From: a virus
Taxonomy: Duplodnaviria; Caudoviricetes
Length of the DNA: 64,000 nucleotides
IMG/VR virus record: IMGVR_UViG_3300033121_001895
Span: 38,912-102,911 of that record
Direction: 5' to 3' (one strand)
Shown in pieces: positions 1 through 64,000 of this stretch. The notes under the pieces were generated by a model. The model worked only from the letters and a program-made list of their open reading frames with translations. It searched no databases and had not been told where the DNA came from. How positions within the stretch are numbered: the first letter of the stretch is position 1; each line of letters begins with the position of its first letter. Both the position numbers and the translations under genes were made by a program.

Positions 1-181
1 CTACCGGTACAATTTTCTTCGTTAAGAACACCAGCTCGTCTGGCGTGGATTCCTCGGCTACATATATGCCGGAGGCCAACTCAATCCAAACCACCGGGGT
101 GGGATGTTTGAGGTTTGTGAACTTGATCCACACCGTATCGAACTTGTATTCGTGAATATCGTCCAATGGACTGTTGCTCAT
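1..181 (-). CDS. hypothetical protein, partial (runs off window start)
   Basis: ATG at 181 overlaps the TGA of the upstream gene (ATGA); frame MSNSPLDDIHEYKF... stays open to the window edge. Confidence 0.6.
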   Translation of the reverse strand, partial: MSNSPLDDIHEYKFDTVWIKFTNLKHPTPVVWIELASGIYVAEESTPDELVFLTKKIVPV

Positions 182-1164
182 ACCTCGATACGTCGAACGT
201 ACTCGCCGGTCAACGCGTCAAGGTCGGAAGTGTCTTTAGCGACTTGCAGTACCTCACCAACTGCAGCACCGAGGGCCGCAATTGCGTCATAGTCAGTCTT
301 GAGGTCCCGGCCAGAGCCGATAATTCCTCGGACTGCAGCGAGCTTTTCACGAACAACCTTGTCGTCAAGGAAGTCGAGACCTTCAAAAGCCTCGATAATC
401 CCAGCCATGGTTTTCAGGTTGGTCGTTGATACTACCTCCCGATCCTTGATCTTGCGTGCAATGGTTTCAAACACCTCCACAATACGCTCACGCATGGAGG
501 TGACAGCGTCCTTCAAGAAGCTGTCCACTTGCTGCATGCTTTGTGCATATTGTCGTTGCCACTCTGCCTCGAATTTACGCTGCATGTCCTCTCGAGCGGT
601 GGCTTCGGCCTGTACAGAGGCCAGGTCAATTTCCCGCATTTGTCTTGGGAATGCGACCTCGAACATACCGATATGAAACCCGAACTTGGTGCGAACGTGT
701 TCGCGGCTCGGGTAATAGGGCAGCAATAACGCCCGGTGATCCGGGTATTTTGCCAGCATGGCTTCCTTGTGCACCTCGTATTCGCGGAGAAACGTCTCGA
801 CGAGCGCGAGGTACTTTGTGCGGAAGTCGTGAAGCTTCTCGATCACCGTCGTCAAAGTACGGTGTGGCACAAAATGCGCTTGTGCGATCGGGAATGGATG
901 AGCGTGCGCACGGAGATATGCCCGTGCAGCGTTCTCAAGCGCTGCGAACTTGCGCAGCTGCTCTTCACCGACCAGCATCTTGTTGCCGAGCTTCACGAAC
1001 TCCGGCAACACGGCGTTTGCAACTAAAGGCAGATCCTCGCGGTTCAACCTGGTCGCCATCGACCATTTTGATACGTGAAGCTGCACCAATTTTCCATCAC
1101 GGAACAAGCGTTGAAAACGCTCGTTGAGCGCGTTCGGAGCTTGCGGTTGTGGGGCTTGACTCAT
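178..1164 (-). CDS. DUF3150-like helical protein
   Basis: 328 aa; LVQLHVSKW..., LGNKML, AARAYL...PFP..AHFVP pattern resembles DUF3150 proteins; ATGA-coupled to the AAA ATPase. Confidence 0.6.
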   Translation of the reverse strand: MSQAPQPQAPNALNERFQRLFRDGKLVQLHVSKWSMATRLNREDLPLVANAVLPEFVKLGNKMLVGEEQLRKFAALENAARAYLRAHAHPFPIAQAHFVPHRTLTTVIEKLHDFRTKYLALVETFLREYEVHKEAMLAKYPDHRALLLPYYPSREHVRTKFGFHIGMFEVAFPRQMREIDLASVQAEATAREDMQRKFEAEWQRQYAQSMQQVDSFLKDAVTSMRERIVEVFETIARKIKDREVVSTTNLKTMAGIIEAFEGLDFLDDKVVREKLAAVRGIIGSGRDLKTDYDAIAALGAAVGEVLQVAKDTSDLDALTGEYVRRIEV

Positions 1165-2756
1165 ATGGCAATACTCCGCAGTTCTTCTTTTACGTCGACC
1201 ACCGTTCCATCGTTACCGGCCATACGCAGCTTACCTTCAGCCTCGGCGCGCATCCGGACGATATCTGCCTCGTTCGTCTTCGATTGCGGGGTGGTTCCCT
1301 GAATTTCCTGGATCAAGTCTGCGTCAGAGAACTCGCGTTGACCGTCAGAGAAACACTTGAACATCACGCTGACGATCACTTGTTCAATCTCTGCGCCGGT
1401 GAACCCTCGGGACTCCTTCGCCAGGTGTTTCAAATTGAACTTGCCTGGTTCCCTGCCGTAGCGCTTCAGCAATACGCGGAAGATCGAAGCTCGGTCAGCC
1501 TCAGAAGGCAGGTCCAGCCAGAACAACTCGTCAAACCGTCCCTTACGAATCATCTCCGGGGGAAGGATCGTAAAGTTGTTTGAAGTGCCGATCACAAAGA
1601 CCGGAGTCTTGTGCTCAGAAAGCCACGTCAACAGAGTACCAAAACTTCTGGATGACGTGCCGGTATCGCCCTGGCCTGATACGGCGGAGCGATTCAACGA
1701 TTTCTCGATCTCGTCGATATAGAGGATACAGCTGCCGATACCATCCACAGCCTGAATGACGCGCCGGAAGTTCTGTTCGGTTTCGCCAACCAACTTACCG
1801 AACAATGAACCGATGTCCAGTTGGAAGGCAGGTAGTCCGAGTTCCGCCGACGTCGCCTTGGCGAGTAGCGTTTTACCAGATCCCGGGACGCCGCACAGCA
1901 GCACACCCCTTGGGTAAGGTAGCCCGTATTTCCGTGCAGCCGGAAGATACGCCTGTCCACGCTGACGGATCCAGGCTTTCAACCCTTCCAGCCCGCCGAC
2001 CTCATCAAACGTCACATCAGGCTCCAGGTAAGTAAGCAGCCCGGACTTCTTCAGGTGCGCAACCTTTTCGGTAAACACAGAATCGACAAAGGTCCGATCG
2101 AACTTCTTGCTACCCACGATGGCAAGAGTGTACGCGTTTTCAGCCTCGCTGTCCGTTAATCCCTTCGCCGCCTCAATGGCCTTGGCCATGATTTCCGGGG
2201 AAATGGAAAAGTCGTGGTGTGACCCGGCTGCCTTGGTGGCCTCGACCCCGCGCTGTACGAAAAGAAGTCGGTCTCGCAACCCTTCGTCACCCGGCAGGGC
2301 GAAGTCGAGCACCTGGACGTCCTTGATGAGCTCCTCAGGTATCGCATAAAGAGGAGTGACGAATAACACGGTTGTACCTTTACTCTTCAACCGTCCGATC
2401 ACATTTCGAAACGCACGGCGCACCGAAGGGTCCTGGAAGTACGGATGAAAATCCTTGAGAATGAAAAGCTGCCGGTCAGCCGAATTCTTCTCGATGTACT
2501 CCAGCAACTTCTTCACTACTGCCGTATCGTTAATCGCTGTGCGTGATTTGTTCAACTCCATCTTGGTGAGTCCGCGAATGGCGTCCCATTCGAGGATAGT
2601 CCGGGCACGCCGGCCACTCTCAGGAGGAGGGTTAAGAACCCAGTCCGAGATCTCACTGATTACACGGCCTTCCTCGTGAGTCTGAACCCACAACAACGGA
2701 TAACTCGAATTGAGATAGGCTTCGAGCCGGCCCTGGAATGACACCCTGGAACTCAT
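1161..2756 (-). CDS. Ycf46-like AAA+ ATPase
   Basis: Walker A GVPGSGKT, Walker B YIDEIEK, SRH RKGRFDELFWLDLP; degenerate N-terminal AAA domain (LWVQTHEEGR, LKDFH). Confidence 0.9.
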   Translation of the reverse strand: MSSRVSFQGRLEAYLNSSYPLLWVQTHEEGRVISEISDWVLNPPPESGRRARTILEWDAIRGLTKMELNKSRTAINDTAVVKKLLEYIEKNSADRQLFILKDFHPYFQDPSVRRAFRNVIGRLKSKGTTVLFVTPLYAIPEELIKDVQVLDFALPGDEGLRDRLLFVQRGVEATKAAGSHHDFSISPEIMAKAIEAAKGLTDSEAENAYTLAIVGSKKFDRTFVDSVFTEKVAHLKKSGLLTYLEPDVTFDEVGGLEGLKAWIRQRGQAYLPAARKYGLPYPRGVLLCGVPGSGKTLLAKATSAELGLPAFQLDIGSLFGKLVGETEQNFRRVIQAVDGIGSCILYIDEIEKSLNRSAVSGQGDTGTSSRSFGTLLTWLSEHKTPVFVIGTSNNFTILPPEMIRKGRFDELFWLDLPSEADRASIFRVLLKRYGREPGKFNLKHLAKESRGFTGAEIEQVIVSVMFKCFSDGQREFSDADLIQEIQGTTPQSKTNEADIVRMRAEAEGKLRMAGNDGTVVDVKEELRSIAI

Positions 2757-2762
2757 TGTAGC

Positions 2763-3140
2763 TTAGGTGCTTGAAACTTTACATGTTTCGCCAGTATCAA
2801 GGAGAGACTCAAGCAAATTGACCACACGGTCAACTGCCGCACTGGCGTAATCGTCGCCTCTCCTGCTAGTAAGTAATTGAACTTCCTGCATGACCTCGAG
2901 ATCCTCCTCCAGCTGAGGCAGGTCAAGGTCGTCGAAAAAGGTACGGCGGATTTGTGCCCGCCGTGCCTCTGGGGATGCTGCTGGTGCTGAAGGTCGCTCA
3001 GAAGGGACCAATACTACGGACCCCTTGAACGCCAGTTGCACCAGCTTTTCCACTTCAGCTGCATCGATTGGAAGTCGCGCAGATGAAGGACGCGAGGGTT
3101 TAGCCCCCGACTTTTTCGTGACCCGCTTGGGCTTTGGCAT
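2763..3140 (-). CDS. hypothetical protein
   Basis: 125-aa ORF tiling the operon; basic N-terminus. Confidence 0.65.
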   Translation of the reverse strand: MPKPKRVTKKSGAKPSRPSSARLPIDAAEVEKLVQLAFKGSVVLVPSERPSAPAASPEARRAQIRRTFFDDLDLPQLEEDLEVMQEVQLLTSRRGDDYASAAVDRVVNLLESLLDTGETCKVSST

Positions 3141-3744
3141 GTTGGTCGATGAGTTTCAGAACGTCGATTTCGAAAAAGTCCACAAGGACCTTCAACACCG
3201 CCAACGGCACAGTCATGCCCGGGCGGACTTTTCCTTCAAAGAACAGCTTCTGCCGTGGCGAGGCCTGGTCAAAGAATGCCGTCGCATGAGCCTGAAGTTC
3301 TTTCAGTGCCGGATGGCGCAGGTCAAGCACCGTGTATGCGGCGAGTTTTTCCTGAGAAGCTTCCTGGTCAGGAGCGTCGTCCGTGTCGGTTCGTGTGATC
3401 TGCGTCGCTGCTGGAACGGTCGTAGTTACGACTGGAGGCAGTGGTGGCGGTGTCACCGCAGGCACCACAACCCTCGGGGTACGCTTCGCTGGCTCTGGTG
3501 TAGGAGCGGCGGGCGCAGGAGCGGCGGGTGCGCCGTCCTTGGGCTTGTTCTTGCTCCCAGGAGGCCGGCCACGACGCTTGGGAACCTCGGCAGTTGCCGG
3601 AGGAGCAGGCGGAGGCGGTGGAGGCGTAGCAGCAACCGCGCGGGCGCGCTTCTGTACAGTAGGCGCCGGGGTAGGTGCAAGAGTACTAGCTGCTGTGACA
3701 GCAGGGAGCTTGGGTTTGTTCTTGGATCCTTTAGGTCTTCCCAT
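3100..3744 (-). CDS. AT-hook DNA-binding protein with Pro/Ala-rich linker
   Basis: two AT-hook motifs, MGRPKGSKNKPK and KRRGRPPGSKNKPK. Confidence 0.75.
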   Translation of the reverse strand: MGRPKGSKNKPKLPAVTAASTLAPTPAPTVQKRARAVAATPPPPPPAPPATAEVPKRRGRPPGSKNKPKDGAPAAPAPAAPTPEPAKRTPRVVVPAVTPPPLPPVVTTTVPAATQITRTDTDDAPDQEASQEKLAAYTVLDLRHPALKELQAHATAFFDQASPRQKLFFEGKVRPGMTVPLAVLKVLVDFFEIDVLKLIDQHAKAQAGHEKVGG

Positions 3745-3746
3745 AA

Positions 3747-3884
3747 TTACTTGTTCTTCTTTGGGTTCTTCACTGCGCTCACGGTACGGCTCTTCGCCTT
3801 ACCGGTGATATAGGTCGGGGAGGAAGAGGTTTGTGGGTTAATCGAACCGTCTTTCGCTGTTACCCGCTTGGTTGTTTTGCTCAT
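3747..3884 (-). CDS. small basic protein (45 aa, absent from ORF track)
   Basis: MSKTTKRVTAKDGSINPQTSSSPTYITGKAKSRTVSAVKNPKKNK*; its stop joins the next ATG as TAATTATG, like other junctions here. Confidence 0.55.
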   Translation of the reverse strand: MSKTTKRVTAKDGSINPQTSSSPTYITGKAKSRTVSAVKNPKKNK

Positions 3885-3937
3885 TTGGCGTTCGGTTGTT
3901 TACTGGCAAAATGGCTTTTACGATGATAACTACGCCA

Positions 3938-3966
3938 TTGATCATCATCGAAAAGGAAGTTACAAT
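3938..3966 (+). promoter_or_regulatory. sigma70-like promoter for the terminase gene
   Basis: TTGATC-N17-TACAAT. Confidence 0.6.
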
Positions 3967-4005
3967 GAGTTCCAGCCAGGTATTAAAAGCTGGTGACTCA
4001 TTACT

Positions 4006-5739
4006 ATGATATCGAATCTGCATGCTCTGCTTGCTAAAGCTAAGGAAATATTATCCTCGCCAGCATCCAAGGAGGAAGCCAAAGCCACCGCAAGGCAGCT
4101 GCTTTTCTTGTCTGCTCCGCTCTCCACCGTTGTTGAGACTTATCTCTATGACAACGAAGGGCGTCCACAAAGTCTGGAAAAGTTCCAGATGATGCGGGCA
4201 ATCTATGATGGTACTCCGCAGAGGCTTTTATTAAAGTGCAGCCGTAAGACACTGAAATCAACCCTGTTGAGCAACATGATCGCGCTGAATTTGCTGCGAT
4301 ACCAGCATTACAAGATGCTATATGTGGCTCCACAAGAACTATCGGCAAAATACTTTAGCAACAACTATCTTAATGTGCGATTCGAAAGCCCACCGTTGAA
4401 GCAGGTGCTTCGTGGGTTTAGTAGAAATGACGTATTTGAAAAAATCCTGGAAGATACGAATAGTAGCGTAATCCTGCGTTACTGCAAAGAGGACGCCTCG
4501 CGTATTCGTGGTCCCGCTACTGACCAGAACATTCATGACGAGGTGCAGGACATGGCGTTTGAAACTCTCCCCATTATCAAAGAGACAATGGCATTGTCTG
4601 CGTTCAAACGAGAGATTTTCGCCGGTACTCCACTGACCACCGACAACACCATCAATGAGCTGTGGAAAACATCCAGCCAATGCGAATGGGTTACCAAGTG
4701 CCCCGCGTGCGGGCATTGGAACAGCCTTACTCCCGACAACGAGCCATTCAAGATGGTCCGAAAGGAAGGGCTCTCTTGCAGTAAGTGCAGCACCTTGCTC
4801 AATACAGGTACAGGCGAGTGGGTGGAGTTTAACCCTGGTGCCTATGACCTGATCGGTTATCATCTGGCCCAACCAATCCTGACACACTTCAACCAAGACC
4901 CGAGGGAATGGGCTGAAATCTACAAGAAGGTTTGGAACACCGGGCCAAACAAATACTCACCAGCCCAAATCAACAACGAGGTATTCGGCCTCGCTTTCGA
5001 CACCGGTTCCAAGCCCATCACCGAGGAGCAGCTAAAGAAGCTGTCGACTCTCGGTGATATGGATGGTGTTTACACCAGAGGGTTGTCGAGGTATCTATAT
5101 ATTACTTGTGGTGTTGACTGGGGCGTCAACATGGATACTTCTCGTACCGCAGTCGTTATGGGAGGTCTTCGTGAAGACGGGGTGTACGAAGTGTTCTTCG
5201 CACGCATCCTAAAGGACTTTGACTACGAGAAGCATATCCATGACATCGCCGAATTTGCCAACCGAGTAAACGCTTTTTGTGCTTGTGACGCGGGCCCAGA
5301 CCCTGCACGTGGTAAGATGCTGGCGGACCAGACGTCGTGGCAGCGTACTCAGCTGGTTCGTTACGAGGATGGGTTGCTTATGCAACAATACAAGACACCA
5401 CCGAACGCGATTCACCCGTCGCAGAATCGCTGGTGCTTGCATCGCAGTGACACCATGACCTTTGTGTTCAACCAACTAAAGGCCGGGAAGGTGTTGTTCC
5501 CAAATTGGGAACAGACGTCGGAGTGTCATAGTGACATCTTGAACATCTTCGTTGAAGTGAAGGAAGGCGTGCTCCGGCAAGAACTGGTCTACCGCCACCC
5601 CGCAGCCAAGCCTGATGACTTCTTCCATGCACTAAATTTTGCTGTGTGCCAAGCGCATTTGCTGGCCGGTAATCCTGTGCTCAACGCACCCTCATCCTCT
5701 GCTGTTGACGGGGAGTGGCGCGGCGGGGTCCACGGGTAA
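4006..5739 (+). CDS. terL: terminase large subunit (GpA-like)
   Basis: deviant Walker A KCSRKTLKST, Walker B HDEVQD, motif III AGTP, CxxC..CxxC pair, nuclease motifs GVDWG and PDDFFHA. Confidence 0.88.
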   Translation: MISNLHALLAKAKEILSSPASKEEAKATARQLLFLSAPLSTVVETYLYDNEGRPQSLEKFQMMRAIYDGTPQRLLLKCSRKTLKSTLLSNMIALNLLRYQHYKMLYVAPQELSAKYFSNNYLNVRFESPPLKQVLRGFSRNDVFEKILEDTNSSVILRYCKEDASRIRGPATDQNIHDEVQDMAFETLPIIKETMALSAFKREIFAGTPLTTDNTINELWKTSSQCEWVTKCPACGHWNSLTPDNEPFKMVRKEGLSCSKCSTLLNTGTGEWVEFNPGAYDLIGYHLAQPILTHFNQDPREWAEIYKKVWNTGPNKYSPAQINNEVFGLAFDTGSKPITEEQLKKLSTLGDMDGVYTRGLSRYLYITCGVDWGVNMDTSRTAVVMGGLREDGVYEVFFARILKDFDYEKHIHDIAEFANRVNAFCACDAGPDPARGKMLADQTSWQRTQLVRYEDGLLMQQYKTPPNAIHPSQNRWCLHRSDTMTFVFNQLKAGKVLFPNWEQTSECHSDILNIFVEVKEGVLRQELVYRHPAAKPDDFFHALNFAVCQAHLLAGNPVLNAPSSSAVDGEWRGGVHG

Positions 5740-5970
5740 TGCCTGGAAGTTGCTGCAAGATTCCAACCAGACTGGGTCAAAGTTGAAAGGCCAGAAAAAC
5801 CAACCCTGCGCTACTCCGTGGGAATTTGCGGTAACCTGCTTAAAGCTCAAAGCTCCAGTACAACGGGAATGACAATCCCCAGGGATGGATCGACGGTGGA
5901 CACATCGGTAGCATAGCGGGTCTTGTGGGCTACTTAAGGTCACCGTCGGTGGTGTAACTTGTGTGGGCAT
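5692..5970 (-). CDS. small Cys-rich hypothetical protein
   Basis: CYRC...DCHSRC...GWFFWPFNFDPVWLESC; ATG start directly after the upstream stop. Confidence 0.65.
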   Translation of the reverse strand: MPTQVTPPTVTLSSPQDPLCYRCVHRRSIPGDCHSRCTGALSFKQVTANSHGVAQGWFFWPFNFDPVWLESCSNFQALPVDPAAPLPVNSRG

Positions 5971-5972
5971 AA

Positions 5973-6395
5973 CTAAACAGGCAGTACGAGGGCAAAACGA
6001 TCCTCACACATGGCGAGGAAAAGTTCCTCGCCGTCATCACCAAAGCGCCCAGTCACGGCCCGGTACAATTCCACCATGATGTTGGCGAACCCTTGGATGA
6101 CCTCTGCGTATCGAGGATGGTTGATAAACGCTTCGGTCACTGCGATCTTCACCCGAGGAAGAAGCTTGGAGACGAGCGGTTTTGAGAGTCCGCCTGCAAT
6201 GAGGCGGTCACTCAATGCACTATACGCCACCAAGGCCGGGAGGGTCGAGAGATCACGAGCGGCCGCAGCCTTCATTCCCTCGACATACTGAGGGAGGACC
6301 TCATCGAGCGAAGGAGGACGGGGAGGCATAGGAGGCCCACCAAGAAGAGGAGCGTTACGGAGTTGGTCAGGAGTCAAGATACGCGGTTGATTCAT
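5973..6395 (-). CDS. hypothetical protein (start revised to MNQPRIL)
   Basis: ATG at 6395 removes a long overlap with the upstream gene. Confidence 0.6.
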   Translation of the reverse strand: MNQPRILTPDQLRNAPLLGGPPMPPRPPSLDEVLPQYVEGMKAAAARDLSTLPALVAYSALSDRLIAGGLSKPLVSKLLPRVKIAVTEAFINHPRYAEVIQGFANIMVELYRAVTGRFGDDGEELFLAMCEDRFALVLPV

Positions 6396-7086
6396 AGAGT
6401 TCAGTACGGAGTTCTTTCTGGGCGGTATCCTCGGCGAGTTTAGCTCGACGGAGATTGTCACGGCCGTTATAGGCAGAGTGCCCATGCAAGTGGCTGATAA
6501 GAGGATAGAAATTGTTGCAATCCATGTGACGTTGCAACTGAGCGATTTGGGTGTCCAGGTCGCCGTCACATGCCGGCAACTTGCTGATGTACGCTGGGCG
6601 AATGCGCAACTGGAACATCCACGGGGACCGGAAAGAGTAGTGTGCCGGGCGAAAGCGCCGATCTTTCGGATAGCAACAACAGAAAGGAGCGTTGCATTCG
6701 TGGCGATAAAACCACTTCTTCAAAGATTCTGGTAGGTCCTTAGGCCAACCAATTTCTTCTCCAGTCGAATAATGCGGGCGCACCTCGATAGGGCGAAGCG
6801 GAGGCGGATCCAGGGTCACACGCTTTTTCCGCCCAAAACCCCTAACCAGAAAATCCTGGGTCTTGGACCACTGATGGCAGCCGATGTGGTTCAGGATCTT
6901 GCGGAAGTCCGCAGCGTCAGCTCGGGCCGCCACATCCGGGCGAAGGTCCCAGTCACGGATCCAACCGTATTGAAACGGTTTACACGGTACCCACCTTCCA
7001 CACCATCGTTGTTGGTGCAACTCGTTCAGCCGACGGAATGTTGCCAGCGCGTGTTTGTTACGTTGTTGAACTTTATTCAGGAGCAC
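6367..7086 (-). CDS. hypothetical basic/aromatic protein
   Basis: 239-aa ORF filling the gap in the operon. Confidence 0.65.
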   Translation of the reverse strand: MLLNKVQQRNKHALATFRRLNELHQQRWCGRWVPCKPFQYGWIRDWDLRPDVAARADAADFRKILNHIGCHQWSKTQDFLVRGFGRKKRVTLDPPPLRPIEVRPHYSTGEEIGWPKDLPESLKKWFYRHECNAPFCCCYPKDRRFRPAHYSFRSPWMFQLRIRPAYISKLPACDGDLDTQIAQLQRHMDCNNFYPLISHLHGHSAYNGRDNLRRAKLAEDTAQKELRTELYESTAYLDS

Positions 7087-7090
7087 AATG

Positions 7091-7114
7091 AAAAAGCCGG
7101 CCCATAAGGCCGGC
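7091..7114 (-). terminator. intrinsic terminator after the RNA ligase
   Basis: GCCGGCC-TTATG-GGCCGGC followed by TTTTT on the minus strand. Confidence 0.65.
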
Positions 7115-7134
7115 CGATTAGTGACATAGTTGCT

Positions 7135-8169
7135 CTACTCTCCGTACTTGAGTAGAAATTCGGGGTTGATTACCTTGAAGGACAGACGCCCAAGGTCACA
7201 GTCGACTGTTTCGACATGTGGTCGGAAAACCCCTCCTTCAATCCACACTTGTGGGTTGAGTAGTGACTTACGCGTGACGAACTCCACCAACGAGTCGACG
7301 GTGTGTCCCGCCAGCGTAATACTAGGCTCAATGATCGGAACCATCCCAATATTCCAAGTCTGACACCACGAGGCGAGCTCCTCATTGGTAAGGAAGCGAT
7401 GCCGGTCGATGTCGAACAGGTTGAAAGCAAAGAACTGGACGGAGGACAGCCCTAGTTTGTTGCTCTGAATGTTCGGACCCGCGAGTTCTCCCTGAACGGC
7501 GTAATGCGTCCCATGCGCTTGCCCGTATTGTTCAAGTGCTTCGTGGATCTGACGTTCTGCGGCCACCTTCCACTGAACGGCGTCTCCTGGGATAAGGTCA
7601 CGATTTCTGGAACAGGCACCACGCATGGGTTGACCATCCAATGCCATGGTTGAATAGTAGGTTGTGGACATTCCGTCAATCTTCTCGGTGACGGTGAATT
7701 GTATGTTCGGCCACCGCTGTAAGACGGATGGGCACGCCTGGAGTCTTGTTTCGTCCGTCTTGACGAGGAAGGAAGGAAAGTCTCCACGAGCCAGACCAGC
7801 CATAACCGCAGGGAGAGGAGGAGGTTCATATTTCGTGATACCTAGGACTCCCGTAACATCGGTGCCTACCTGAAGAAGTTTGACGGCGGCCAGTTGTGGA
7901 AGACCTAAACCTAGGACCAACCCTTGGGAGATTTGTTTTTTCATCCTCACCGTCTTCAGTCGGAGAGGTTTGTCCGGGATCAGTTCGCCTGTCCACGGGT
8001 TAAAAGGAAGCATTGAATCTGGCTCGATATAGACGACCAGATCGCCCACCCTGAACTCCCCCTTTCTAACGACACACTTCCAACCGAGCACAGTTGCGCT
8101 CTCGATTTTGTCTGCGTCTGGAATAGGTTGGAGATCAACGATGCGCTGAATACTAGCGAGTTGTCTCAT
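7135..8169 (-). CDS. ATP-dependent RNA ligase, DRB0094/Rnl2-like family
   Basis: N-terminal OB-like MRQLASIQRI..ADKIE..V.GW; nucleotidyltransferase motifs TEKIDG, QGELAG, FAFNLF, EGGVFR, SFKVIN. Confidence 0.92.
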   Translation of the reverse strand: MRQLASIQRIVDLQPIPDADKIESATVLGWKCVVRKGEFRVGDLVVYIEPDSMLPFNPWTGELIPDKPLRLKTVRMKKQISQGLVLGLGLPQLAAVKLLQVGTDVTGVLGITKYEPPPLPAVMAGLARGDFPSFLVKTDETRLQACPSVLQRWPNIQFTVTEKIDGMSTTYYSTMALDGQPMRGACSRNRDLIPGDAVQWKVAAERQIHEALEQYGQAHGTHYAVQGELAGPNIQSNKLGLSSVQFFAFNLFDIDRHRFLTNEELASWCQTWNIGMVPIIEPSITLAGHTVDSLVEFVTRKSLLNPQVWIEGGVFRPHVETVDCDLGRLSFKVINPEFLLKYGE

Positions 8170-8729
8170 TGACGAACGAGTGACTGGACATAATCCGTAA
8201 GGGCTTTTGTCCTAGCATCGTAGATTGCGCTCAAAGCCGCATTCTTCTCTGACGGATCCGCCTTGACCGATGGAGGCATCAAGGCGCCCTTAAAAATAGA
8301 CGCCGCTTCCGACATACCATAGTGATAGAGTATCACCCCGACGTAGGCCTTTACTTCATCTGAGAAGGGCGTATCCTCGGCGTCACCGACGAAAAGCCGA
8401 TAGTGCGCCAGGGCGGCGGCTAATTCTTCAGCTTCTAGAGGTGTTGGGTCTTCAAAGCTGTCTGGTGTATTGTTGAGAAGGTGACAGACGGTTTTGAATA
8501 CTTCCCACTGACTTTGGAACAAGTCGGTCTGGAGAATCGTGAACCCTGCTTGAATCTTGTCAGATTGTAGATCCGAAAGGGTTACGCCGAAATCCGATTC
8601 CAATTCTTCCCGTAGGAACTCAGGCTGCCAAGACATTGCCTCTGTACCATATCGACGCAGCACGACGTCAACCAGAGCGATTGCCGGGGCCTTCTCATCC
8701 TTCAACACCTCTAACGAGAATATGGTCAT
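8166..8729 (-). CDS. hypothetical acidic helical protein
   Basis: 187-aa ORF, ATGA-coupled to the ligase. Confidence 0.7.
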   Translation of the reverse strand: MTIFSLEVLKDEKAPAIALVDVVLRRYGTEAMSWQPEFLREELESDFGVTLSDLQSDKIQAGFTILQTDLFQSQWEVFKTVCHLLNNTPDSFEDPTPLEAEELAAALAHYRLFVGDAEDTPFSDEVKAYVGVILYHYGMSEAASIFKGALMPPSVKADPSEKNAALSAIYDARTKALTDYVQSLVRQ

Positions 8730-8734
8730 GGGAG

Positions 8735-8965
8735 TTATATCGTAACTTGGTCGGTCTCGTCTCCGGTCATTGGATTATCGAAGAAGCCTTCGTCTTTCAG
8801 ATACTTAACAAAAGCCTGTTGCTCGGCTGGCTTCAACGGACGCCCTGAGGAAAGGGTGAATACGTTGTTCCCTGGAAACACCCGTAGAGCAAGAGGTACA
8901 CCACGCAAGGTTAGCTGGTGGTCAAAATAAACAGGAGCAGGTATGGGAGCCATGTTGAGTTGCAT
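8735..8965 (-). CDS. hypothetical protein
   Basis: 76-aa ORF tiling the operon. Confidence 0.6.
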   Translation of the reverse strand: MQLNMAPIPAPVYFDHQLTLRGVPLALRVFPGNNVFTLSSGRPLKPAEQQAFVKYLKDEGFFDNPMTGDETDQVTI

Positions 8966-9016
8966 ATGTAAGGCCCGACCGGTACAGGATCAGGGCTTAA
9001 AACATGTTGCGGAGAG

Positions 9017-9205
9017 CTACCTCTCGTCAACAAGAAGCTTCCCTGTCTCGGCATTCTTAAAGATCCACGCAGTACGTTCAGCGTAGTCCATCTTGTCGAA
9101 ACCCTTCTGCAGGGTTTCCCTAATCAAACTAACGTCGAGGTCGAAGGTGGTAGTCACCTCGTCCTGGGTGTTACGGTCAAAGCCCGTGGCTAATGTGAAT
9201 CTCAT
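9017..9205 (-). CDS. hypothetical protein
   Basis: 62-aa ORF tiling the operon. Confidence 0.6.
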   Translation of the reverse strand: MRFTLATGFDRNTQDEVTTTFDLDVSLIRETLQKGFDKMDYAERTAWIFKNAETGKLLVDER

Positions 9206-9211
9206 TCAGAG

Positions 9212-10267
9212 TCAAACTGGTGTGACTCCCGTCAATTCCTTAAACAACGATACGTCGCTCATAGGCATGGTCGGGAGAACATCACGAAGTTGTTCTTCGT
9301 TGGATGGGTCAATGTCGATTCCGAAAGCTTCTTTATATCTGTCGGCCGACACCTTCTTCAAAGGCCCAATAGGATACTTCTCTCCCGCCATCTCTACTAC
9401 ATTCAAGATTTCAGCAACCTTTGTAGGAGGCAGGGTGAAGAACACATCCACTGGGTCTGGTAGTAGTTCCGCCGTCTTAGGGCGATCGTATGCCCCGTCT
9501 GCTTGCTCGACGTGATAAACAATCTGTGCGATCTTCGTCACATCTTCAATGGAGTCAAACGAGTCAAAGCCGCTGACGGCGTTTGCAAGCTCCAAGAGAC
9601 GGTCTTTGGCAATCTTTGAAGACATTTTATTGGCTCTTCGGGCCACTTCATTTGATACTGACGTAGTATGGTCCGGGAAAAATAGTCCTGCATATTTGCA
9701 GACGATGTCAGGTAGTTCATCCACACCTACTTCAGCGGCTTTGGAAAGAAACGAACGAGCAATCTGCTCGCGCCATTCAAACGGGTAGTTCCGCATATTG
9801 GTGGCGAACACCTCAGCAGACTTGGAAAATTCTTCGGCCGTTTTGAATGGAAAAAGGGGCGTATCGCCAAGCTGGTCGTCGTTGACCACGCATACATGCT
9901 GCAGCTCCAGGTCGTATGAAGCACGCTTTTCGTGGGCTTCGTTGTAAGCCTCGATCTCTCTGGAAATACTGAACAACTCAGCTGCTCCCTTGATCTGCTC
10001 TTCGACAGCGCGCATGTGCGCCGTGCCGAATCGGTTTTCGAACGCAGCCTTCTTGGACTGGAAGAACGCGTTGCTAACGTAAACACGAGCGGGAGTGTTG
10101 ATCGGATACGCGATATTGACTTGGTCGGCGTAGGCCGATTTAGCCAAGGCCGCCACCGATTCTTCATCGTCAACAGCGGCGTCTTTCACGAACTCAGGGA
10201 TGTCGATACCCTGCAGCAAGCGATACAGCTGCTGGTTTGACGAATCAGAAAGTTGGTCCAATTTCAT
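9212..10267 (-). CDS. KxA-rich protein, probably virion/head associated (start revised to MKLDQ)
   Basis: about nine KxA motifs (KSA, KAA, KRA, KIA, KTA, KVA); ATG lies 7 nt after a -10 box. Confidence 0.7.
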   Translation of the reverse strand: MKLDQLSDSSNQQLYRLLQGIDIPEFVKDAAVDDEESVAALAKSAYADQVNIAYPINTPARVYVSNAFFQSKKAAFENRFGTAHMRAVEEQIKGAAELFSISREIEAYNEAHEKRASYDLELQHVCVVNDDQLGDTPLFPFKTAEEFSKSAEVFATNMRNYPFEWREQIARSFLSKAAEVGVDELPDIVCKYAGLFFPDHTTSVSNEVARRANKMSSKIAKDRLLELANAVSGFDSFDSIEDVTKIAQIVYHVEQADGAYDRPKTAELLPDPVDVFFTLPPTKVAEILNVVEMAGEKYPIGPLKKVSADRYKEAFGIDIDPSNEEQLRDVLPTMPMSDVSLFKELTGVTPV

Positions 10268-10274
10268 ATCCATT

Positions 10275-10303
10275 ATCCTAGCACCGGATATGGTTCGACA
10301 CAA
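10275..10303 (-). promoter_or_regulatory. sigma70-like promoter, probably leaderless
   Basis: TTGTGT-N17-TAGGAT-N7-ATG. Confidence 0.6.
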
Positions 10304-10320
10304 TCCAAAAGTATGATACC

Positions 10321-11604
10321 ATGTCCCTCATGACGAGTAGTGACTTCAACAGCCGTATTAACCTACAAGCCTTTTGCGACAACAACGGTGTAAAAGACCA
10401 AACCTTCATCAAGATGCCTCGATTTGGGTGGTTCGCAGTGAGCGCGACCGATGGTCAAATACGTACCTTAATTGACTTCTTACCACTGGATGACATCGTG
10501 CCATTTTGCACTGACCTCATTCTCGAGAAGCCTCAGTACCATGAAGGGAAGATCTTTTACAATGAGATCGCAGTAGCGCGGTTGTGCAACGACATCCGTA
10601 TCCAATTGACGCTCAGGCGGATGCATCAAGATCTAATGACGGAGTTCAACGAAGGAGAAGTGCGTACAGATGGCAAGACGGGGAGCTTGGCCAAGATGTT
10701 CAAGGAAAACGGTATGGAGGCTTTTGCCGCTACCGGCGTCGGGTACATGAGCGATTCGATCTTCAATACCTACTACACTCCGCTCACGCTTCCACGGCAT
10801 GTCCGCGGGAAGCTGATTCTACCGACGTGGTGCTCGCCTTCACACTTTTGTTCACTGGAGTCTGCCAAAGTGAGTGCGCCGCTTCAACGGCACACCTTCT
10901 TCATAAACGGCGAAAAGGGCTGGTACGGAAAACCAGAGAAAATGATCTATGGTAACCTCTCCAATCTGCTTACTCATCATGGCTGTACATGGGACCGTAA
11001 GCTGGACTATTGGGTTAACAAGCCAATCGGGTTGCACGATAAACTACAGGTAAACCAATGTCTACAGATTTGGACGCAGGCCCAGAATATCCGATTCAAG
11101 CAGCATCCGCTCGACATCATCGAAGGAGCAAAGGAACAGGGTAAGCTAAAAAACAACCTGGGAGGGCTTAATTACGTCCAGCTCTCAGAGCTAGAAAAAA
11201 GGTTCGGAATGAAGCTGGAAGGCTCCTGGCAAGCCCAGAAGCAAGCTTACGTAACGATTGGCCACATAAAGTTCGTGGCCAAAGACATGCGTTACTACGT
11301 CGAAGGTCACGATGGACAGCTACAAGAGTTCACCAACTTCTCGATGGAGATCAACTGCATCAAACGAAACAAAACCAATCAGCAGTTCTACCGGACTGGG
11401 GTTATCTACCACGAAGGGAAACAGGAACCGTTTGAGCTACTTAATGAACACTTCTTGACAGTCAGCGCATTCGTCCGGGCGATCAATAACTTCTTCCTAT
11501 CCAGAGGGATCGGGATACCTATCATCTCCAGTTCTTACCGCGGGTATCTCCTAGAGGTAATCAATCGGTTGAACGCAGGGTGTATGATCGACCCGGTAGG
11601 GTAG
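10321..11604 (+). CDS. hypothetical protein, weakly primase-like
   Basis: 427-aa ORF is solid; RGKLILP recalls the DnaG N-terminal core but no intact TOPRIM acidic motif is visible, so function is uncertain. Confidence 0.55.
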   Translation: MSLMTSSDFNSRINLQAFCDNNGVKDQTFIKMPRFGWFAVSATDGQIRTLIDFLPLDDIVPFCTDLILEKPQYHEGKIFYNEIAVARLCNDIRIQLTLRRMHQDLMTEFNEGEVRTDGKTGSLAKMFKENGMEAFAATGVGYMSDSIFNTYYTPLTLPRHVRGKLILPTWCSPSHFCSLESAKVSAPLQRHTFFINGEKGWYGKPEKMIYGNLSNLLTHHGCTWDRKLDYWVNKPIGLHDKLQVNQCLQIWTQAQNIRFKQHPLDIIEGAKEQGKLKNNLGGLNYVQLSELEKRFGMKLEGSWQAQKQAYVTIGHIKFVAKDMRYYVEGHDGQLQEFTNFSMEINCIKRNKTNQQFYRTGVIYHEGKQEPFELLNEHFLTVSAFVRAINNFFLSRGIGIPIISSSYRGYLLEVINRLNAGCMIDPVG

Positions 11605-11641
11605 AAATAACCACGGCTTTCAAGTTGTTATACCACAAACC

Positions 11642-11663
11642 ACCCCCCTAATACATGGGGGGT
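11642..11663. terminator. hairpin between convergent genes
   Basis: ACCCCCC-TAATACAT-GGGGGGT; U-tract is poor. Confidence 0.45.
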
Positions 11664-11667
11664 CCGG

Positions 11668-12204
11668 TTAAAAGAGCTGTCCGATGTCGGGGGTATTGGG
11701 GCCAGTGATTTCCGCCGGGACGCGTAGCTCATCCGCAGTACCCCCCGGGCCAATAGCCGTCGGCTCACCATCCTGTATGCCGAGCTTTGGGTTTGGCGAA
11801 GCCGCAGAAAGCTCCAGGCTAAAGCATCCCCTAAACGGAGGCATGATTCGACCGGTGGTCTTATGCGCCGCTTGGACGACAAAGTAATAAACCCCTGCCG
11901 GCAACCTGCTGGATATGGTGGCAGGTATTGTGACCTCATACACCCCAGCAGGCTTATTTGCCGGGTGAGTCGTTATGTCCTGCTGAAAGATGACATTCTC
12001 GGCCATCTCCGATTTCTTGACCACAAAGGTAAGGCGATAGTCCCCCAACGTAATTGGCTCGTTGTCAGCATCAAGCAGGAACATGGGCAACACAATGTCG
12101 CTCCCCTGATAATGTGGCGTTGTAGCTGGTGGGGTGAACGACCACTCAGTCTGGGCGTAAACCGGGTCACGGACAAAAGTGAAGCTAGGAAGTCGAGTGT
12201 GCAT
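11668..12204 (-). CDS. BppU-like Ig-fold baseplate/tail accessory protein
   Basis: YQGSD..L...L.D, GVYEVTIP...S.RLPAGVYYFVVQ pattern; last gene of the tail operon. Confidence 0.55.
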   Translation of the reverse strand: MHTRLPSFTFVRDPVYAQTEWSFTPPATTPHYQGSDIVLPMFLLDADNEPITLGDYRLTFVVKKSEMAENVIFQQDITTHPANKPAGVYEVTIPATISSRLPAGVYYFVVQAAHKTTGRIMPPFRGCFSLELSAASPNPKLGIQDGEPTAIGPGGTADELRVPAEITGPNTPDIGQLF

Positions 12205-12205
12205 G

Positions 12206-12499
12206 TTAAAATGTCTGTTGCGCTATCTGGGTGCCGGTCCTGACAAAGAACGCCACCTCATCTACTCCAAGGATACGTTTCATGTCTTGGCGTTGTCCAG
12301 CTGTCATATTGCGAAATGCTCCTTCAAAGGCCGTGCGATAAGTCGACAAATCAGGCTTCGCACCACAACACCCTTCTGAGTGCAAGTTGCGTTGCAGTAA
12401 CGGACGAAGAGACTGCAGTGCCGGAAGCGTCTGCAGCTGTGGGTTTGCCTGCATCAGTGCCACAGCCGACTCAAGTGATGAGATAACAACGCGGTTCAT
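12206..12499 (-). CDS. hypothetical protein with GCCG motif (start revised to MNRVVIS)
   Basis: ATGA overlap with the upstream stop at 12496-12499. Confidence 0.6.
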   Translation of the reverse strand: MNRVVISSLESAVALMQANPQLQTLPALQSLRPLLQRNLHSEGCCGAKPDLSTYRTAFEGAFRNMTAGQRQDMKRILGVDEVAFFVRTGTQIAQQTF

Positions 12500-13554
12500 A
12501 TTTGTGTTACAGGTCTTGCCGGGAGTGTCTTGCAAATGTCTTCCGTACCGAAGGTCAGTCCTACGTAAATACGGTGACGATCTGGGTCCGGATAGACAGC
12601 AATACGATTCCCGGGCAGTAAGTTGACAGCACCGAAGTCTGTACGCGCAAACGCACTGTTAATGAAAGAGAGGATAGCCCCGCAGTCGGCAGGAGCATCT
12701 TCCCCGAAGATACGGTCACAACCTATAGGCTTACCCTGCCCGCGACCGGCAGTAATCTTCAGTGCGTTCGTAGCTTCGTTCACCGCCAGCGACAACTGGT
12801 ACCCATCCAAGCAGTCAATGACTCCAGTAAGTGGAGTGTCACTGTTGAAGGACAAAGAAGTAACGCCGTGCCAGGCGCCATCCAATTGGGTAACCGTCGA
12901 GGGCTCAAAATACTGCTCCACAAAGTCCCATCTCGATTTTACCCATTTGGCTGAGTTCCCCAACACCAACAAGCTGCCATCAGCGTTCCTCACATAGTAA
13001 GGGTATGTCGCAGTTGTATAGTCGGGGATCGTGAATAACGCCTGTCCTCCAACTGAGACACGTAAAGAGCTACCTTCGGGATAAATAGCTAAAAGCTTGC
13101 CCACCAGCTGAGGTTCTTCTGGCAATGTGTGATACACCAAATTGGCGTCCAGCAACACGCCTTCGAAATTGAAATTTGCTTCAGCCAAGGCATCTCCCGA
13201 GAAATTACGTTTTGTAATTGAGTACGAGTAACTGGACGAGGAAAAAGGAAAAGCCTGTTTTACGTACAGAGTTGAATCCGTCATATCAGACGGACGAGGA
13301 GGGAGAATTACTTCGCTGTAACTTCCTTGGATACCGATGAGATCACCGACGCCCACTTGGGTTAAGAACTGGGTTGAAACACCTTGGGCATCTTTACCTC
13401 CATTCAGTAAATAACCTCCAACCGACGCATTGAATCCGCCCAAAGACACAGTACCAAGGCCTGCTACCTTGACCTCACGGCTCCTGGCAAAGCGAAGCGG
13501 ATACGAACGAAATTCGTTTTCATTAAGCCATTCAACAATGAGGGATTGAGCCAT
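12496..13554 (-). CDS. tail/baseplate paralogue 5
   Basis: N-terminal EWLNENEFRSYPL; C-terminal G.G...C...C...SFIN motif. Confidence 0.7.
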   Translation of the reverse strand: MAQSLIVEWLNENEFRSYPLRFARSREVKVAGLGTVSLGGFNASVGGYLLNGGKDAQGVSTQFLTQVGVGDLIGIQGSYSEVILPPRPSDMTDSTLYVKQAFPFSSSSYSYSITKRNFSGDALAEANFNFEGVLLDANLVYHTLPEEPQLVGKLLAIYPEGSSLRVSVGGQALFTIPDYTTATYPYYVRNADGSLLVLGNSAKWVKSRWDFVEQYFEPSTVTQLDGAWHGVTSLSFNSDTPLTGVIDCLDGYQLSLAVNEATNALKITAGRGQGKPIGCDRIFGEDAPADCGAILSFINSAFARTDFGAVNLLPGNRIAVYPDPDRHRIYVGLTFGTEDICKTLPARPVTQI

Positions 13555-13556
13555 GG

Positions 13557-14255
13557 TTATTCGTACTTTGTTACCGGTGAGATTACCTCATCAGACAATG
13601 GTACCACCACCGATAGTAAAACGCCATCCCCTTGAGGTGTCACCTTTACCAAGTCAGAATCTTCAATAAATAATGCGTTACCAATTGGAGTTACTCCATT
13701 GAGCGTCTTTAAGGGTGGCTGTTCCACTTGGTTCCCCAACCAGCCAGCATTCCAAGTTACCTGATTTCCAAGCTGATCGAAGAATATGGTTCGCAGTTGG
13801 GGTGTGGCTCCCGTAAAGACATTGACATCGCCTGAGTAACCCGCCAGGGAATAAAGCCCTCCGCGGCTACTTATTCCACGTACCACCGAAGGTAAGAACG
13901 CAATGTTTGGCTTTAAGGCTGCATCAAGGTGGGTTGAAAATAACGTCACGAGCCCTTGGCCAAAGACTAGCTGTCCCAGGTACCGTCCGCCAGCACGAAG
14001 CTCCACACTATAGCCAGGGAAATAATAGGACGACGGGCGGGACACAACCACCGACACATCTCCAGCGTCAGTGGTAATTACGAGGGTTGCCTTTCCCTGC
14101 TTGATTGTAATCGACTTCAACACCGGCACGAAGCCATCAAACTGCACGAACGATGCATCCACAATGAAGTCTTGTGGTGTAAAGGCCTTAGCGAGCGGGT
14201 AGCTGCTGACGCTATGCTCGTTAGTCCATTCCAGGATTCCGATGGTGTTGTTCAT
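13557..14255 (-). CDS. tail/baseplate paralogue 4
   Basis: EWTNEHSVSSYPL, FIVDASF, LKTLNGVTP. Confidence 0.7.
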   Translation of the reverse strand: MNNTIGILEWTNEHSVSSYPLAKAFTPQDFIVDASFVQFDGFVPVLKSITIKQGKATLVITTDAGDVSVVVSRPSSYYFPGYSVELRAGGRYLGQLVFGQGLVTLFSTHLDAALKPNIAFLPSVVRGISSRGGLYSLAGYSGDVNVFTGATPQLRTIFFDQLGNQVTWNAGWLGNQVEQPPLKTLNGVTPIGNALFIEDSDLVKVTPQGDGVLLSVVVPLSDEVISPVTKYE

Positions 14256-14258
14256 ACT

Positions 14259-15098
14259 TCAAGGTCTGGTGTATTGAGGCCACGTCTTCCATTCGGGCAC
14301 GACTGCCCTGGTTACGTCTTTCAGGTAAGTCGATATGGCAACCAATGGAGGGATACGCTTATCTTCAGCGCACAGCTCCTGACGGCTGACGTCCTGTACG
14401 TCGAGCGTTAGACCGATGGGCGTGACCCGCACCTTAACAGGCGCGATGCCATAGATATCAATATTGCCGTGCTCGTCCGGCAACACACCGTTCATCGAAC
14501 CGATCGGGTTGGTTGGACAATTGCCAAACTGTGCGCTTAGGTCGCCAGTCGCCCTTACAGAATCCTTGGAAACAACGTCCAATTGTAAGTCGGTTGGATT
14601 TACGATCCTTTGAACGTTTGATAGTTCAAGCCCAACGCGTCCGGTCAACGTCTTGCTACCTACGAGTAAAGAAGTCACCGCTGGTGGCACCACATAGGTA
14701 ACCAGGCTATCTTCGAACATCATGTCATCAACCCCAAATGTGTGTACTCCCTGAAAAGCGTCTAACGCCTCCAGGCGGCCGATGATCAACTGCCCATACA
14801 CCCCAGGGTCGATTGGCAAGAAAGGCAGCGGTTGATAATCCGTTTTGATAAGCCCGTTGAAATACCCCAGATAGACTCTCTGGTTGTCCTTCGTTGCTGA
14901 CACTAAGATGTTGATGTACTTACCATTAACAGCAATACGGTTCATGGCCAGCTTTGAATATACGCTAGCCACGGAAAACTGCGCCGCACAGAACAAAGAA
15001 GAAGGGACAGGCGTACCTGCCTGTGACACAGACGAGGTATCCGCTCTTAGCGGGTAGCTACGCATTGTGTTTTTGTTAAGGAAATCAACGTGCAGCAT
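14259..15098 (-). CDS. tail/baseplate paralogue 3
   Basis: DFLNKNTMRSYPL, IGSMNGVLPDEHGN. Confidence 0.7.
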   Translation of the reverse strand: MLHVDFLNKNTMRSYPLRADTSSVSQAGTPVPSSLFCAAQFSVASVYSKLAMNRIAVNGKYINILVSATKDNQRVYLGYFNGLIKTDYQPLPFLPIDPGVYGQLIIGRLEALDAFQGVHTFGVDDMMFEDSLVTYVVPPAVTSLLVGSKTLTGRVGLELSNVQRIVNPTDLQLDVVSKDSVRATGDLSAQFGNCPTNPIGSMNGVLPDEHGNIDIYGIAPVKVRVTPIGLTLDVQDVSRQELCAEDKRIPPLVAISTYLKDVTRAVVPEWKTWPQYTRP

Positions 15099-15099
15099 A

Positions 15100-16848
15100 T
15101 CAAGAGAAAGTAAGATTGTTCAACACCGTCTGCTGCCCACCAACCGTAAACGTTAACGAAAGGTTCACAGTTGCTGCTGTGGTTGCCTCCAGTTGGAAAG
15201 TCAAAACCGCTCGATCCGGATAGTTAATGGTACGGTTCGTGAATGCAACGGTTTTTCCAGCTGTCGTCAACACGGAGGCAGCCCCATTGTTGATCCGTAA
15301 CTGCGGAGTCTTTGCGATGTGAACGCTGTTCACCACTGCCGAAAAGGAGGTTAGGCCAGACCAGCTTGGGTTGGAGTCAAACAGCTCAATCGAAATGGTG
15401 TGTACGTAGGTATTTGTGGTGCCGTACCGGATGCCTCGCCGTGCACGAAGGTTGAAATAAGGACGAGGTGTAGGCATCAAGGTCTGGTACTTGAACGCAG
15501 TACCAACCAGGGCTGCCCCGTCGTAAGCCGACAGTACCAACTTAACCCACTGGTCACTAGCAGTTGAAGGGATACTGGCAATGAAGTTCACCAGTGCGCT
15601 GCCTCGACAATCCACGCCCCTGGAGATTAACAACGGTATCTTGTCATTCGTATTTGGGATAACCGGAGTCAGAGGATAAGCGTTGTTATCTTCATGCAAC
15701 ACCGGTGAGCCAGGGTACAACACCCAATTGGTCCAGGCAGGGTGGGAATCAAAGTAGCTGGAATCGACGATGCCGTTCGAAAATACAGCATCCAGGTTCA
15801 TCGACAGTTTCTTTTTGTTTGGATCGTAAATGCCTATTCCGATGGACTCGTATGCGCGGTTATTGAAGAGTGTCTTGGCTGTCTGACAATCGATATAAGG
15901 CGAAATCACCTGAGAGGTCTTGAGTGCCTCGTTAGCGGCTACCTGCAGTTTAAGCTCGTCTACTATGGTCTTTACATAGTCTCCCATGCGGTTGAGCCCG
16001 TCTTGCACTCGGTTGGCGTAATAGGCAAACGCATTGACTTCTGTATTTGTACACTTTGGACGGCAGGTATGCTCGAACTTGAGCATATGGGCGGAGGGGA
16101 ACGGAAGTGTCCGGTAGCAGTCCCCAGATACAAAAACAAAGTCCTCGCCACCGATCCCGTTAATGCTCCTGATCACGTCTGTCGGCAAATCAGCACACGG
16201 GTCATAGAGCCCGGTACCTATTCCTTTTCTGACAATCATCCCAACATCGGAAACATGTGGCTCAAACCCGACGTTAGCCCCAGCCTGCAACGTGATGGCT
16301 CCGGAGGCAACTGGCGATATTATCGCTGAAGACTCTTTGACGTTCTTGAAAGCCACCTGAGATACATGAGGCTGCATCGGTACGATTGTACCGGGGTTCA
16401 GTTCAGCTGCAAAAACGCCTGTGGTAGGATCTGCCTGGAAGTTCAACACCACACCGTAAGGGCTGCTGAAGAGTTGGGTCATTCCAGCGCCGGGTACAAA
16501 CTTGATACGGTACTCTCCCACTGTCTCAAAGACCAGGCTGTAGGGCAGCAGTTGACTGTGATTTTTTGCAAACGTAACTACAGCGGTTGACCAGCTTGAA
16601 GTCGCCGGGTCAAAGCGAAACACGGAAAACGTGAAACGCAAATTGCTGCCGTAGCCGTCTACGTATGTTTGTAGCCTGGTGAGCGCTACTCGGGATACCA
16701 GCTTATCAGTAGTAGTAAACTGAAAGTCAAGAAATACGTCGTTCGCCAAAGGCAACACCCCACTACCGTTTGGGCGCAACGAGGAGCCGTCCTTGAACGG
16801 ATACGTTGTAAGAGAATTCTCTGTCAGATATCCAAGTGGCGTAGGCAT
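15100..16848 (-). CDS. tail/baseplate paralogue 2 with long beta-rich C-terminus (candidate receptor-binding protein)
   Basis: YLTENSLTTYPF, IRSINGI, CRPKC, then a coiled coil and beta-sandwich-like sequence. Confidence 0.7.
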   Translation of the reverse strand: MPTPLGYLTENSLTTYPFKDGSSLRPNGSGVLPLANDVFLDFQFTTTDKLVSRVALTRLQTYVDGYGSNLRFTFSVFRFDPATSSWSTAVVTFAKNHSQLLPYSLVFETVGEYRIKFVPGAGMTQLFSSPYGVVLNFQADPTTGVFAAELNPGTIVPMQPHVSQVAFKNVKESSAIISPVASGAITLQAGANVGFEPHVSDVGMIVRKGIGTGLYDPCADLPTDVIRSINGIGGEDFVFVSGDCYRTLPFPSAHMLKFEHTCRPKCTNTEVNAFAYYANRVQDGLNRMGDYVKTIVDELKLQVAANEALKTSQVISPYIDCQTAKTLFNNRAYESIGIGIYDPNKKKLSMNLDAVFSNGIVDSSYFDSHPAWTNWVLYPGSPVLHEDNNAYPLTPVIPNTNDKIPLLISRGVDCRGSALVNFIASIPSTASDQWVKLVLSAYDGAALVGTAFKYQTLMPTPRPYFNLRARRGIRYGTTNTYVHTISIELFDSNPSWSGLTSFSAVVNSVHIAKTPQLRINNGAASVLTTAGKTVAFTNRTINYPDRAVLTFQLEATTAATVNLSLTFTVGGQQTVLNNLTFS

Positions 16849-16854
16849 ACATGG

Positions 16855-17754
16855 TTATGTGCATTCGCAGCTGGCGCTGGACAACTGACCGAATTGTTTG
16901 GCCAACAAAGACACTTCATTATAATGCTCACGCAGGGCCAACAAATCAGATTCCAATTGCATAAGCCGCTGAGTCAAGTCACCAATCTCGTTACAGCTTA
17001 AGCAAGGTTTGCAGCACGAGTCGGCTAAGTTCAGCCCTTTGAGGGTGCCGGCGGTAAGAGCCGAGAACCTTGCGCAGTCTGAAGCTGTTAGTTGGAAATT
17101 GCCATTTGCGTCTGGTGCAATACTATTGATCGTCTTCAAACAAGGGCGGTCATCGGCGCAAGCTGCATTCAACCCCAAGCCATCCCCAGCGTCGATCGCG
17201 ACTGTGGTACTGTTAATCTGACGAAACTTCGTATTTGTCTGTGCTAGGATTGTGACGTCTCCAGTTACTGACACCGAGGTACCATCGGCGTTCTTGAACA
17301 CGAACCGGGAAATCGTGGCGAGACCTGGTACGATCGTGCGCATCTCCAGCTCGGTGCTATCCTGGTCGAACACAAAAGTACCATACGGAAGCGAAAGCAT
17401 GCTTGATACTTCCGCCACCGTTAATTTGCCTGTCGCTGCCGTGTAACTGGCAGAAGGTACCATGACATAGGTGTTATACCGCGTATGTGCTTGCGCGGCC
17501 ACGCTAAACACACCAATGACCGTGCTTGTGCCATAGGCGGACAACTCGAGTTCGATCTCGTCTGGAGTGTTGATTACCTTCGAGATATAAACGCGCAAAG
17601 ACGGGTCGGATGTGGCCGACACCAGCAAGTCAACCAGGAAGTCATCAGGCAGAGTGAACGCGCCTGACTGGTCCTGTCGCGAAGCTCCTTCCTTTATAGG
17701 GAAGTTTCTTAACGTGTTGGCGTTAAGAAAGTCGAAGTTTTCAACAATAGGCAT
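16855..17754 (-). CDS. tail/baseplate paralogue 1
   Basis: DFLNANTLRNFPI, LKTINSIAPDANGN, CCKPCLSC plus coiled coil. Confidence 0.7.
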   Translation of the reverse strand: MPIVENFDFLNANTLRNFPIKEGASRQDQSGAFTLPDDFLVDLLVSATSDPSLRVYISKVINTPDEIELELSAYGTSTVIGVFSVAAQAHTRYNTYVMVPSASYTAATGKLTVAEVSSMLSLPYGTFVFDQDSTELEMRTIVPGLATISRFVFKNADGTSVSVTGDVTILAQTNTKFRQINSTTVAIDAGDGLGLNAACADDRPCLKTINSIAPDANGNFQLTASDCARFSALTAGTLKGLNLADSCCKPCLSCNEIGDLTQRLMQLESDLLALREHYNEVSLLAKQFGQLSSASCECT

Positions 17755-17757
17755 AAA

Positions 17758-19989
17758 TTAGGTCAGTAGCCAGTGAACGTTTGAAACTCCCACCACACCG
17801 GTATAAAGCCCAGATGTGGGGTCGTTACGCAGTCTGGTAAGACGGAAGTTTACCGTTGCCTTAGGGCTAAGCGCCGAGATCGGGATACGAAACGAGGTCT
17901 GAGGTGTCTCGAACATCGTGTATTGCGAATAAGCACTACCAGTAATCGGCAAGTCGAAGTTTACTGCTGGAATCGTAGTAATGTCGGAGGTCAGTGACTT
18001 GTTAAGATGAGCAACGGAGTACTCGAACTTAAACCTCACAGTCTTTGAATTCGATGCTGCTCCCGTTTTACCGAAGAGCATCATCATCAAGCTAAGATAG
18101 TTGCTTGTCCCGGCGACCAGCTGGTCCGGTAAGATGAACTTACCAGCAAACCCTGTGGCGGTCGTAGAATAGTCCAACGCTAGGAATGAATTCAATCCAT
18201 AGTATTCAAAGCGCGATTGCTCGGGCTCGAGTTCTGTGATGGAATTAGCGTATGCGTTGGCGAATGTTACGGTACAAGTACCATTTACATCAGTCTCGAT
18301 CTTCAGTCCACCACCGTTACGTATTTCTGAGATAACTGGACCCAGTGCGAGCTCCACCCGCTCCAGGGCAGGATTGTAGAACAGGCCTTTTACTGCCTGC
18401 CCTGTATTCAAACTTGTTGCTTGTCCGTCCCAACCATTAAGCACAGGCAGTTCGAGCTTAAGCTTCAGATCTCCAGTGATACCTGGTTTATCGGTGGTCA
18501 GGGATTTGACCTTGATCGCTGGTGTAGTGACGGCGGGGTCAGCCTGCAAAGATGTCACCATACTTTGGCGTACATCAGGGTTCAGTTTTGTAAACTGCAG
18601 GTGCATTCGGGGGCGACTCGCTGGGCTACCTTTTGCAATACGCCAGAAGGCAGGCTTCCATTTCAGATGCCACGGGGCTGTGCCGGCGGTCGCCAATGTC
18701 AGTGTGACTGAAGGTGCGGCAGCAGTTGCAATCGTGAAATAGTCACCGGAGATCGACTTGATGATATAATCGGTGGTGTCGTTCAACGGGGAAGGGAGTG
18801 CTCCGGCTGAACCACCAGGAGTTGCCCCGGCGAAGAAGCGAATGACCTCATTTACACGGAAACCCGGGATAGACGCCAGCCCTGTGATTGCTTGACCTTC
18901 CGAGTTCTTCAAATAAATGTGCTGTCCACTGGTTAGGTCTGTGTCGATGGACAAAGATTTTGCCAAGTCGCCGGCCCACGGTTGGTCGAACTCTCCGGTA
19001 TCGAAGGCTGTGTCATAATCATCACGGAACCACCACAGGCCCAGTTCATTCAAGGCGTATGACCCTTTATCTTCGGCAGCCACACGAGGGGAGTGAAGAA
19101 CACCGTTTACGCTTAGGAAAGAAAAAGCATTTGCACGTGCAGGGAATGCCGCACGTAGCCCAATAGCGGCAGCCTTCTCCGCGTCCGTAAGTTCTTCGTT
19201 ATCAACGCTTTCGATCGTCGCTTGGTCTGGCAACTGATAGTAGTACGTAGGAGAGCCATCAGGGAAGATGGCGGCTAGCTCGTTGGTCGTCAGCTTGTCC
19301 GTGGCCTTTACCCAGCCTACTTTGGTGGGTTGAGCCGCACCAAGCGTCCATAGTCCAGTATTGGTGCTGAAAGAAACCTCTGCTGCGGGGCGGTCAAGCA
19401 CAGCATATCGGAAAGACCAAAACAACTCAGACAGACTCTCTTGATTCGGGTTAATGTAAATCTCGCGACGACTCTTGGCGTAGGCCACAAAGATAGACAA
19501 CCCATTTGGGATAGGGGTCAACTTACCGGCCACGGTGCCTGATAGATACAGCGGCCCCGAGATAAACGAGGCATCCGCCTCATCCAGCAAGGCACCTACG
19601 ATATCATCGTTTGCTGAGACCAGCAGCCCCTGCAAGCAAACGTTGGCGGTGCTATTGGACACTGCATCTGACACAATTCCAAAGACATGCGCAGAATCGG
19701 CTCCACGGAAGAAAGGGAAATCCTGCAAGTTCGCCAACTTCGGCACTGCTCGCTTTAGCCCAATTGAGTTGACAGTCGTACCATCGAAATAGACGACGGA
19801 GTACTTGTCGACCGACACATCCGCCACAGGCTGAGCCATGGCCATGATACGAGAATTGTTCAACGAGGTCTCGAGGCGCTCGTAAAGATATTGTGTACGG
19901 TCGGTCAATGCCGAGATCGGGGCGTTAACCACCGTGGCGCTGACGTCTTGCCCGTCCTTGAGTTGTTTGACAACAGGAGTCCAGTTCAT
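17758..19989 (-). CDS. tail fibre / baseplate-attached structural protein
   Basis: N-terminal DGQDVSATVVNAPISALTDRTQYL resembles myovirus fibre anchor segments; position after baseplate genes. Confidence 0.65.
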   Translation of the reverse strand: MNWTPVVKQLKDGQDVSATVVNAPISALTDRTQYLYERLETSLNNSRIMAMAQPVADVSVDKYSVVYFDGTTVNSIGLKRAVPKLANLQDFPFFRGADSAHVFGIVSDAVSNSTANVCLQGLLVSANDDIVGALLDEADASFISGPLYLSGTVAGKLTPIPNGLSIFVAYAKSRREIYINPNQESLSELFWSFRYAVLDRPAAEVSFSTNTGLWTLGAAQPTKVGWVKATDKLTTNELAAIFPDGSPTYYYQLPDQATIESVDNEELTDAEKAAAIGLRAAFPARANAFSFLSVNGVLHSPRVAAEDKGSYALNELGLWWFRDDYDTAFDTGEFDQPWAGDLAKSLSIDTDLTSGQHIYLKNSEGQAITGLASIPGFRVNEVIRFFAGATPGGSAGALPSPLNDTTDYIIKSISGDYFTIATAAAPSVTLTLATAGTAPWHLKWKPAFWRIAKGSPASRPRMHLQFTKLNPDVRQSMVTSLQADPAVTTPAIKVKSLTTDKPGITGDLKLKLELPVLNGWDGQATSLNTGQAVKGLFYNPALERVELALGPVISEIRNGGGLKIETDVNGTCTVTFANAYANSITELEPEQSRFEYYGLNSFLALDYSTTATGFAGKFILPDQLVAGTSNYLSLMMMLFGKTGAASNSKTVRFKFEYSVAHLNKSLTSDITTIPAVNFDLPITGSAYSQYTMFETPQTSFRIPISALSPKATVNFRLTRLRNDPTSGLYTGVVGVSNVHWLLT

Positions 19990-19992
19990 AGA

Positions 19993-20580
19993 TTAGATGC
20001 TCAGTTTGAGGCCCCAAGAGACAGTCAGATTAAAGGCCTGATCGTAGGCCAACCGCTCGAAAGCTACACGAGCCACCACCCGATCACCTGCAATGTTGCT
20101 CGGACTGCCAAGCGGGTCTGTCTGACAAACAAGCGCCGCTTCGAAGAAATCGCTACCGCTACCGCCACCACTATTTAAGGCCGGAGAGCCAGAGACTACG
20201 TAGCTGTTTGGCTGGTGCACCAATACGTTGAACGTGAGGCGCTGGAAGCTCCCATCACCTGCTGGTACAATCGATGCTGGAAAAACGATCGGAATACGCA
20301 ACAGTCCGGTCACTGAATCCCTTGGGAAGCTGACGTTGCTTTCAGAGATTGTGTAACCGTTGGCTGGATACGCATTATTATTGTTGTACGCCAGATACAA
20401 ATGGGAAACAGCCGAGTTCGGCAAGCCGGCTAACCCGCGCGCAACGACTTCCGTGGATGGCCGCATGATCATGTTCCGTTTGTCGACCATTACCCAGCTC
20501 TCACCAGTCAACAGAGAAAACTTGGTTATACGCAGGTGCCCTTCAGCTAGCCAGTTCGAGCGAAATAGATCTTCAGTCAT
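19993..20580 (-). CDS. baseplate/tail-collar-like protein (start revised to MTEDLF)
   Basis: RNMIM, FFEAALV and LTVSW C-terminal pattern; ATG 7 nt after a -10 box. Confidence 0.6.
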   Translation of the reverse strand: MTEDLFRSNWLAEGHLRITKFSLLTGESWVMVDKRNMIMRPSTEVVARGLAGLPNSAVSHLYLAYNNNNAYPANGYTISESNVSFPRDSVTGLLRIPIVFPASIVPAGDGSFQRLTFNVLVHQPNSYVVSGSPALNSGGGSGSDFFEAALVCQTDPLGSPSNIAGDRVVARVAFERLAYDQAFNLTVSWGLKLSI

Positions 20581-20587
20581 AGGCTTC

Positions 20588-20616
20588 ATAATATCTCAAG
20601 AAAAGGGTCTACGCAA
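20588..20616 (-). promoter_or_regulatory. sigma70-like promoter, probably leaderless
   Basis: TTGCGT-N17-TATTAT-N7-ATG. Confidence 0.6.
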
Positions 20617-20618
20617 CT

Positions 20619-22790
20619 CTACAGGCGCCAAAAGATCAACCCACCAGTATTTCGCATCGAGGGCTTGTCGTGAGCCACCCAAAGGTCAATTGTGCGGGAA
20701 GAGCCGCTGAACTGCGAGTCGACCGTCAACACGTCATCCTGATCAATACTCGTTATTGTGTGATACTCCTCGGTGTCTCCTTTCGAATAGATCATGTCTC
20801 CGACCGAGAGCTCCGAAAGAAACTTCGTACCATTTCCATTCACTGTGGTTGACCCACTGGCAATATCGATCGTCCCTGTCATTGGATAAGCCAGAGGGAT
20901 ATTGTTGGCGTCCTGCCCGTCCGAATAGGATGTGCTAAAGACGATCAAGTCTTGCAAGATGTCTGCGGCACCGGAAGGTCCTTTTGTGTTCTGGTAATAC
21001 AGTCCGTATCCGTTAAGGTAGGTAGTGTACAAATCCAGACTCTGGGCGATCACAAACGGGCGTACAGCCTCTGTCATGACAGTCGGATCTCCAAAATCCA
21101 CCGTCCATGGCGCAAGATTGTAAGGAGGGACCTGCACCCAACCTGTGAAGTCCGATCCGTCGCTACACAATGTGGAAGCATCTGTCGCGTTGGTTAAAAA
21201 AGTAGCCTCGTCTTCCTGCAAAGCGAAGTCGAAGAAAAACAGCAAATACAGGTACTTTGGCAAGCAGTCTTTGATGGTGCGGAAAAACTGCATGAACTTC
21301 GCGGCTTGAGCTATGGTCTTGAACTTCAATCGAATCATAGCAGTGTTGGTCTGCATGAAGTATTTGAAGATGAAGTCCATTGGGTTGATTCGCCCACTAT
21401 TCTCCGCGGCACAAGCCGTCAATAAGGCAGCGACTTCCGCGTAATGCGCCGGGTCGCTAAGATGCGCGTTAAACTTGGCGCGGTCTGCTGCAACAACTTC
21501 TGACGGAAACGGGAATACAACAGCGCCACCTCCTGGCAGTACATCCGCCAGTAAGGCCCCTGCGCCACCAACCAAGTTCTCAAATACCAAGATACCTGAA
21601 TACGAACCAAGAAACAGATATGGAGGCAAGGAAATGCGTGTCAGCTGGTCCTTCCACCAAGCTGGGGTCACTAGGTTGTCAAAATACTGAACCGCATCAA
21701 ATAACGTCGTCCCGGCGTAGAGCTTTGCACCGACTTTCACCTTGGAGGTGTTATCGTCGTACACTGAAGAAGAAAACGTGTAGAAGCTATCGGCCGTGTA
21801 AACTCGTTTGTCAGTAATGACATAGCAGGTGTCATCGACTACATACGCATCAACAAGCGTTTCAACTGGTGACTCCACCACCTGCACGCCTACAAAAGCG
21901 CCTGCAATCGCCGTAAGTGCTTCCACCGTAGGACCTTCCACAAACAGGTTGACTGTTTTTTCCAGGATCCTTTTATAGGTCCGTGGATCAGGCTCTTTGA
22001 ATTGGAAGATGTAACCGAAAGAGTTGTGCAGAGTATCAGTGTCGTACGAGGCGTGGTAGGCCCATAGGACCAGCTCTTCTTCTTCCAGCACGGTACCGTC
22101 GGCCTGCCCAAGATGTGTGTCGAACTCTGCAGTATCCGTGGGCACATACGAGTACAAGTCACTTTTCCAGGTGTAAGTGAGCTGTACTCCGTTGTCGTCG
22201 AACAACGGGTACCTCATCGTATCGGGCAAATCAAACGGATTACGGTTGAAATAAAGCTTTCCATCCTCCAGCCAGTAGTCGGCGCCATTAACCAATGTCT
22301 GGGAGGGCGCCACGATACGGTTTGCCAGTAATGGAATGAGACGTAGTTCCTTGGGGATCTCTACGAAGTAGCGCTCTTCTGCCGGACGCTTGGCTTTACC
22401 AAACTGAAATGTCTCGCCATAGTGATAGATGTTATTCCGCTCAGCCGCACTGCCCGGAAGAGGCTGAGGACCAAATACAGCGTGATCAGGATCCTCGGCC
22501 GGCAGGAAACGCAACGGTACTCGGCGCAATTGTGACTTCTTGATCTTGATGGGAGACCAACGCTCGCGATGCAGTTCAGGGACATCTTTTACTGACAGCG
22601 AAGCAATGGCGTCAACGAACTCGTAGTAACGTTGGATTAGCTCCTCGGACTGACCAATCGTCAACCCCTTGATAGCTTCTCTATCCGCAAAGATGCGAGT
22701 CCAAAAGGTGCCCAGCGAGGAGAACAGTACACCGCTGCTAGTGTACCCTGTCGCAGGGAATGTGGTGGTTCCTAGTCCTGGAATGTTCAT
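20619..22790 (-). CDS. baseplate wedge protein
   Basis: follows the baseplate J-like gene; FGYIF..YKRIL..LFVEGPT..AL segment is like gpI/gp7 wedge proteins. Confidence 0.6.
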   Translation of the reverse strand: MNIPGLGTTTFPATGYTSSGVLFSSLGTFWTRIFADREAIKGLTIGQSEELIQRYYEFVDAIASLSVKDVPELHRERWSPIKIKKSQLRRVPLRFLPAEDPDHAVFGPQPLPGSAAERNNIYHYGETFQFGKAKRPAEERYFVEIPKELRLIPLLANRIVAPSQTLVNGADYWLEDGKLYFNRNPFDLPDTMRYPLFDDNGVQLTYTWKSDLYSYVPTDTAEFDTHLGQADGTVLEEEELVLWAYHASYDTDTLHNSFGYIFQFKEPDPRTYKRILEKTVNLFVEGPTVEALTAIAGAFVGVQVVESPVETLVDAYVVDDTCYVITDKRVYTADSFYTFSSSVYDDNTSKVKVGAKLYAGTTLFDAVQYFDNLVTPAWWKDQLTRISLPPYLFLGSYSGILVFENLVGGAGALLADVLPGGGAVVFPFPSEVVAADRAKFNAHLSDPAHYAEVAALLTACAAENSGRINPMDFIFKYFMQTNTAMIRLKFKTIAQAAKFMQFFRTIKDCLPKYLYLLFFFDFALQEDEATFLTNATDASTLCSDGSDFTGWVQVPPYNLAPWTVDFGDPTVMTEAVRPFVIAQSLDLYTTYLNGYGLYYQNTKGPSGAADILQDLIVFSTSYSDGQDANNIPLAYPMTGTIDIASGSTTVNGNGTKFLSELSVGDMIYSKGDTEEYHTITSIDQDDVLTVDSQFSGSSRTIDLWVAHDKPSMRNTGGLIFWRL

Positions 22791-22791
22791 T

Positions 22792-24510
22792 TTAGTTCAT
22801 TGAGATGTTAATGGTGTCTGCACCATTCACATCGTTATAGTCGATGAAGAACATCGTCGTCTTGGCCGACATCCCATACGATAAAAATAACGGATCATAC
22901 GGGATCGACATCGTATCATTCGTTAGAGTTGGTACAAACTTAACCGTCGAAGAAGCTGAAGGAAGCAGGATGGTACCGTTCAACGTCACCGGCAGGTCCA
23001 CTCGACGAACATTGTAGTTATGGCAAATATCCACAATCCTGGATACAGCGACTTCCTCGCCGAACGGCAGGGCATTGACGTAGTCACAAATAGCCTGCCG
23101 GATAGATTGCTTGGTTACTTCATCAGAAACGGCTTGTCCGGCCTTATCCAGGAGAAGCTGTGTCGATAGCGTGCACGGAATCACGGCTTTCACCAAATAG
23201 TCAGCAGCCAGGATACGGTTGGCACTCTGTAGGAAAAAGTCCTGGATTTCACCGATACTTGGCATGTAACTAACGGTTACTTGCACTTCGGTCGTGGTCG
23301 TACCAGCCACAGGGCTGCCCGCTACGGCGTCTGTCAATGTGGTGGACAAGGTGCAGACTTGGTATTTCGAAAACCGTGCAACATCGGCTGAGGTCACAGC
23401 GTTCCCTCCAGCCAGCTGATTTGCCGCCGTTGCATCTGCACTGAACGCAATGCTGTCCACGGCAGTCGTCTGGGTCACGCCATTGACGTCGACAAAATGA
23501 AGCGAAACCACGTCATAAAACCACGTCGGGAACCCCGGCACCGAACTGTCCAGCACTACGACCCAGGTGTTACTTGGGCTTCCACCCGGAGGCGTATAAG
23601 ACTGAAATCTGGCGGTCGCAGTAAACGTATCCACCTTGATCGAACGCGCTGTACGGATGTACACGTCGGCCAGCCCGAAAGAGGGTATGCCAAATGCCAG
23701 GCTTCGTCCTCGGTTCAATTCAGGATCGTTGGCTCCAACAACTGACAGTACGGCCTTACGGTCTGACCCCTGAGTAAAGAGGGTGGGAAAGACCTCCGGC
23801 AGCAAAGCCTGCATGGATTGCGGGGAGAGAAGTCCTTTAGTTGACAACCCTCCCTGAAAACGGGCGATTAGCTGGCGGTCGGTTTCCACCGGACGGCCGC
23901 TAGAAAAGTTGCCAAAGGCCCTCGCAGCAATGAAGCCCTCCAGTGAGGTGTTGGCAGCGTTCAAAATCAAGGCGCTGTTATGCGGTGCTGATATATTACT
24001 CTTCGAGTCGGCACTCTTGACGGGGAGCAGAAAATAGTAACCAGTCGCCTCCTTGTAAAGACGTAGCACACCCGAAGATGCACTGTCACTCGTGGCAGTT
24101 GGGTCAGCTCGATAGCTCCGGGTAACACCGTAAACAGCTCCGCTACTTGGATGTACTAGTTGGAAGTTGTTGCCTACGTAATAAACCCTTGAGGTAGTCA
24201 CTTGAATCTTGACGCGACCTTCCACCGTAACCCCCAGGTCACGTGTAACATTGAAGTTGGATGCGATGGCGTCCACAGCCTCGCTATACGTATCAGTGGT
24301 CGCGTTCAGGGCGGCCTGAATCGAGGTTACACTGGCTGCAGCTTCCGCGTCCGCCTTCAACTGGTTGTGGAGTTGAGTCGAGAGCTTAATCAGCAACTCA
24401 CTCAACACCGAGCCTGGCGAAAGGTCGACTGAGAGATTTATGCTCGGCTGTGCGCAGTACTCCCTGATAAAAGCTTCCAACCGGGCCTGGGTATTGGCGA
24501 TTGTTTCCAT
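22792..24510 (-). CDS. baseplate J-like wedge protein
   Basis: DLSPGSVLSELLI, IASNFNVTR, GRPVETDRQLIAR, GLADVYI. Confidence 0.82.
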   Translation of the reverse strand: METIANTQARLEAFIREYCAQPSINLSVDLSPGSVLSELLIKLSTQLHNQLKADAEAAASVTSIQAALNATTDTYSEAVDAIASNFNVTRDLGVTVEGRVKIQVTTSRVYYVGNNFQLVHPSSGAVYGVTRSYRADPTATSDSASSGVLRLYKEATGYYFLLPVKSADSKSNISAPHNSALILNAANTSLEGFIAARAFGNFSSGRPVETDRQLIARFQGGLSTKGLLSPQSMQALLPEVFPTLFTQGSDRKAVLSVVGANDPELNRGRSLAFGIPSFGLADVYIRTARSIKVDTFTATARFQSYTPPGGSPSNTWVVVLDSSVPGFPTWFYDVVSLHFVDVNGVTQTTAVDSIAFSADATAANQLAGGNAVTSADVARFSKYQVCTLSTTLTDAVAGSPVAGTTTTEVQVTVSYMPSIGEIQDFFLQSANRILAADYLVKAVIPCTLSTQLLLDKAGQAVSDEVTKQSIRQAICDYVNALPFGEEVAVSRIVDICHNYNVRRVDLPVTLNGTILLPSASSTVKFVPTLTNDTMSIPYDPLFLSYGMSAKTTMFFIDYNDVNGADTINISMN

Positions 24511-24513
24511 AGG

Positions 24514-24999
24514 TTATTTCGAAATAGGGATGGGGAGTAGAAAATCGTAAGTGTTTCCTGCTCGGGTGTACAAGGCGACGCGGTACGTGACTTCGTAATT
24601 AGCCGTCACAGACACGTCCGTCAACAACGCTGTATCAAGCTGCTCATCATCCGGGCGGCCAGGAGAAGCCTCCTGCTCGGCTCGGAAAGCCGCCACGACG
24701 CTCGCGCTAGCGAAGTTAAAGGCGTGTGTCAGGTCAGCAATTGTTGTAAGACTGCTCACCGAGATTTTCTTGAACAAGTCTGTTCCAAAGTTTGGATAAG
24801 CTGGCTGGCTCCCCTTCACAGTCACCAAAGCAATCATGAAGCGTTGGATCAACTTCTGAACGCCCGCGCAATACGAAGAAACCGCTCCGAACGAAGGAGA
24901 GACCTTCTGAGGCGTAGTCATCCGCGGATCGATGCTCGGAGCAATGTTGATGTCCTTGCTGCGTCCGGAATAATCGGTGGTGATGTTCCTGATTGGCAT
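24514..24999 (-). CDS. gp25/GPW-like baseplate sheath initiator
   Basis: GVQKLIQRF...LVT.KGSQPAYPNFGT; directly upstream of the J-like gene. Confidence 0.72.
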   Translation of the reverse strand: MPIRNITTDYSGRSKDINIAPSIDPRMTTPQKVSPSFGAVSSYCAGVQKLIQRFMIALVTVKGSQPAYPNFGTDLFKKISVSSLTTIADLTHAFNFASASVVAAFRAEQEASPGRPDDEQLDTALLTDVSVTANYEVTYRVALYTRAGNTYDFLLPIPISK

Positions 25000-25002
25000 A
25001 TA

Positions 25003-25395
25003 TTAAACGTTGTCAGCATCCGCCTTTGCCTGCATGGTGCTCAACTTGGCGAAAGCCTTTGTCACCGCCCGACGATTGTGAAACGCCTTTTGCGAAGCAT
25101 CGTCACGGTAGTGTTGTAGTCTGGTTTTGTGCCTGGCGACAAAAGCTTTATGCGCCCCATAGACCAGGTGTGCTTCGATCTGTAGGAAAGAATGAGGCTT
25201 CTTTTTAAGAGGGTCCGTCTGGGCAAAGCGAAGCTTGTACTCTTCGCCTATTTCCTGTCGGTCGAACAACTTCGCTAGATTAGCCTGTGTGATCGGCAGG
25301 TCTAGTCCGAACAAGCACCAAGGACGGTCGACGCGTCTGGTGCCGGCCTCCATCGTCCAATCCTGAATCGCTGTAATAACATTCTCGCCTCTCAT
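25003..25395 (-). CDS. hypothetical protein (start revised by TGATG overlap)
   Basis: ATG overlaps the sigma-factor stop codon. Confidence 0.6.
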   Translation of the reverse strand: MRGENVITAIQDWTMEAGTRRVDRPWCLFGLDLPITQANLAKLFDRQEIGEEYKLRFAQTDPLKKKPHSFLQIEAHLVYGAHKAFVARHKTRLQHYRDDASQKAFHNRRAVTKAFAKLSTMQAKADADNV

Positions 25396-26036
25396 CAGCC
25401 CTTCCATCCTTCCTCAATGCGCGCAGTGATTATTTTGACGCGGTTGGAAATCGTTGAAGGTGACGTGTTGAGCATCGCTGCTAGCTCATCGTTCGACAAG
25501 ATCGGTTTTCCGCCAAACCCGATCTTGTGCTCCATGATCACCTTATCCCGCTGCGGCAGATCAAAATAAACGAAATGCACCCAGTCGTCATTATTACCTT
25601 CAATGAACACGGGGGAGAAGGCCAGGTTGGACACGTTGACTTCTCTTTTGCGTGCCTGCTTTAGCCCGGAAATTTCTCCTACACTCATCCCGGTCGCCTG
25701 CGACACTTCTGCCAAAGAAGGGGAACGCCCAAGTTCGTTACGGAGCTCTTCTTCGGCTTGGTTCAGCCTGTGAATCTTGAACTGCTTGTTTTCCGGGACT
25801 CGTAAAATGCCTCCATACTTGGTGGAAGTACGGCTAAGTTTCTTCAATGAGTTTACGAGATGCGTACTAAACTTATTACCGGAAGCTGGGTCGAAAGACT
25901 CTGCGGCCTCACGCGCCAGTTTATACGCTTCTGCCAACACCACATGCACTGGCACGAATTTGGCATAGCGTGCGGCTTCGGACTCGATAAGCCTTTTATG
26001 CTCAGTAAGTAACTGGTCGACCTTCGGATTTTTCAT
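25395..26036 (-). CDS. phage sigma70-family sigma factor
   Basis: region 2 AAESFDPASGNKFSTHL, region 3 ELGRSPSLAEVSQATGM, region 4 LPQRDKVIM..GFGG..LSNDELAAML..S.STIS. Confidence 0.88.
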   Translation of the reverse strand: MKNPKVDQLLTEHKRLIESEAARYAKFVPVHVVLAEAYKLAREAAESFDPASGNKFSTHLVNSLKKLSRTSTKYGGILRVPENKQFKIHRLNQAEEELRNELGRSPSLAEVSQATGMSVGEISGLKQARKREVNVSNLAFSPVFIEGNNDDWVHFVYFDLPQRDKVIMEHKIGFGGKPILSNDELAAMLNTSPSTISNRVKIITARIEEGWKG

Positions 26037-27694
26037 TGAATGTCCTTCACAAATGCTGCTGCTACTTTAGCAGACTTTGTGGCATCAAAGCCATCAAACA
26101 AATCCAGCTTCGGAAGACCTGTGGACAAGGGAGCCGATTGGTACATTCCCATACGCCCACAGTTGAATCCAATATTGGTGGTCGCGGACCCATGGTCGGG
26201 AACACCAAGACGAATCTCATGGGAAACCTCGGTCACGAAATAATCGATGTACACGCCAGGAGCGCGTAAGTAAATCGTACCAATTGCTCCGGGTGAACAG
26301 TTCGGGTTAAACAGCATACCGATCCCGCCCATGCGGTCTGTGTATTTGAGCTGACAATAACGCAGTTGCGCCCATTGGTCTGCGAACTTGTACATGGCGT
26401 CCAAGTTCTTCTGCTCAGTCGCATTAACTTCTTTCGCGGAATCACTTGCCTCTTTTTGCTCTTGCTCTGCTGTTTTCGTAACTGCAGCATGCTGGTCTTT
26501 TTCGGTCGAAGCGCTAGCGGGTGTAGCGGGCTCCGAATTGGATCTCTTTGCATCGTCCACTCCACGAGAGACCTCCGAGAGACCTGCGGCTTTGAGTGCT
26601 GCGTTGTTGAACGAGATGACATAAGGCATCACTTCACCCGTAATGCCACCGGTACCTCCCGTCTTCTCGTCGCGATAAAACCCGTCGACCGCAAGGATAT
26701 TACGGTCATCCGACATGATATACACGCCACCGATGTCTCGGTATCCGTTGTCACTGAACGACACGCTATTGTATTGAGCTGGATATAAGATGTTAGGAAC
26801 CTTCGAGATCTCTCTAACGCCGATCTCTGCCAGGTGGGTTTGTTGAAGAAACCCGGAATTCGGCACAATGAACGCCTTGGTGCCGGCGATCACCAACCCG
26901 CAACCCACGGTCTCAAGCAACGACAACAGGATATCGTACAGGTTCGAACGGGTCTCACAAATACTTTCCAGCACAAAATTAAGAGCGTGGAAGTCAGCCA
27001 ACGTAAGATTAGTCGGTACAAACGAGGTGTCAATGGAATTCAGCAGTGTCTCTGCAACCTTGAGATGTTTCTCCCGAATACCTTCCGCTGCCTTAACGGC
27101 GGCCTCGGCCGACCGTCCGTCTCGCGCCTGAGTCAACTGCCACTGTAGCTGTGACTTTACAATAGCTTTCAAAATGGCAATGATACCTTCGAACAAAGGC
27201 TTGTCCAAATCCACCTGAACTTGCTCACCGATGGCATAGCGAATCATCAGCATGGTGGAATCGTTCATTTCCACCTGCAAGGCCTCTACACGTCTGGTGA
27301 AATCTACACCAGCCGGGTGGTAACCTAACAACTTTGGATTGATCTCAGCCAGCAGTTGAAATGGGTGCTTAAGCACCAACTGCATGCGCATATCTCCGAT
27401 TGACTGCGACAGGGAAAGTCCGTCTACCAACCCGCGGAAGGTAATACATCCATGTCGGGAAGTTACCGAGACTTTTACCGGTGTACGACGCCATCGCTCG
27501 ATATCGCAAGCTAAGTCCAAATCCTGTGGAGTCAGATCCAATACTGCTGTGGGGATGGTGTTCAGCCCGTAACGGATAACAATGCCGGTCGGAAGAAGAT
27601 TCTCGATGTCATTGCCGGAGGCTGCAAAGACCTGCATCTCAGGGCTGCGGTCGCTGACAACCTGCACTTGAACATCGTTTTGTATCATCGACAT
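26033..27694 (-). CDS. baseplate hub protein (gp27/GpD-like)
   Basis: YGLNTIPTAVL, IFRG-like ITFRGLV, FNP...PG and YFVTEVSHEI; position downstream of the tape measure. Confidence 0.6.
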   Translation of the reverse strand: MSMIQNDVQVQVVSDRSPEMQVFAASGNDIENLLPTGIVIRYGLNTIPTAVLDLTPQDLDLACDIERWRRTPVKVSVTSRHGCITFRGLVDGLSLSQSIGDMRMQLVLKHPFQLLAEINPKLLGYHPAGVDFTRRVEALQVEMNDSTMLMIRYAIGEQVQVDLDKPLFEGIIAILKAIVKSQLQWQLTQARDGRSAEAAVKAAEGIREKHLKVAETLLNSIDTSFVPTNLTLADFHALNFVLESICETRSNLYDILLSLLETVGCGLVIAGTKAFIVPNSGFLQQTHLAEIGVREISKVPNILYPAQYNSVSFSDNGYRDIGGVYIMSDDRNILAVDGFYRDEKTGGTGGITGEVMPYVISFNNAALKAAGLSEVSRGVDDAKRSNSEPATPASASTEKDQHAAVTKTAEQEQKEASDSAKEVNATEQKNLDAMYKFADQWAQLRYCQLKYTDRMGGIGMLFNPNCSPGAIGTIYLRAPGVYIDYFVTEVSHEIRLGVPDHGSATTNIGFNCGRMGMYQSAPLSTGLPKLDLFDGFDATKSAKVAAAFVKDIQ

Positions 27695-27696
27695 AG

Positions 27697-28533
27697 TTAT
27701 CCTTTAAGCGCGTTCATCCGGTAGATCAATCCGATAAACAACCCCGCTAGTCGGAAATTGTCATTGAAGTGAGTGGCCCATAGCTTGTCGTATGACTGAG
27801 CATTCGGTACAGAAGAGTACTTTGATAACACGCTGTTTATCGCACCGAGCTTTGACTTACAGACCGCCAGCTGTCGGGAGATCAAGTCCAAGGCTGGAAT
27901 GGTAAACGTCACCGTCCATTTCTTACCTGACGTTGCCGTAAATGCAGGCGAGGTCGGATGCTTGATATTAAAGTCAAAGAGCTTGTTAGCGGCGTTATCC
28001 GGGTTGGGGACCGTGATCACATTGGAAAGACCACCTGAAAACGACAAGGTACTCTGCGAGCCTATTTGAGACGCATTCTCGTACACCCTGATGTTGTTCG
28101 TGTTTGTTTGCTGCTCGATGCTCACAGACCGCACAATACGTGAGTCAAGCCACGCAGGCAAATACTCATAATTAAACACACGTAATGCAATCGCCGGATC
28201 CTGTGCTTCTGTAGTTGTTGGGACGCCCACCGAGATGGCTCTTGGAGTAATAAAGGTCTTGGATCCTTGCAGGTCGTAGGTCACCCGAGGGTCAAGGGCC
28301 GTGATGGCTTCTTCCAACCCACAACCAGCTATCAAGGCCATATAGGCATGAGTGAGTTGTAACTTGGCTACGAAATTTGAAGATGGGTAAAAGATGCCAT
28401 ACACTTCCGCCAAATCCAAAGGTAGCACTATCGGGGAATACTCAGGCGCGATATGTGTGTTGTACGCCGTATATGGCATAGACAACGTCGATGGCGACGT
28501 ATTCAACGCTATGGAACGAAACTGGTTGAGCAT
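27697..28533 (-). CDS. tail/baseplate structural protein of unknown family
   Basis: 278-aa ORF within the tail operon. Confidence 0.6.
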   Translation of the reverse strand: MLNQFRSIALNTSPSTLSMPYTAYNTHIAPEYSPIVLPLDLAEVYGIFYPSSNFVAKLQLTHAYMALIAGCGLEEAITALDPRVTYDLQGSKTFITPRAISVGVPTTTEAQDPAIALRVFNYEYLPAWLDSRIVRSVSIEQQTNTNNIRVYENASQIGSQSTLSFSGGLSNVITVPNPDNAANKLFDFNIKHPTSPAFTATSGKKWTVTFTIPALDLISRQLAVCKSKLGAINSVLSKYSSVPNAQSYDKLWATHFNDNFRLAGLFIGLIYRMNALKG

Positions 28534-28535
28534 AA

Positions 28536-29054
28536 TTAAATGACGTCGTCAAACCTGGGGTTGTAATCGCAAGGTACGTTTTGCTTCTCTCTCGTTGGAA
28601 GGTTGTGTCCGACGATGCTGAGATTTAGAGTGAACTCCACCACGGGGGACGGATCCTGAGACATGTTGAGGTTAAAACCGGTCATCACACAGCGGAATAC
28701 AGCGTTACCCATGGAAACTTGTACAGCCTTTCCTCTGGTTACTTTCATTACATCTTGCAGCAATACCGGCAACCCTGGAGTACCCTCCTCGTTGGTGAGC
28801 AATAGCCCGCGTACCGACATTTGCCCCATGCCTTTGCCAAAGTAGAACCAGCTGATCACGTCGTCGAACGTCATGAAGAACTGGATCGTTTCCGAGTTTT
28901 GCATGCTGACTTCCGTCACGATGGCCAGGCTGCTTGGCGCCAGTAGCGCGTCCAAGAACGGTATCTTGACGGCGGTGAGCACTTGGATGCCTCCCTTGAA
29001 GACTTCCTGTGACCCTCCAGCCGTGCTGTCTGAATAACGATAAATCGTAGCCAT
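28536..29054 (-). CDS. tube-like baseplate protein / tail tube initiator
   Basis: beta-rich; YFGKG.GQMSVRG and VEFTLNL; immediately after the tape measure. Confidence 0.55.
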   Translation of the reverse strand: MATIYRYSDSTAGGSQEVFKGGIQVLTAVKIPFLDALLAPSSLAIVTEVSMQNSETIQFFMTFDDVISWFYFGKGMGQMSVRGLLLTNEEGTPGLPVLLQDVMKVTRGKAVQVSMGNAVFRCVMTGFNLNMSQDPSPVVEFTLNLSIVGHNLPTREKQNVPCDYNPRFDDVI

Positions 29055-29058
29055 ATGA

Positions 29059-32000
29059 TTACGGATTCTTTGAGGCCGAAGTGACTGCTGAGGTTAGATT
29101 GCTGATTGCGGTGATAATCCCCTTGATGTCTAACATGGCCAGCGGGTTGACTGGTCGACCGTCCGCCTGTGAGCTATCGAGGCCTTTCTTGGCTTCTTCG
29201 AACTGTCCAAGATAGCGATCAAACAAAGCCTGATTGCGCCCACCGTTGTTTCCGTCGGCAGAGCCATCCTCAGAAAGGAGGGCCTCGAGCTGGCGACGCA
29301 TCTCTGGCGATTTCTTAAAACCTTCGGACAAAACGCTCAAGTCACCACGACCGCCCATCAGCGTAGCCTTTATTTTGCTAAGCCGTGCGTGCATTGTCCC
29401 GGATACTTCCGGATCCATGAGCATCTGATCCCAGGCGTTCTCGCCGGCTTCCTGGTAATACGGTGCAAGAAACTCACTGCGCGCCTTGGAAATTTTACTG
29501 GCTCGAGCTGCACGGTACAGATCTTCGTGAGTAACTCGCTTACTGCCTTTCAGTACCTTTTCTGAATCAAAGCTGCGGAGTTGTTTAGCAGCAGCCAACA
29601 GCTTTGCGTGGTCGGCTGGGTTCAACCCAGCCTGACTAAGCGCCGACTTTGCAAGACCTACAGCCTCATTGGGGTCAGCGTCTGCGATACCCATGATGGT
29701 ATCAATATTTAAGCGCGAAGTATATTTCCCGACACCTGCCTCGCTGAAATCGATTTCCCCCTTATAGATACGCTGCAACGCCTTGAAGCTCGCATCATCG
29801 TCCTCACCGCTAAAAGCCTCCATTTCCGACAACAAGCGATTTCCTTGCTCGCGACCGGCTAAGGTTCTTGCTGCAAACCTGGTGCTAGTGATTCCGAACT
29901 GCACCATGTTACGCAACTTAAAGTCGCCTGAGTATTGACCTTCTGGATCGAATACACCGTAGTCCTGACCTGCACGACGAAGCACATCCAACCCGATCCC
30001 CTTTCCGCTGTATTTCCCGACAATCGCCCCGATATCAGTCTTGTCAACACTACCAGAAATCCTTGCGGCAATTTGCTTCAACTCTTCAGCAGACAGCTTC
30101 TTATTAGCTGGGGATTTTTTCAGCGCTGCGAGCTCTGCGATTGCCGAAGGGACGTTATGCTGTCGGCCAAGGTAGTCTTCCAGCTCACCGTACGTTGTGA
30201 TACCTCCTGACTGCAATGTTGTGCTTATCTGCCTGGAGGCGTTAAATAACGCACCAACTCTTCCCAGGTCCTTTCGCCCCATCACCTTCTCCGCCTTACC
30301 CAGGCCGTCCAGGTCGATTGATGGGTAGAGGGTCTTGAGTATTTTCTGGAGGTCAGCTTCCGAGCCTCCACCGATCAGCTTACCGGCTTCATCAAATTTG
30401 GCTTCAGGCAAGGCGCGGTACAGGGCGTCTGCATCCGCCAGATTCTTGACTCCCGCCATGTAAGACGTCGCCGCTGTACCGCCACTGAACAAGCGCCGCA
30501 GCTCAGCGAAGTCGCCAGCAGCCAAAGAGCCATCAATGCCAGACTGTACAAGACGTTGAAGGATGGGTGCGTTCACCTCCGCCAAGCTCGCGGCATGAAA
30601 AGCCTCCAACCTAGCCGAGGTCTTACGAGTCTCTTCGATCCGACGATGGGCACTCCTAGCTTGTGGGTTATATTGCCGAGCGAACTCCACGTCATAGCTG
30701 AGCATCGACAACTTCTGTGCAGTGCCTCGACGATCCGGCATATGCGCCGTTGCGACGACATCCGAAATATTCATCAGCCCTTCTCCGTTATCCTTCTTTT
30801 GCTTTGACCGGTGGACAACTGAGAGTAACTGGGACTTTTGCTGATTAGTGAGCGGGCGGGCCAGCCGGCTCTGCACGTCTGCGATGATCTGTTCGTCTGA
30901 CATGCTATGATACCGCGGGTCAAGACCAGCCTTCAGCAACTCCTCTCCAAAGCCTACTGTGCCTCCTGTGTATCTGTCCCATTCACGCAACATCGTCTTC
31001 TTCATTGCGTTAACGCCGGCACGACCAATTTCAGGAGCTTGCTCCAATCCTAGGTTCGACAACAACGGGTTAGTTTGCGCGAAGCTTAGCGCCTGGTACT
31101 CCGACATGTTCAAGGACGGAGAGATCCTCTTGAGGAAAGTGTTAAGTCCAATCGCGGTGGTATCACCATTTTGTGCATAGTCCCGGATCGCTTTCGCCGC
31201 CGCAGAATCTGGACCGCCAACCTGAGTGGCATGATAGTGCAGTGCACCTAAGATACGGGAAGTAGGCTCGCCAGCACCTTGGGTTAATGCCGCTACTCGG
31301 CCGGAGGTAACCCCTACTGGCCCTCCCAACGCTCGGACCAACTTCGGGTCCATGTAAGAAAGCGCCGCTGTCGTATCTCCCATGGCCTGCGTCGCGATCT
31401 GTGCGGCCGTAAAACCACCCATTCCAATAGGCAAATTCGGGTTCTGCGCAGCCAGTCCTTTTGCTTCCCCGATGATGGTTTTCATGGACTCGATGCTCAC
31501 GCCAGCAACACGAGCCATCGCCTTGACGTTTCTGAGCATCTCCTCCAGCTTTCGGGCGTCACCTTCGTCTGCCATGTTGACGCTTCCGATGCCGATCAAT
31601 TTGTTTATCTCCTCCGTCAATTCTCGACCGGAGAGATCCCGACCAAACAACCCACGAGCAGCATCCAATGCCCCCACACTCGAAGAGGAAAACCCTGCCA
31701 GGTTCAGTCCTGTATTTGTTCCCACCAACCCGGCCGATGCGGCACGACCAAAGGCCCCAGTCAAATCTTCAATGTTGAACCCACGGGTAAATCGATAGTC
31801 AATAGCGCCTGGTACCTTGCCTGATTTGAACTCCACGCCACGCTCAGCCATACGGAAGGCATCCTGGATATCACCCTTCCAAGCGTCCTTAAATTCCTTC
31901 AGTGCAGTTTTGGCGTTGTCTGATTGAAGGGCGTCAGCGAAGCCTTTACCCATTTTCTGCTGGGCCTCCGTGCTACTCACAGACGACAAAAACGAATCAG

Positions 32001-32754
32001 CCGCGGCCTTGGCCTCTTCTCGGATCTTGGCGATCTCTGCGCTTTTTGCGTCGTCCTTCATGTCGGTGTTATCCCGGACTCTCTGGATACGACCCAACGA
32101 GGATTCCAATAAACTACCCATGTCCCGATTAACGCGAGTCGCACCGACGCCCTCCAACCCGCGAATAGTGTTCATCGACCAGTCGCCATTCAACCTCTCA
32201 AACCCCGAATCACCAAAGGCTCGTCGCAATGGGTCCGCCACGCTCCCCACATATCGTCCAAAGTCTGCACGTCGATAAAACTTACCCTGCAGTTGATCCA
32301 TCATCCGGTCCGTTTCAAGGGCCGTCGTGGATCCAAGTCGCCCGAGAGAGGCCAAGGTTTGTCCGTTGAGGTCCGCATATAGCCCCATCTGTGCCTTAAC
32401 TGGATTGCCTCCGATCAATGGGCTCATCACCGACCACAGAGGACTGTCAGGCATCGCCGCAAACGGATACAGCGCCTGGTAGAAGGGGCTGTCAGTATTG
32501 ATGCCTCCCATGCGGGCAGCCAGCTGACTTGAGGCCAGCGCCCGCTTCATGATATAGTGCTGATCCATATTTCTACTACGGATCATCATCATGTCCATTA
32601 CCGAGTTGGTGCCTTGAGGCTGAGGGAATATCCCTTGACCCGCAAGCAAGCTGCCGGCGATGTCAAGAAACGGGTTGCCTGTGCCGAGGCCGGGCGACAG
32701 CATGGGGGACCAGACCCTGTTTGCTTGATACGGATCGTAGGAGTTGTATGGCAT
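29059..32754 (-). CDS. tail tape measure protein
   Basis: 1231 aa, Ala/Gly/Leu-rich and helical; follows the frameshifted chaperone pair. Confidence 0.75.
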   Translation of the reverse strand: MPYNSYDPYQANRVWSPMLSPGLGTGNPFLDIAGSLLAGQGIFPQPQGTNSVMDMMMIRSRNMDQHYIMKRALASSQLAARMGGINTDSPFYQALYPFAAMPDSPLWSVMSPLIGGNPVKAQMGLYADLNGQTLASLGRLGSTTALETDRMMDQLQGKFYRRADFGRYVGSVADPLRRAFGDSGFERLNGDWSMNTIRGLEGVGATRVNRDMGSLLESSLGRIQRVRDNTDMKDDAKSAEIAKIREEAKAAADSFLSSVSSTEAQQKMGKGFADALQSDNAKTALKEFKDAWKGDIQDAFRMAERGVEFKSGKVPGAIDYRFTRGFNIEDLTGAFGRAASAGLVGTNTGLNLAGFSSSSVGALDAARGLFGRDLSGRELTEEINKLIGIGSVNMADEGDARKLEEMLRNVKAMARVAGVSIESMKTIIGEAKGLAAQNPNLPIGMGGFTAAQIATQAMGDTTAALSYMDPKLVRALGGPVGVTSGRVAALTQGAGEPTSRILGALHYHATQVGGPDSAAAKAIRDYAQNGDTTAIGLNTFLKRISPSLNMSEYQALSFAQTNPLLSNLGLEQAPEIGRAGVNAMKKTMLREWDRYTGGTVGFGEELLKAGLDPRYHSMSDEQIIADVQSRLARPLTNQQKSQLLSVVHRSKQKKDNGEGLMNISDVVATAHMPDRRGTAQKLSMLSYDVEFARQYNPQARSAHRRIEETRKTSARLEAFHAASLAEVNAPILQRLVQSGIDGSLAAGDFAELRRLFSGGTAATSYMAGVKNLADADALYRALPEAKFDEAGKLIGGGSEADLQKILKTLYPSIDLDGLGKAEKVMGRKDLGRVGALFNASRQISTTLQSGGITTYGELEDYLGRQHNVPSAIAELAALKKSPANKKLSAEELKQIAARISGSVDKTDIGAIVGKYSGKGIGLDVLRRAGQDYGVFDPEGQYSGDFKLRNMVQFGITSTRFAARTLAGREQGNRLLSEMEAFSGEDDDASFKALQRIYKGEIDFSEAGVGKYTSRLNIDTIMGIADADPNEAVGLAKSALSQAGLNPADHAKLLAAAKQLRSFDSEKVLKGSKRVTHEDLYRAARASKISKARSEFLAPYYQEAGENAWDQMLMDPEVSGTMHARLSKIKATLMGGRGDLSVLSEGFKKSPEMRRQLEALLSEDGSADGNNGGRNQALFDRYLGQFEEAKKGLDSSQADGRPVNPLAMLDIKGIITAISNLTSAVTSASKNP

Positions 32755-32758
32755 GATA

Positions 32759-33163
32759 TTAGTCTATAGCTTGAGGCTCTACCGGGATAAGGACAGCGTT
32801 GTCAGCTGCGTCCACTTCCGCTCGCGTCTTCGCTAGAACCTCCCGCCAGAAGGCAAAGTCGTTCGCTTTCGGCTTACCTTGGCTATTCCCTATCTTAGTT
32901 TTTTCAGCCATATATGGCAACGCCAATTCCATATGCTGCTTGAGGTCTTTCGTCAAGGCTAGAACACCTTGGCGTGAAGGATTCCCGCCGACTAGGGATG
33001 AAACAGCGGACAACTTCATGCGGTCAGACTCGACCAGAAGCTTCCGCTCCATGATGGAAAGAAGATACTCTTCCCTTAATGAGGATAGGGGTGTTTTCGA
33101 ATCAAAGGTCAGCCAACCGCAGAGGAAACCCTCTGTCAGCAAAACTATGCGGCGGCTTTCCAA
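32759..33163 (-). CDS. tail assembly chaperone, GT-like extension (-1 frame)
   Basis: no early ATG; frame is entered at the slippery site; directly upstream of the tape measure. Confidence 0.7.
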   Translation of the reverse strand: MESRRIVLLTEGFLCGWLTFDSKTPLSSLREEYLLSIMERKLLVESDRMKLSAVSSLVGGNPSRQGVLALTKDLKQHMELALPYMAEKTKIGNSQGKPKANDFAFWREVLAKTRAEVDAADNAVLIPVEPQAID

Positions 33164-33678
33164 AAATCCGGGTTCGACACGGCATCAACCAACACCAGGA
33201 CTCGTTGATCGAACTCTTGCAAAGACGCCTGTACAGCAGCCATCTTTACCATAGACCAGCTGGAGAAAACGTCAGCGCGACGTGAGACGTAGGACTCACC
33301 TGTTTCTTTATTTGCTGGTACCGAGGCTGAGGTTATTTCCGGTGCGAAAGGTTGGTCTCCAACGTTAACCAAAGCCAGCCCAAGACGATAATGGGCAACA
33401 CGAGAAAAATAATAGTCATTAACGCCTTCGATACGTCCCTTCTCCCGGTCAAACGAGATTTGGGTAAGTAAGTCGTTGTTCTCCTTCATGGTCAACGACT
33501 TAAGTCGGATACGATAGTTTCCATTAAGTAAGCTGAACTCCTCTTCGTAAGGACGGTCAGCCAAGAAAGCCTTAAAGAACTCTTCCTTCTGCCGGTCAGT
33601 CACCTCAACTGGTGGGCGCTTGTCCAGGTCAATTGTCGGCGCAGGGACTTCTGTTTCATCAATGTGTGTTTCAGGCAT
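33145..33678 (-). CDS. tail assembly chaperone, G-like (start revised to MPETHID)
   Basis: RLKSLTMKE motif; ends NPDFWKAAA across the slippery site. Confidence 0.72.
   Translation of the reverse strand: MPETHIDETEVPAPTIDLDKRPPVEVTDRQKEEFFKAFLADRPYEEEFSLLNGNYRIRLKSLTMKENNDLLTQISFDREKGRIEGVNDYYFSRVAHYRLGLALVNVGDQPFAPEITSASVPANKETGESYVSRRADVFSSWSMVKMAAVQASLQEFDQRVLVLVDAVSNPDFWKAAA
33163..33169 (-). other. -1 programmed ribosomal frameshift site G GAT TTT
   Basis: CCG GAT TTT TGG; a -1 slip gives ..PDF-LESRRIV.. Confidence 0.75.
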
Positions 33679-35992
33679 AAGCACGGTATTCTGTGAACAC
33701 GTTTGCAAAATCGATTTTTCCGATAGCTGTGTGTTCGACCGCTTTATTGTATGTGCCTTGCAAGTCTGGGTCAAACTGCAAATTCGCGAGGGTTGCAGTC
33801 GCGTACATGTTAGGTAAATCAGCGCCAGGATATGGCATCGTATCGTTTACACCCTTTTCCTCCCACACAGCCAGTCCAAGATTATTGAACTTACTATCTT
33901 CCTGCTGCGCAAGCGTTTGCGGGATGACGTCTTCCCGCTCACTCAAGTTATAAGCCTGGGAAGGAAGGAAACGGAATTTGAGGTCGTCAAAAGAAGTGTC
34001 CTCACGGTAACCAAAGGAGAAGGTCTGGAAATCGTTACTGGCCAGCTCTGACGCCTTTTGCTTCCACTCATCAAAGGTGTCTTTTTCAAACACACCCTCC
34101 ACTGCTCCAAATGGGCTAATACCGATGGTTTGTTTCTGAATGCCGACAGCGGTATTTCCTAGCCCCACAAATATTGCCGTTCCCTCCGTAAAACCGATAA
34201 GGTTTTTGCCGGCCGAGAACAACATGTCTCCAGAAGTAAACGCATCGAAGCCATCGCCGCTACGCAGCAATACCCTGGAATCTGCATCAATCATGCACAG
34301 GCCTGATTTGATAACGGTGTTTGCTTCGGTCTTGAATAGTGAGTGCAACGAGCGCGTTACCAACCCGGAGTTTGGCGCATGTAACACGATACCTCCGACA
34401 TCAGTGATCGCGGCATCTTTTGGTGAGTACTCGGCCGCTGAAGAAGAGCCGGAATGCAGAACGATTCCAGAAGAAGCACTATACAGGTATTGTGCCTTGT
34501 CCGTCTTGAGCCTAAACCCACCGGTAGAAGAGGATAGGTCGATATCTTTCTGTGCGGCAATGCTGGTGAACTGACCGACCTTACCGATCAAATTCCGCAG
34601 AGGCTGCATTACCAGATCCTTCGCAGGCTGCAGATAAATGTTGCCACCCTCCATCACCAAGGCCGAACCCCAAGCATCACGGAATACAATGCCACCATTG
34701 GGCATTAAATACGCGCCTGACGTCTTTGGATAAAAGTTACCAATGCGTTCTGGTGTAAGAGGGGTATTCTCACCGAGAAGGGTTTCTTTCTTCGGGTCGT
34801 TGTTAAGCTCAAATTGCTCGGAGGCGGTAAACCTTTCGTAGGCCTGCCCTTCCAGTGTCAATGCAAGGTAGTCACGAAGTTGTAAGAAGTGCAAGAACGG
34901 CTGACTCTGTGCCTGCACAGAAGAGTCAAACGTAAACCCTTTTATCGGAGCCGGTGGAGGACCCGACTTCGCCCACGGTTCTTCTACGGCCTTGATTCGT
35001 TGTGGGACGCGGATCCAATTTGTTTTCTCCAAAGCAATACCACCGAGGCTGCGAAAGGCCATGCTACCATCCATCCCCATCTTGACGCTTGCCAACCCAC
35101 GATCGAAGACGCCTGTAGCTTTGCCATCTAACGCACGGAGTTGCCCGTCAGCCGGCCTTGAAAAGACGAGGTGTAGAAAGTCACCCAATGCGCCAACAAA
35201 CCCCTTTAGGCGGTCAATTGGAAGCTGTCGTTCGTTAGCTAACTCAAAGAAGTCCTTCGAATCATCCACCGAGGTCTCTCCTGTTAACTTAATCACTGGG
35301 TCTACTGTCTTACCAGTGATGTTTGGACGACCAGAAGCTTCTGCTGGATCGTGAGTCAGGTTTACCTCCTGATTTAGAGTAGCTCCGTCCTGATAGACTT
35401 TGTTGCTCCCCATGCAAGTAAACTGTTCAAAGTTGTGCCCAACAATACGTACCAGGTCATCAAGCAAGAAAGCCTGCACCTGAGCCAGCTCCGAAGCCTT
35501 TAGCGTAGCGAACTGTTGGTACAACCCGAGAAGTACGCCGAAGTCATTAGCCAGTACATACTCGCCATCAACTACGTCAGTCGGTCGCCCTGCGTTCTGC
35601 ATGTTCAACTTGGACACGCTAATTGTCGGGCCGTACCCTTGGGTATTGTTCTCGCACGACTTGCCGTCTCCAGCACCGATCAAAGTACGGGCCGGGAGGT
35701 CGGAGGCTTTATTGAACGTCTCGGTTTCCGGTACAATCCCGAGGATCAAACCGGTAAACGCGTCACTCCGGAAACAAAATACTGTGCACCCAGGCTGAGG
35801 TAAAACACACTCCTTCACGCCAAGCATACCAGCTGTAAGCGAGGAGAGCGGTATGCCGGAAAGCAGCGAAGGGAGTTTATTGCTGGTAGGTGCAAGCTGT
35901 ACACTGTACGTTGCAGCGTCTGAAGAAACTACAGTTGCGAAAAAGAACTGATTGTTCTCTGCAACCAAACGGTCTAGACGGTAGTTGGCCAT
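33671..35992 (-). CDS. central spike protein (gp5/VgrG/GpV-like)
   Basis: N-terminal OB-like region (LPQPGCTVFC..GLILG); beta-helix-like repeats (IVFRDAWGSALVMEGGNIYL, IDLSSSTGG). Confidence 0.65.
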   Translation of the reverse strand: MANYRLDRLVAENNQFFFATVVSSDAATYSVQLAPTSNKLPSLLSGIPLSSLTAGMLGVKECVLPQPGCTVFCFRSDAFTGLILGIVPETETFNKASDLPARTLIGAGDGKSCENNTQGYGPTISVSKLNMQNAGRPTDVVDGEYVLANDFGVLLGLYQQFATLKASELAQVQAFLLDDLVRIVGHNFEQFTCMGSNKVYQDGATLNQEVNLTHDPAEASGRPNITGKTVDPVIKLTGETSVDDSKDFFELANERQLPIDRLKGFVGALGDFLHLVFSRPADGQLRALDGKATGVFDRGLASVKMGMDGSMAFRSLGGIALEKTNWIRVPQRIKAVEEPWAKSGPPPAPIKGFTFDSSVQAQSQPFLHFLQLRDYLALTLEGQAYERFTASEQFELNNDPKKETLLGENTPLTPERIGNFYPKTSGAYLMPNGGIVFRDAWGSALVMEGGNIYLQPAKDLVMQPLRNLIGKVGQFTSIAAQKDIDLSSSTGGFRLKTDKAQYLYSASSGIVLHSGSSSAAEYSPKDAAITDVGGIVLHAPNSGLVTRSLHSLFKTEANTVIKSGLCMIDADSRVLLRSGDGFDAFTSGDMLFSAGKNLIGFTEGTAIFVGLGNTAVGIQKQTIGISPFGAVEGVFEKDTFDEWKQKASELASNDFQTFSFGYREDTSFDDLKFRFLPSQAYNLSEREDVIPQTLAQQEDSKFNNLGLAVWEEKGVNDTMPYPGADLPNMYATATLANLQFDPDLQGTYNKAVEHTAIGKIDFANVFTEYRAYA

Positions 35993-36039
35993 AAAAGAAA
36001 GGTGCCCGGTTCATTGTAGTGTACAACAACCCGGGCACC
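35993..36039 (-). terminator. intrinsic terminator/attenuator after the tail tube gene
   Basis: GGTGCCCGG...CCGGGCACC stem followed by TTTCTTTT directly abutting the next ATG. Confidence 0.7.
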
Positions 36040-36077
36040 CCGACAACTGACAAGTAGGTTACAACGCAGCCTGCCTG

Positions 36078-36656
36078 TTACTTACCAGGCGGCACATCAA
36101 CGCGGAACAGCTGCAAGAATTCGATGGACACGTTGTCCACAACAGTGAGCCCCTCAGCCTCAGCGGAGATGTTATAGCTGGTAACGATCGCGCCGGTCGC
36201 ACGATAACCAGGGGCGCCAACAGCACAACCATCGTAGGCCGAAGACCCACGGAAGTTGATTGTAAGCTCCGCCGTTCCTCGGCAAACATTCCAGCCGGCC
36301 AAATCAAAGATATCGTGGAATCCTGTAGTGGAGGACTTCGTCTGGTTCGGATCCACTTGGCTGCTCAAATCCGCGTACAGTCGCTGGATCTGGATCGATC
36401 CCACAGGCTGTGTTGGGTAGATCACCGCGATCGGCGATCCTGATGGTGCAGCCAAAGTGCGTCGGCGAACGACTTGCTGCTGGTATGAAATGTTGATGTT
36501 TGTGACGCCCAGAATTACTTTTTCTGGCGCCGTGGTTTTCCCCCCGGAAGGGCCTGACCAGACAATGGTGCACATGTCAGCCGTAATCGGGCTGACTGTT
36601 TTCGCCATTCTACGGCCAAAGATCTCTGTGGTGTTGGTGGTATCGGTGGTTGCCAT
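36078..36656 (-). CDS. tail tube protein
   Basis: follows the sheath; NINISYQQQV, GSIQIQRL, GAIVTSYNIS..VVDNVSIEF beta pattern. Confidence 0.75.
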   Translation of the reverse strand: MATTDTTNTTEIFGRRMAKTVSPITADMCTIVWSGPSGGKTTAPEKVILGVTNINISYQQQVVRRRTLAAPSGSPIAVIYPTQPVGSIQIQRLYADLSSQVDPNQTKSSTTGFHDIFDLAGWNVCRGTAELTINFRGSSAYDGCAVGAPGYRATGAIVTSYNISAEAEGLTVVDNVSIEFLQLFRVDVPPGK

Positions 36657-36664
36657 GTTTGTTC

Positions 36665-36871
36665 CTATTTTTGTAACCCTAATTGTCTTACTACGTCGTC
36701 GAAATTCTTATCCTCGTGCTTGGTGTAGCGCACCCATCCACTACCGTCAGGCAGTAGATGGAAGACTACCGAGGGTTGTCCATTCTGTTCAATTAACAAC
36801 CCTACGGCTTCTGTAGTGTCCAAAAGGACTTGGGGAGACCGACGAGCGTCTCCCGCCACCACTATTCTCAT
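36665..36871 (-). CDS. small hypothetical protein
   Basis: 68 aa; TAATG overlap with the sheath stop. Confidence 0.6.
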   Translation of the reverse strand: MRIVVAGDARRSPQVLLDTTEAVGLLIEQNGQPSVVFHLLPDGSGWVRYTKHEDKNFDDVVRQLGLQK

Positions 36872-39345
36872 TATGGGACAACCAAGGTGAGTGTTACTCC
36901 GTTCAGCGGGAACGGCAGATCGACCGTCACTACAGCCACCATCTTATCTTTGAAGACAGGGCTCTTGCCGATCGACACGATAGAGAAACCAAGCAGCTGT
37001 GCGCCAGCGGCTGAGTTGCTCGACTCAGACATCTGGAGGCTCAGCTGGCGTCGAATTGCAGTTTCGACCAACAAGAGTGTACCGTTGTTCAGGTTGTAAC
37101 GGCCAATGTAAGGTGACAGCGCGCGCTGCAGTGCATAGCTGATGCTGTCGAGATTTGTGGTGATCGAATCCTCAGAGTACTTCGGATCGTCACCGACATC
37201 ATTGTAGCCCAGCGTGGTGAGCTGATGACGTACGTAAGGTACGCCTCCAGCTACGTCCTGTGTAACAATCCAGTAGCCATAGGCCGCCAGGTTGTTCAAC
37301 TGTGTCGGGGTGAAGGTCACCAACGTTGTCGTGAAGTCATCGAACCCGAGGATCTCAGAATTGGTCAACGGGGCATGAGGGAGAGAACCGGCGCGCAAAC
37401 CTGCGAGTGCAGCAGCCACGAAATACCCGGCCTTGTCGACACCGGCCGTTTTTGCGATGTGCGGGAATACCGCATTCACACGACGACTGTTACCCGTGGC
37501 GGCACCAAGAGCAGCAACCTGCTCATCATTGGTGTACGAACGGAGAATTTGGATCGCACGAGTACCTGATCCGGTGACGGCCGTGGAAGTCACAAGCTCA
37601 TTTTGTGAGCGAACGGCAGAAATAGTGTAGTCCGCATAAGCACTGGTCGTCGTACCATCAGCGAATACACGCAAGGTGTCACCTGCGCGAACGGCGTTCG
37701 AGATCAGTGACGGGTCGTTGCTGCCACTTGCAGGAGCAATGGTTACAAAGACACCAGCAGTATTTGTCTCTGGGTCAGCAGTCGACGTACCGGTCGTCCA
37801 GTTAATTCCAGAGGCAGCGCGGTCATAACCGGCCAATACACCAAAAGTAACCGGCTGCAGACAGATCCAGGCTTTACGCCACTTGGCTTCCGCCGCAGTG
37901 CTCATCGTCTCAACATGCGATTTAACGGCGGTAATGACAGTCGTATCAAAAGTCAAAGGGACGAGACCATAAATCGTGTCAAGGCGCTTGGCTTGCTCGA
38001 GCACGGCATTATACCCTGCCAGATCATCCGTGGGTACAGCCATGTAATACACATTCGTACCTGAAGCGTTCAACAAGGCGTCGTACACGCCTTCAGCTAG
38101 CGGGTTCTCAGGGCTTACCACTCCAAGGGTCGCTTCAACCAGCGACGGGTCGTTCAAGGACTGAATTGAGCTGGCGTTGTCAGTACGCAGCACACGGTAC
38201 GAAACGTACACGCGGGCTGGCACATAAGAGGCCGCACCAGAAGCCGGCAGACCGATTGTCAATGCGACTGGGGTGTTACCTGCGTCCACAAGCGCGGAAT
38301 CGTACAGCTTGGAAACATTGTTTGCGGCTGCGGCAGCGTTTACACCCACCGTGGTCGTCGTAGTACCAGACAGGATAAACCCACTAGGCATCACTGTGGA
38401 CTTACGGAGATACAAGTTGATGGCTGGGGCCAGGGTGGAGCCTGGGTTAAGCAGCGTTGTTGACGTTCCACCGTTGGTACGGGAAACGTCGAAAATACGT
38501 TGTGCGGTCTGAAGGATGTTGTACTGCCCATTTGCGTCAGCCTGCACGGCAGTGATCTGTGCAAATACTGTGACGATAGGCGCAGCTGAATCCGAGCCAC
38601 CACCGTTTGAGCGACCTGTCACTGCCACCCAATCGCCAACTTGCACGTCGCGGGCAGAGAAGTAAGTCGAACGGGTATAAACAGCACCAGTCACAGGGTT
38701 TACACCAGGAGCAAAGTTCAAGCTCGTGGCCTTCACTTGATTGGCATAATAACGACCAGCCACCGAAGACTGAATCGCAGTGGCCGAATGCGGGGTTGCG
38801 TACTTCCAGGCAGCGCCAGAAATTGCGACAGCGGCATTGGCAGTCAATGTGGCAGCAGTGTCACTGGTCACAGTTGCGACTGTACCAACGAACGTACCAG
38901 AGTTATCATACACAGAACTTCCGATCGACAACACCGTTTGAAAGTTTGTTCCGACACCAGTTACGTTTGGAGAGTTGGTGGCAACGGTAATGGTGCTAGC
39001 ACCTGCCACCGGAGTCAACGTGCCCTTTACCAGAAAGGTCGGGGAGAAGTACAGGGCAAAGGCATCTTCCACATAAGCGGTCAAATGCGCCCAAGTACCG
39101 TCAGTGTTCTTGGAGTTGTCAACGACGCTACCTGCGTGGCTGGCGATCCAGGGATAGCCTGTCAGGGCGATACCAGCAGAAGCGTCATAGTTGCCCAGGA
39201 AGGTCCAGCTCTTTTCGCTCGCCTCGGTGTAGCGTAGTGGTCGGTAGTTCGGACCGAAAATGAATGCGGCCAACGGGTTGTTGGCGAAAATCGGAGCGGC
39301 GGTGAAAGCTTGCTCAATTAGTACTCGTGGGACGGTGTATGCCAT
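36871..39345 (-). CDS. contractile tail sheath protein
   Basis: MAYTVPRVLIEQ start; NPLAEG, YGLVPLT, AAALAGLR..PHAPLTN, VRHQLTT, FPLNGVTLTL. Confidence 0.88.
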   Translation of the reverse strand: MAYTVPRVLIEQAFTAAPIFANNPLAAFIFGPNYRPLRYTEASEKSWTFLGNYDASAGIALTGYPWIASHAGSVVDNSKNTDGTWAHLTAYVEDAFALYFSPTFLVKGTLTPVAGASTITVATNSPNVTGVGTNFQTVLSIGSSVYDNSGTFVGTVATVTSDTAATLTANAAVAISGAAWKYATPHSATAIQSSVAGRYYANQVKATSLNFAPGVNPVTGAVYTRSTYFSARDVQVGDWVAVTGRSNGGGSDSAAPIVTVFAQITAVQADANGQYNILQTAQRIFDVSRTNGGTSTTLLNPGSTLAPAINLYLRKSTVMPSGFILSGTTTTTVGVNAAAAANNVSKLYDSALVDAGNTPVALTIGLPASGAASYVPARVYVSYRVLRTDNASSIQSLNDPSLVEATLGVVSPENPLAEGVYDALLNASGTNVYYMAVPTDDLAGYNAVLEQAKRLDTIYGLVPLTFDTTVITAVKSHVETMSTAAEAKWRKAWICLQPVTFGVLAGYDRAASGINWTTGTSTADPETNTAGVFVTIAPASGSNDPSLISNAVRAGDTLRVFADGTTTSAYADYTISAVRSQNELVTSTAVTGSGTRAIQILRSYTNDEQVAALGAATGNSRRVNAVFPHIAKTAGVDKAGYFVAAALAGLRAGSLPHAPLTNSEILGFDDFTTTLVTFTPTQLNNLAAYGYWIVTQDVAGGVPYVRHQLTTLGYNDVGDDPKYSEDSITTNLDSISYALQRALSPYIGRYNLNNGTLLLVETAIRRQLSLQMSESSNSAAGAQLLGFSIVSIGKSPVFKDKMVAVVTVDLPFPLNGVTLTLVVP

Positions 39346-39381
39346 AAAGTTTGTCTCCTGCTGTCTTCTGGTTCTTATTCA

Positions 39382-39410
39382 ATTGTATGAAATCCATTTT
39401 CGTAAGGCAA
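39382..39410 (-). promoter_or_regulatory. sigma70-like promoter for the sheath operon
   Basis: TTGCCT-N17-TACAAT; the leader carries AGGAG. Confidence 0.65.
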
Positions 39411-39417
39411 CGCTTTT

Positions 39418-40077
39418 CTAGGCCAGCCGGAGTTGCGTATCAAGCGCGTCAAATATTGCCATACTTACGGTTTTCAGCTTAAGGTCGTCGCGGCGGAGTA
39501 TCCAGCCTTCGTCATAGACCACTTCTATTGATAAGTTTACGACGAAATACTCTTTAGCTTCAACATAAATCTGCGGTTTAGATACCTCTCGTAGACGGAA
39601 CCGACGAAATCTAAAGTCCCTTTGTATCTCCTGCTGGAAGCTGATGAACGCCTGCTTCGTGTAATCCGCCAATAGCTCAACCATCATAATGGGAGAGGCA
39701 ATAACAGCTACATTGATGGGCACGGTGTTGAGCAACAACCTCGCCGCAGTTGAGTCGGCAATGGAGCCGCCTTCGACCGTATGCCCCATAGTCTTCCCGC
39801 CAATATCACAGTCTCCACGGGAAATGAAAATTGAGGGGCGCTTATTTGCTGCGGCGGCGTTGTAGTTGTAAGCAATATCCACGTAGATACCTGACTTCAG
39901 CTTGTCTGGGTCATAGGTGATAGGTAGTGGATAGCCCAAAGACTCCGGAGTATTTCTGGTGAAAAAGCCTGTGATTAGCTCGTAAATGATCCCTTGCACA
40001 ATCCACGGACTCATAGAGACCAACGGAGTGGCTGCGGCACATGCCTGCTGTTGTTCAACTGCCAGGATATCGTTCAT
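39418..40077 (-). CDS. tail terminator/completion protein
   Basis: KRPSIFISRG motif; lies between neck and sheath genes. Confidence 0.6.
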   Translation of the reverse strand: MNDILAVEQQQACAAATPLVSMSPWIVQGIIYELITGFFTRNTPESLGYPLPITYDPDKLKSGIYVDIAYNYNAAAANKRPSIFISRGDCDIGGKTMGHTVEGGSIADSTAARLLLNTVPINVAVIASPIMMVELLADYTKQAFISFQQEIQRDFRFRRFRLREVSKPQIYVEAKEYFVVNLSIEVVYDEGWILRRDDLKLKTVSMAIFDALDTQLRLA

Positions 40078-40877
40078 GGCTCTAATGGGATTTCAATCTT
40101 GTAGATTGGGTCAGTCGGAGGAAGCAGGATACACTCACAGTTCTGCAGCAAGATCATATCCGTTCCTGGCATGAAAGTAGTGTTCACTTTGACGTAGCGA
40201 TACCGTTGGTTTGAGTCAGACACCAGGATATCGTTTGGTTCCAGCACCGGGAAGCCAACATAGCGATGGCGTTGTGTTTCCTGGGTACTAGTGCCAAAGC
40301 CCTGCTCGCTTAGCTGCGCTGAGTTTTCGACAGCCTCACGGCTGTAAGTGACTTTCAATGGAGGGTAGTATCCGCCTACAAATCCTGTTCCGAAGTCAAC
40401 CGAGCGATCGGTCAACGGAACACCTGTAATAGGGTCCAGGAGAGTTGGATCTTGCACACCGTAGTTCCGGCGCTTCAACACCCAGCCTTTTTGTCCAGTG
40501 TACCGATATCGAACAAACTCCCTACGGGTGATCTCCCTGGCAGTTAAAAAAGCATGACGAGTTGCGCTGTTGGCCCAATGACCGATCGCGGGAGAAGTGT
40601 ATATGTGAGCGCTACCGGTCTCTAGCCGAACACGGTAATAAAAATCAGCCATTGCCCCCTGTCGCAGCTTTTTATCGTCCACGACGTAAAAACTCTCACC
40701 GGCAGGCAAGCTGTAAAGGATCTCGCTGAAGTCTGGAGTTTCCGTGACTTGCACGGTAAATTTGAACGGACCAATATCTTGAAAGGCGGCGTCAAGCTGC
40801 CATTGCACGGCAACCTCCAAAGGACGGTATGTCTGCACCATCTTTACCGACACAAAAGGGAAGGTACTATCTTGCAT
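40074..40877 (-). CDS. neck / head-closure protein with N-terminal Fn3-like domain (start revised to MQDSTF)
   Basis: VQWQ...YYRVRL, GTGFVGGYYPP, PVLEPNDILV...RY. Confidence 0.62.
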   Translation of the reverse strand: MQDSTFPFVSVKMVQTYRPLEVAVQWQLDAAFQDIGPFKFTVQVTETPDFSEILYSLPAGESFYVVDDKKLRQGAMADFYYRVRLETGSAHIYTSPAIGHWANSATRHAFLTAREITRREFVRYRYTGQKGWVLKRRNYGVQDPTLLDPITGVPLTDRSVDFGTGFVGGYYPPLKVTYSREAVENSAQLSEQGFGTSTQETQRHRYVGFPVLEPNDILVSDSNQRYRYVKVNTTFMPGTDMILLQNCECILLPPTDPIYKIEIPLEP

Positions 40878-41049
40878 GACGGAGCATTCTTTCAAGGTCG
40901 GAAATACCGACGTTTGCCACTGACATCCATTTCTGTAACCGTGGGTTCTTACTCACCAACTTCTGTAGTTCTTGTTGAGTCGCTGCCGGTGTCTTTGGTG
41001 CTGCCCGGGCGATGGCAGCCTTGATTGCCCCGCTTTTAATTCGAAGCAT
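40867..41049 (-). CDS. small basic protein
   Basis: GGGAG upstream of ATG 41049; 60 aa. Confidence 0.5.
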   Translation of the reverse strand: MLRIKSGAIKAAIARAAPKTPAATQQELQKLVSKNPRLQKWMSVANVGISDLERMLRHAR

Positions 41050-41080
41050 AAGCACTCCCACTTGTTGAGGTGTAAACTGA

Positions 41081-41527
41081 TTAGTAGTTCGGTCCCCAGC
41101 CATACTCAGAGCCTGTTGAACCAAGTAGCGCATTCACGTTCTGGCTGATTTTAATCTGCTTGGTCATGTCTATGAATTCTTTCCAAAGGCTGTTACCTAG
41201 CTCTGTAAAAATCTGCGCACGATCGCGGTCAGCCACTTGAACGCCTTCGGCGGTGTAAGTTAACTGGTTGGATGCTTCGCTCACAGCTGCACCACGAAGA
41301 AGATACCCAGCCACGCCTATAATCAATAAGTAGCGGAAAGGGAAAGTTTCTACCGAGGAAACAAAACCGATGGGCGGCGGGATACTGTTGTAGGCATCAA
41401 CGACATCGACACAGGCCTTGTCAATATCCTCAGGCGACCAACGAACCCCTGAAATCAGGGTGTTGGCTTCCGGCTTATCCAACAAGAAACGGCGAATGTC
41501 GCCCTCTGTGATTTTCGCGGTGGCCAT
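41081..41527 (-). CDS. head-tail adaptor protein
   Basis: IRRFLLDKPEANTL, NSIPP, NQLTYTAEG; downstream of the capsid gene. Confidence 0.62.
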   Translation of the reverse strand: MATAKITEGDIRRFLLDKPEANTLISGVRWSPEDIDKACVDVVDAYNSIPPPIGFVSSVETFPFRYLLIIGVAGYLLRGAAVSEASNQLTYTAEGVQVADRDRAQIFTELGNSLWKEFIDMTKQIKISQNVNALLGSTGSEYGWGPNY

Positions 41528-41530
41528 ATA

Positions 41531-41869
41531 TTAGTGCCTCTGTCTTTGTTTCGCCTCGTCAGCTATAATTTTCCACAAACTTCTCGGGAGGTGCTCCACA
41601 CGTCCGGAATAGTCTTTAGGTACGCCATCGCCGAAGCTAATACCAGGAATTGGACCAGAAAAACCTACATTGAAATTGTCTGTTCCAATTGACGCCCCAA
41701 TGGACGGAACAGGCACTGTACCTAACAGATAGTCGTACCCAGCTTCTCCACGAAGACCGGCCTTTCGCTTAGTGACCCAAGACTGACCACCCCAAGCCGG
41801 GGCAACGGCAAAGGCGATTTTTTCTAAGATCGCCGAAGCATAACCATTCAAAAATGATTCTCGGTGCAT
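41531..41869 (-). CDS. small putative head cargo protein
   Basis: N-terminal SFLNGY...LEKIA module. Confidence 0.6.
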   Translation of the reverse strand: MHRESFLNGYASAILEKIAFAVAPAWGGQSWVTKRKAGLRGEAGYDYLLGTVPVPSIGASIGTDNFNVGFSGPIPGISFGDGVPKDYSGRVEHLPRSLWKIIADEAKQRQRH

Positions 41870-41875
41870 AGGAAT

Positions 41876-41904
41876 ATTCTAACAACAATCGGACCCAAAT
41901 ACAA
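41876..41904 (-). promoter_or_regulatory. sigma70-like promoter with extended -10, probably leaderless
   Basis: TTGTAT-N17-TAGAAT-N6-ATG, with TGn before the -10. Confidence 0.65.
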
Positions 41905-41934
41905 CAAAAAGGGACCAGCCTTTCGACTGGTCCC
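41903..41934 (-). terminator. intrinsic terminator after the major capsid gene
   Basis: GGGACCAGT-CGAAAG-GCTGGTCCC followed by TTTTTGTT. Confidence 0.85.
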
Positions 41935-41957
41935 CGATAACTGCGAACGAAGACTTC

Positions 41958-42920
41958 TTAGATGAAGTCAACGCGGCACGCACCACGGACGTTGCCGATG
42001 GACATACCGATGTTCATGTACTGGAAGAACTGCAGGAAGAACGCCTTGTTCTCCATGAACACAGTCAGCGGCTGCAGACGGAAGTACTTGCCGAAGAACT
42101 CTTCCGAGGAGAAGAAGTAAATCGTACCGTCAGGGATCAGATCGCGCTTGATGGTGAAGATGGTCTTCACACCAAGGATCGTCGGAGGAGGAGTACCTTC
42201 CGTGAACATCTTCTCGGAGAGGTCACCACCGGCTTCAGTGCGCTCGATCTTGAGCAGCTCCATGCCGGTGACGTTGTTGCAGAGCATGACACCGCGGGTG
42301 GCGTTGCCATCAGGCTGCATCGGACCAAATGGAACCTTGAGGCGAGTAATCACCTTGAAGGCATCCACCAGGTTTGCGCGGTTGATACCGCCAGAGATCG
42401 AGGCCCACTGAGGGAGGGACAGTGCGTTCAGGGCATTCGCAGTATCGCGAAGACCGATCACGCTGTTGACCTTCTCGATGAACTTCGTGTCAACTTCGGC
42501 AGCCAGGTCCTTCGTGCTGTTTTCCAGCAAGATGCCACGAATGTCGTAGGTGTAACCACGAAGCTTGTCGATGTCCTTCATGAACAGCGGCGAGGTCAGA
42601 CGGCTGAAGTACACCGGGTAACGAGTACCCTTGAACTGGTAGCCATCCGGCACGACGCCGAGAGGAATCGTCACGGCAGGTGCCTGATCGGGTTCACGAT
42701 CGCACCACTTCACATGAAACTCTGGGTCCTGAGTCTTGTCGAGCTCGTCGTTGGCGATGTCGATCGGGGTCAGGATCTTCTCTGCGAAGCTTTCTTCACG
42801 AAGCTTATTGCGCGTGAATTGCTGGGCAGAAACTGCGGCTTCCTTCTGGCGAGCATGCTCACCGGAGGCCATCTCAATGAAAGTGTCATTGAATACTTTA
42901 ACGTCAGCGATTTTTTCCAT
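41958..42920 (-). CDS. major capsid protein (HK97-like fold)
   Basis: LREESFAEKILTP, DLAAEVDTKF, ILGVKTIF...IPDGTIY, IGMSIGNVRG; strong codon bias, AAGGAG leader, downstream terminator, order protease-scaffold-decoration-capsid. Confidence 0.85.
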   Translation of the reverse strand: MEKIADVKVFNDTFIEMASGEHARQKEAAVSAQQFTRNKLREESFAEKILTPIDIANDELDKTQDPEFHVKWCDREPDQAPAVTIPLGVVPDGYQFKGTRYPVYFSRLTSPLFMKDIDKLRGYTYDIRGILLENSTKDLAAEVDTKFIEKVNSVIGLRDTANALNALSLPQWASISGGINRANLVDAFKVITRLKVPFGPMQPDGNATRGVMLCNNVTGMELLKIERTEAGGDLSEKMFTEGTPPPTILGVKTIFTIKRDLIPDGTIYFFSSEEFFGKYFRLQPLTVFMENKAFFLQFFQYMNIGMSIGNVRGACRVDFI

Positions 42921-42945
42921 AATTGTGTTACGCTCCTTTCATTGA

Positions 42946-43467
42946 TTAGCTGGCCAGCTTGATGCCAAGGAAGGCCTTGGTCGTCTGCTGATAGCTTGTG
43001 TTGGTCTTGGTTGCTCCGGCTACGTTTTGGTAGTTCTGCGAGAGCGAGGCCTCGACAGGGAGGGTACGAATACCTTCCACATAACCAATGACTTTGTCTC
43101 CAGCGGCCGCAGTCTTCACGGTACCGGCAGTGCCGTTACCAGTCAAAGCTGTACCCACAGGATAGTTACCGGCTGTAATAGCAGCGGCGGCTTGGTCGGT
43201 CTCGATGACCGAGTTACCGTCCAACTGGTAATAGCCGAGTTTTCCAGACTCGAGGACATCGCCGTCGGTCTGGGTTTGAATTGCGAACCCGATTAGGTCG
43301 CCGACGCCGAAAGTTCCAGAGGAACCGCTGACGCCCTTGATGATGTCGCCGTTGCTGTCAATGTGAACAAGCATGCCGGCTACAACTGCCTCACCGGCCT
43401 TCGCATTACCGATCTTGTCGGACTGCTGAAGGCTGTGGGCTGTACCCTTTTTGATGTTTAGTGCCAT
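42946..43467 (-). CDS. capsid decoration/cement protein
   Basis: Gly-rich beta protein (AGMLVHI, IETDQ..YPVGTALT, VIGYV) directly upstream of the capsid gene. Confidence 0.68.
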   Translation of the reverse strand: MALNIKKGTAHSLQQSDKIGNAKAGEAVVAGMLVHIDSNGDIIKGVSGSSGTFGVGDLIGFAIQTQTDGDVLESGKLGYYQLDGNSVIETDQAAAAITAGNYPVGTALTGNGTAGTVKTAAAGDKVIGYVEGIRTLPVEASLSQNYQNVAGATKTNTSYQQTTKAFLGIKLAS

Positions 43468-43499
43468 AAGCTGTTAAGCCTTTGTTTGAGTTTGAATTG

Positions 43500-43931
43500 T
43501 TACAGGTCGTCCAGAGTCGCTCCACTGAAGCTTCCTGTATAGTCAGCTCCAAACGCTCTGGCCTTGACAGGGTCAAACTCTTCTCCCTGCTTTTGTCTAA
43601 CAGCTACGCGCGCCGTAGTGCCGACCAAGGCAACATCAGCGGCATTGCATACTTTCACAATGACAGAAGACAGGTACGAGGGATCCTCGGCTGCCTTCCT
43701 CAAAAACTTCTTGCGTTCCGTTTCGTCGGTGATGAAATCGGCGTCATATAACGCATGAGCAGCTTTTTCAAGAGAGGAAGTATAAGCTTCTCTCCGGAAC
43801 GCTTCCGCTGCTGCCGTTTTCTTCATCTCCAACAACTGCTCTTGTCGCGTATCAAGTTGAGCAATTGCCACCTTGACAAACTGCGCAACCTTCGACAGAA
43901 ACAAATTAAGATCCGCTTGGGTCAGCTGCAT
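43500..43931 (-). CDS. head assembly/core protein
   Basis: 143 aa, helical, five KxA motifs. Confidence 0.65.
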   Translation of the reverse strand: MQLTQADLNLFLSKVAQFVKVAIAQLDTRQEQLLEMKKTAAAEAFRREAYTSSLEKAAHALYDADFITDETERKKFLRKAAEDPSYLSSVIVKVCNAADVALVGTTARVAVRQKQGEEFDPVKARAFGADYTGSFSGATLDDL

Positions 43932-44079
43932 GTTTTTTGAACGCTAGTAGTGACCGAAAGTAGTCGAACGTATCGTGCTGTTCGGCGCCTTTCAGTTGAG
44001 CCAAGGCATCCACTGCTTCTTTTCGAAGATCCTCCGAAATTGGCTGCTCTTTTGGAGCGTTGGATGCCTCGGCGCTCAT
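43906..44079 (-). CDS. small head-region protein (57 aa, absent from ORF track)
   Basis: MSAEASNAPKEQPISEDLRKEAVDALAQLKGAEQHDTFDYFRSLLAFKKHAADPSGS* fills the gap and contains KxA motifs. Confidence 0.55.
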   Translation of the reverse strand: MSAEASNAPKEQPISEDLRKEAVDALAQLKGAEQHDTFDYFRSLLAFKKHAADPSGS

Positions 44080-44088
44080 GTGCGGCTA

Positions 44089-45183
44089 TTACTTACCGCC
44101 GATAATCTCACTGCGAAGACGATCAGCGATACGTTGCTCAATCAATGAGGCCAAGGCCGCGAACTTCTGCTGCTCACGCTCTTCCGCTTCACGGCGATCA
44201 AGTTCAGCCTGCTTTGCAGCAAGGGCAGCCTTGTGTTCAGCTTCCTTAATCGAAGCGGCCTTCTCGAACTCAGCAATCTTAGCAGCCAGGGCTTCATTCT
44301 GAGCCAACACCTGACCAAGAGCTTGCTCGATCTGAGCTTCTTTGTACAGGTTCTGGAACGCTGCGGCACCTTCGGCCTCGGCGCGTTTCTCGGCCTCAGC
44401 TTCCGACGCCACCTTAGCGATAGGCTTACGCGAAGCCTGCTTCATCTGCTCTGCAGCGTGAGAGACAAGAAGCTCAAAGTCGCGGCGACCGGCTTCCTTT
44501 ACCTGCTCAAGCTGCTCTGCAGCGTGAGAGACAAGAAGCTCAAAGTCGCGGCGACCGGCTTCCTTTACCTGCTCAAGCTGCTCATCATAAGCCTTCTTGA
44601 GAACCAGCTCGCCCCATAGGCGGCCAAGCTCAAAAGAGGCCGTCTTGTCAGATTCGGCCTTTTGTTCCTCAGCCGATTTGGCGTGGGCGACAGGCACTGC
44701 AGAGTCTGTGGCCGGCTTCTGGCTGTGGGCCTGAGGGTTGTTGCTCTCAGGGCCAACGGCGTTCTGATTGACTGTGTCATGCTTCTCACTGACGGCCTTC
44801 CACTGCGGATCCTTGGAAGGAACGCCAGTGGCAACCGGGTTATTAGCGAACTTTTGAACGAGCTCCAAAATATCCTTTCCGAGCTTCTCTACGGAGACAT
44901 TAGCTTCGGATGCTGGTGCTGCTGGGGTTTCCTCAGCTTTCTTTGCCGCTCCACCGGTGGGCTTTGCCTCGTCAGTGGAAGGTTTCTGCTCGTGGTGCTG
45001 GGGTGTATTGGTCTCAGGACCGACAGCGTTCTGATTTACCTTGTCATGCTTTTCGCTGACAGCGCCGCTGTTGGGTTCCTTGCCTGGCACACCCGTAGCG
45101 GTTGGCTTCGGGGCACTTGCCTGCTTGGTTACCAAGTCCAGCAACTGTCCAAGGACTTCTTTGTTCTTTGCAGTTTTGGTCAT
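44089..45183 (-). CDS. prohead scaffold/core protein
   Basis: Ala/Glu/Lys coiled coil with more than 15 KxA motifs; GGAG leader; lies between protease and capsid genes. Confidence 0.75.
   Translation of the reverse strand: MTKTAKNKEVLGQLLDLVTKQASAPKPTATGVPGKEPNSGAVSEKHDKVNQNAVGPETNTPQHHEQKPSTDEAKPTGGAAKKAEETPAAPASEANVSVEKLGKDILELVQKFANNPVATGVPSKDPQWKAVSEKHDTVNQNAVGPESNNPQAHSQKPATDSAVPVAHAKSAEEQKAESDKTASFELGRLWGELVLKKAYDEQLEQVKEAGRRDFELLVSHAAEQLEQVKEAGRRDFELLVSHAAEQMKQASRKPIAKVASEAEAEKRAEAEGAAAFQNLYKEAQIEQALGQVLAQNEALAAKIAEFEKAASIKEAEHKAALAAKQAELDRREAEEREQQKFAALASLIEQRIADRLRSEIIGGK
44446..44583. repeat. perfect 66-bp in-frame tandem duplication
   Basis: 44446-44511 equals 44512-44577, plus a 6-bp CTGCTC remnant; encodes EQLEQVKEAGRRDFELLVSHAA twice. 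Confidence 0.95.
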
Positions 45184-45225
45184 ATAACTGATTCTCCGTT
45201 TAGTTGATGTTGTCCTAGCTTGGCA

Positions 45226-46134
45226 TTATGCCAGTCTCTTGAACATGTCCGGAGCAAAATGTCCGGCGCCTGCTCCTGCCCCGCCGCCAGCGAGGGCGCC
45301 GAGTAAAGCGTTTCGACCTACGTGACTCTCACTGGCTGAGGGGTCATTAGGGTCTTCCTCACCTGGGAGGCCTGAAAGTCCACCGACTCCTCCGCCGATC
45401 GCGGCACCAGAAAGGCCCATAGCAAGCTCAGGATTTGCAGTCATCCAGTCTTGGAGCTTTTCTATGAGGCCTCCGCCGCCGCTAAAACCTCCAGCCGCGC
45501 CGTATCCTGTTGCGCCTGCTACTCCAGCACCAGCTGCGATAGGAAGCACCTTTTTTGCACCGTCGACGAGAGCGTTCTTGGCTCCTGGGACGGCTCCCGC
45601 TAATCGTTGCCAAATTGAACCGGCTCCGGAGAGATCCTTAACACCGTTGGCTCCGGCAATAAAACGAGCAGCCCGAGGACCTATTGCACCAGCCATTCCT
45701 GGAATACCGCCGCCTCCAGCTGCAAACTTCTGAATGAGTTGTGCAGTCTGTTGCTGGTCCAAACCAAATGAAGCACCCTTTTCAAACATGCCCTCGAAGT
45801 AGGCAACCTTTTCCTGATCGACTTCGGATGCCGCTGCTTGCTTTTCCACTTTGATGGCAGGGAATGTAGCAGCAAGTGCGCTCTTGGTGACTTGAACGGC
45901 AGCTTCGACAGGCAGCCCACGATCAGCGGCTTGTCTCAAAAATCCTTCAGTGTAAGCCAGGCTTTCCGCAGTCTTCTCTACGTTTGCCTCAGCGATGACT
46001 GCAGCAAAAAAATCTGCCGGAGTCGGTGAAGCAAGCTTTGCCTCGAGTCCATTGGCTTCGATATATGAAGCGACCTGCTCCGGAGTTAATCCGGCGGCTG
46101 CAGCGCGCTTTTGAAATTCTTGAATTGGGTTCAT
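45226..46134 (-). CDS. putative internal head protein with glycine-zipper helices
   Basis: three N-terminal KxA-terminated modules; GxxxG hydrophobic segments in the C-terminal half. Confidence 0.72.
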   Translation of the reverse strand: MNPIQEFQKRAAAAGLTPEQVASYIEANGLEAKLASPTPADFFAAVIAEANVEKTAESLAYTEGFLRQAADRGLPVEAAVQVTKSALAATFPAIKVEKQAAASEVDQEKVAYFEGMFEKGASFGLDQQQTAQLIQKFAAGGGGIPGMAGAIGPRAARFIAGANGVKDLSGAGSIWQRLAGAVPGAKNALVDGAKKVLPIAAGAGVAGATGYGAAGGFSGGGGLIEKLQDWMTANPELAMGLSGAAIGGGVGGLSGLPGEEDPNDPSASESHVGRNALLGALAGGGAGAGAGHFAPDMFKRLA

Positions 46135-46172
46135 TTTACTCCTGACAGTTTTGCTTGTCGTTTATACCAATA

Positions 46173-46201
46173 ATCTTACGTACTTCCGGTTTCGATGTAA
46201 A
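46173..46201 (-). promoter_or_regulatory. sigma70-like promoter for the scaffold/capsid operon
   Basis: TTTACA-N17-TAAGAT; the leader carries AGGAG. Confidence 0.6.
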
Positions 46202-46216
46202 TAGAAAAATGCTATT

Positions 46217-47458
46217 TCAGCGTAGATTACCGGCACGATATAGCAGATCTACGGCTTGCCCGGTGGATAGTCCAGCAGCTGTGGCGGCTTTCACGAAACC
46301 CATAACGTAAGCCTTCTTTTCCACGGTAAACTTCGCTTTCTGTCCACTCTTGCCTTCACGAGAAAGAGACCAAGCATGCTCGCCCCAGGCCTTAGTCTGC
46401 TCATCTGATAGTCCACGAAGACGCTTGAGGACAATAGGCTTTTGGCTATTATCGAAAGACTCGGGAGTATTCGGATCGTGGGTTGTACAATCAGCCTTTT
46501 TCTTAAAATCAAACTCTCCACCTGAGGCATAAAGGCTCATCAGGTGTTTCAAAGCGGTAGAATCTTGCGAAGTCATAGTTACAGGAGTCGGTTTGCCACG
46601 AGAATCAGGTTGGTGTATTCCGGCCTGATGCATTTGGTTACGGGCGTACAAGTCATTTAGCTGGTCAGCCATGGAGCTGGTTTCGGGCTGCGGTTTCCAC
46701 TGTTTATGGCGATAATTCTTACGACCACCAGCCAGCAGCAAACCAAGTCTTTGTTTCATAGACGGCGAAGCTAGGAGAGGCTTGAGTGCCGCTTGCCGCT
46801 TAGCTTGGTGGCCTGCGAATTCGTCGCTGCCAAAGAACGTTGGAAAGCTTGGGGATTCATTGCTGAAAGGATCGTGCGTTGTGACATTGGCTTGTTTCGT
46901 ATTACTTCTCTTTCCGCCGTAGACTGCGGAGCCAACCATGTCACCAAAAGGCAAAGCCGTAGAAAGCGGATGATCTGCCTTCATGTTTCGTGCGGCACGC
47001 TGACTGTCTTCACTGGTGTGACTTGCTACAAATTTATCATAAGCACCTGATAGCCCGCCAGAGATACCTGCGACTGCCGGGAGCATCGCTCCTCCGAGCA
47101 TTAGACCATCACCGATCGACCGAGCATCAGAACTCCCAGCGAACCGGTTAAGGCCTGCCCCGAGAAGGGCAGTTACAAGTCCAGCACCTAAACCAAACTT
47201 AACACCTGAACCTCCGCGACGCATCGCTGCCTGTCCGTAGGACTCCGAGTTCAATCGCTTAAACGGATCGCTCTCTTTTGCTTCGAGTCCTCCGCCTACG
47301 TCAGCGCCCACACTGGCGGCTATGCTGCCAGCATAAGGTGCACCAGCCAAAAGCCCCAAACCGACGGGATGGTCGTTACTGTATTCACGAGGAATTGCTC
47401 CACTCGCAAAATAAGCCCCAATTCGACTCGCCTCCTTCAAAAATGCTTCTTTGTTCAT
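46217..47458 (-). CDS. putative internal head polyprotein with glycine-zipper helices
   Basis: GxxxG segments, two TTHDP repeats after KxA, C-terminal AYVMGFVKAA module. Confidence 0.7.
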   Translation of the reverse strand: MNKEAFLKEASRIGAYFASGAIPREYSNDHPVGLGLLAGAPYAGSIAASVGADVGGGLEAKESDPFKRLNSESYGQAAMRRGGSGVKFGLGAGLVTALLGAGLNRFAGSSDARSIGDGLMLGGAMLPAVAGISGGLSGAYDKFVASHTSEDSQRAARNMKADHPLSTALPFGDMVGSAVYGGKRSNTKQANVTTHDPFSNESPSFPTFFGSDEFAGHQAKRQAALKPLLASPSMKQRLGLLLAGGRKNYRHKQWKPQPETSSMADQLNDLYARNQMHQAGIHQPDSRGKPTPVTMTSQDSTALKHLMSLYASGGEFDFKKKADCTTHDPNTPESFDNSQKPIVLKRLRGLSDEQTKAWGEHAWSLSREGKSGQKAKFTVEKKAYVMGFVKAATAAGLSTGQAVDLLYRAGNLR

Positions 47459-47460
47459 GG

Positions 47461-48852
47461 TTATCTATTTTGAATGAGGACGTTCCACAATACCTCATCA
47501 GTCAACTTACCTTGCTCCTGCATATGTTGCAGCGCTGCCAACTTATAAGTAGCGTACACTTCCGCCAGCTTTTCATCAGCCCGGTTCTTGGTAGGAGCCT
47601 CTTTAGCCTTCAAGTCGGTATCATCCCCTTTAGGTCCTAGCTCAATCGTAATACGCATTACCCGGCGAACCGAAGGCTCACCATTTAGAGAATGACCATC
47701 GACTAACTTTGCCACCAGATCTTTCAACCCCTTTGGCAATAGGTCCATTGAGGCAGGGTCGAATTTTTCGTTGTTCACAACATCCGCGTTGCCCTCTTCC
47801 TCTAACTTGGAAAAGATACCAGGAAGGTGTGTTTTCATGCCTGAGGCAACTTCACCGTTTGCACGGTTGCCGAACAGGTATTTCGTAAATTCGTCAGGGC
47901 CAAGTACCACTCCGTGGTCAGCCATTCCACGAAACGCCTTATCTGGATCGTGTTTGCGCAATTCGTCCATGTCCTTATCAGCAATAGGTGGAGACTTCTT
48001 CAGTCGTGCCTGTCGCTTAAGGAACATGTCCTTGGAAGTATTCTTGCCTTTTCCTTGTGCCACAGCTTCCACGTGCTTCTCCATCTCCGCCAGCTTACGA
48101 AGCAACTCACGCTTGTCGGTCGCCTTCTTTGAGATGATAAACTCGTCCTCAGGCGGTTGGAAGCCTGTATAAAGCTGTAGGTAATCAGACGGTAACATCG
48201 GCTTGATGCGTTGGTCTGAGGCGAGTTTTAACGACAAACCAATACGATCAGCGCCACGCCCTACGTGCGATATCTCGAACCATTTCGGGTGAGGGTTGAT
48301 CATACCACACATCACGCCCTGCTTATTCAACTCGCCGATTTTGCCGGGAATGCACTCACAACGATCCTTGTCAGTCTTGGCTTTGTGGCCACACCAGGTA
48401 CAGACGTCATACGCCTGCTTGGACGCCATTGACCAACTAGTCTGCCCTTTCTTTTCCTGCTCGTCCAGGATGTCTGAGCATTTATCGTCGTCGAGGCCAA
48501 CAATCAACTCCACGCGCCGCATTGCCTCGTTATATGCTGAGGCCTTAATGGTACCGTATTTAGGATCGTTGGGTTTATTCTTGTGATGGCGGTGGACTGC
48601 GCGTCCCGCCTCCTTGAACATGTGATGGTTCTTACGGCAATCCTCTTCGAGAAACGCATCGCCATTGCGATTAAACCCGGTACCTTCATAGGCACCGAGT
48701 GCAATGATGTGCAGGTCAGTTTGACCTGGTGTTTTCTCGAACTTCAACAGCTCTTTCGCCGAGGCTCGCTTTGTTAACGAGCTGTTCTCTGTGACAATAG
48801 AGACTGACGAAATATCGAAGTTGAAGTCGGTATTTGCCGTGAACTTAATCAT
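47461..48852 (-). CDS. prohead maturation protease (start revised to MIKF)
   Basis: NRNGDAF, HRHHKNK, GTI...YN..M.RVEL, SMAS...DVCTWCGH..CEC, FEISHV..GADRI match the HK97/herpes-type phage protease pattern with a Cys insert. Confidence 0.78.
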   Translation of the reverse strand: MIKFTANTDFNFDISSVSIVTENSSLTKRASAKELLKFEKTPGQTDLHIIALGAYEGTGFNRNGDAFLEEDCRKNHHMFKEAGRAVHRHHKNKPNDPKYGTIKASAYNEAMRRVELIVGLDDDKCSDILDEQEKKGQTSWSMASKQAYDVCTWCGHKAKTDKDRCECIPGKIGELNKQGVMCGMINPHPKWFEISHVGRGADRIGLSLKLASDQRIKPMLPSDYLQLYTGFQPPEDEFIISKKATDKRELLRKLAEMEKHVEAVAQGKGKNTSKDMFLKRQARLKKSPPIADKDMDELRKHDPDKAFRGMADHGVVLGPDEFTKYLFGNRANGEVASGMKTHLPGIFSKLEEEGNADVVNNEKFDPASMDLLPKGLKDLVAKLVDGHSLNGEPSVRRVMRITIELGPKGDDTDLKAKEAPTKNRADEKLAEVYATYKLAALQHMQEQGKLTDEVLWNVLIQNR

Positions 48853-48853
48853 A

Positions 48854-49789
48854 TTAGTAGGACGGCTTTGAAAGCTCGTTGATTTTGTGTGCGGCCGGGT
48901 AAGCCAATGCACCAACGCTCGCACGGCCGAGCAAGCTCTTCAGTCTGGAATTTCTGATGATTGCACCAGCCGGCTGATTCTCCAACACATCTTGTTGAAT
49001 AAACGGAAATGCTGTAGTACCTGGGTTAGCTCGCTGTTGCAGAAGCTGCTTGATAACGTCTTCACCAGAAGTCCGACCTGCACCACCATCAAACATTTTC
49101 CCACGCAAAGAGCGCAAGGCGTCAGCAACAGCACTCTCTCCCGTCGCAACATTCAGACCCAAACGACGAAGCAGTGGCTTCTGGCTCCATTGACCTAGCG
49201 TCGACTGGTTGGCGGTCATACGGTCAATGATTGACCGGATGTCGTTTTGTCGACCACTGCTCAAAATCTCAGCAGGAGCTGCGCCATTAGGCTTAGAATG
49301 CAGGTCGATGAGCTCTTTGAGTTTTGTTTGCAGCTCGTCGATCGACTTGCCTCCCTGGGTGCCACCTTTACCAAAAATCGTCTTCCCTAACACCGTGCTG
49401 CCTGCGTTTTGGGCCTGCGAAACTACTGCATGACCGGCCGTGGCAATACCAGCACCAGCAAGCGCACGTGATCCTTCAGCGCGGTTTAGCAGTCTCCCCA
49501 ACCATCCTGCTCCTCCACCAGGTTGATTCGCATGTTGGTAGGCTGTGCCAAGACCGACACCACCAACGCCACCGAGCACACCTCCGAGAAGAAGGTTGCG
49601 CTTCATGTCGTTAGAGCGTGTCTCTTCATCTGGCTCGTTTGATAACGCAGAAACGCCGCCAAGAGAGGCAGCGCCCAAACCTGCACCGGCGAGACCGCCA
49701 ATTAGCTGTGGTTTGTATGCATCCCAAAATTTCGACAAGGTCGCTTTGGAAGGCATTGACGGGATTGCAGGCATCGAAGGCAAGGTCAT
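48854..49789 (-). CDS. glycine-zipper membrane-active protein
   Basis: LIGGLAGAGLGAASLGG and NLLLGGVLGGVGGVGLG forming a hairpin around an acidic loop. Confidence 0.68.
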   Translation of the reverse strand: MTLPSMPAIPSMPSKATLSKFWDAYKPQLIGGLAGAGLGAASLGGVSALSNEPDEETRSNDMKRNLLLGGVLGGVGGVGLGTAYQHANQPGGGAGWLGRLLNRAEGSRALAGAGIATAGHAVVSQAQNAGSTVLGKTIFGKGGTQGGKSIDELQTKLKELIDLHSKPNGAAPAEILSSGRQNDIRSIIDRMTANQSTLGQWSQKPLLRRLGLNVATGESAVADALRSLRGKMFDGGAGRTSGEDVIKQLLQQRANPGTTAFPFIQQDVLENQPAGAIIRNSRLKSLLGRASVGALAYPAAHKINELSKPSY

Positions 49790-49792
49790 AAA

Positions 49793-50401
49793 TTATGGCT
49801 GGTAAACAGTTTCCCTGGTTAAGTCAGTGGTCGTAGTATCCAATGCACGCAATGCAGTGAGCGCGGCTGCGACATTTGACTCGATTTGATTTACGTACAA
49901 CGTAGCCAGAGCAGACAAGGACGTATCGCCTGGAGCAATTGTATTGATACGACGGGTGTAAGGAAAACCCGACAAGAGCTTCACTTTTTGTGAAGGGTAG
50001 GTGGTGACGTGGCTACCGCTGAGGATACGCACCAACGTGTCGTTGGAATAACCTGTTCCTCCAGCAGAGACGGTAACGGAGGCGAGCTGGCCATTTCCAT
50101 TCAATACCGCCACAAAAGTAGCCCCACTGCCGGATGTTCCTGTAGTGCCGAAGGTGATGGCTTTCTGTGCACTGTATGTAAAGTTGGCACCGGGGGTGGC
50201 GACTGGTACAACCGTAATTGCTCCGCCAGCTATGGTCGGCGCGCCTAAGGTTGCATCTTGGAAAAAGGTACCACCTACCTCAATTTCCGGCTCACCAAAC
50301 TTCGTCATCAATTCAACATCCCGGCTGTCCGCCTCTAGAGCGAAGCGAATAAAAAGGTCCCCATTCTGATGACTCTGGATGACTCGTAGTTTTGTGCTCA
50401 T
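49793..50401 (-). CDS. virion structural protein with beta-rich insert
   Basis: GSGATFVAVL..GQLASVTVSAGGTGYS is a repeat type common in phage virion proteins. Confidence 0.6.
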   Translation of the reverse strand: MSTKLRVIQSHQNGDLFIRFALEADSRDVELMTKFGEPEIEVGGTFFQDATLGAPTIAGGAITVVPVATPGANFTYSAQKAITFGTTGTSGSGATFVAVLNGNGQLASVTVSAGGTGYSNDTLVRILSGSHVTTYPSQKVKLLSGFPYTRRINTIAPGDTSLSALATLYVNQIESNVAAALTALRALDTTTTDLTRETVYQP

Positions 50402-50404
50402 TGA

Positions 50405-51766
50405 TTACTTCTCCTCCTTGATCGGCTTACCGGTCTCCATTTGCTTTTGCTTGAGCAATTTGGTGTTAGCATCCATAAGCTGGGCACCATCAAAAGCAGT
50501 CATGGCCTGAGATGCGACCATTTGACGTAGATGACTACGGACAATTTCCTTCTCGCCAGAGAGCTCAGGGGCCAAGCGAATAAACTGCTCGTACGCGTCA
50601 GTCACACGCTTAGGCTCATAGGTCTTCAAAATGGGGTCCGCCACCATCAGGTTCTGAAGGAGTAACTTACGGTCAAGATTTCCTGAAGCTCCTGAACCTC
50701 CGGATGATGGTGTAGCTTCGCGTTTATATTGGTCAGCAAAAGCACTAAACAACGCACCAGGGATTCCACCAGCGATACCGGCTGCAGTCTTTTCACGCTC
50801 AGCGATCTTGATTTTTGCAGCACGCATCACAGGGTCGGTCTCTTCTTCCTCTGATGCAACTTTCTCCGGAGCGGGTTCATCGGTTGACGGTTCCTCAGCA
50901 GCATCCTGGCGCCGGCGATCGGCCAATGCCTGATAAGCTGTAGCACGTTTCACGTTGATCTCAGCTAAGTCAGTCGCGGCTTCAGCTAGTTTAGTGTTTG
51001 CCTCTACAAACGTTTCGGCTGCCTTGAGGAATTCTCCAAAGCGCAAAGTTTCTGGAGCATCATCGAACGCCACATACTTGGCGTCATGTTCCCCGCGCGG
51101 TTCTGTGCCACCAGCGGCCTTGTGCATCAGGTCCACATACGGCATGGCGTTTTCGCCATACCTGGAAAATACTTGCGACTCGAACTCGGCGAACGGAGTA
51201 CGAGCAGCGGCTTCCTTACTCCAGTGATTTACAAGGTTCGAGAATTTATTAGCTACCGCGAGCTTCGCGCCGATAGCTTCAGTGCGACAGTCGTCCAAAT
51301 GCTGCTCCATGTTCATTCGCGCGAAGCCAGCCTTCTCGCAAATACCCTGGTCAGACATCCTGCGTACTTCCTCCTGGACATTCGATAGCTTTGCCAGTTG
51401 CCCCTGCAGCTGGACATCGTGCTTCGCACGGCGAAAATTCGGTACTTCCTCTTCAACCATGGCGCCAGAAAACCACTGAGACTTCTTCTCGTTGATTGTA
51501 GGCTCAGCGTTCGGGAAAATCTCCGCGCTAACCTTCTGGGCGTCGACGATTGGAAAATCAACATCACGAGCAGCCGCGTTCTTACGGAAATGTTCGTAGG
51601 TCAGTGCCACGTTGATGACTTCACAGGCACGTTTGATGAAGTGGACGTTCAAGTCCATGTCACGGGCGGTCTTCACGACTGCCGCATGAGGCGGGAGCTT
51701 GTCCGAGTTTATCGAATGTACGATATCGTCGACAGCTGCCTTTAACAGTTTGTTGGGGTCTTGCAT
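50405..51766 (-). CDS. KxA-rich putative head core/internal protein
   Basis: 453 aa, helical, about 12 KxA motifs; small Gly-rich helix after EKTA. Confidence 0.7.
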   Translation of the reverse strand: MQDPNKLLKAAVDDIVHSINSDKLPPHAAVVKTARDMDLNVHFIKRACEVINVALTYEHFRKNAAARDVDFPIVDAQKVSAEIFPNAEPTINEKKSQWFSGAMVEEEVPNFRRAKHDVQLQGQLAKLSNVQEEVRRMSDQGICEKAGFARMNMEQHLDDCRTEAIGAKLAVANKFSNLVNHWSKEAAARTPFAEFESQVFSRYGENAMPYVDLMHKAAGGTEPRGEHDAKYVAFDDAPETLRFGEFLKAAETFVEANTKLAEAATDLAEINVKRATAYQALADRRRQDAAEEPSTDEPAPEKVASEEEETDPVMRAAKIKIAEREKTAAGIAGGIPGALFSAFADQYKREATPSSGGSGASGNLDRKLLLQNLMVADPILKTYEPKRVTDAYEQFIRLAPELSGEKEIVRSHLRQMVASQAMTAFDGAQLMDANTKLLKQKQMETGKPIKEEK

Positions 51767-51788
51767 AGCGTCAAATCCACTTACGATT

Positions 51789-51817
51789 ATGTTATTCGTT
51801 CAAGTCGACGAGTTCAA
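51789..51817 (-). promoter_or_regulatory. sigma70-like promoter
   Basis: TTGAAC-N17-TAACAT. Confidence 0.55.
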
Positions 51818-51819
51818 TC

Positions 51820-52902
51820 CTATTTTACCTTCGATAGATCAAACACCGTCCTGTAACGAGGCTCATTATCCTGGCGAGCCAATGAGGAAATAGCACTCTG
51901 AATAAGCTTGAGGTCTTCTGACTGCATTTCCTGTACCTTACCTTCGTTGAGCTCCTTGCTGATCTTCTGTACCTGCATCTCCAACAGCCTCTGCTCCTGC
52001 TGGCGCACTTTTACTTCTTCACGTTGTAGGTCGAGACGTACTAGGTCACCTACAACTCGATTGTAGATCAGGGCGTCACGCGGCGTCCTGGTGGCAAATT
52101 GTACGTTAAACGTGTTGGTCATCGCGGTCTTGGTCAGGTAATCCCTGACTGTCAACCTCTCACCATCATCAAGAAACGCTCCTGCTACCTGTGCCTTTAG
52201 TCCAAGAGGACCCAACTCATGCACACGCTTGTACAGAGCAAATTCATCTGGCTTAATATCGCCGTTGTTTACCCACTGAACGAGTGTCGCCCATTGCGCA
52301 ACAGGGTTGGCAGGCAACGCTGAGAAATCGAAGAAGAGCATCCGCAGCGCCGTGATCGTGCCAGGGCTGAAGTTCCATTCTTTGGCGATTTCGGCGTCTG
52401 GTACCTTCGCGAAGATCAAATGCCCAATATAGCGTTTAATCTGCTCGTAGTCGTCGTTCAAATGAAGACGCAGCGCGGCGTCCACATCTGCCGAATGTTC
52501 CAAGTTGGTGACATGAGCAACAATCTTCTTCAACCATGGGTCTGGCAGTCGGTCCAACTTCTTACCACTCCAACTGACCAGGTTCTCATACTGCTCGATA
52601 TTTTCTATGGTCAGTTTCGGCAGTCTCTGTTTCTTCCATGCGCGCTTCCAGGTAGTCAACAGCCGTTCAGCTAAGACGGCAGGAAGCCTACGGGAAAGAG
52701 TTTGTACTGACGAGGGAACGACATAGTTCACCCGGCAGTCCAGGCCTTTTTTCGTAAGACGGCGTAGGCAGCCCGCGTTGTCAACCTTCCGAGAACAGAA
52801 ACTGCGAAACCCGTACTTGTCGGGGTTTCGCAGGGCATCGTAACGCCATGCCGGACGTTGAAACGGGGTTCCTAACCTTCTGGTAGGAACACTCGCTCTC
52901 AT
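51820..52902 (-). CDS. hypothetical protein with HTH-like segment and coiled coil
   Basis: LIFAKVPDAEIAKEWNFSPGTITALRMLFFDF; C-terminal heptads. Confidence 0.65.
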   Translation of the reverse strand: MRASVPTRRLGTPFQRPAWRYDALRNPDKYGFRSFCSRKVDNAGCLRRLTKKGLDCRVNYVVPSSVQTLSRRLPAVLAERLLTTWKRAWKKQRLPKLTIENIEQYENLVSWSGKKLDRLPDPWLKKIVAHVTNLEHSADVDAALRLHLNDDYEQIKRYIGHLIFAKVPDAEIAKEWNFSPGTITALRMLFFDFSALPANPVAQWATLVQWVNNGDIKPDEFALYKRVHELGPLGLKAQVAGAFLDDGERLTVRDYLTKTAMTNTFNVQFATRTPRDALIYNRVVGDLVRLDLQREEVKVRQQEQRLLEMQVQKISKELNEGKVQEMQSEDLKLIQSAISSLARQDNEPRYRTVFDLSKVK

Positions 52903-52908
52903 AAGTCC

Positions 52909-53478
52909 TTAGCCTTGCGGTCCGCCGACAGGAGGTTTACCTGGCGGAGGCGTTGGTGGACCTGGAGGAGGTCCTCCGGCTTGGCCACCACCTGGAGGTC
53001 CGCCTGCTTGGCCGCCTCCTTGTGACAATAGCTGTTGCAACAGTGCAGGGTCGATCTGTCCACCGGGGCCTTCGACACCGCCACCTGGATCTTCTACGCC
53101 ACCGGCATCTCCGCCACCACCTTGCTGTGCTTCCAGCAATGCAACAACTGCAGCATGAAGCTTCTCTTCTGCTGAATTGCCGGGTAGGGCTTCCAAAAGC
53201 TGCTGGATCTGTTGCTCTTCCGGCGCGCCTTCGGGGACAAACCCTGGCCCCGGGCCAGCAACAGGATCGACTTCTCCGCCACCGTCGTCACCAGGAGGTC
53301 CTCCTGGCGGCATGGCTCCGGCGGCATACTTCATCCATGCGACCTTTTCATTTGCGGAAAGAGGGGACGCGGCAACCGCACGAACAAACCCTAGCGCGAA
53401 CGCGCGCTTGGTACGTGGTTTATTATCTGGCATACTTGGGAATTTGAATGACTTGGATTGGGCTGTGTAAAACGACAT
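52909..53478 (-). CDS. Pro/Gly/Gln-rich low-complexity protein
   Basis: AAGGAG leader; AFALGFVR...MKYA module followed by GGPP repeats. Confidence 0.68.
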   Translation of the reverse strand: MSFYTAQSKSFKFPSMPDNKPRTKRAFALGFVRAVAASPLSANEKVAWMKYAAGAMPPGGPPGDDGGGEVDPVAGPGPGFVPEGAPEEQQIQQLLEALPGNSAEEKLHAAVVALLEAQQGGGGDAGGVEDPGGGVEGPGGQIDPALLQQLLSQGGGQAGGPPGGGQAGGPPPGPPTPPPGKPPVGGPQG

Positions 53479-53486
53479 GGTACTCC

Positions 53487-53918
53487 TTACATTGTTGGTG
53501 CGGGGGCAGCGGCCGGAGTCACCGGCTTATTCAGTACGCTGTTCACGGAGCTTGGAGGGGCCGAGCTCACTGAATTATTTACGCCTCCCAACCCGGTCTG
53601 GTTGATGTTGAAACCGAAATTCGAACTGGTCGCCTGCCCGGAACCTAAGCTTCCAAGCCCGCCTCCTGAGCCGAGGCTACCTGCCGCGCCTAGTCCACCG
53701 GATGCCCCAGGATTATTACCCGGCATTGGGAAAAGCTTGGAAGGTTGCATAGAGTCCACAATCGGAGGATTTGGATTCACTGGCTTTGGTGGCGAAAATG
53801 ATGGTGTCTGAAAAGCACCAGTCTGCATGGCGTATTTCAATACGTCAAGTGCCTCACCGAGAGTGCAGCCATTCGCTTGCGCCTCTTTCAGGAAGCCGTT
53901 GATAAATGCTTGAGTCAT
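53487..53918 (-). CDS. Gly/Ser/Pro-rich low-complexity protein
   Basis: N-terminal AFINGFLKEAQANG...LKYA module followed by a disordered tail. Confidence 0.68.
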   Translation of the reverse strand: MTQAFINGFLKEAQANGCTLGEALDVLKYAMQTGAFQTPSFSPPKPVNPNPPIVDSMQPSKLFPMPGNNPGASGGLGAAGSLGSGGGLGSLGSGQATSSNFGFNINQTGLGGVNNSVSSAPPSSVNSVLNKPVTPAAAPAPTM

Positions 53919-53921
53919 AAA

Positions 53922-56147
53922 TTATCCTCCCTCGCTTGTGTCTTGCTCGTTTACGTTAATTGAGACATCAGGGAATTTGCGTTTCAAGAAGACTACCAGG
54001 TCGCCCAGGTTTTTGAAAACATTCTTAATCAGCTCGATCAACTCAGGGAGCTCGTCAACGCCGTACATCTTCTGGAACTTGTCGGTTTCCCAGTAGATCA
54101 TAAACAGCATGCGCCCGAGCTTATCAAGGGTATCTACGAAGTCAGGTAGGTAGCTGATAACCTTGCTGGTCGGGTCGATGTACTTGGACAACATCGCAAT
54201 CGCGCTGGTGTCAAAGATTTCCTTCTGCCCACTGGCTGCCATTTGTGCAGCTCCTTGGGCATCCTGCTTTGCGCGCCCCCAACCTCCCTGGTCAGCTTCC
54301 GTTGTAGCAATACCACGCTGCGTTGGATCGCCTTGGTAGTAATGATCGGTCGGGGCAACAGCCTGATATGGAATGCCGAAAGTTGTTGGCTGCCCCAGCT
54401 CATTGTAGGACTCGGGCTCATCATGCAACGTGTGCGTGAAATCACCAGTCACAGCTTTCTTAATATAGCCAGTAACCGAGCGTTCACCTGCAAGCGAATC
54501 AACCAACTCCACAGCGTCGGCTTCATCGAGGCCAAAGTCAATGACCATGCCGATCTTCGCCTTGATCGGGTCGTCATATTTCTTCATGGCGGCACCAACA
54601 CTGGCGAAGTATTCGCTGCCATTGCTGCGTGCCGTAAATGGAAAAATGCCGTTCTCTCGCAGGAAACTTGTGAGGTCACTCAACGTACCTGGACGACCCT
54701 GGCGCAAGCGCTCGTCTTCTTTACGTGCAGCCTCGAGTTTCTTAGCACGGGATTCAGCGGTATCCTTGCTATCCCATTCGACATTGGTGTAAGTCGATGT
54801 GAACACCTCCAACAGCTTAAAGCCTTTCGGCACGTAAACAACGTTTCCGCGGTATTCGAGGGAGTCACTTTCCCGTTTTGTAAATACCAGCGTGATGGCG
54901 TGGCTATCTTTTTGCTTGGGGAAAAATTGGTTTGCTTGCGCCCAACGACGGCTATCTCTCTCTTGAGCGTAAGACGTCGGACCGCAAGGAGCCTCGCAAC
55001 CGCCACCGTACTCAGGTTCCACCTTTAGTCGACGGAGTTTACGATCGTCCACATAATTCATCATTACGCGAAAAGGCTCAGTCGACTTGAGCTGTTCGTT
55101 GATCAAGATGTAGGTTCGGTCAAACGAGGTGCAAGCCTCGACAGGATTCTCCAGCATCCGATGCACGACGGAGTAATCAGCTACAGTGATTACCTCGCGA
55201 ACAAACACTGGTGCGCCATTTCGTACAATATGGCATTGGCCTGGACGTACAGCCTGCAAGTCTATCACGAGTTGTTTATCCGTCCTGAAATTAGCGTACA
55301 AAGACTGAGGCTGAAGGAGCAGGCCGTAACGCAGCGTGCCGAGGGAGGTAAGATATGAGTAAAACCCTGGCTGCGAAGGATTTGTAAACTTGTCAGTGTA
55401 CGAGACCAGACCGTACTGGCTTTTCGCATCTTCCTTCCGGCGGTCAACGATAGCATAACCGTTTGTCATCGCCTTGGCCTTAAGCTCCGGCGGTGCACTC
55501 TTGGCGGCATAAACCTCTACCGCGCTAGGAGCGGCTGTCTTTTCGTTGGGCTTCAAAGCTGCCGCGATCCGCTCAGGCTCGTAAAACCGGTGTAGAGCTT
55601 CGGTAAACTCAGGGTGCTCGTTCATTAGCCCCCAGGCAGCGGCCTTAATGTTGTCGTCACCATCTGCAATAAAATCAATCACAGAGGCGTAGGAGATACG
55701 CCCGGTGCGAGGAGGAAACACCAGATCACGCATATCTGCGTTCGGGGTCTGCTTCTCGATGTCCTTGCGAGATTGCTCAGAAACGCCACCAAGACCTGTG
55801 GTATCGTCCTTCAAAAACAACTCAGCATAGTCCTCATTTAACGGGTAAAACTGGTTATTGTTTCTGGAATACATGACATCCAGATCCTTCACCTTACCGT
55901 TGATGAAGAATGCTGGAACGTAAATAATCTGCCCGTTGTCGGACTTGAAGCCAAACACGCCTACGGCCTTTGTACCATCAGAAGCCTTGGTAACAATCTC
56001 GAAGCCGACCATGTGAGGGAGCAGATTGTACAGCTTGCTCTGCAGCTTGTCGTAGGCTAGCTGGAAAAAGCCCTGCTCAAATTGCTGGTCAGGGGAACCT
56101 TGTGGAGGTGCTCCTGCTGCTGCGGCCTTGATTGTTTTCATGTCCAT
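53922..56147 (-). CDS. large hypothetical protein, probably virion associated
   Basis: 741 aa; N-terminal IKAA and internal EKTAA; next to the RNAP genes. Confidence 0.72.
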   Translation of the reverse strand: MDMKTIKAAAAGAPPQGSPDQQFEQGFFQLAYDKLQSKLYNLLPHMVGFEIVTKASDGTKAVGVFGFKSDNGQIIYVPAFFINGKVKDLDVMYSRNNNQFYPLNEDYAELFLKDDTTGLGGVSEQSRKDIEKQTPNADMRDLVFPPRTGRISYASVIDFIADGDDNIKAAAWGLMNEHPEFTEALHRFYEPERIAAALKPNEKTAAPSAVEVYAAKSAPPELKAKAMTNGYAIVDRRKEDAKSQYGLVSYTDKFTNPSQPGFYSYLTSLGTLRYGLLLQPQSLYANFRTDKQLVIDLQAVRPGQCHIVRNGAPVFVREVITVADYSVVHRMLENPVEACTSFDRTYILINEQLKSTEPFRVMMNYVDDRKLRRLKVEPEYGGGCEAPCGPTSYAQERDSRRWAQANQFFPKQKDSHAITLVFTKRESDSLEYRGNVVYVPKGFKLLEVFTSTYTNVEWDSKDTAESRAKKLEAARKEDERLRQGRPGTLSDLTSFLRENGIFPFTARSNGSEYFASVGAAMKKYDDPIKAKIGMVIDFGLDEADAVELVDSLAGERSVTGYIKKAVTGDFTHTLHDEPESYNELGQPTTFGIPYQAVAPTDHYYQGDPTQRGIATTEADQGGWGRAKQDAQGAAQMAASGQKEIFDTSAIAMLSKYIDPTSKVISYLPDFVDTLDKLGRMLFMIYWETDKFQKMYGVDELPELIELIKNVFKNLGDLVVFLKRKFPDVSINVNEQDTSEGG

Positions 56148-56168
56148 AGTTCCGGGTCGTTAAAGCCA

Positions 56169-56197
56169 ATCATATGCAATCTAGAAGGAAAGTGCAA
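56169..56197 (-). promoter_or_regulatory. sigma70-like promoter
   Basis: TTGCAC-N17-TATGAT. Confidence 0.65.
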
Positions 56198-56210
56198 TAA
56201 TTTGCTTGCA

Positions 56211-58067
56211 CTATGCCTTGGGTTGACCGAAGCCAACACCGTAGGCCAGCCCGGGTACAGGCGAAGCCCCTTTTAGGTCACTGAAGGCTCCTGTATTTAC
56301 TGCGTGCAGGATCTTTCTTTCCAGGTTTGCCGTATAAAGCTGGTGCATCCAGTCAGGCTCGTGCTCTGGGATGGCGTCGAGCCGTTGCATCTCTGGGATA
56401 AAGGAAGGAGGTTGGCTGCTAACTAACACTTGGTCAATTCCCCTGGCGCGTAGCTTATCGATGATCTTTCTCGTAATGCGCGTACCGATCGTAAAATGCA
56501 AAACTGGCTGTTCGAGGTACTTGTTGTAAGCCAAATCAATACGTACCTTGGCCGCATCACTCTTTGGCTGGTAGTCCTTTTCCACCGATTGGTAAGATAC
56601 AATTTCTCCAGGTAGATGCTCGCCGAGACCTTCGTTATTTGTAATGCGCACGTGATCGATCATGGCCTTTGCCAACACATCGAAATTCCGATGGTTGATG
56701 CCTCCCATGCCTGAATCGTCGAAGGCCCTTTTCAAGGCGTGCGAGAAGTATTTACGTCCTTCTCCAACTCCTTTTAACCGAACGATGTCTGCTGGATTGA
56801 TGATACCGTCAGACAATACGTCACCTGCTTCTACCTCATCGCCTACCTTGACTTTCAGTCCAAAGCCCGTTGGGACGTAATACTCATCACTATTGATATG
56901 AATGTAATGTCCACCTTGGGGAGCCACACGGATCTCGTTAACAGTGCCGTCGTGCTCGGCTACAGCCGCCTTGTCCTTGAACGTCTGTGGAATAGTGGCC
57001 AACTGTTTAACCAGATCAAAACCAGAGGCGAGGTTAGGACCTGTCGCAGAGCCTGACGTATGCTTCAGAGACAGCTGTCCTTGCGCAAGAGGTTCGCCCA
57101 GCGTGGATGACGACGTAATACCAATGAAGTCACCGACTTGTGGTAGACCTTTTTCGCGTTTACCAGCGCATAGCTGACAAATGGCATTATGATGATACCT
57201 GCGGGAAGATTGACAGGTGATTGGAGAACGAACAACAATCACCGAGACGTTTTTATTGCGAAGATCACTGAGCATCTTGGCGGTGACTTCGTTGTTCTTA
57301 TTGTACCCATTTATTGGATGGGCAAGGTATGTACCGACAGTCTCCCGGTTATCCGTTGAAGCTTCAACGCCATTGTCTGTTCCGCAATCATGCTCCTCAA
57401 TTCGAAGAGTCATGGTGGCGCGAGACATCTGCTTGGAAAAATAGCCAGCATCGGCAACAGCCAACTTCTTGGCAACCTCTCCTTGACGAGAGCCGAATGT
57501 GGAAGCCAGATACTCGGGGAGATTGAGCCCGTCGGCAAAAGACTTCTTCAACGGAAAATCAATAAGTGGGCGACCCGTATTATCCTGCACCAGCACGGGA
57601 GCAAACACTGTCTGCATATACTGGACAGGAGAGCCACGCGATCCAGACTTGATGATCTTTGCCAACGTCTGGTTATTAGTCACACCAACGTCCACAAGCT
57701 CTTTGGTGACCTCCTTTACAAAGGCCTGGTACAGGTCGTTAGCCTTGGACTCATACCTCTTCTGATTCTTTTCGACTTTGCGTAGCTCCTCCAACTTTGC
57801 ATCTAGTTCAGCAAACTTGGCCTTCTTGTCGATAGGCGAGCGTAGGTCGGTCAATTTCACTGTAGAGCCCAGACGGGTCGACACCTCAAACCCTAGTCGT
57901 GCGAGCTCGCTGACGATCTTGTTGTACTGCTCGGGGTGTTTCTCCGCCAGTAAGTTAAACAAGGTCGCATTACCTTTTTTGTCCAGCTCGTTTCCATCGA
58001 TGAAAGCGTGCATGTCCTCGGGCAGATGCGCCTTTAACAAGAGCTTGCCTACAGTGGTTGTATCCAT
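56211..58067 (-). CDS. phage RNA polymerase beta' subunit, C-terminal half
   Basis: SGSRGS, bridge helix EYLASTFGSRQG..ADAGYFSKQM, Zn site DCGT/RSPITC/ICQLCAG, trigger loop GEPLAQGQLSLKHTSG, INHRNFDVL. Confidence 0.93.
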   Translation of the reverse strand: MDTTTVGKLLLKAHLPEDMHAFIDGNELDKKGNATLFNLLAEKHPEQYNKIVSELARLGFEVSTRLGSTVKLTDLRSPIDKKAKFAELDAKLEELRKVEKNQKRYESKANDLYQAFVKEVTKELVDVGVTNNQTLAKIIKSGSRGSPVQYMQTVFAPVLVQDNTGRPLIDFPLKKSFADGLNLPEYLASTFGSRQGEVAKKLAVADAGYFSKQMSRATMTLRIEEHDCGTDNGVEASTDNRETVGTYLAHPINGYNKNNEVTAKMLSDLRNKNVSVIVVRSPITCQSSRRYHHNAICQLCAGKREKGLPQVGDFIGITSSSTLGEPLAQGQLSLKHTSGSATGPNLASGFDLVKQLATIPQTFKDKAAVAEHDGTVNEIRVAPQGGHYIHINSDEYYVPTGFGLKVKVGDEVEAGDVLSDGIINPADIVRLKGVGEGRKYFSHALKRAFDDSGMGGINHRNFDVLAKAMIDHVRITNNEGLGEHLPGEIVSYQSVEKDYQPKSDAAKVRIDLAYNKYLEQPVLHFTIGTRITRKIIDKLRARGIDQVLVSSQPPSFIPEMQRLDAIPEHEPDWMHQLYTANLERKILHAVNTGAFSDLKGASPVPGLAYGVGFGQPKA

Positions 58068-58069
58068 AA

Positions 58070-58798
58070 TTACTGGAATCGTGCAGGGGTCAGATCCAGG
58101 ACGTTAAGACTGTTCGAGACATCAAAGTACTTGGCCTTCGCCAGGAAATGATGTCCGTCTACGATCTGCTCGTTTACGATGAGGACGTACTTATCCTTGG
58201 CTTTCTTAAAGAACGCGTCACGTGCCTTTTCACGCTCCGCACTCGTCATGCCATCAAGTTCTTTTTTTACCGCCTTCGTTGCTGCTTCATAGTTCTGAGG
58301 GTCTGCGCGGTCAACCAGCTCACGCACCATCATACCGTAGTGCACCACCGTTGGGTTCTTCGCCTTCTCCGGCAGAAAGCGTTTTGCGTCTTCCTTTACC
58401 TTTTCAGGAAGATCTGACACTCGTACATCTTTGATATAGGCAGCCATTTTAATCTTGGTAGTGCTTGCGCGTTTAAGAAGCGTCCACATGCTCACCTTGA
58501 TAGGGGCACCGTCCAGCTTCCCGAACGTTTCCGGCGTTTCGGGGTTAGGGAGAACCAGCTCAGGCATGGCCTTTTGCAGCATGATGTCCTCGAGACCCTT
58601 TATCTTATTGGTCTGGGAAGGCAGCCCCTGGTTCAGTTCAGGAGCCATGACCTCGTCGTCCTCATGTCGTTGAATCGAGGAGTTCGCTTGGTCAGGTGAC
58701 AGCTGCTGCAACAGGCGTACCATGTCTCCTTGAAGTGCAGGGTCAGTCGTATCGACTGCTGCCTTCAACAGGTAACGTCGCAGTAATGGAAAGCTCAT
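58070..58798 (-). CDS. protein with C-terminal ParB/Srx-like domain (start revised to MSFPLL)
   Basis: VLIVNEQIVDGHHFLAKA; KAA/KRA/KMA motifs precede the domain. Confidence 0.6.
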   Translation of the reverse strand: MSFPLLRRYLLKAAVDTTDPALQGDMVRLLQQLSPDQANSSIQRHEDDEVMAPELNQGLPSQTNKIKGLEDIMLQKAMPELVLPNPETPETFGKLDGAPIKVSMWTLLKRASTTKIKMAAYIKDVRVSDLPEKVKEDAKRFLPEKAKNPTVVHYGMMVRELVDRADPQNYEAATKAVKKELDGMTSAEREKARDAFFKKAKDKYVLIVNEQIVDGHHFLAKAKYFDVSNSLNVLDLTPARFQ

Positions 58799-58799
58799 G

Positions 58800-59456
58800 T
58801 TAGTAGACTCCACCGCCACCCATCATATTTGGTCCACTTCCGGCCATGGCGGCTTCTTGCTGCTGCTGTTGCTGCTTCATCTGCTCCTGCTGCTGGCGCT
58901 TCTGTTGATCCTCAACTGCCTTTTGCTGCATCTGCTGCTGCTTCATCTGGCCCTTCTGGATGTGCTCCTGCACCTTCAGCGTGGACTGTGTGGCTTTGCC
59001 TCCCGATACCAAGTCGAGTAGGTCACGCACGCGCAAAGTAATCGTGGACTGCTCGAGGTCAGTTGGAGGACCAGAACTCTGTACTCGCTCGCCCTGCTGC
59101 TGCCCACCAGCTTGCTGCTGGCCGGCCGCAGATGGATCGCCGCCTTCTCCTCCTTGACCGCCCATTTGCTGCATGACCTGTTGAAGGGCCTGCTGCTGCT
59201 GGTCTGGTGGGAGCTGTTGAATTTGCTGGGCAATTTCTGGTGGAAGCTGTTGAAGGAGGCTGTCCATGCCTCCGCCTCCACCCCCGCCGCCGCTATCTTG
59301 CTGCCCGCCTTGAGGCTGCTGCTGGCTGTCCTGCTGCCCACCACCCTGTTGTCCTGACGGTTGTCCGCCACCACCTGGTTGTTTATTGGGGGCAGGGACG
59401 AAAGCTGTTTTGACGACAGCATCAATCTCTTTAAGCACTTGGCCGATTTTCTTCAT
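58800..59456 (-). CDS. Gln/Gly-rich low-complexity protein
   Basis: N-terminal helix ending VKTA, then polyQ/polyG tracts. Confidence 0.7.
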   Translation of the reverse strand: MKKIGQVLKEIDAVVKTAFVPAPNKQPGGGGQPSGQQGGGQQDSQQQPQGGQQDSGGGGGGGGMDSLLQQLPPEIAQQIQQLPPDQQQQALQQVMQQMGGQGGEGGDPSAAGQQQAGGQQQGERVQSSGPPTDLEQSTITLRVRDLLDLVSGGKATQSTLKVQEHIQKGQMKQQQMQQKAVEDQQKRQQQEQMKQQQQQQEAAMAGSGPNMMGGGGVY

Positions 59457-59655
59457 ATTCAGGTTTCTCCCATTCGATGATATTGGTCACCAGACCTTCA
59501 AGGTCTTTCTTGATTTGAGTAAGACGGCCTTGTTCTGGTTTGCCGCTTAGTGCATGCTTGCCGTCGTCTATTTCACAGAGTTCAGTAAGAGCAGCGACCA
59601 ACCGCTCGTGTTTTTGTTCGGCGGTTAGGGTATTCCACACTTCTTTGGTTATCAT
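59431..59655 (-). CDS. small hypothetical protein (start revised to MITKEVW)
   Basis: 74-aa ORF filling the gap after the RNAP gene. Confidence 0.55.
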   Translation of the reverse strand: MITKEVWNTLTAEQKHERLVAALTELCEIDDGKHALSGKPEQGRLTQIKKDLEGLVTNIIEWEKPEYEENRPSA

Positions 59656-59666
59656 AACAGTTGGAA

Positions 59667-62660
59667 TTACGAGGGGCAACCCACCTTTACCTTCTCACCA
59701 ACATGCAGTTTGCCTTGATGAAAGGCGTCCACAACCTCCTTCTGTGTCTTGAAGGAATGCACTGTTTCAGAAGGTGTCTTCTCCGTCGACATCTGGAATA
59801 ATCCAAGGGCGGACTCGTTTGATGGAACGAACATCGGTTGAAAGGTCTTCGGTGAGATCAGGCTCTTGCTTGGTAGCATTTTAGCGATCACTTCCTGCTT
59901 GGCTTCCTCACTTGCAGGTACATTGATATTCAATTGATCGCCATCGTTATCGGCAGCCAACCCCTTAAATACCAGAGGGTTCAGCTTGATCGTCTTGTCT
60001 CGTTTATTGACATTCGGGCGTAAGAAGAACCCGGTCAGGTTGAACTTATGCAATGACGGGTCACGTGAAATAATAGCAGGGCGCTCCTTCAGTTCTGCAT
60101 GCAATGCCTCCAAAGCCAGTGGGTTACGCGTCTCGATATACTCTTGTGCCTTTGTAGCTGGTACGCCTTTTTGTACAAGACGACGAGAGATAAACGGCAG
60201 ATAGACCTTCCACAATGTGTCAATAGGTACACTGGCCTCGTCTAGGTCTAGAAACGCGCTTGGAGTCAAAACTGCACGTCCGACAAGGTCCATTGGCTTA
60301 TTGACTACTTTTGACTGAAACATGGTAGTCTTCGCGGAACCGCCCCGAATACCCAAAGTAGTCGAAAGAAGCCCCTTGAGGCCCTTTTCCTGATTCTTTA
60401 CAACAATAGGGTCTCCTAGCCCATAGACAGCTTTTACAGCGTCGTATTGCTTACCCTTCAATCCATCGACCACATGCGCCGGGAGCTGAGAAGTGTCTTT
60501 TTTCAGCTCGTTCGACGTCATGAGCAAATCTTTGTACAGATAGTTCACATCAGCCGCCAGCGAGAAATCTCCTTGGGCCAGTGCCGGACGATAGATCGCC
60601 GGGATGATGGGTACCTTGGTCAACATCAAGTCTCGCGGGTGAAGACCGTTTGTCTTGAGTGCTGTTAAGAATGTAACAAGTTTAAGGGCGTCCTCCCTCT
60701 TGGTCTTTTTACCAGTCTTAAGGTATTTGGTGTATTCGGCGAGTTTTTTGTCCAAGTCGACCGAATTCAATTTTTCACCAATCTGACCGGATTTCACCAA
60801 TTCCATATATCCGTCTTTGGTGACCTCCAGCAGCTTGCGAAGGAAATCCTCGGAAACCGGATTAGGGATGGGTTGAGCCAACTCCACATGGTTATAGCGC
60901 TCACCAAGCACGCCTACCTTTTCCGGGTCAAACAACCCGCCCTTCTCCGGGATAAGTTTGTCCCCCTTTACTTGAAAGGTCAAAGGCTCATGGATCGGAC
61001 CGCCTGAAAGACGAGTCACGTCCTTGTCCGTCATTGGCAGGATGTGGAACTTGGTATCTTTCTTCGTAACGTTGATACCTGCGCCTTGTAACGAAGCCAG
61101 GAACTTATTGAAGATGAATGGTACCTGCGGACTAGGTACAGGTAGACCGAGTTTTACACGACGCCAATACTCGTCGTTCTTAGTCGCCTTGATTGTAGCG
61201 ATGTCGCGTAGCACAGCTGTTGCGCCGTGCGACAGCAAGGCGGCGGTACCAAGGTTACCAATACGTTTAGCCGACTCATGTTCAGCTTTGGTTGGTTGCA
61301 TATCCCACGAGTAACCAACACCTGCCGAACGGTGGGATTCCTTATCTTCAGCGATATGTACAAGACGAGTATAGTAGAGAGGACCGGTGAGTACTTCGAT
61401 ATTACGCCCAGTGACTGGGTCGTACAACTCTTCGGTATCTTTCAACCCGTGTTTCTTCAGCTCGCCGATCGTCGCCTCAAGGGTAGACTCATTACGAAAA
61501 TGAGGCATCTTAACTGGATGTCCCAGCTTTTCGGCAACCTTACCCATCGCCAGAGTATTCACCAGGGCCGGGGCCACACGAGAGGTGATACTCATGGAGT
61601 TGAGGATAATGTCAACAGGCTTGCCGTCTTTGTCCATCGGGGCACGAGAGTCAGGTACGATTGAACCGACAACACCTTTTGCACCGAATACACAGCTCAC
61701 CTTGTCACCCACCTGTAGGGTACGACGAGTCTTCACATTCACCGTGACATACTCGCTCGTTACAGAAACATCCACTACTTCACCAGGAGACTCATGGTCC
61801 CATATTACAGCCTGGTCATTAAATGCGTTCTTCAGGACACTAGACAAACGACCAAGAGCCATGTCTGTAGACTTCAGCGCTTTCGGGGCTAAAGCCAGAA
61901 TAACCGGATCACCATAACTCACCACGGTGCCTTTCTTTACGACACCGTTCGGCTCAATTGTCGCAAGCTGGTTGTTCAGAAATCGGTTGGCAAAAATGGC
62001 GACATACTTATTCTTACCGATCTCAACACCCATTCGCGCTTCCATGCGCATACGGAAAATCTGCTCGGCTTCGAGCTTCTTTGCACCAGACTCCGTAACC
62101 ACAAAGGCGTCCTCGAAGTTGGATGAACGATACGGCATCACAGCGGTACGGAGATTTGTGCCCATCGCCATCACACCGTTCTCGTCTGTATAGTTTGACA
62201 CCGCCAACAGCTCCCCTTTTTTCACCTTATCCCCTACTTTGACTTTCGGTGTGTAATGGATAAAGGTCTTTTGCCCAAGGTTATGGTTGTGGTAGAGGTC
62301 AAAGGTTTTTACACCATCTGACGTCTTGATCTTGATTTCGTGATCCGTCACCTCTGTAACGGTACCATCGACGTCGCTCTTCTGGCTCAAGTAGTTCTGC
62401 CCGAGCTGCTTAACAAAGGAGTCGTCAGCCATGCGAGCCACACTCTGAACCAACGGTGGTTGGCGATGCACGAGGGAGATGGCTTGCAGTGTGGCTTTAG
62501 AACCGATCAAGATACGACCGCCCGACACACCACCAAGGCCAGTAACCAGGTTAGCCGGGTAAGAGAAGAAGTCTTTGGTGGACGCAAACTCATAGTCGTG
62601 CCCTTCATCGGCAGGAGTTTTCTTCAAGCGTCCTTTATCGAGGACCGTAATTTCGCTCAT
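59667..62660 (-). CDS. phage RNA polymerase, fused beta C-terminal and beta' N-terminal subunit
   Basis: beta motifs NFEDAFVV, GDKV...GAKGVV, PVDIILNSMSITSR, RLVHIAEDK; beta' motifs GGLFD, HVELAQPIPNP, VPIIPAIYRP, GRAVLTP, RDPSLH, catalytic LAADNDGDQ. Confidence 0.95.
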   Translation of the reverse strand: MSEITVLDKGRLKKTPADEGHDYEFASTKDFFSYPANLVTGLGGVSGGRILIGSKATLQAISLVHRQPPLVQSVARMADDSFVKQLGQNYLSQKSDVDGTVTEVTDHEIKIKTSDGVKTFDLYHNHNLGQKTFIHYTPKVKVGDKVKKGELLAVSNYTDENGVMAMGTNLRTAVMPYRSSNFEDAFVVTESGAKKLEAEQIFRMRMEARMGVEIGKNKYVAIFANRFLNNQLATIEPNGVVKKGTVVSYGDPVILALAPKALKSTDMALGRLSSVLKNAFNDQAVIWDHESPGEVVDVSVTSEYVTVNVKTRRTLQVGDKVSCVFGAKGVVGSIVPDSRAPMDKDGKPVDIILNSMSITSRVAPALVNTLAMGKVAEKLGHPVKMPHFRNESTLEATIGELKKHGLKDTEELYDPVTGRNIEVLTGPLYYTRLVHIAEDKESHRSAGVGYSWDMQPTKAEHESAKRIGNLGTAALLSHGATAVLRDIATIKATKNDEYWRRVKLGLPVPSPQVPFIFNKFLASLQGAGINVTKKDTKFHILPMTDKDVTRLSGGPIHEPLTFQVKGDKLIPEKGGLFDPEKVGVLGERYNHVELAQPIPNPVSEDFLRKLLEVTKDGYMELVKSGQIGEKLNSVDLDKKLAEYTKYLKTGKKTKREDALKLVTFLTALKTNGLHPRDLMLTKVPIIPAIYRPALAQGDFSLAADVNYLYKDLLMTSNELKKDTSQLPAHVVDGLKGKQYDAVKAVYGLGDPIVVKNQEKGLKGLLSTTLGIRGGSAKTTMFQSKVVNKPMDLVGRAVLTPSAFLDLDEASVPIDTLWKVYLPFISRRLVQKGVPATKAQEYIETRNPLALEALHAELKERPAIISRDPSLHKFNLTGFFLRPNVNKRDKTIKLNPLVFKGLAADNDGDQLNINVPASEEAKQEVIAKMLPSKSLISPKTFQPMFVPSNESALGLFQMSTEKTPSETVHSFKTQKEVVDAFHQGKLHVGEKVKVGCPS

Positions 62661-62667
62661 TTGAGTA

Positions 62668-62696
62668 ATGCTACACTACCGGGTTTCGAATTGCAA
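62668..62696 (-). promoter_or_regulatory. sigma70-like promoter for RNAP, probably leaderless
   Basis: TTGCAA-N17-TAGCAT-N7-ATG. Confidence 0.65.
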
Positions 62697-62719
62697 TTTC
62701 ATCTGTACCTGTCTACCAT
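62691..62719 (+). promoter_or_regulatory. divergent sigma70-like promoter sharing the palindromic -35
   Basis: TTGCAA-N17-TACCAT. Confidence 0.55.
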
Positions 62720-64000
62720 GAAGCTATCTATGGGGACTCTAATGCGTTCCACGCCAAGCTCAAGACAAAACACTCTGCCGTTCAAGGCCGCAACAGTTGC
62801 AGTCGACCTCGACGGCACCTTGGCGAAGCATATATCTGCCAAGAAATTTGATCCAACGCGCATAGGTCCTCCCGTACAAAAGATGATGGACAAGGTGAAA
62901 CGTTACCTTGAACGAGGCAAGGATGTGGTACTATTTACGGCTCGCGCCTCGGACCCGAGGAATGTACCTCCTGTGCGTGCCTGGCTGGATCGCCATAACC
63001 TAAGCAAGGTGAAGATCACAAATCAAAAAACTCCTGACATTGAAGTGATCTACGACGACCGAGCCAAGGGAGTACACAAAAACAAAGGCACGATCAAAAG
63101 TGGTTCTGCTTTCGACAAATTAGCCGCGCTTCCTGGCGTTTCCCTCAAGCCGCACCAACAACGGGTAGTCAATCGTCTTAAGCAACCTGGGACCACCGGG
63201 CTGCTGGCTCAACATGGGCTTGGTTCGGGCAAAACGCTTTCGTCTATCGCTTCCTGGGACGCCTTGGGGCGCCCACGAACCGCTGTGATCGTACCTGCAG
63301 CCTTGCAGGAGAACTACCGAAAAGAGCTGACAAAATGGGTGGGGCAGGTTCCTCCCAACGTCAATATCATGAGCCAACAACGCGTGGCTCGTCAAGGGGG
63401 CCTTTTAGGGCCTGCTCCAGAGTTGATGATTGTCGATGAACAGCACAAGGCCAGGGAACAAAGCTCAGCTCTGCGGGCGGCATTGGCCAACATCAAGGCT
63501 AAAAAAAAGCTTCTATTGACTGGTACGCCAATCTACAACCACCCTCAAGACATTGCCGCAACCGTCAACTTGGCGGCCGGTCGCACCCTTTTACCGACAG
63601 ACCGCGCGTCGTTCAACGAACGATACGTCGCCACCGAGAAAGTAAATCCGCCGCTGTTACAGCGTCTCATGGGTGTACGCCCAGGCACAAAACAAGTGCT
63701 CAAGAATCGGGGCGAGCTTGGGCGGATACTAAGGCAGTACGTTGACTATCACCCGAACTCGACTCAAGGCTTCCCTCGTTCATCTGAGGAAACGATAAAG
63801 GTGCCTATGGGTGGAGCTCAAACCGACATCTACAACGCCATCATGGGCAAGGCTCCTCGCTGGGTGCGTTGGAAAGTGAAAGCCGGGCTACCTCCAGGTA
63901 AAGGTGAGTTCGAGGCTATGCGCGCATTCCTTACTGGAGCGCGTCAGGTGTCCAACACCAACCGCGAGTTCACCCGATCCAAAGAAGAAGCTGCGAAGAT
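62718..64000 (+). CDS. HAD phosphatase fused to SNF2-family helicase, partial (true start may be 62730 or 62742)
   Basis: manual translation: VAVDLDGTLA, FTAR, ITNQK, IYDDRA (HAD), then LKPHQ, HGLGSGKT, IVDEQH, LLLTGTPIYN (SF2/SNF2); open to the window end. Confidence 0.88.
   Translation, partial: MKLSMGTLMRSTPSSRQNTLPFKAATVAVDLDGTLAKHISAKKFDPTRIGPPVQKMMDKVKRYLERGKDVVLFTARASDPRNVPPVRAWLDRHNLSKVKITNQKTPDIEVIYDDRAKGVHKNKGTIKSGSAFDKLAALPGVSLKPHQQRVVNRLKQPGTTGLLAQHGLGSGKTLSSIASWDALGRPRTAVIVPAALQENYRKELTKWVGQVPPNVNIMSQQRVARQGGLLGPAPELMIVDEQHKAREQSSALRAALANIKAKKKLLLTGTPIYNHPQDIAATVNLAAGRTLLPTDRASFNERYVATEKVNPPLLQRLMGVRPGTKQVLKNRGELGRILRQYVDYHPNSTQGFPRSSEETIKVPMGGAQTDIYNAIMGKAPRWVRWKVKAGLPPGKGEFEAMRAFLTGARQVSNTNREFTRSKEEAAK

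Follow-up and report, generated by a model that had tools for sequence, protein, structure and literature searches.

The locus described here lies in the window, i.e., the whole 64,000-nucleotide stretch of phage DNA that was analysed. It comprises a gene in which the C-terminal half of the RNA polymerase (RNAP) beta subunit is joined to the N-terminal half of beta', three open reading frames (ORFs), a separate gene for the C-terminal half of beta' and a conserved gene directly after it, while a sigma factor gene is found elsewhere in the window. The features are as follows:

25395-26036, minus strand: gene of a sigma-70-family factor (P0268, 213 aa), among baseplate and tail genes
53922-56147, minus strand: conserved gene directly after beta'-C (741 aa), homologue of gp218 of phage Arash
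56148-56210, minus strand: gap after beta'-C, with a hairpin at 56191-56212
56169-56197, minus strand: promoter-like TTGCAC-17 nt-TATGAT in this gap
56211-58067, minus strand: beta' C-half gene (P0002, 618 aa), Pfam Rpb1_5 (E 4.6e-17)
58070-58819, minus strand: ORF confined to near relatives (249 aa)
58800-59456, minus strand: Q/P/G-rich low-complexity ORF with a conserved helical segment (218 aa)
59431-59679, minus strand: small helical ORF directly after the fused gene (82 aa, perhaps 74), candidate accessory factor
59667-62660, minus strand: fused gene (P0001, 997 aa), beta C-half at residues ~17-545 and beta' N-half at ~548-997
59937-59954, minus strand: codons of ADNDGD, the beta' metal-binding motif (DxDGD), P0001 residues 903-908
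61017-61052, minus strand: codons of the beta/beta' junction, P0001 residues 537-548, with no long linker
62661-62718, no strand: intergenic region from which the fused gene and the helicase gene diverge
62668-62696, minus strand: TTGCAA-17 nt-TAGCAT, a pattern match only, ending 7 nt before the fused-gene start codon
62719-63998, plus strand: SNF2-type helicase gene (SNF2-rel_dom and ResIII), running away from the fused gene and truncated where the contig ends; its start is our own reading of the sequence

Pfam analysis of P0001 revealed RNA_pol_Rpb2_6 at residues 100-458 (E 9.6e-48) and Rpb1_2 at residues 858-926 (E 3.7e-14), as well as Rpb1_1 at residues 663-732, the latter at 32.9 bits and hence below the Pfam cut-off of 39.7. 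Since all three matches are located in P0001, both double-psi barrels belong to a single chain. The lysines of the beta barrel are found within GDK and GAKG (residues 318-329). K320 and K328, which we take to be the catalytic ones, are invariant in an alignment of 15 family members (alignment A1), as are D904, D906, G907 and D908 of the metal-binding motif. When profiles were compared with solved structures, residues 17-264 corresponded to E. coli beta 647-894 and residues 621-965 to E. coli beta' 179-521, the closest solved relatives being bacterial beta (E 9e-41) and beta' (E 5e-37). Bacterial beta chains were also the top Foldseek matches, and bacterial RNAP is the best match of the phage enzyme by both sequence and fold. 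A first-pass annotation, made from the sequence alone, had proposed a 997-aa chain with both catalytic barrels and with cell-like motifs. Both proposals are borne out, the former by an ORF at exactly the coordinates it gave, the Pfam domains and the invariant residues, and the latter by the bacterial identity of the best solved relatives.

The chain occupies 997 aa of an open frame of only 1002 aa, so a whole beta is not contained in it. The beta alignment stops near residue 534-547, and in the AF2 model, which is of moderate quality (pLDDT 67, pTM 0.44), strands and a helix span residues 529-551, a block with pLDDT 62-87. The N-terminal zinc ribbon of beta' is absent from P0001, in which cysteine occurs at positions 323 and 995 only, and about 75 residues stand in for the first ~175 residues of bacterial beta'.

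The remainder of beta' is encoded by P0002, which begins with MDTTTVGKLL and whose residues 3-359 correspond to E. coli beta' 571-958. P0002 was found to have the beta' C-terminal module (bridge helix, trigger loop and second zinc site), its cysteines at 228, 285, 297 and 300 being, in our reading, the putative zinc site. Residue 1 of the cyanobacterial C-terminal piece aligns to P0002 residues ~13-20, which places the cut in the phage protein 12-19 residues ahead of the cyanobacterial one. The first-pass annotation had thus correctly recognised both the separate beta' C-half, starting at MDTTTVGKLL, and a cut close to the cyanobacterial site. It was mistaken, however, in placing the phiKZ splits at other positions as far as beta' is concerned; according to the available part of the Sokolova 2020 review, the phiKZ-type beta' split comes after the barrel, at the site of the cyanobacterial one.

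The genes between the two polymerase genes had been described as three unrelated genes. Three ORFs are indeed present and none has a Pfam or PHROG match, but the 82-aa and 218-aa ORFs keep their place across the clade and may therefore belong with the polymerase. For the 82-aa ORF, 16 distinct homologues were found at the same position in related loci, and Atlas gave no lead either (best score 0.77). The 218-aa Q-rich ORF has 20 distinct homologues, all between the fused gene and beta'-C; environmental contigs also carry a 9-base in-frame length variant within it, at 59275. The 249-aa ORF has three distinct homologues including the window's own, plus one at 71% identity in the related genome G011. 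The conserved order is thus fused gene, small ORF, Q-rich ORF, beta'-C and 741-aa structural homologue. Arash gp218, the counterpart of the last, is annotated as a structural protein in the Arash record; the profile of the 741-aa protein had no match among solved structures, and no Pfam or PHROG match was obtained. On the other side, the helicase orthologue in G011 begins 31 nt from the fused gene. The polymerase genes and structural genes share a long run on one strand, the uncultured phage carries a contractile-tail gene set, and the genomes of near relatives measure ~210-225 kb.

The N-terminal lobes of beta had been reported absent from the window, and a search of the rest of the genome for them had been suggested. 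Neither the window nor the remainder of the 102,911-bp contig yielded an N-terminal part of beta when searched with Arash beta-N, with Pfam Rpb2_3 or, by phmmer, with closer beta-N proteins. However, the contig, a fragment of roughly 50%, stops 1.3 kb upstream of the fused gene, which probably explains the missing lobes, and related records do carry them as two small separate genes. Among 12 records with the ~995-aa fused form, beta-N1 was present in 12/12 and beta-N2 in 11/12, the single miss being a fragment (G008) that ends short of the expected place. Their distance upstream from the fused gene is 8-36 kb, and one of the two lies on the other strand. In a 226.5-kb contig of G011 (G011:C1), which is collinear with window positions 47461-64000 and encodes a fused protein of 89.6% identity, beta-N1 and beta-N2 lie 13.5 and 26.5 kb, respectively, past the point where the window's contig stops. 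A contig from a DNA run (X3) extends ~5.8 kb beyond the end of the window's contig. Beta-N1 corresponds to cyanobacterial beta 82-195 and beta-N2, which matches Pfam Rpb2_3, to E. coli beta 404-597. Aligned along Arash gp206, the three pieces leave no gap longer than 12 residues (beta-N1 at 23-224, beta-N2 at 230-471 and the fused gene from 484), with the beta-N genes known from the genomes of relatives and not from the window's own contig.

Relatives were found by an alignment-based scan of viral contigs; a single-protein scan returned none, and the phage collection searched held no near-identical DNA. The beta-C::beta'-N join occurs in at least 150 clusters (at 50% identity) of a metagenomic family. 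The best representatives measure at least 1298 aa in 144 of 150 cases, and in most of the clusters the chain includes all of beta. By our count, ~106 of the 120 best listed database relatives of the window's protein are 983-1032 aa long with the same three Pfam domains, which excludes chance as an explanation of the fused layout. Assemblies made independently from many sources show the same uninterrupted fused frame. This partition is both real and unusual, and no description of a beta-beta' fusion in phages was found in the open-access papers searched. The join is the hallmark of a large, almost unstudied phage family and the three-way cut of beta the mark of one clade. A parsimonious reading would derive the split beta from an ancestral full fusion by fission.

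The window's enzyme is 23-30% identical to those of four bacterial phyla, which are themselves 57-65% identical to each other, and a recent capture is thereby ruled out. For the family as a whole the respective values are 23-35%. In trees, the family is set apart from the four phyla sampled by a branch supported at 100/100, while inner nodes are weak (24-69). The phage lineage apart from bacteria postulated by the first-pass annotation stands for these four phyla. An origin inside a bacterial clade, which that annotation had named as the counter-case, is opposed by the placement of the enzyme outside them, the uninterrupted frames and the invariant catalytic residues. Furthermore, whole phage genomes of the family were found filed inside bacterial MAGs, where their rpoB- and rpoC-like genes could confuse taxonomic assignment by marker genes. 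The region is also covered by contigs from wastewater RNA (three libraries, all of one study); since DNA carry-over is possible, these contigs are no proof of transcription.

One copy of each barrel per genome was found in 7/7 genomes. A search for alpha equivalents, as suggested by the first-pass annotation, returned no PF01000 match in 9/9 records, and omega (PF01192) was likewise found in 0/9, whereas both models matched 14/14 control genomes; absence here means absence of these two Pfam models, which a diverged or non-homologous substitute would escape. P0268 matches Pfam Sigma70_r3 (E 1.9e-8) plus an HTH and aligns to SigA regions 2 to 3. Its orthologue is present in 10/10 related records and is gp10 in Arash, while an orthologue of the second Arash sigma factor, gp196, was found in none of five records. 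The 2,272 nt of intergenic gaps contain the pattern TTGNNN-N16-18-TANNNT on the coding strand 8 times, compared with ~1.6 expected from a window-wide count of 45. A generic promoter and terminator scan of 53000-64000 gave nothing above shuffles (10 sigma-70 promoter sites vs. 7.9 +/- 2.7). It seems somewhat more probable than the opposite that the core starts at -35/-10-type promoters with the phage's own sigma-70-type factor.

Taking these data together, we consider it likely that the phage possesses its own bacterial-type core in four pieces. The four-piece architecture and the catalytic competence of the enzyme are, on sequence grounds, very probable. The core would consist of beta-N1 (~220 aa), beta-N2 (~230 aa), the fusion (997 aa) and beta'-C (618 aa). 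The tether puts both active-site barrels on one chain and could plausibly replace the assembly aids, i.e., the alpha dimer and omega, which are absent from the family genomes. With the phage sigma factor, and packed in the virion, this core would then perform early transcription. Packaging is suggested by virion mass spectrometry of Arash, in which gp206, gp216 and gp10 were all present, gp206 yielding the most spectra (3516). Ribonucleotide reductases and RNA ligases are also among the 116 proteins of the Arash virion list. The window's proteins share only 33-39% identity with those of Arash, and by analogy with that phage we regard packaging of polymerase and sigma factor in the window's phage as an evenly balanced proposition; for the polymerase, the first-pass annotation had already proposed it from the location among head genes.

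The main alternative retains the four-piece polymerase but leaves it unpackaged, with host RNAP reading the early genes, including those of the polymerase, and the phage enzyme and sigma factor serving middle and late ones. This would agree with the -35/-10-like site immediately preceding the fused gene and comparable sites in other gaps, with a same-strand run shared with structural genes as is typical of late expression, and with the carry-over of abundant proteins into the virion preparation that the Arash authors themselves allow. However, the spectra of Arash gp206 exceed those of the major capsid protein and gp10 was recovered at 100% coverage; moreover, there is a single polymerase set, which a host-independent early phase would require to be carried in. 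We therefore regard the unpackaged version as rather unlikely, albeit the strongest competitor. Alternatively, the pieces may not be self-sufficient and may form a core together with the alpha and omega of the host, or the role of the phage sigma factor may mainly be to redirect the host core. The lack of alpha and omega homologues in nine records is in line with this, docking of host alpha is conceivable for so bacterial-like an enzyme, and phage sigma factors normally act on the host core according to the available portions of reviews. Identity to bacterial beta and beta' is nevertheless only 23-30%, phiKZ- and AR9-type enzymes function without alpha and omega (review, available part), and sigma is conserved alongside the polymerase in 10/10 genomes and found together with it in Arash virions, so that host dependence appears quite improbable. 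In a metagenomic fragment from which the N-terminal part of beta is missing, one might suspect that the fusion arose in assembly or gene calling, or that it is a decaying copy of host rpoB and rpoC captured not long ago. Such an origin is hardly credible, given the uninterrupted frame in independent assemblies from many sources, the invariant catalytic residues, and the 23-35% identity to bacteria (57-65% among themselves) with a separating branch of 100/100.

Returning to the packaged four-piece core, its broader reading would be that a very large, scarcely studied group of phages (~180-225 kb) brings into the cell a complete, sigma-dependent, bacteria-like holoenzyme. In it alpha and omega would be dispensable because the catalytic subunits are covalently tethered; the enzyme would be alignable and rootable with cellular ones, and its subunit boundaries would have been re-cut and intein-invaded many times. 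Taken jointly, these elements form a tentative proposal. If this is true, phages would possess a third kind of multisubunit transcription machine in addition to the phiKZ type and mReC. In the available parts of reviews, phages with their own multisubunit polymerase are described as lacking sigma factors, while phages with sigma factors use the host polymerase; the present family breaks this line, with both its own polymerase and a sigma factor in 10/10 genomes checked. That beta and beta' are naturally tethered while alpha and omega have been lost also bears on how a two-barrel core can be assembled without the universal platform. In addition, the good alignment of the sequences with bacterial enzymes could make the family useful for placing phage polymerases in the RNA polymerase tree, where the phiKZ-type enzymes could not be placed (review, available part). 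These ideas are directly testable, as a cultured member exists, namely the Salmonella phage Arash.

Concerning known systems, phiKZ/AR9-type enzymes, as far as the accessible review text describes them, resemble the window's in being split, in functioning without alpha or omega and in having beta' cut after the barrel at the cyanobacterial site. They differ in that all beta and beta' pieces are on separate chains, in the presence of two sets (virion and non-virion) instead of one, and in having no recognisable sigma homologue, whereas the window's family has a sigma-70-type factor and a covalent beta-beta' join. The window's enzyme is also much nearer to the bacterial ones, with no phage polymerase among the 60 solved matches listed. 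The mReC, metagenomic Caudovirales with deep-branching beta and beta', are likewise large phage contigs with cell-like polymerase genes that form branches separate from the cellular enzymes (Weinheimer and Aylward 2020, PMC7481178). In the available part of that paper, which filtered for beta and beta' of at least 800 aa each, six table rows give separate beta (999-1563 aa) and beta' (902-1038 aa) genes, adjacent or nearly so in 5/6. The window's sole polymerase protein of at least 800 aa, in contrast, holds parts of both subunits, and it is by this description that the two groups are set apart. When mReC contigs and family loci were matched by sample number, only reference rows matched. A paper on "moraphages" was dropped as a comparison, those phages being without a polymerase.

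The cyanobacterial and plastid split beta' (gamma plus beta') is cut in the same surface region as the window's. In cyanobacteria beta is whole and separate, and alpha and omega are present. In Helicobacter and Wolbachia, whose beta and beta' are naturally fused, and in an engineered E. coli rpoB-rpoC fusion, the C-terminus of beta is tethered to the N-terminus of beta' in a manner compatible with activity; both subunits are whole there, and alpha and omega are retained. In the window's enzyme, by contrast, beta' is cut after the barrel and beta is cut twice. Both barrels in one polypeptide are also reported, in the source text available, for crAss-like phages, YonO and the P23-45 tape-measure fusion, but these are described as highly diverged from cellular enzymes, whereas the window's aligns over its full length with bacterial beta and beta'.

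The closest parallel is offered by Arash gp206 and gp216 and by Vibrio phages D69, D181 and D148, in which beta-C is likewise joined to beta'-N in one chain and beta'-C is a separate gene (~606-609 aa, compared with 618 aa here). In the Arash paper the proteins are named beta and beta', and the words "fusion" and "fused" do not occur in the main text. Arash-type phages share with the window's one polymerase set, a gp10-type sigma factor and a structural homologue after beta'-C. In Arash and D69 the chain contains the whole beta (1525 and 1527 aa, respectively; ~1450-1530 aa in the family), while in the window's enzyme beta is cut twice more and its pieces are dispersed.

The partition of beta and beta' in the RNA polymerase (RNAP) of the window is real, conserved and unusual, and it belongs to a phage lineage remote from the bacteria that were sampled. 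The first-pass annotation had described a C-terminal part of beta fused to the N-terminal part of beta' (P0001), with the C-terminal part of beta' encoded separately (P0002), and this is borne out by Pfam domains and by alignments to the E. coli subunits; its interpretation holds in broad terms. The virus record (102,911 bp, estimated to be about 50% complete) ends where the window, its final 64 kb, ends, and the minus strand carries nearly all window genes. The features considered are:

59667-62660, minus strand: P0001, fused chain, 997 aa; Pfam Rpb2_6 (100-458), Rpb1_1 (663-732, under Pfam's curated cut-off), Rpb1_2 (858-926)
56211-58067: P0002, beta'-C, 618 aa; Pfam Rpb1_5
25395-26036: sigma-70-family protein, 213 aa, among tail genes; Sigma70_r3 and HTH
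1161-2756: 531-aa protein with ATPase-like C-terminal half; PHROG 8638
4006-5739: terminase large subunit; PHROG match
7135-8169: RNA ligase; PHROG 968
36871-39345: tail sheath; PHROG match
47461-48924: prohead protease; weak PHROG match
49793-50401: head closure; weak PHROG match
elsewhere in the window: baseplate wedge and tail fibre; PHROG matches

In P0001, residues 17-264 correspond to E. coli beta 647-894 and residues 621-965 to beta' 179-521; among solved structures, bacterial beta (E 9e-41) and beta' (E 5e-37) match it best. The beta part stops around residue 534-547 and the beta' part starts immediately, the first ~175 residues of bacterial beta' being reduced to ~75. The only cysteines are 323 and 995; since none occurs in this ~75-residue stretch, the N-terminal zinc ribbon of beta' is missing. 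Residues K320, K328 and D904/D906/D908, all catalytic, are invariant in the family. In an AlphaFold model of moderate quality (15 family members as input; pLDDT 67, pTM 0.44) the beta/beta' junction is structured, and bacterial beta chains rank first in a Foldseek search with it. P0002 covers E. coli beta' 571-958 with its residues 3-359, and four of its cysteines fall in the second zinc-site region. The cyanobacterial beta' C-piece begins (residue 1) opposite P0002 residue 13-20, and therefore the phage cut lies 12-19 residues earlier, in agreement with the initial remark that cyanobacteria split beta' close by.

The N-terminal beta lobes had been noted as absent from the window. The absence is confirmed, as no match to the beta N-half was found anywhere in the 102,911-bp contig, and its reason is corrected: the contig ends, and relatives carry these parts as separate genes. 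In the cultured Salmonella phage Arash, gp206 (1525 aa) matches P0001 over residues 484-1525, and Rpb2_3 lies within its first 483 residues. With the Arash N-part as query, every searched genome with the ~995-aa fused form was found to carry two small beta-N genes. Beta-N1 (~220 aa, opposite strand) corresponds to gp206 residues 23-224, and beta-N2 (~230 aa, Pfam Rpb2_3, E. coli beta 404-597) to residues 230-471, so that gp206 is tiled by the two and the fused chain, no gap being longer than 12 residues. Beta-N1 was present in 12/12 related records and beta-N2 in 11/12, the sole miss being a fragment that ends short of the expected place. The closest relative, L048 (RXKB01000001.1, 226,528 bp), has a fused protein 89.6% identical to P0001 and is collinear with window 47461-64000 (protein identity 41-90%). 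Its beta-N1 and beta-N2 lie 13.5 kb and 26.5 kb past the start of the fused gene, whereas the contig of the window ends after 1.3 kb. L048 is filed in a bacterial MAG labelled Dependentiae, and L049 (CAYMQQ010000001.1, 211,238 bp) in one labelled Sediminibacterium; both appear to be phage genomes of the same group, L049 being assigned solely by its 85%-identical fused protein and beta'-C, and these labels give no reliable host information. The beta-N2 of another relative, G001, reads E, L, K and T at E. coli beta 516, 526, 529 and 531, which we take to be rifampicin-contact positions (numbering counted by hand; the aligned E. coli chain is a variant with Y at 526). Judged from these residues, in a gene outside the window, the RNAP of that relative may be insensitive to rifampicin.

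A word-indexed protein search returned 1937 proteins at E <= 1e-10 (8000 candidates scored). Among the best 120 matches listed, ~106 have 983-1032 aa and 52-91% identity; the contigs encoding them reach 293 kb, and longer proteins contain intein domains. When the 50%-identity representatives were searched exhaustively, 1468 matched at E <= 1e-30, necessarily including cellular enzymes; each of the top 150 has an E-value under 1e-175, and 144 of these are at least 1298 aa long. In P0132, P0134, P0141, P0145, P0164 and P0171 (1447-1471 aa) the P0001 match starts at residue 452-485, which is the Arash layout, with the whole of beta inside the fused chain. Other variants begin within beta-N2 (P0128), carry inteins (P0137, P0155), an N-terminal 2H phosphoesterase (P0155) or a C-terminal AAA_18 domain (P0222). 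In all loci examined, beta'-C has its own gene, a few genes further downstream. Inteins (LAGLIDADG, Hint domains) occur in many relatives' RNAP genes (L006-L009, L006:16828-19167, L027:16499-19348, P0012, P0068, P0073, P0079, P0114, P0137, P0155), one exactly at the DxDGD site. In L006-L009 the fused gene is interrupted at about residue 904, with a stop between the two parts, and the L006 beta'-C has an additional Peptidase_M23 match.

In the phage record collection the fused layout was found only in Arash and three Vibrio phages (annotation checked for Arash and D69). The remaining records at 80% coverage or more lack annotation and match in two or three joined pieces; in one that was checked (Enterococcus, L068, OR846602.1), two ordinary genes of 1207 and 1217 aa lie side by side. 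Phage-named L069 (CAKLQH020000005.1) carries rplA-rplJ-rplL-rpoB-rpoC. Both L068 and L069 are bacterial chromosome pieces, which a search can mistake for 'phage RNA polymerase'.

A tree of the beta' N-region (38 rows, 367/441 columns kept, IQ-TREE LG+C20 PMSF) included 31 family rows (the window, seven ~995-aa-form relatives from loci, Arash, D69, L027 and 20 representatives hand-picked from the best 150, mostly without inteins), four bacteria (Bacillota, Bacteroidota, Dependentiae, Pseudomonadota) and three other phages (Rhizobium TM30, Vibrio Va2, E. coli EP_H11). The family rows split from all others with support 100/100, and the bacteria form one clan (100/99). The window belongs to a clan of nine rows, all of the ~995-aa form (100/100), which lies nested within the long forms; support at inner nodes is low, and the bootstrap is not fully settled. 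A quick beta-region tree agrees on the family branch, the bacterial clan and the window's place. The window shares 23-28% (beta'-N) and 26-30% (beta-C) identity with the four bacteria, compared with 57-65% and 59-63% among the bacteria themselves, and recent capture from those four phyla is therefore ruled out. With four bacteria sampled, the proposed phage lineage holds as one separate from these phyla, and it may be deep-branching.

Because PHROG matches mark the surrounding virion genes, the RNAP genes lie inside a virion-gene block, as had been proposed for their position among head genes. The three genes said to separate them are indeed present, and two, encoding an 82-aa helical protein and a Q/P/G-rich protein, keep their position across the clade. 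The Q/P/G-rich ORF has a 9-base in-frame length variant (59275) in contigs from three of four runs, consistent with a repeat-like stretch that changes fast. Each barrel was present in one copy in 7/7 genomes; alpha and omega models matched 0/9 records and 14/14 control genomes. The window sigma aligns to SigA regions 2 to 3 and has an orthologue in 10/10 related records, that of Arash being gp10; gp196, the second Arash sigma, had no orthologue among 5 records. According to the Arash paper, the virion proteome contains gp206 (3516 spectra, the most of all), gp216, its beta'-C (1210), and gp10 (467 spectra, 100% coverage); RNA ligases are also on its virion list. Its authors suggested early transcription and also allowed for carry-over of abundant proteins. 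By inference, the RNAP may be packaged in the virion and probably uses the phage sigma.

The pattern TTGNNN-N16-18-TANNNT occurs 45 times on the coding strand of the window. Eight of these lie in the 2,272 nt of intergenic gaps (~1.6 expected), and in seven of the eight the spacer is 17 nt; one ends 7 nt ahead of the start codon of the fused gene and one precedes a 741-aa gene. A stricter generic promoter scan of 53000-64000 showed no excess. These sites would fit a sigma-70-type holoenzyme, the host's or the phage's alike. The genome is tightly packed apart from two long stretches without a called ORF at 8730-9211 (482 nt) and 3745-4005 (261 nt). GC-rich hairpins followed by T runs, which look like intrinsic terminators, occur in gaps 7087-7134, 11605-11667, 35993-36077 and 41870-41957, for example after the gene at 7135-8169 and between convergent genes (11605-11667). 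Near-identical DNA was found in river, freshwater, wastewater and activated-sludge runs (9 studies), and near-identical contigs also in three wastewater RNA libraries of one study, where presence is not proof of transcription.

Concerning other phage polymerases, cultured phages L070 (Rhizobium phage RHph_TM30), L071 (Vibrio phage Va2) and L072 (E. coli phage EP_H11) present further layouts, in which beta' is either unsplit (1127-1192 aa) or represented by a 522-aa N-piece, and in the beta' N-region tree they group apart from both the window family and bacteria. In six table rows on the metagenomic mReC phages, beta and beta' are separate proteins (Weinheimer and Aylward, PMC7481178), whereas in the window beta-C is joined to beta'-N. 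The phiKZ-type RNAPs of jumbo phages are described as consisting of unjoined pieces, present as two sets and lacking a sigma (Sokolova, 2020), while the window family has a fused chain, one set and a sigma. The first-pass annotation had placed the phiKZ splits at other positions; this is wrong for beta', because the phiKZ-type cut there coincides with the cyanobacterial site (Sokolova, 2020).
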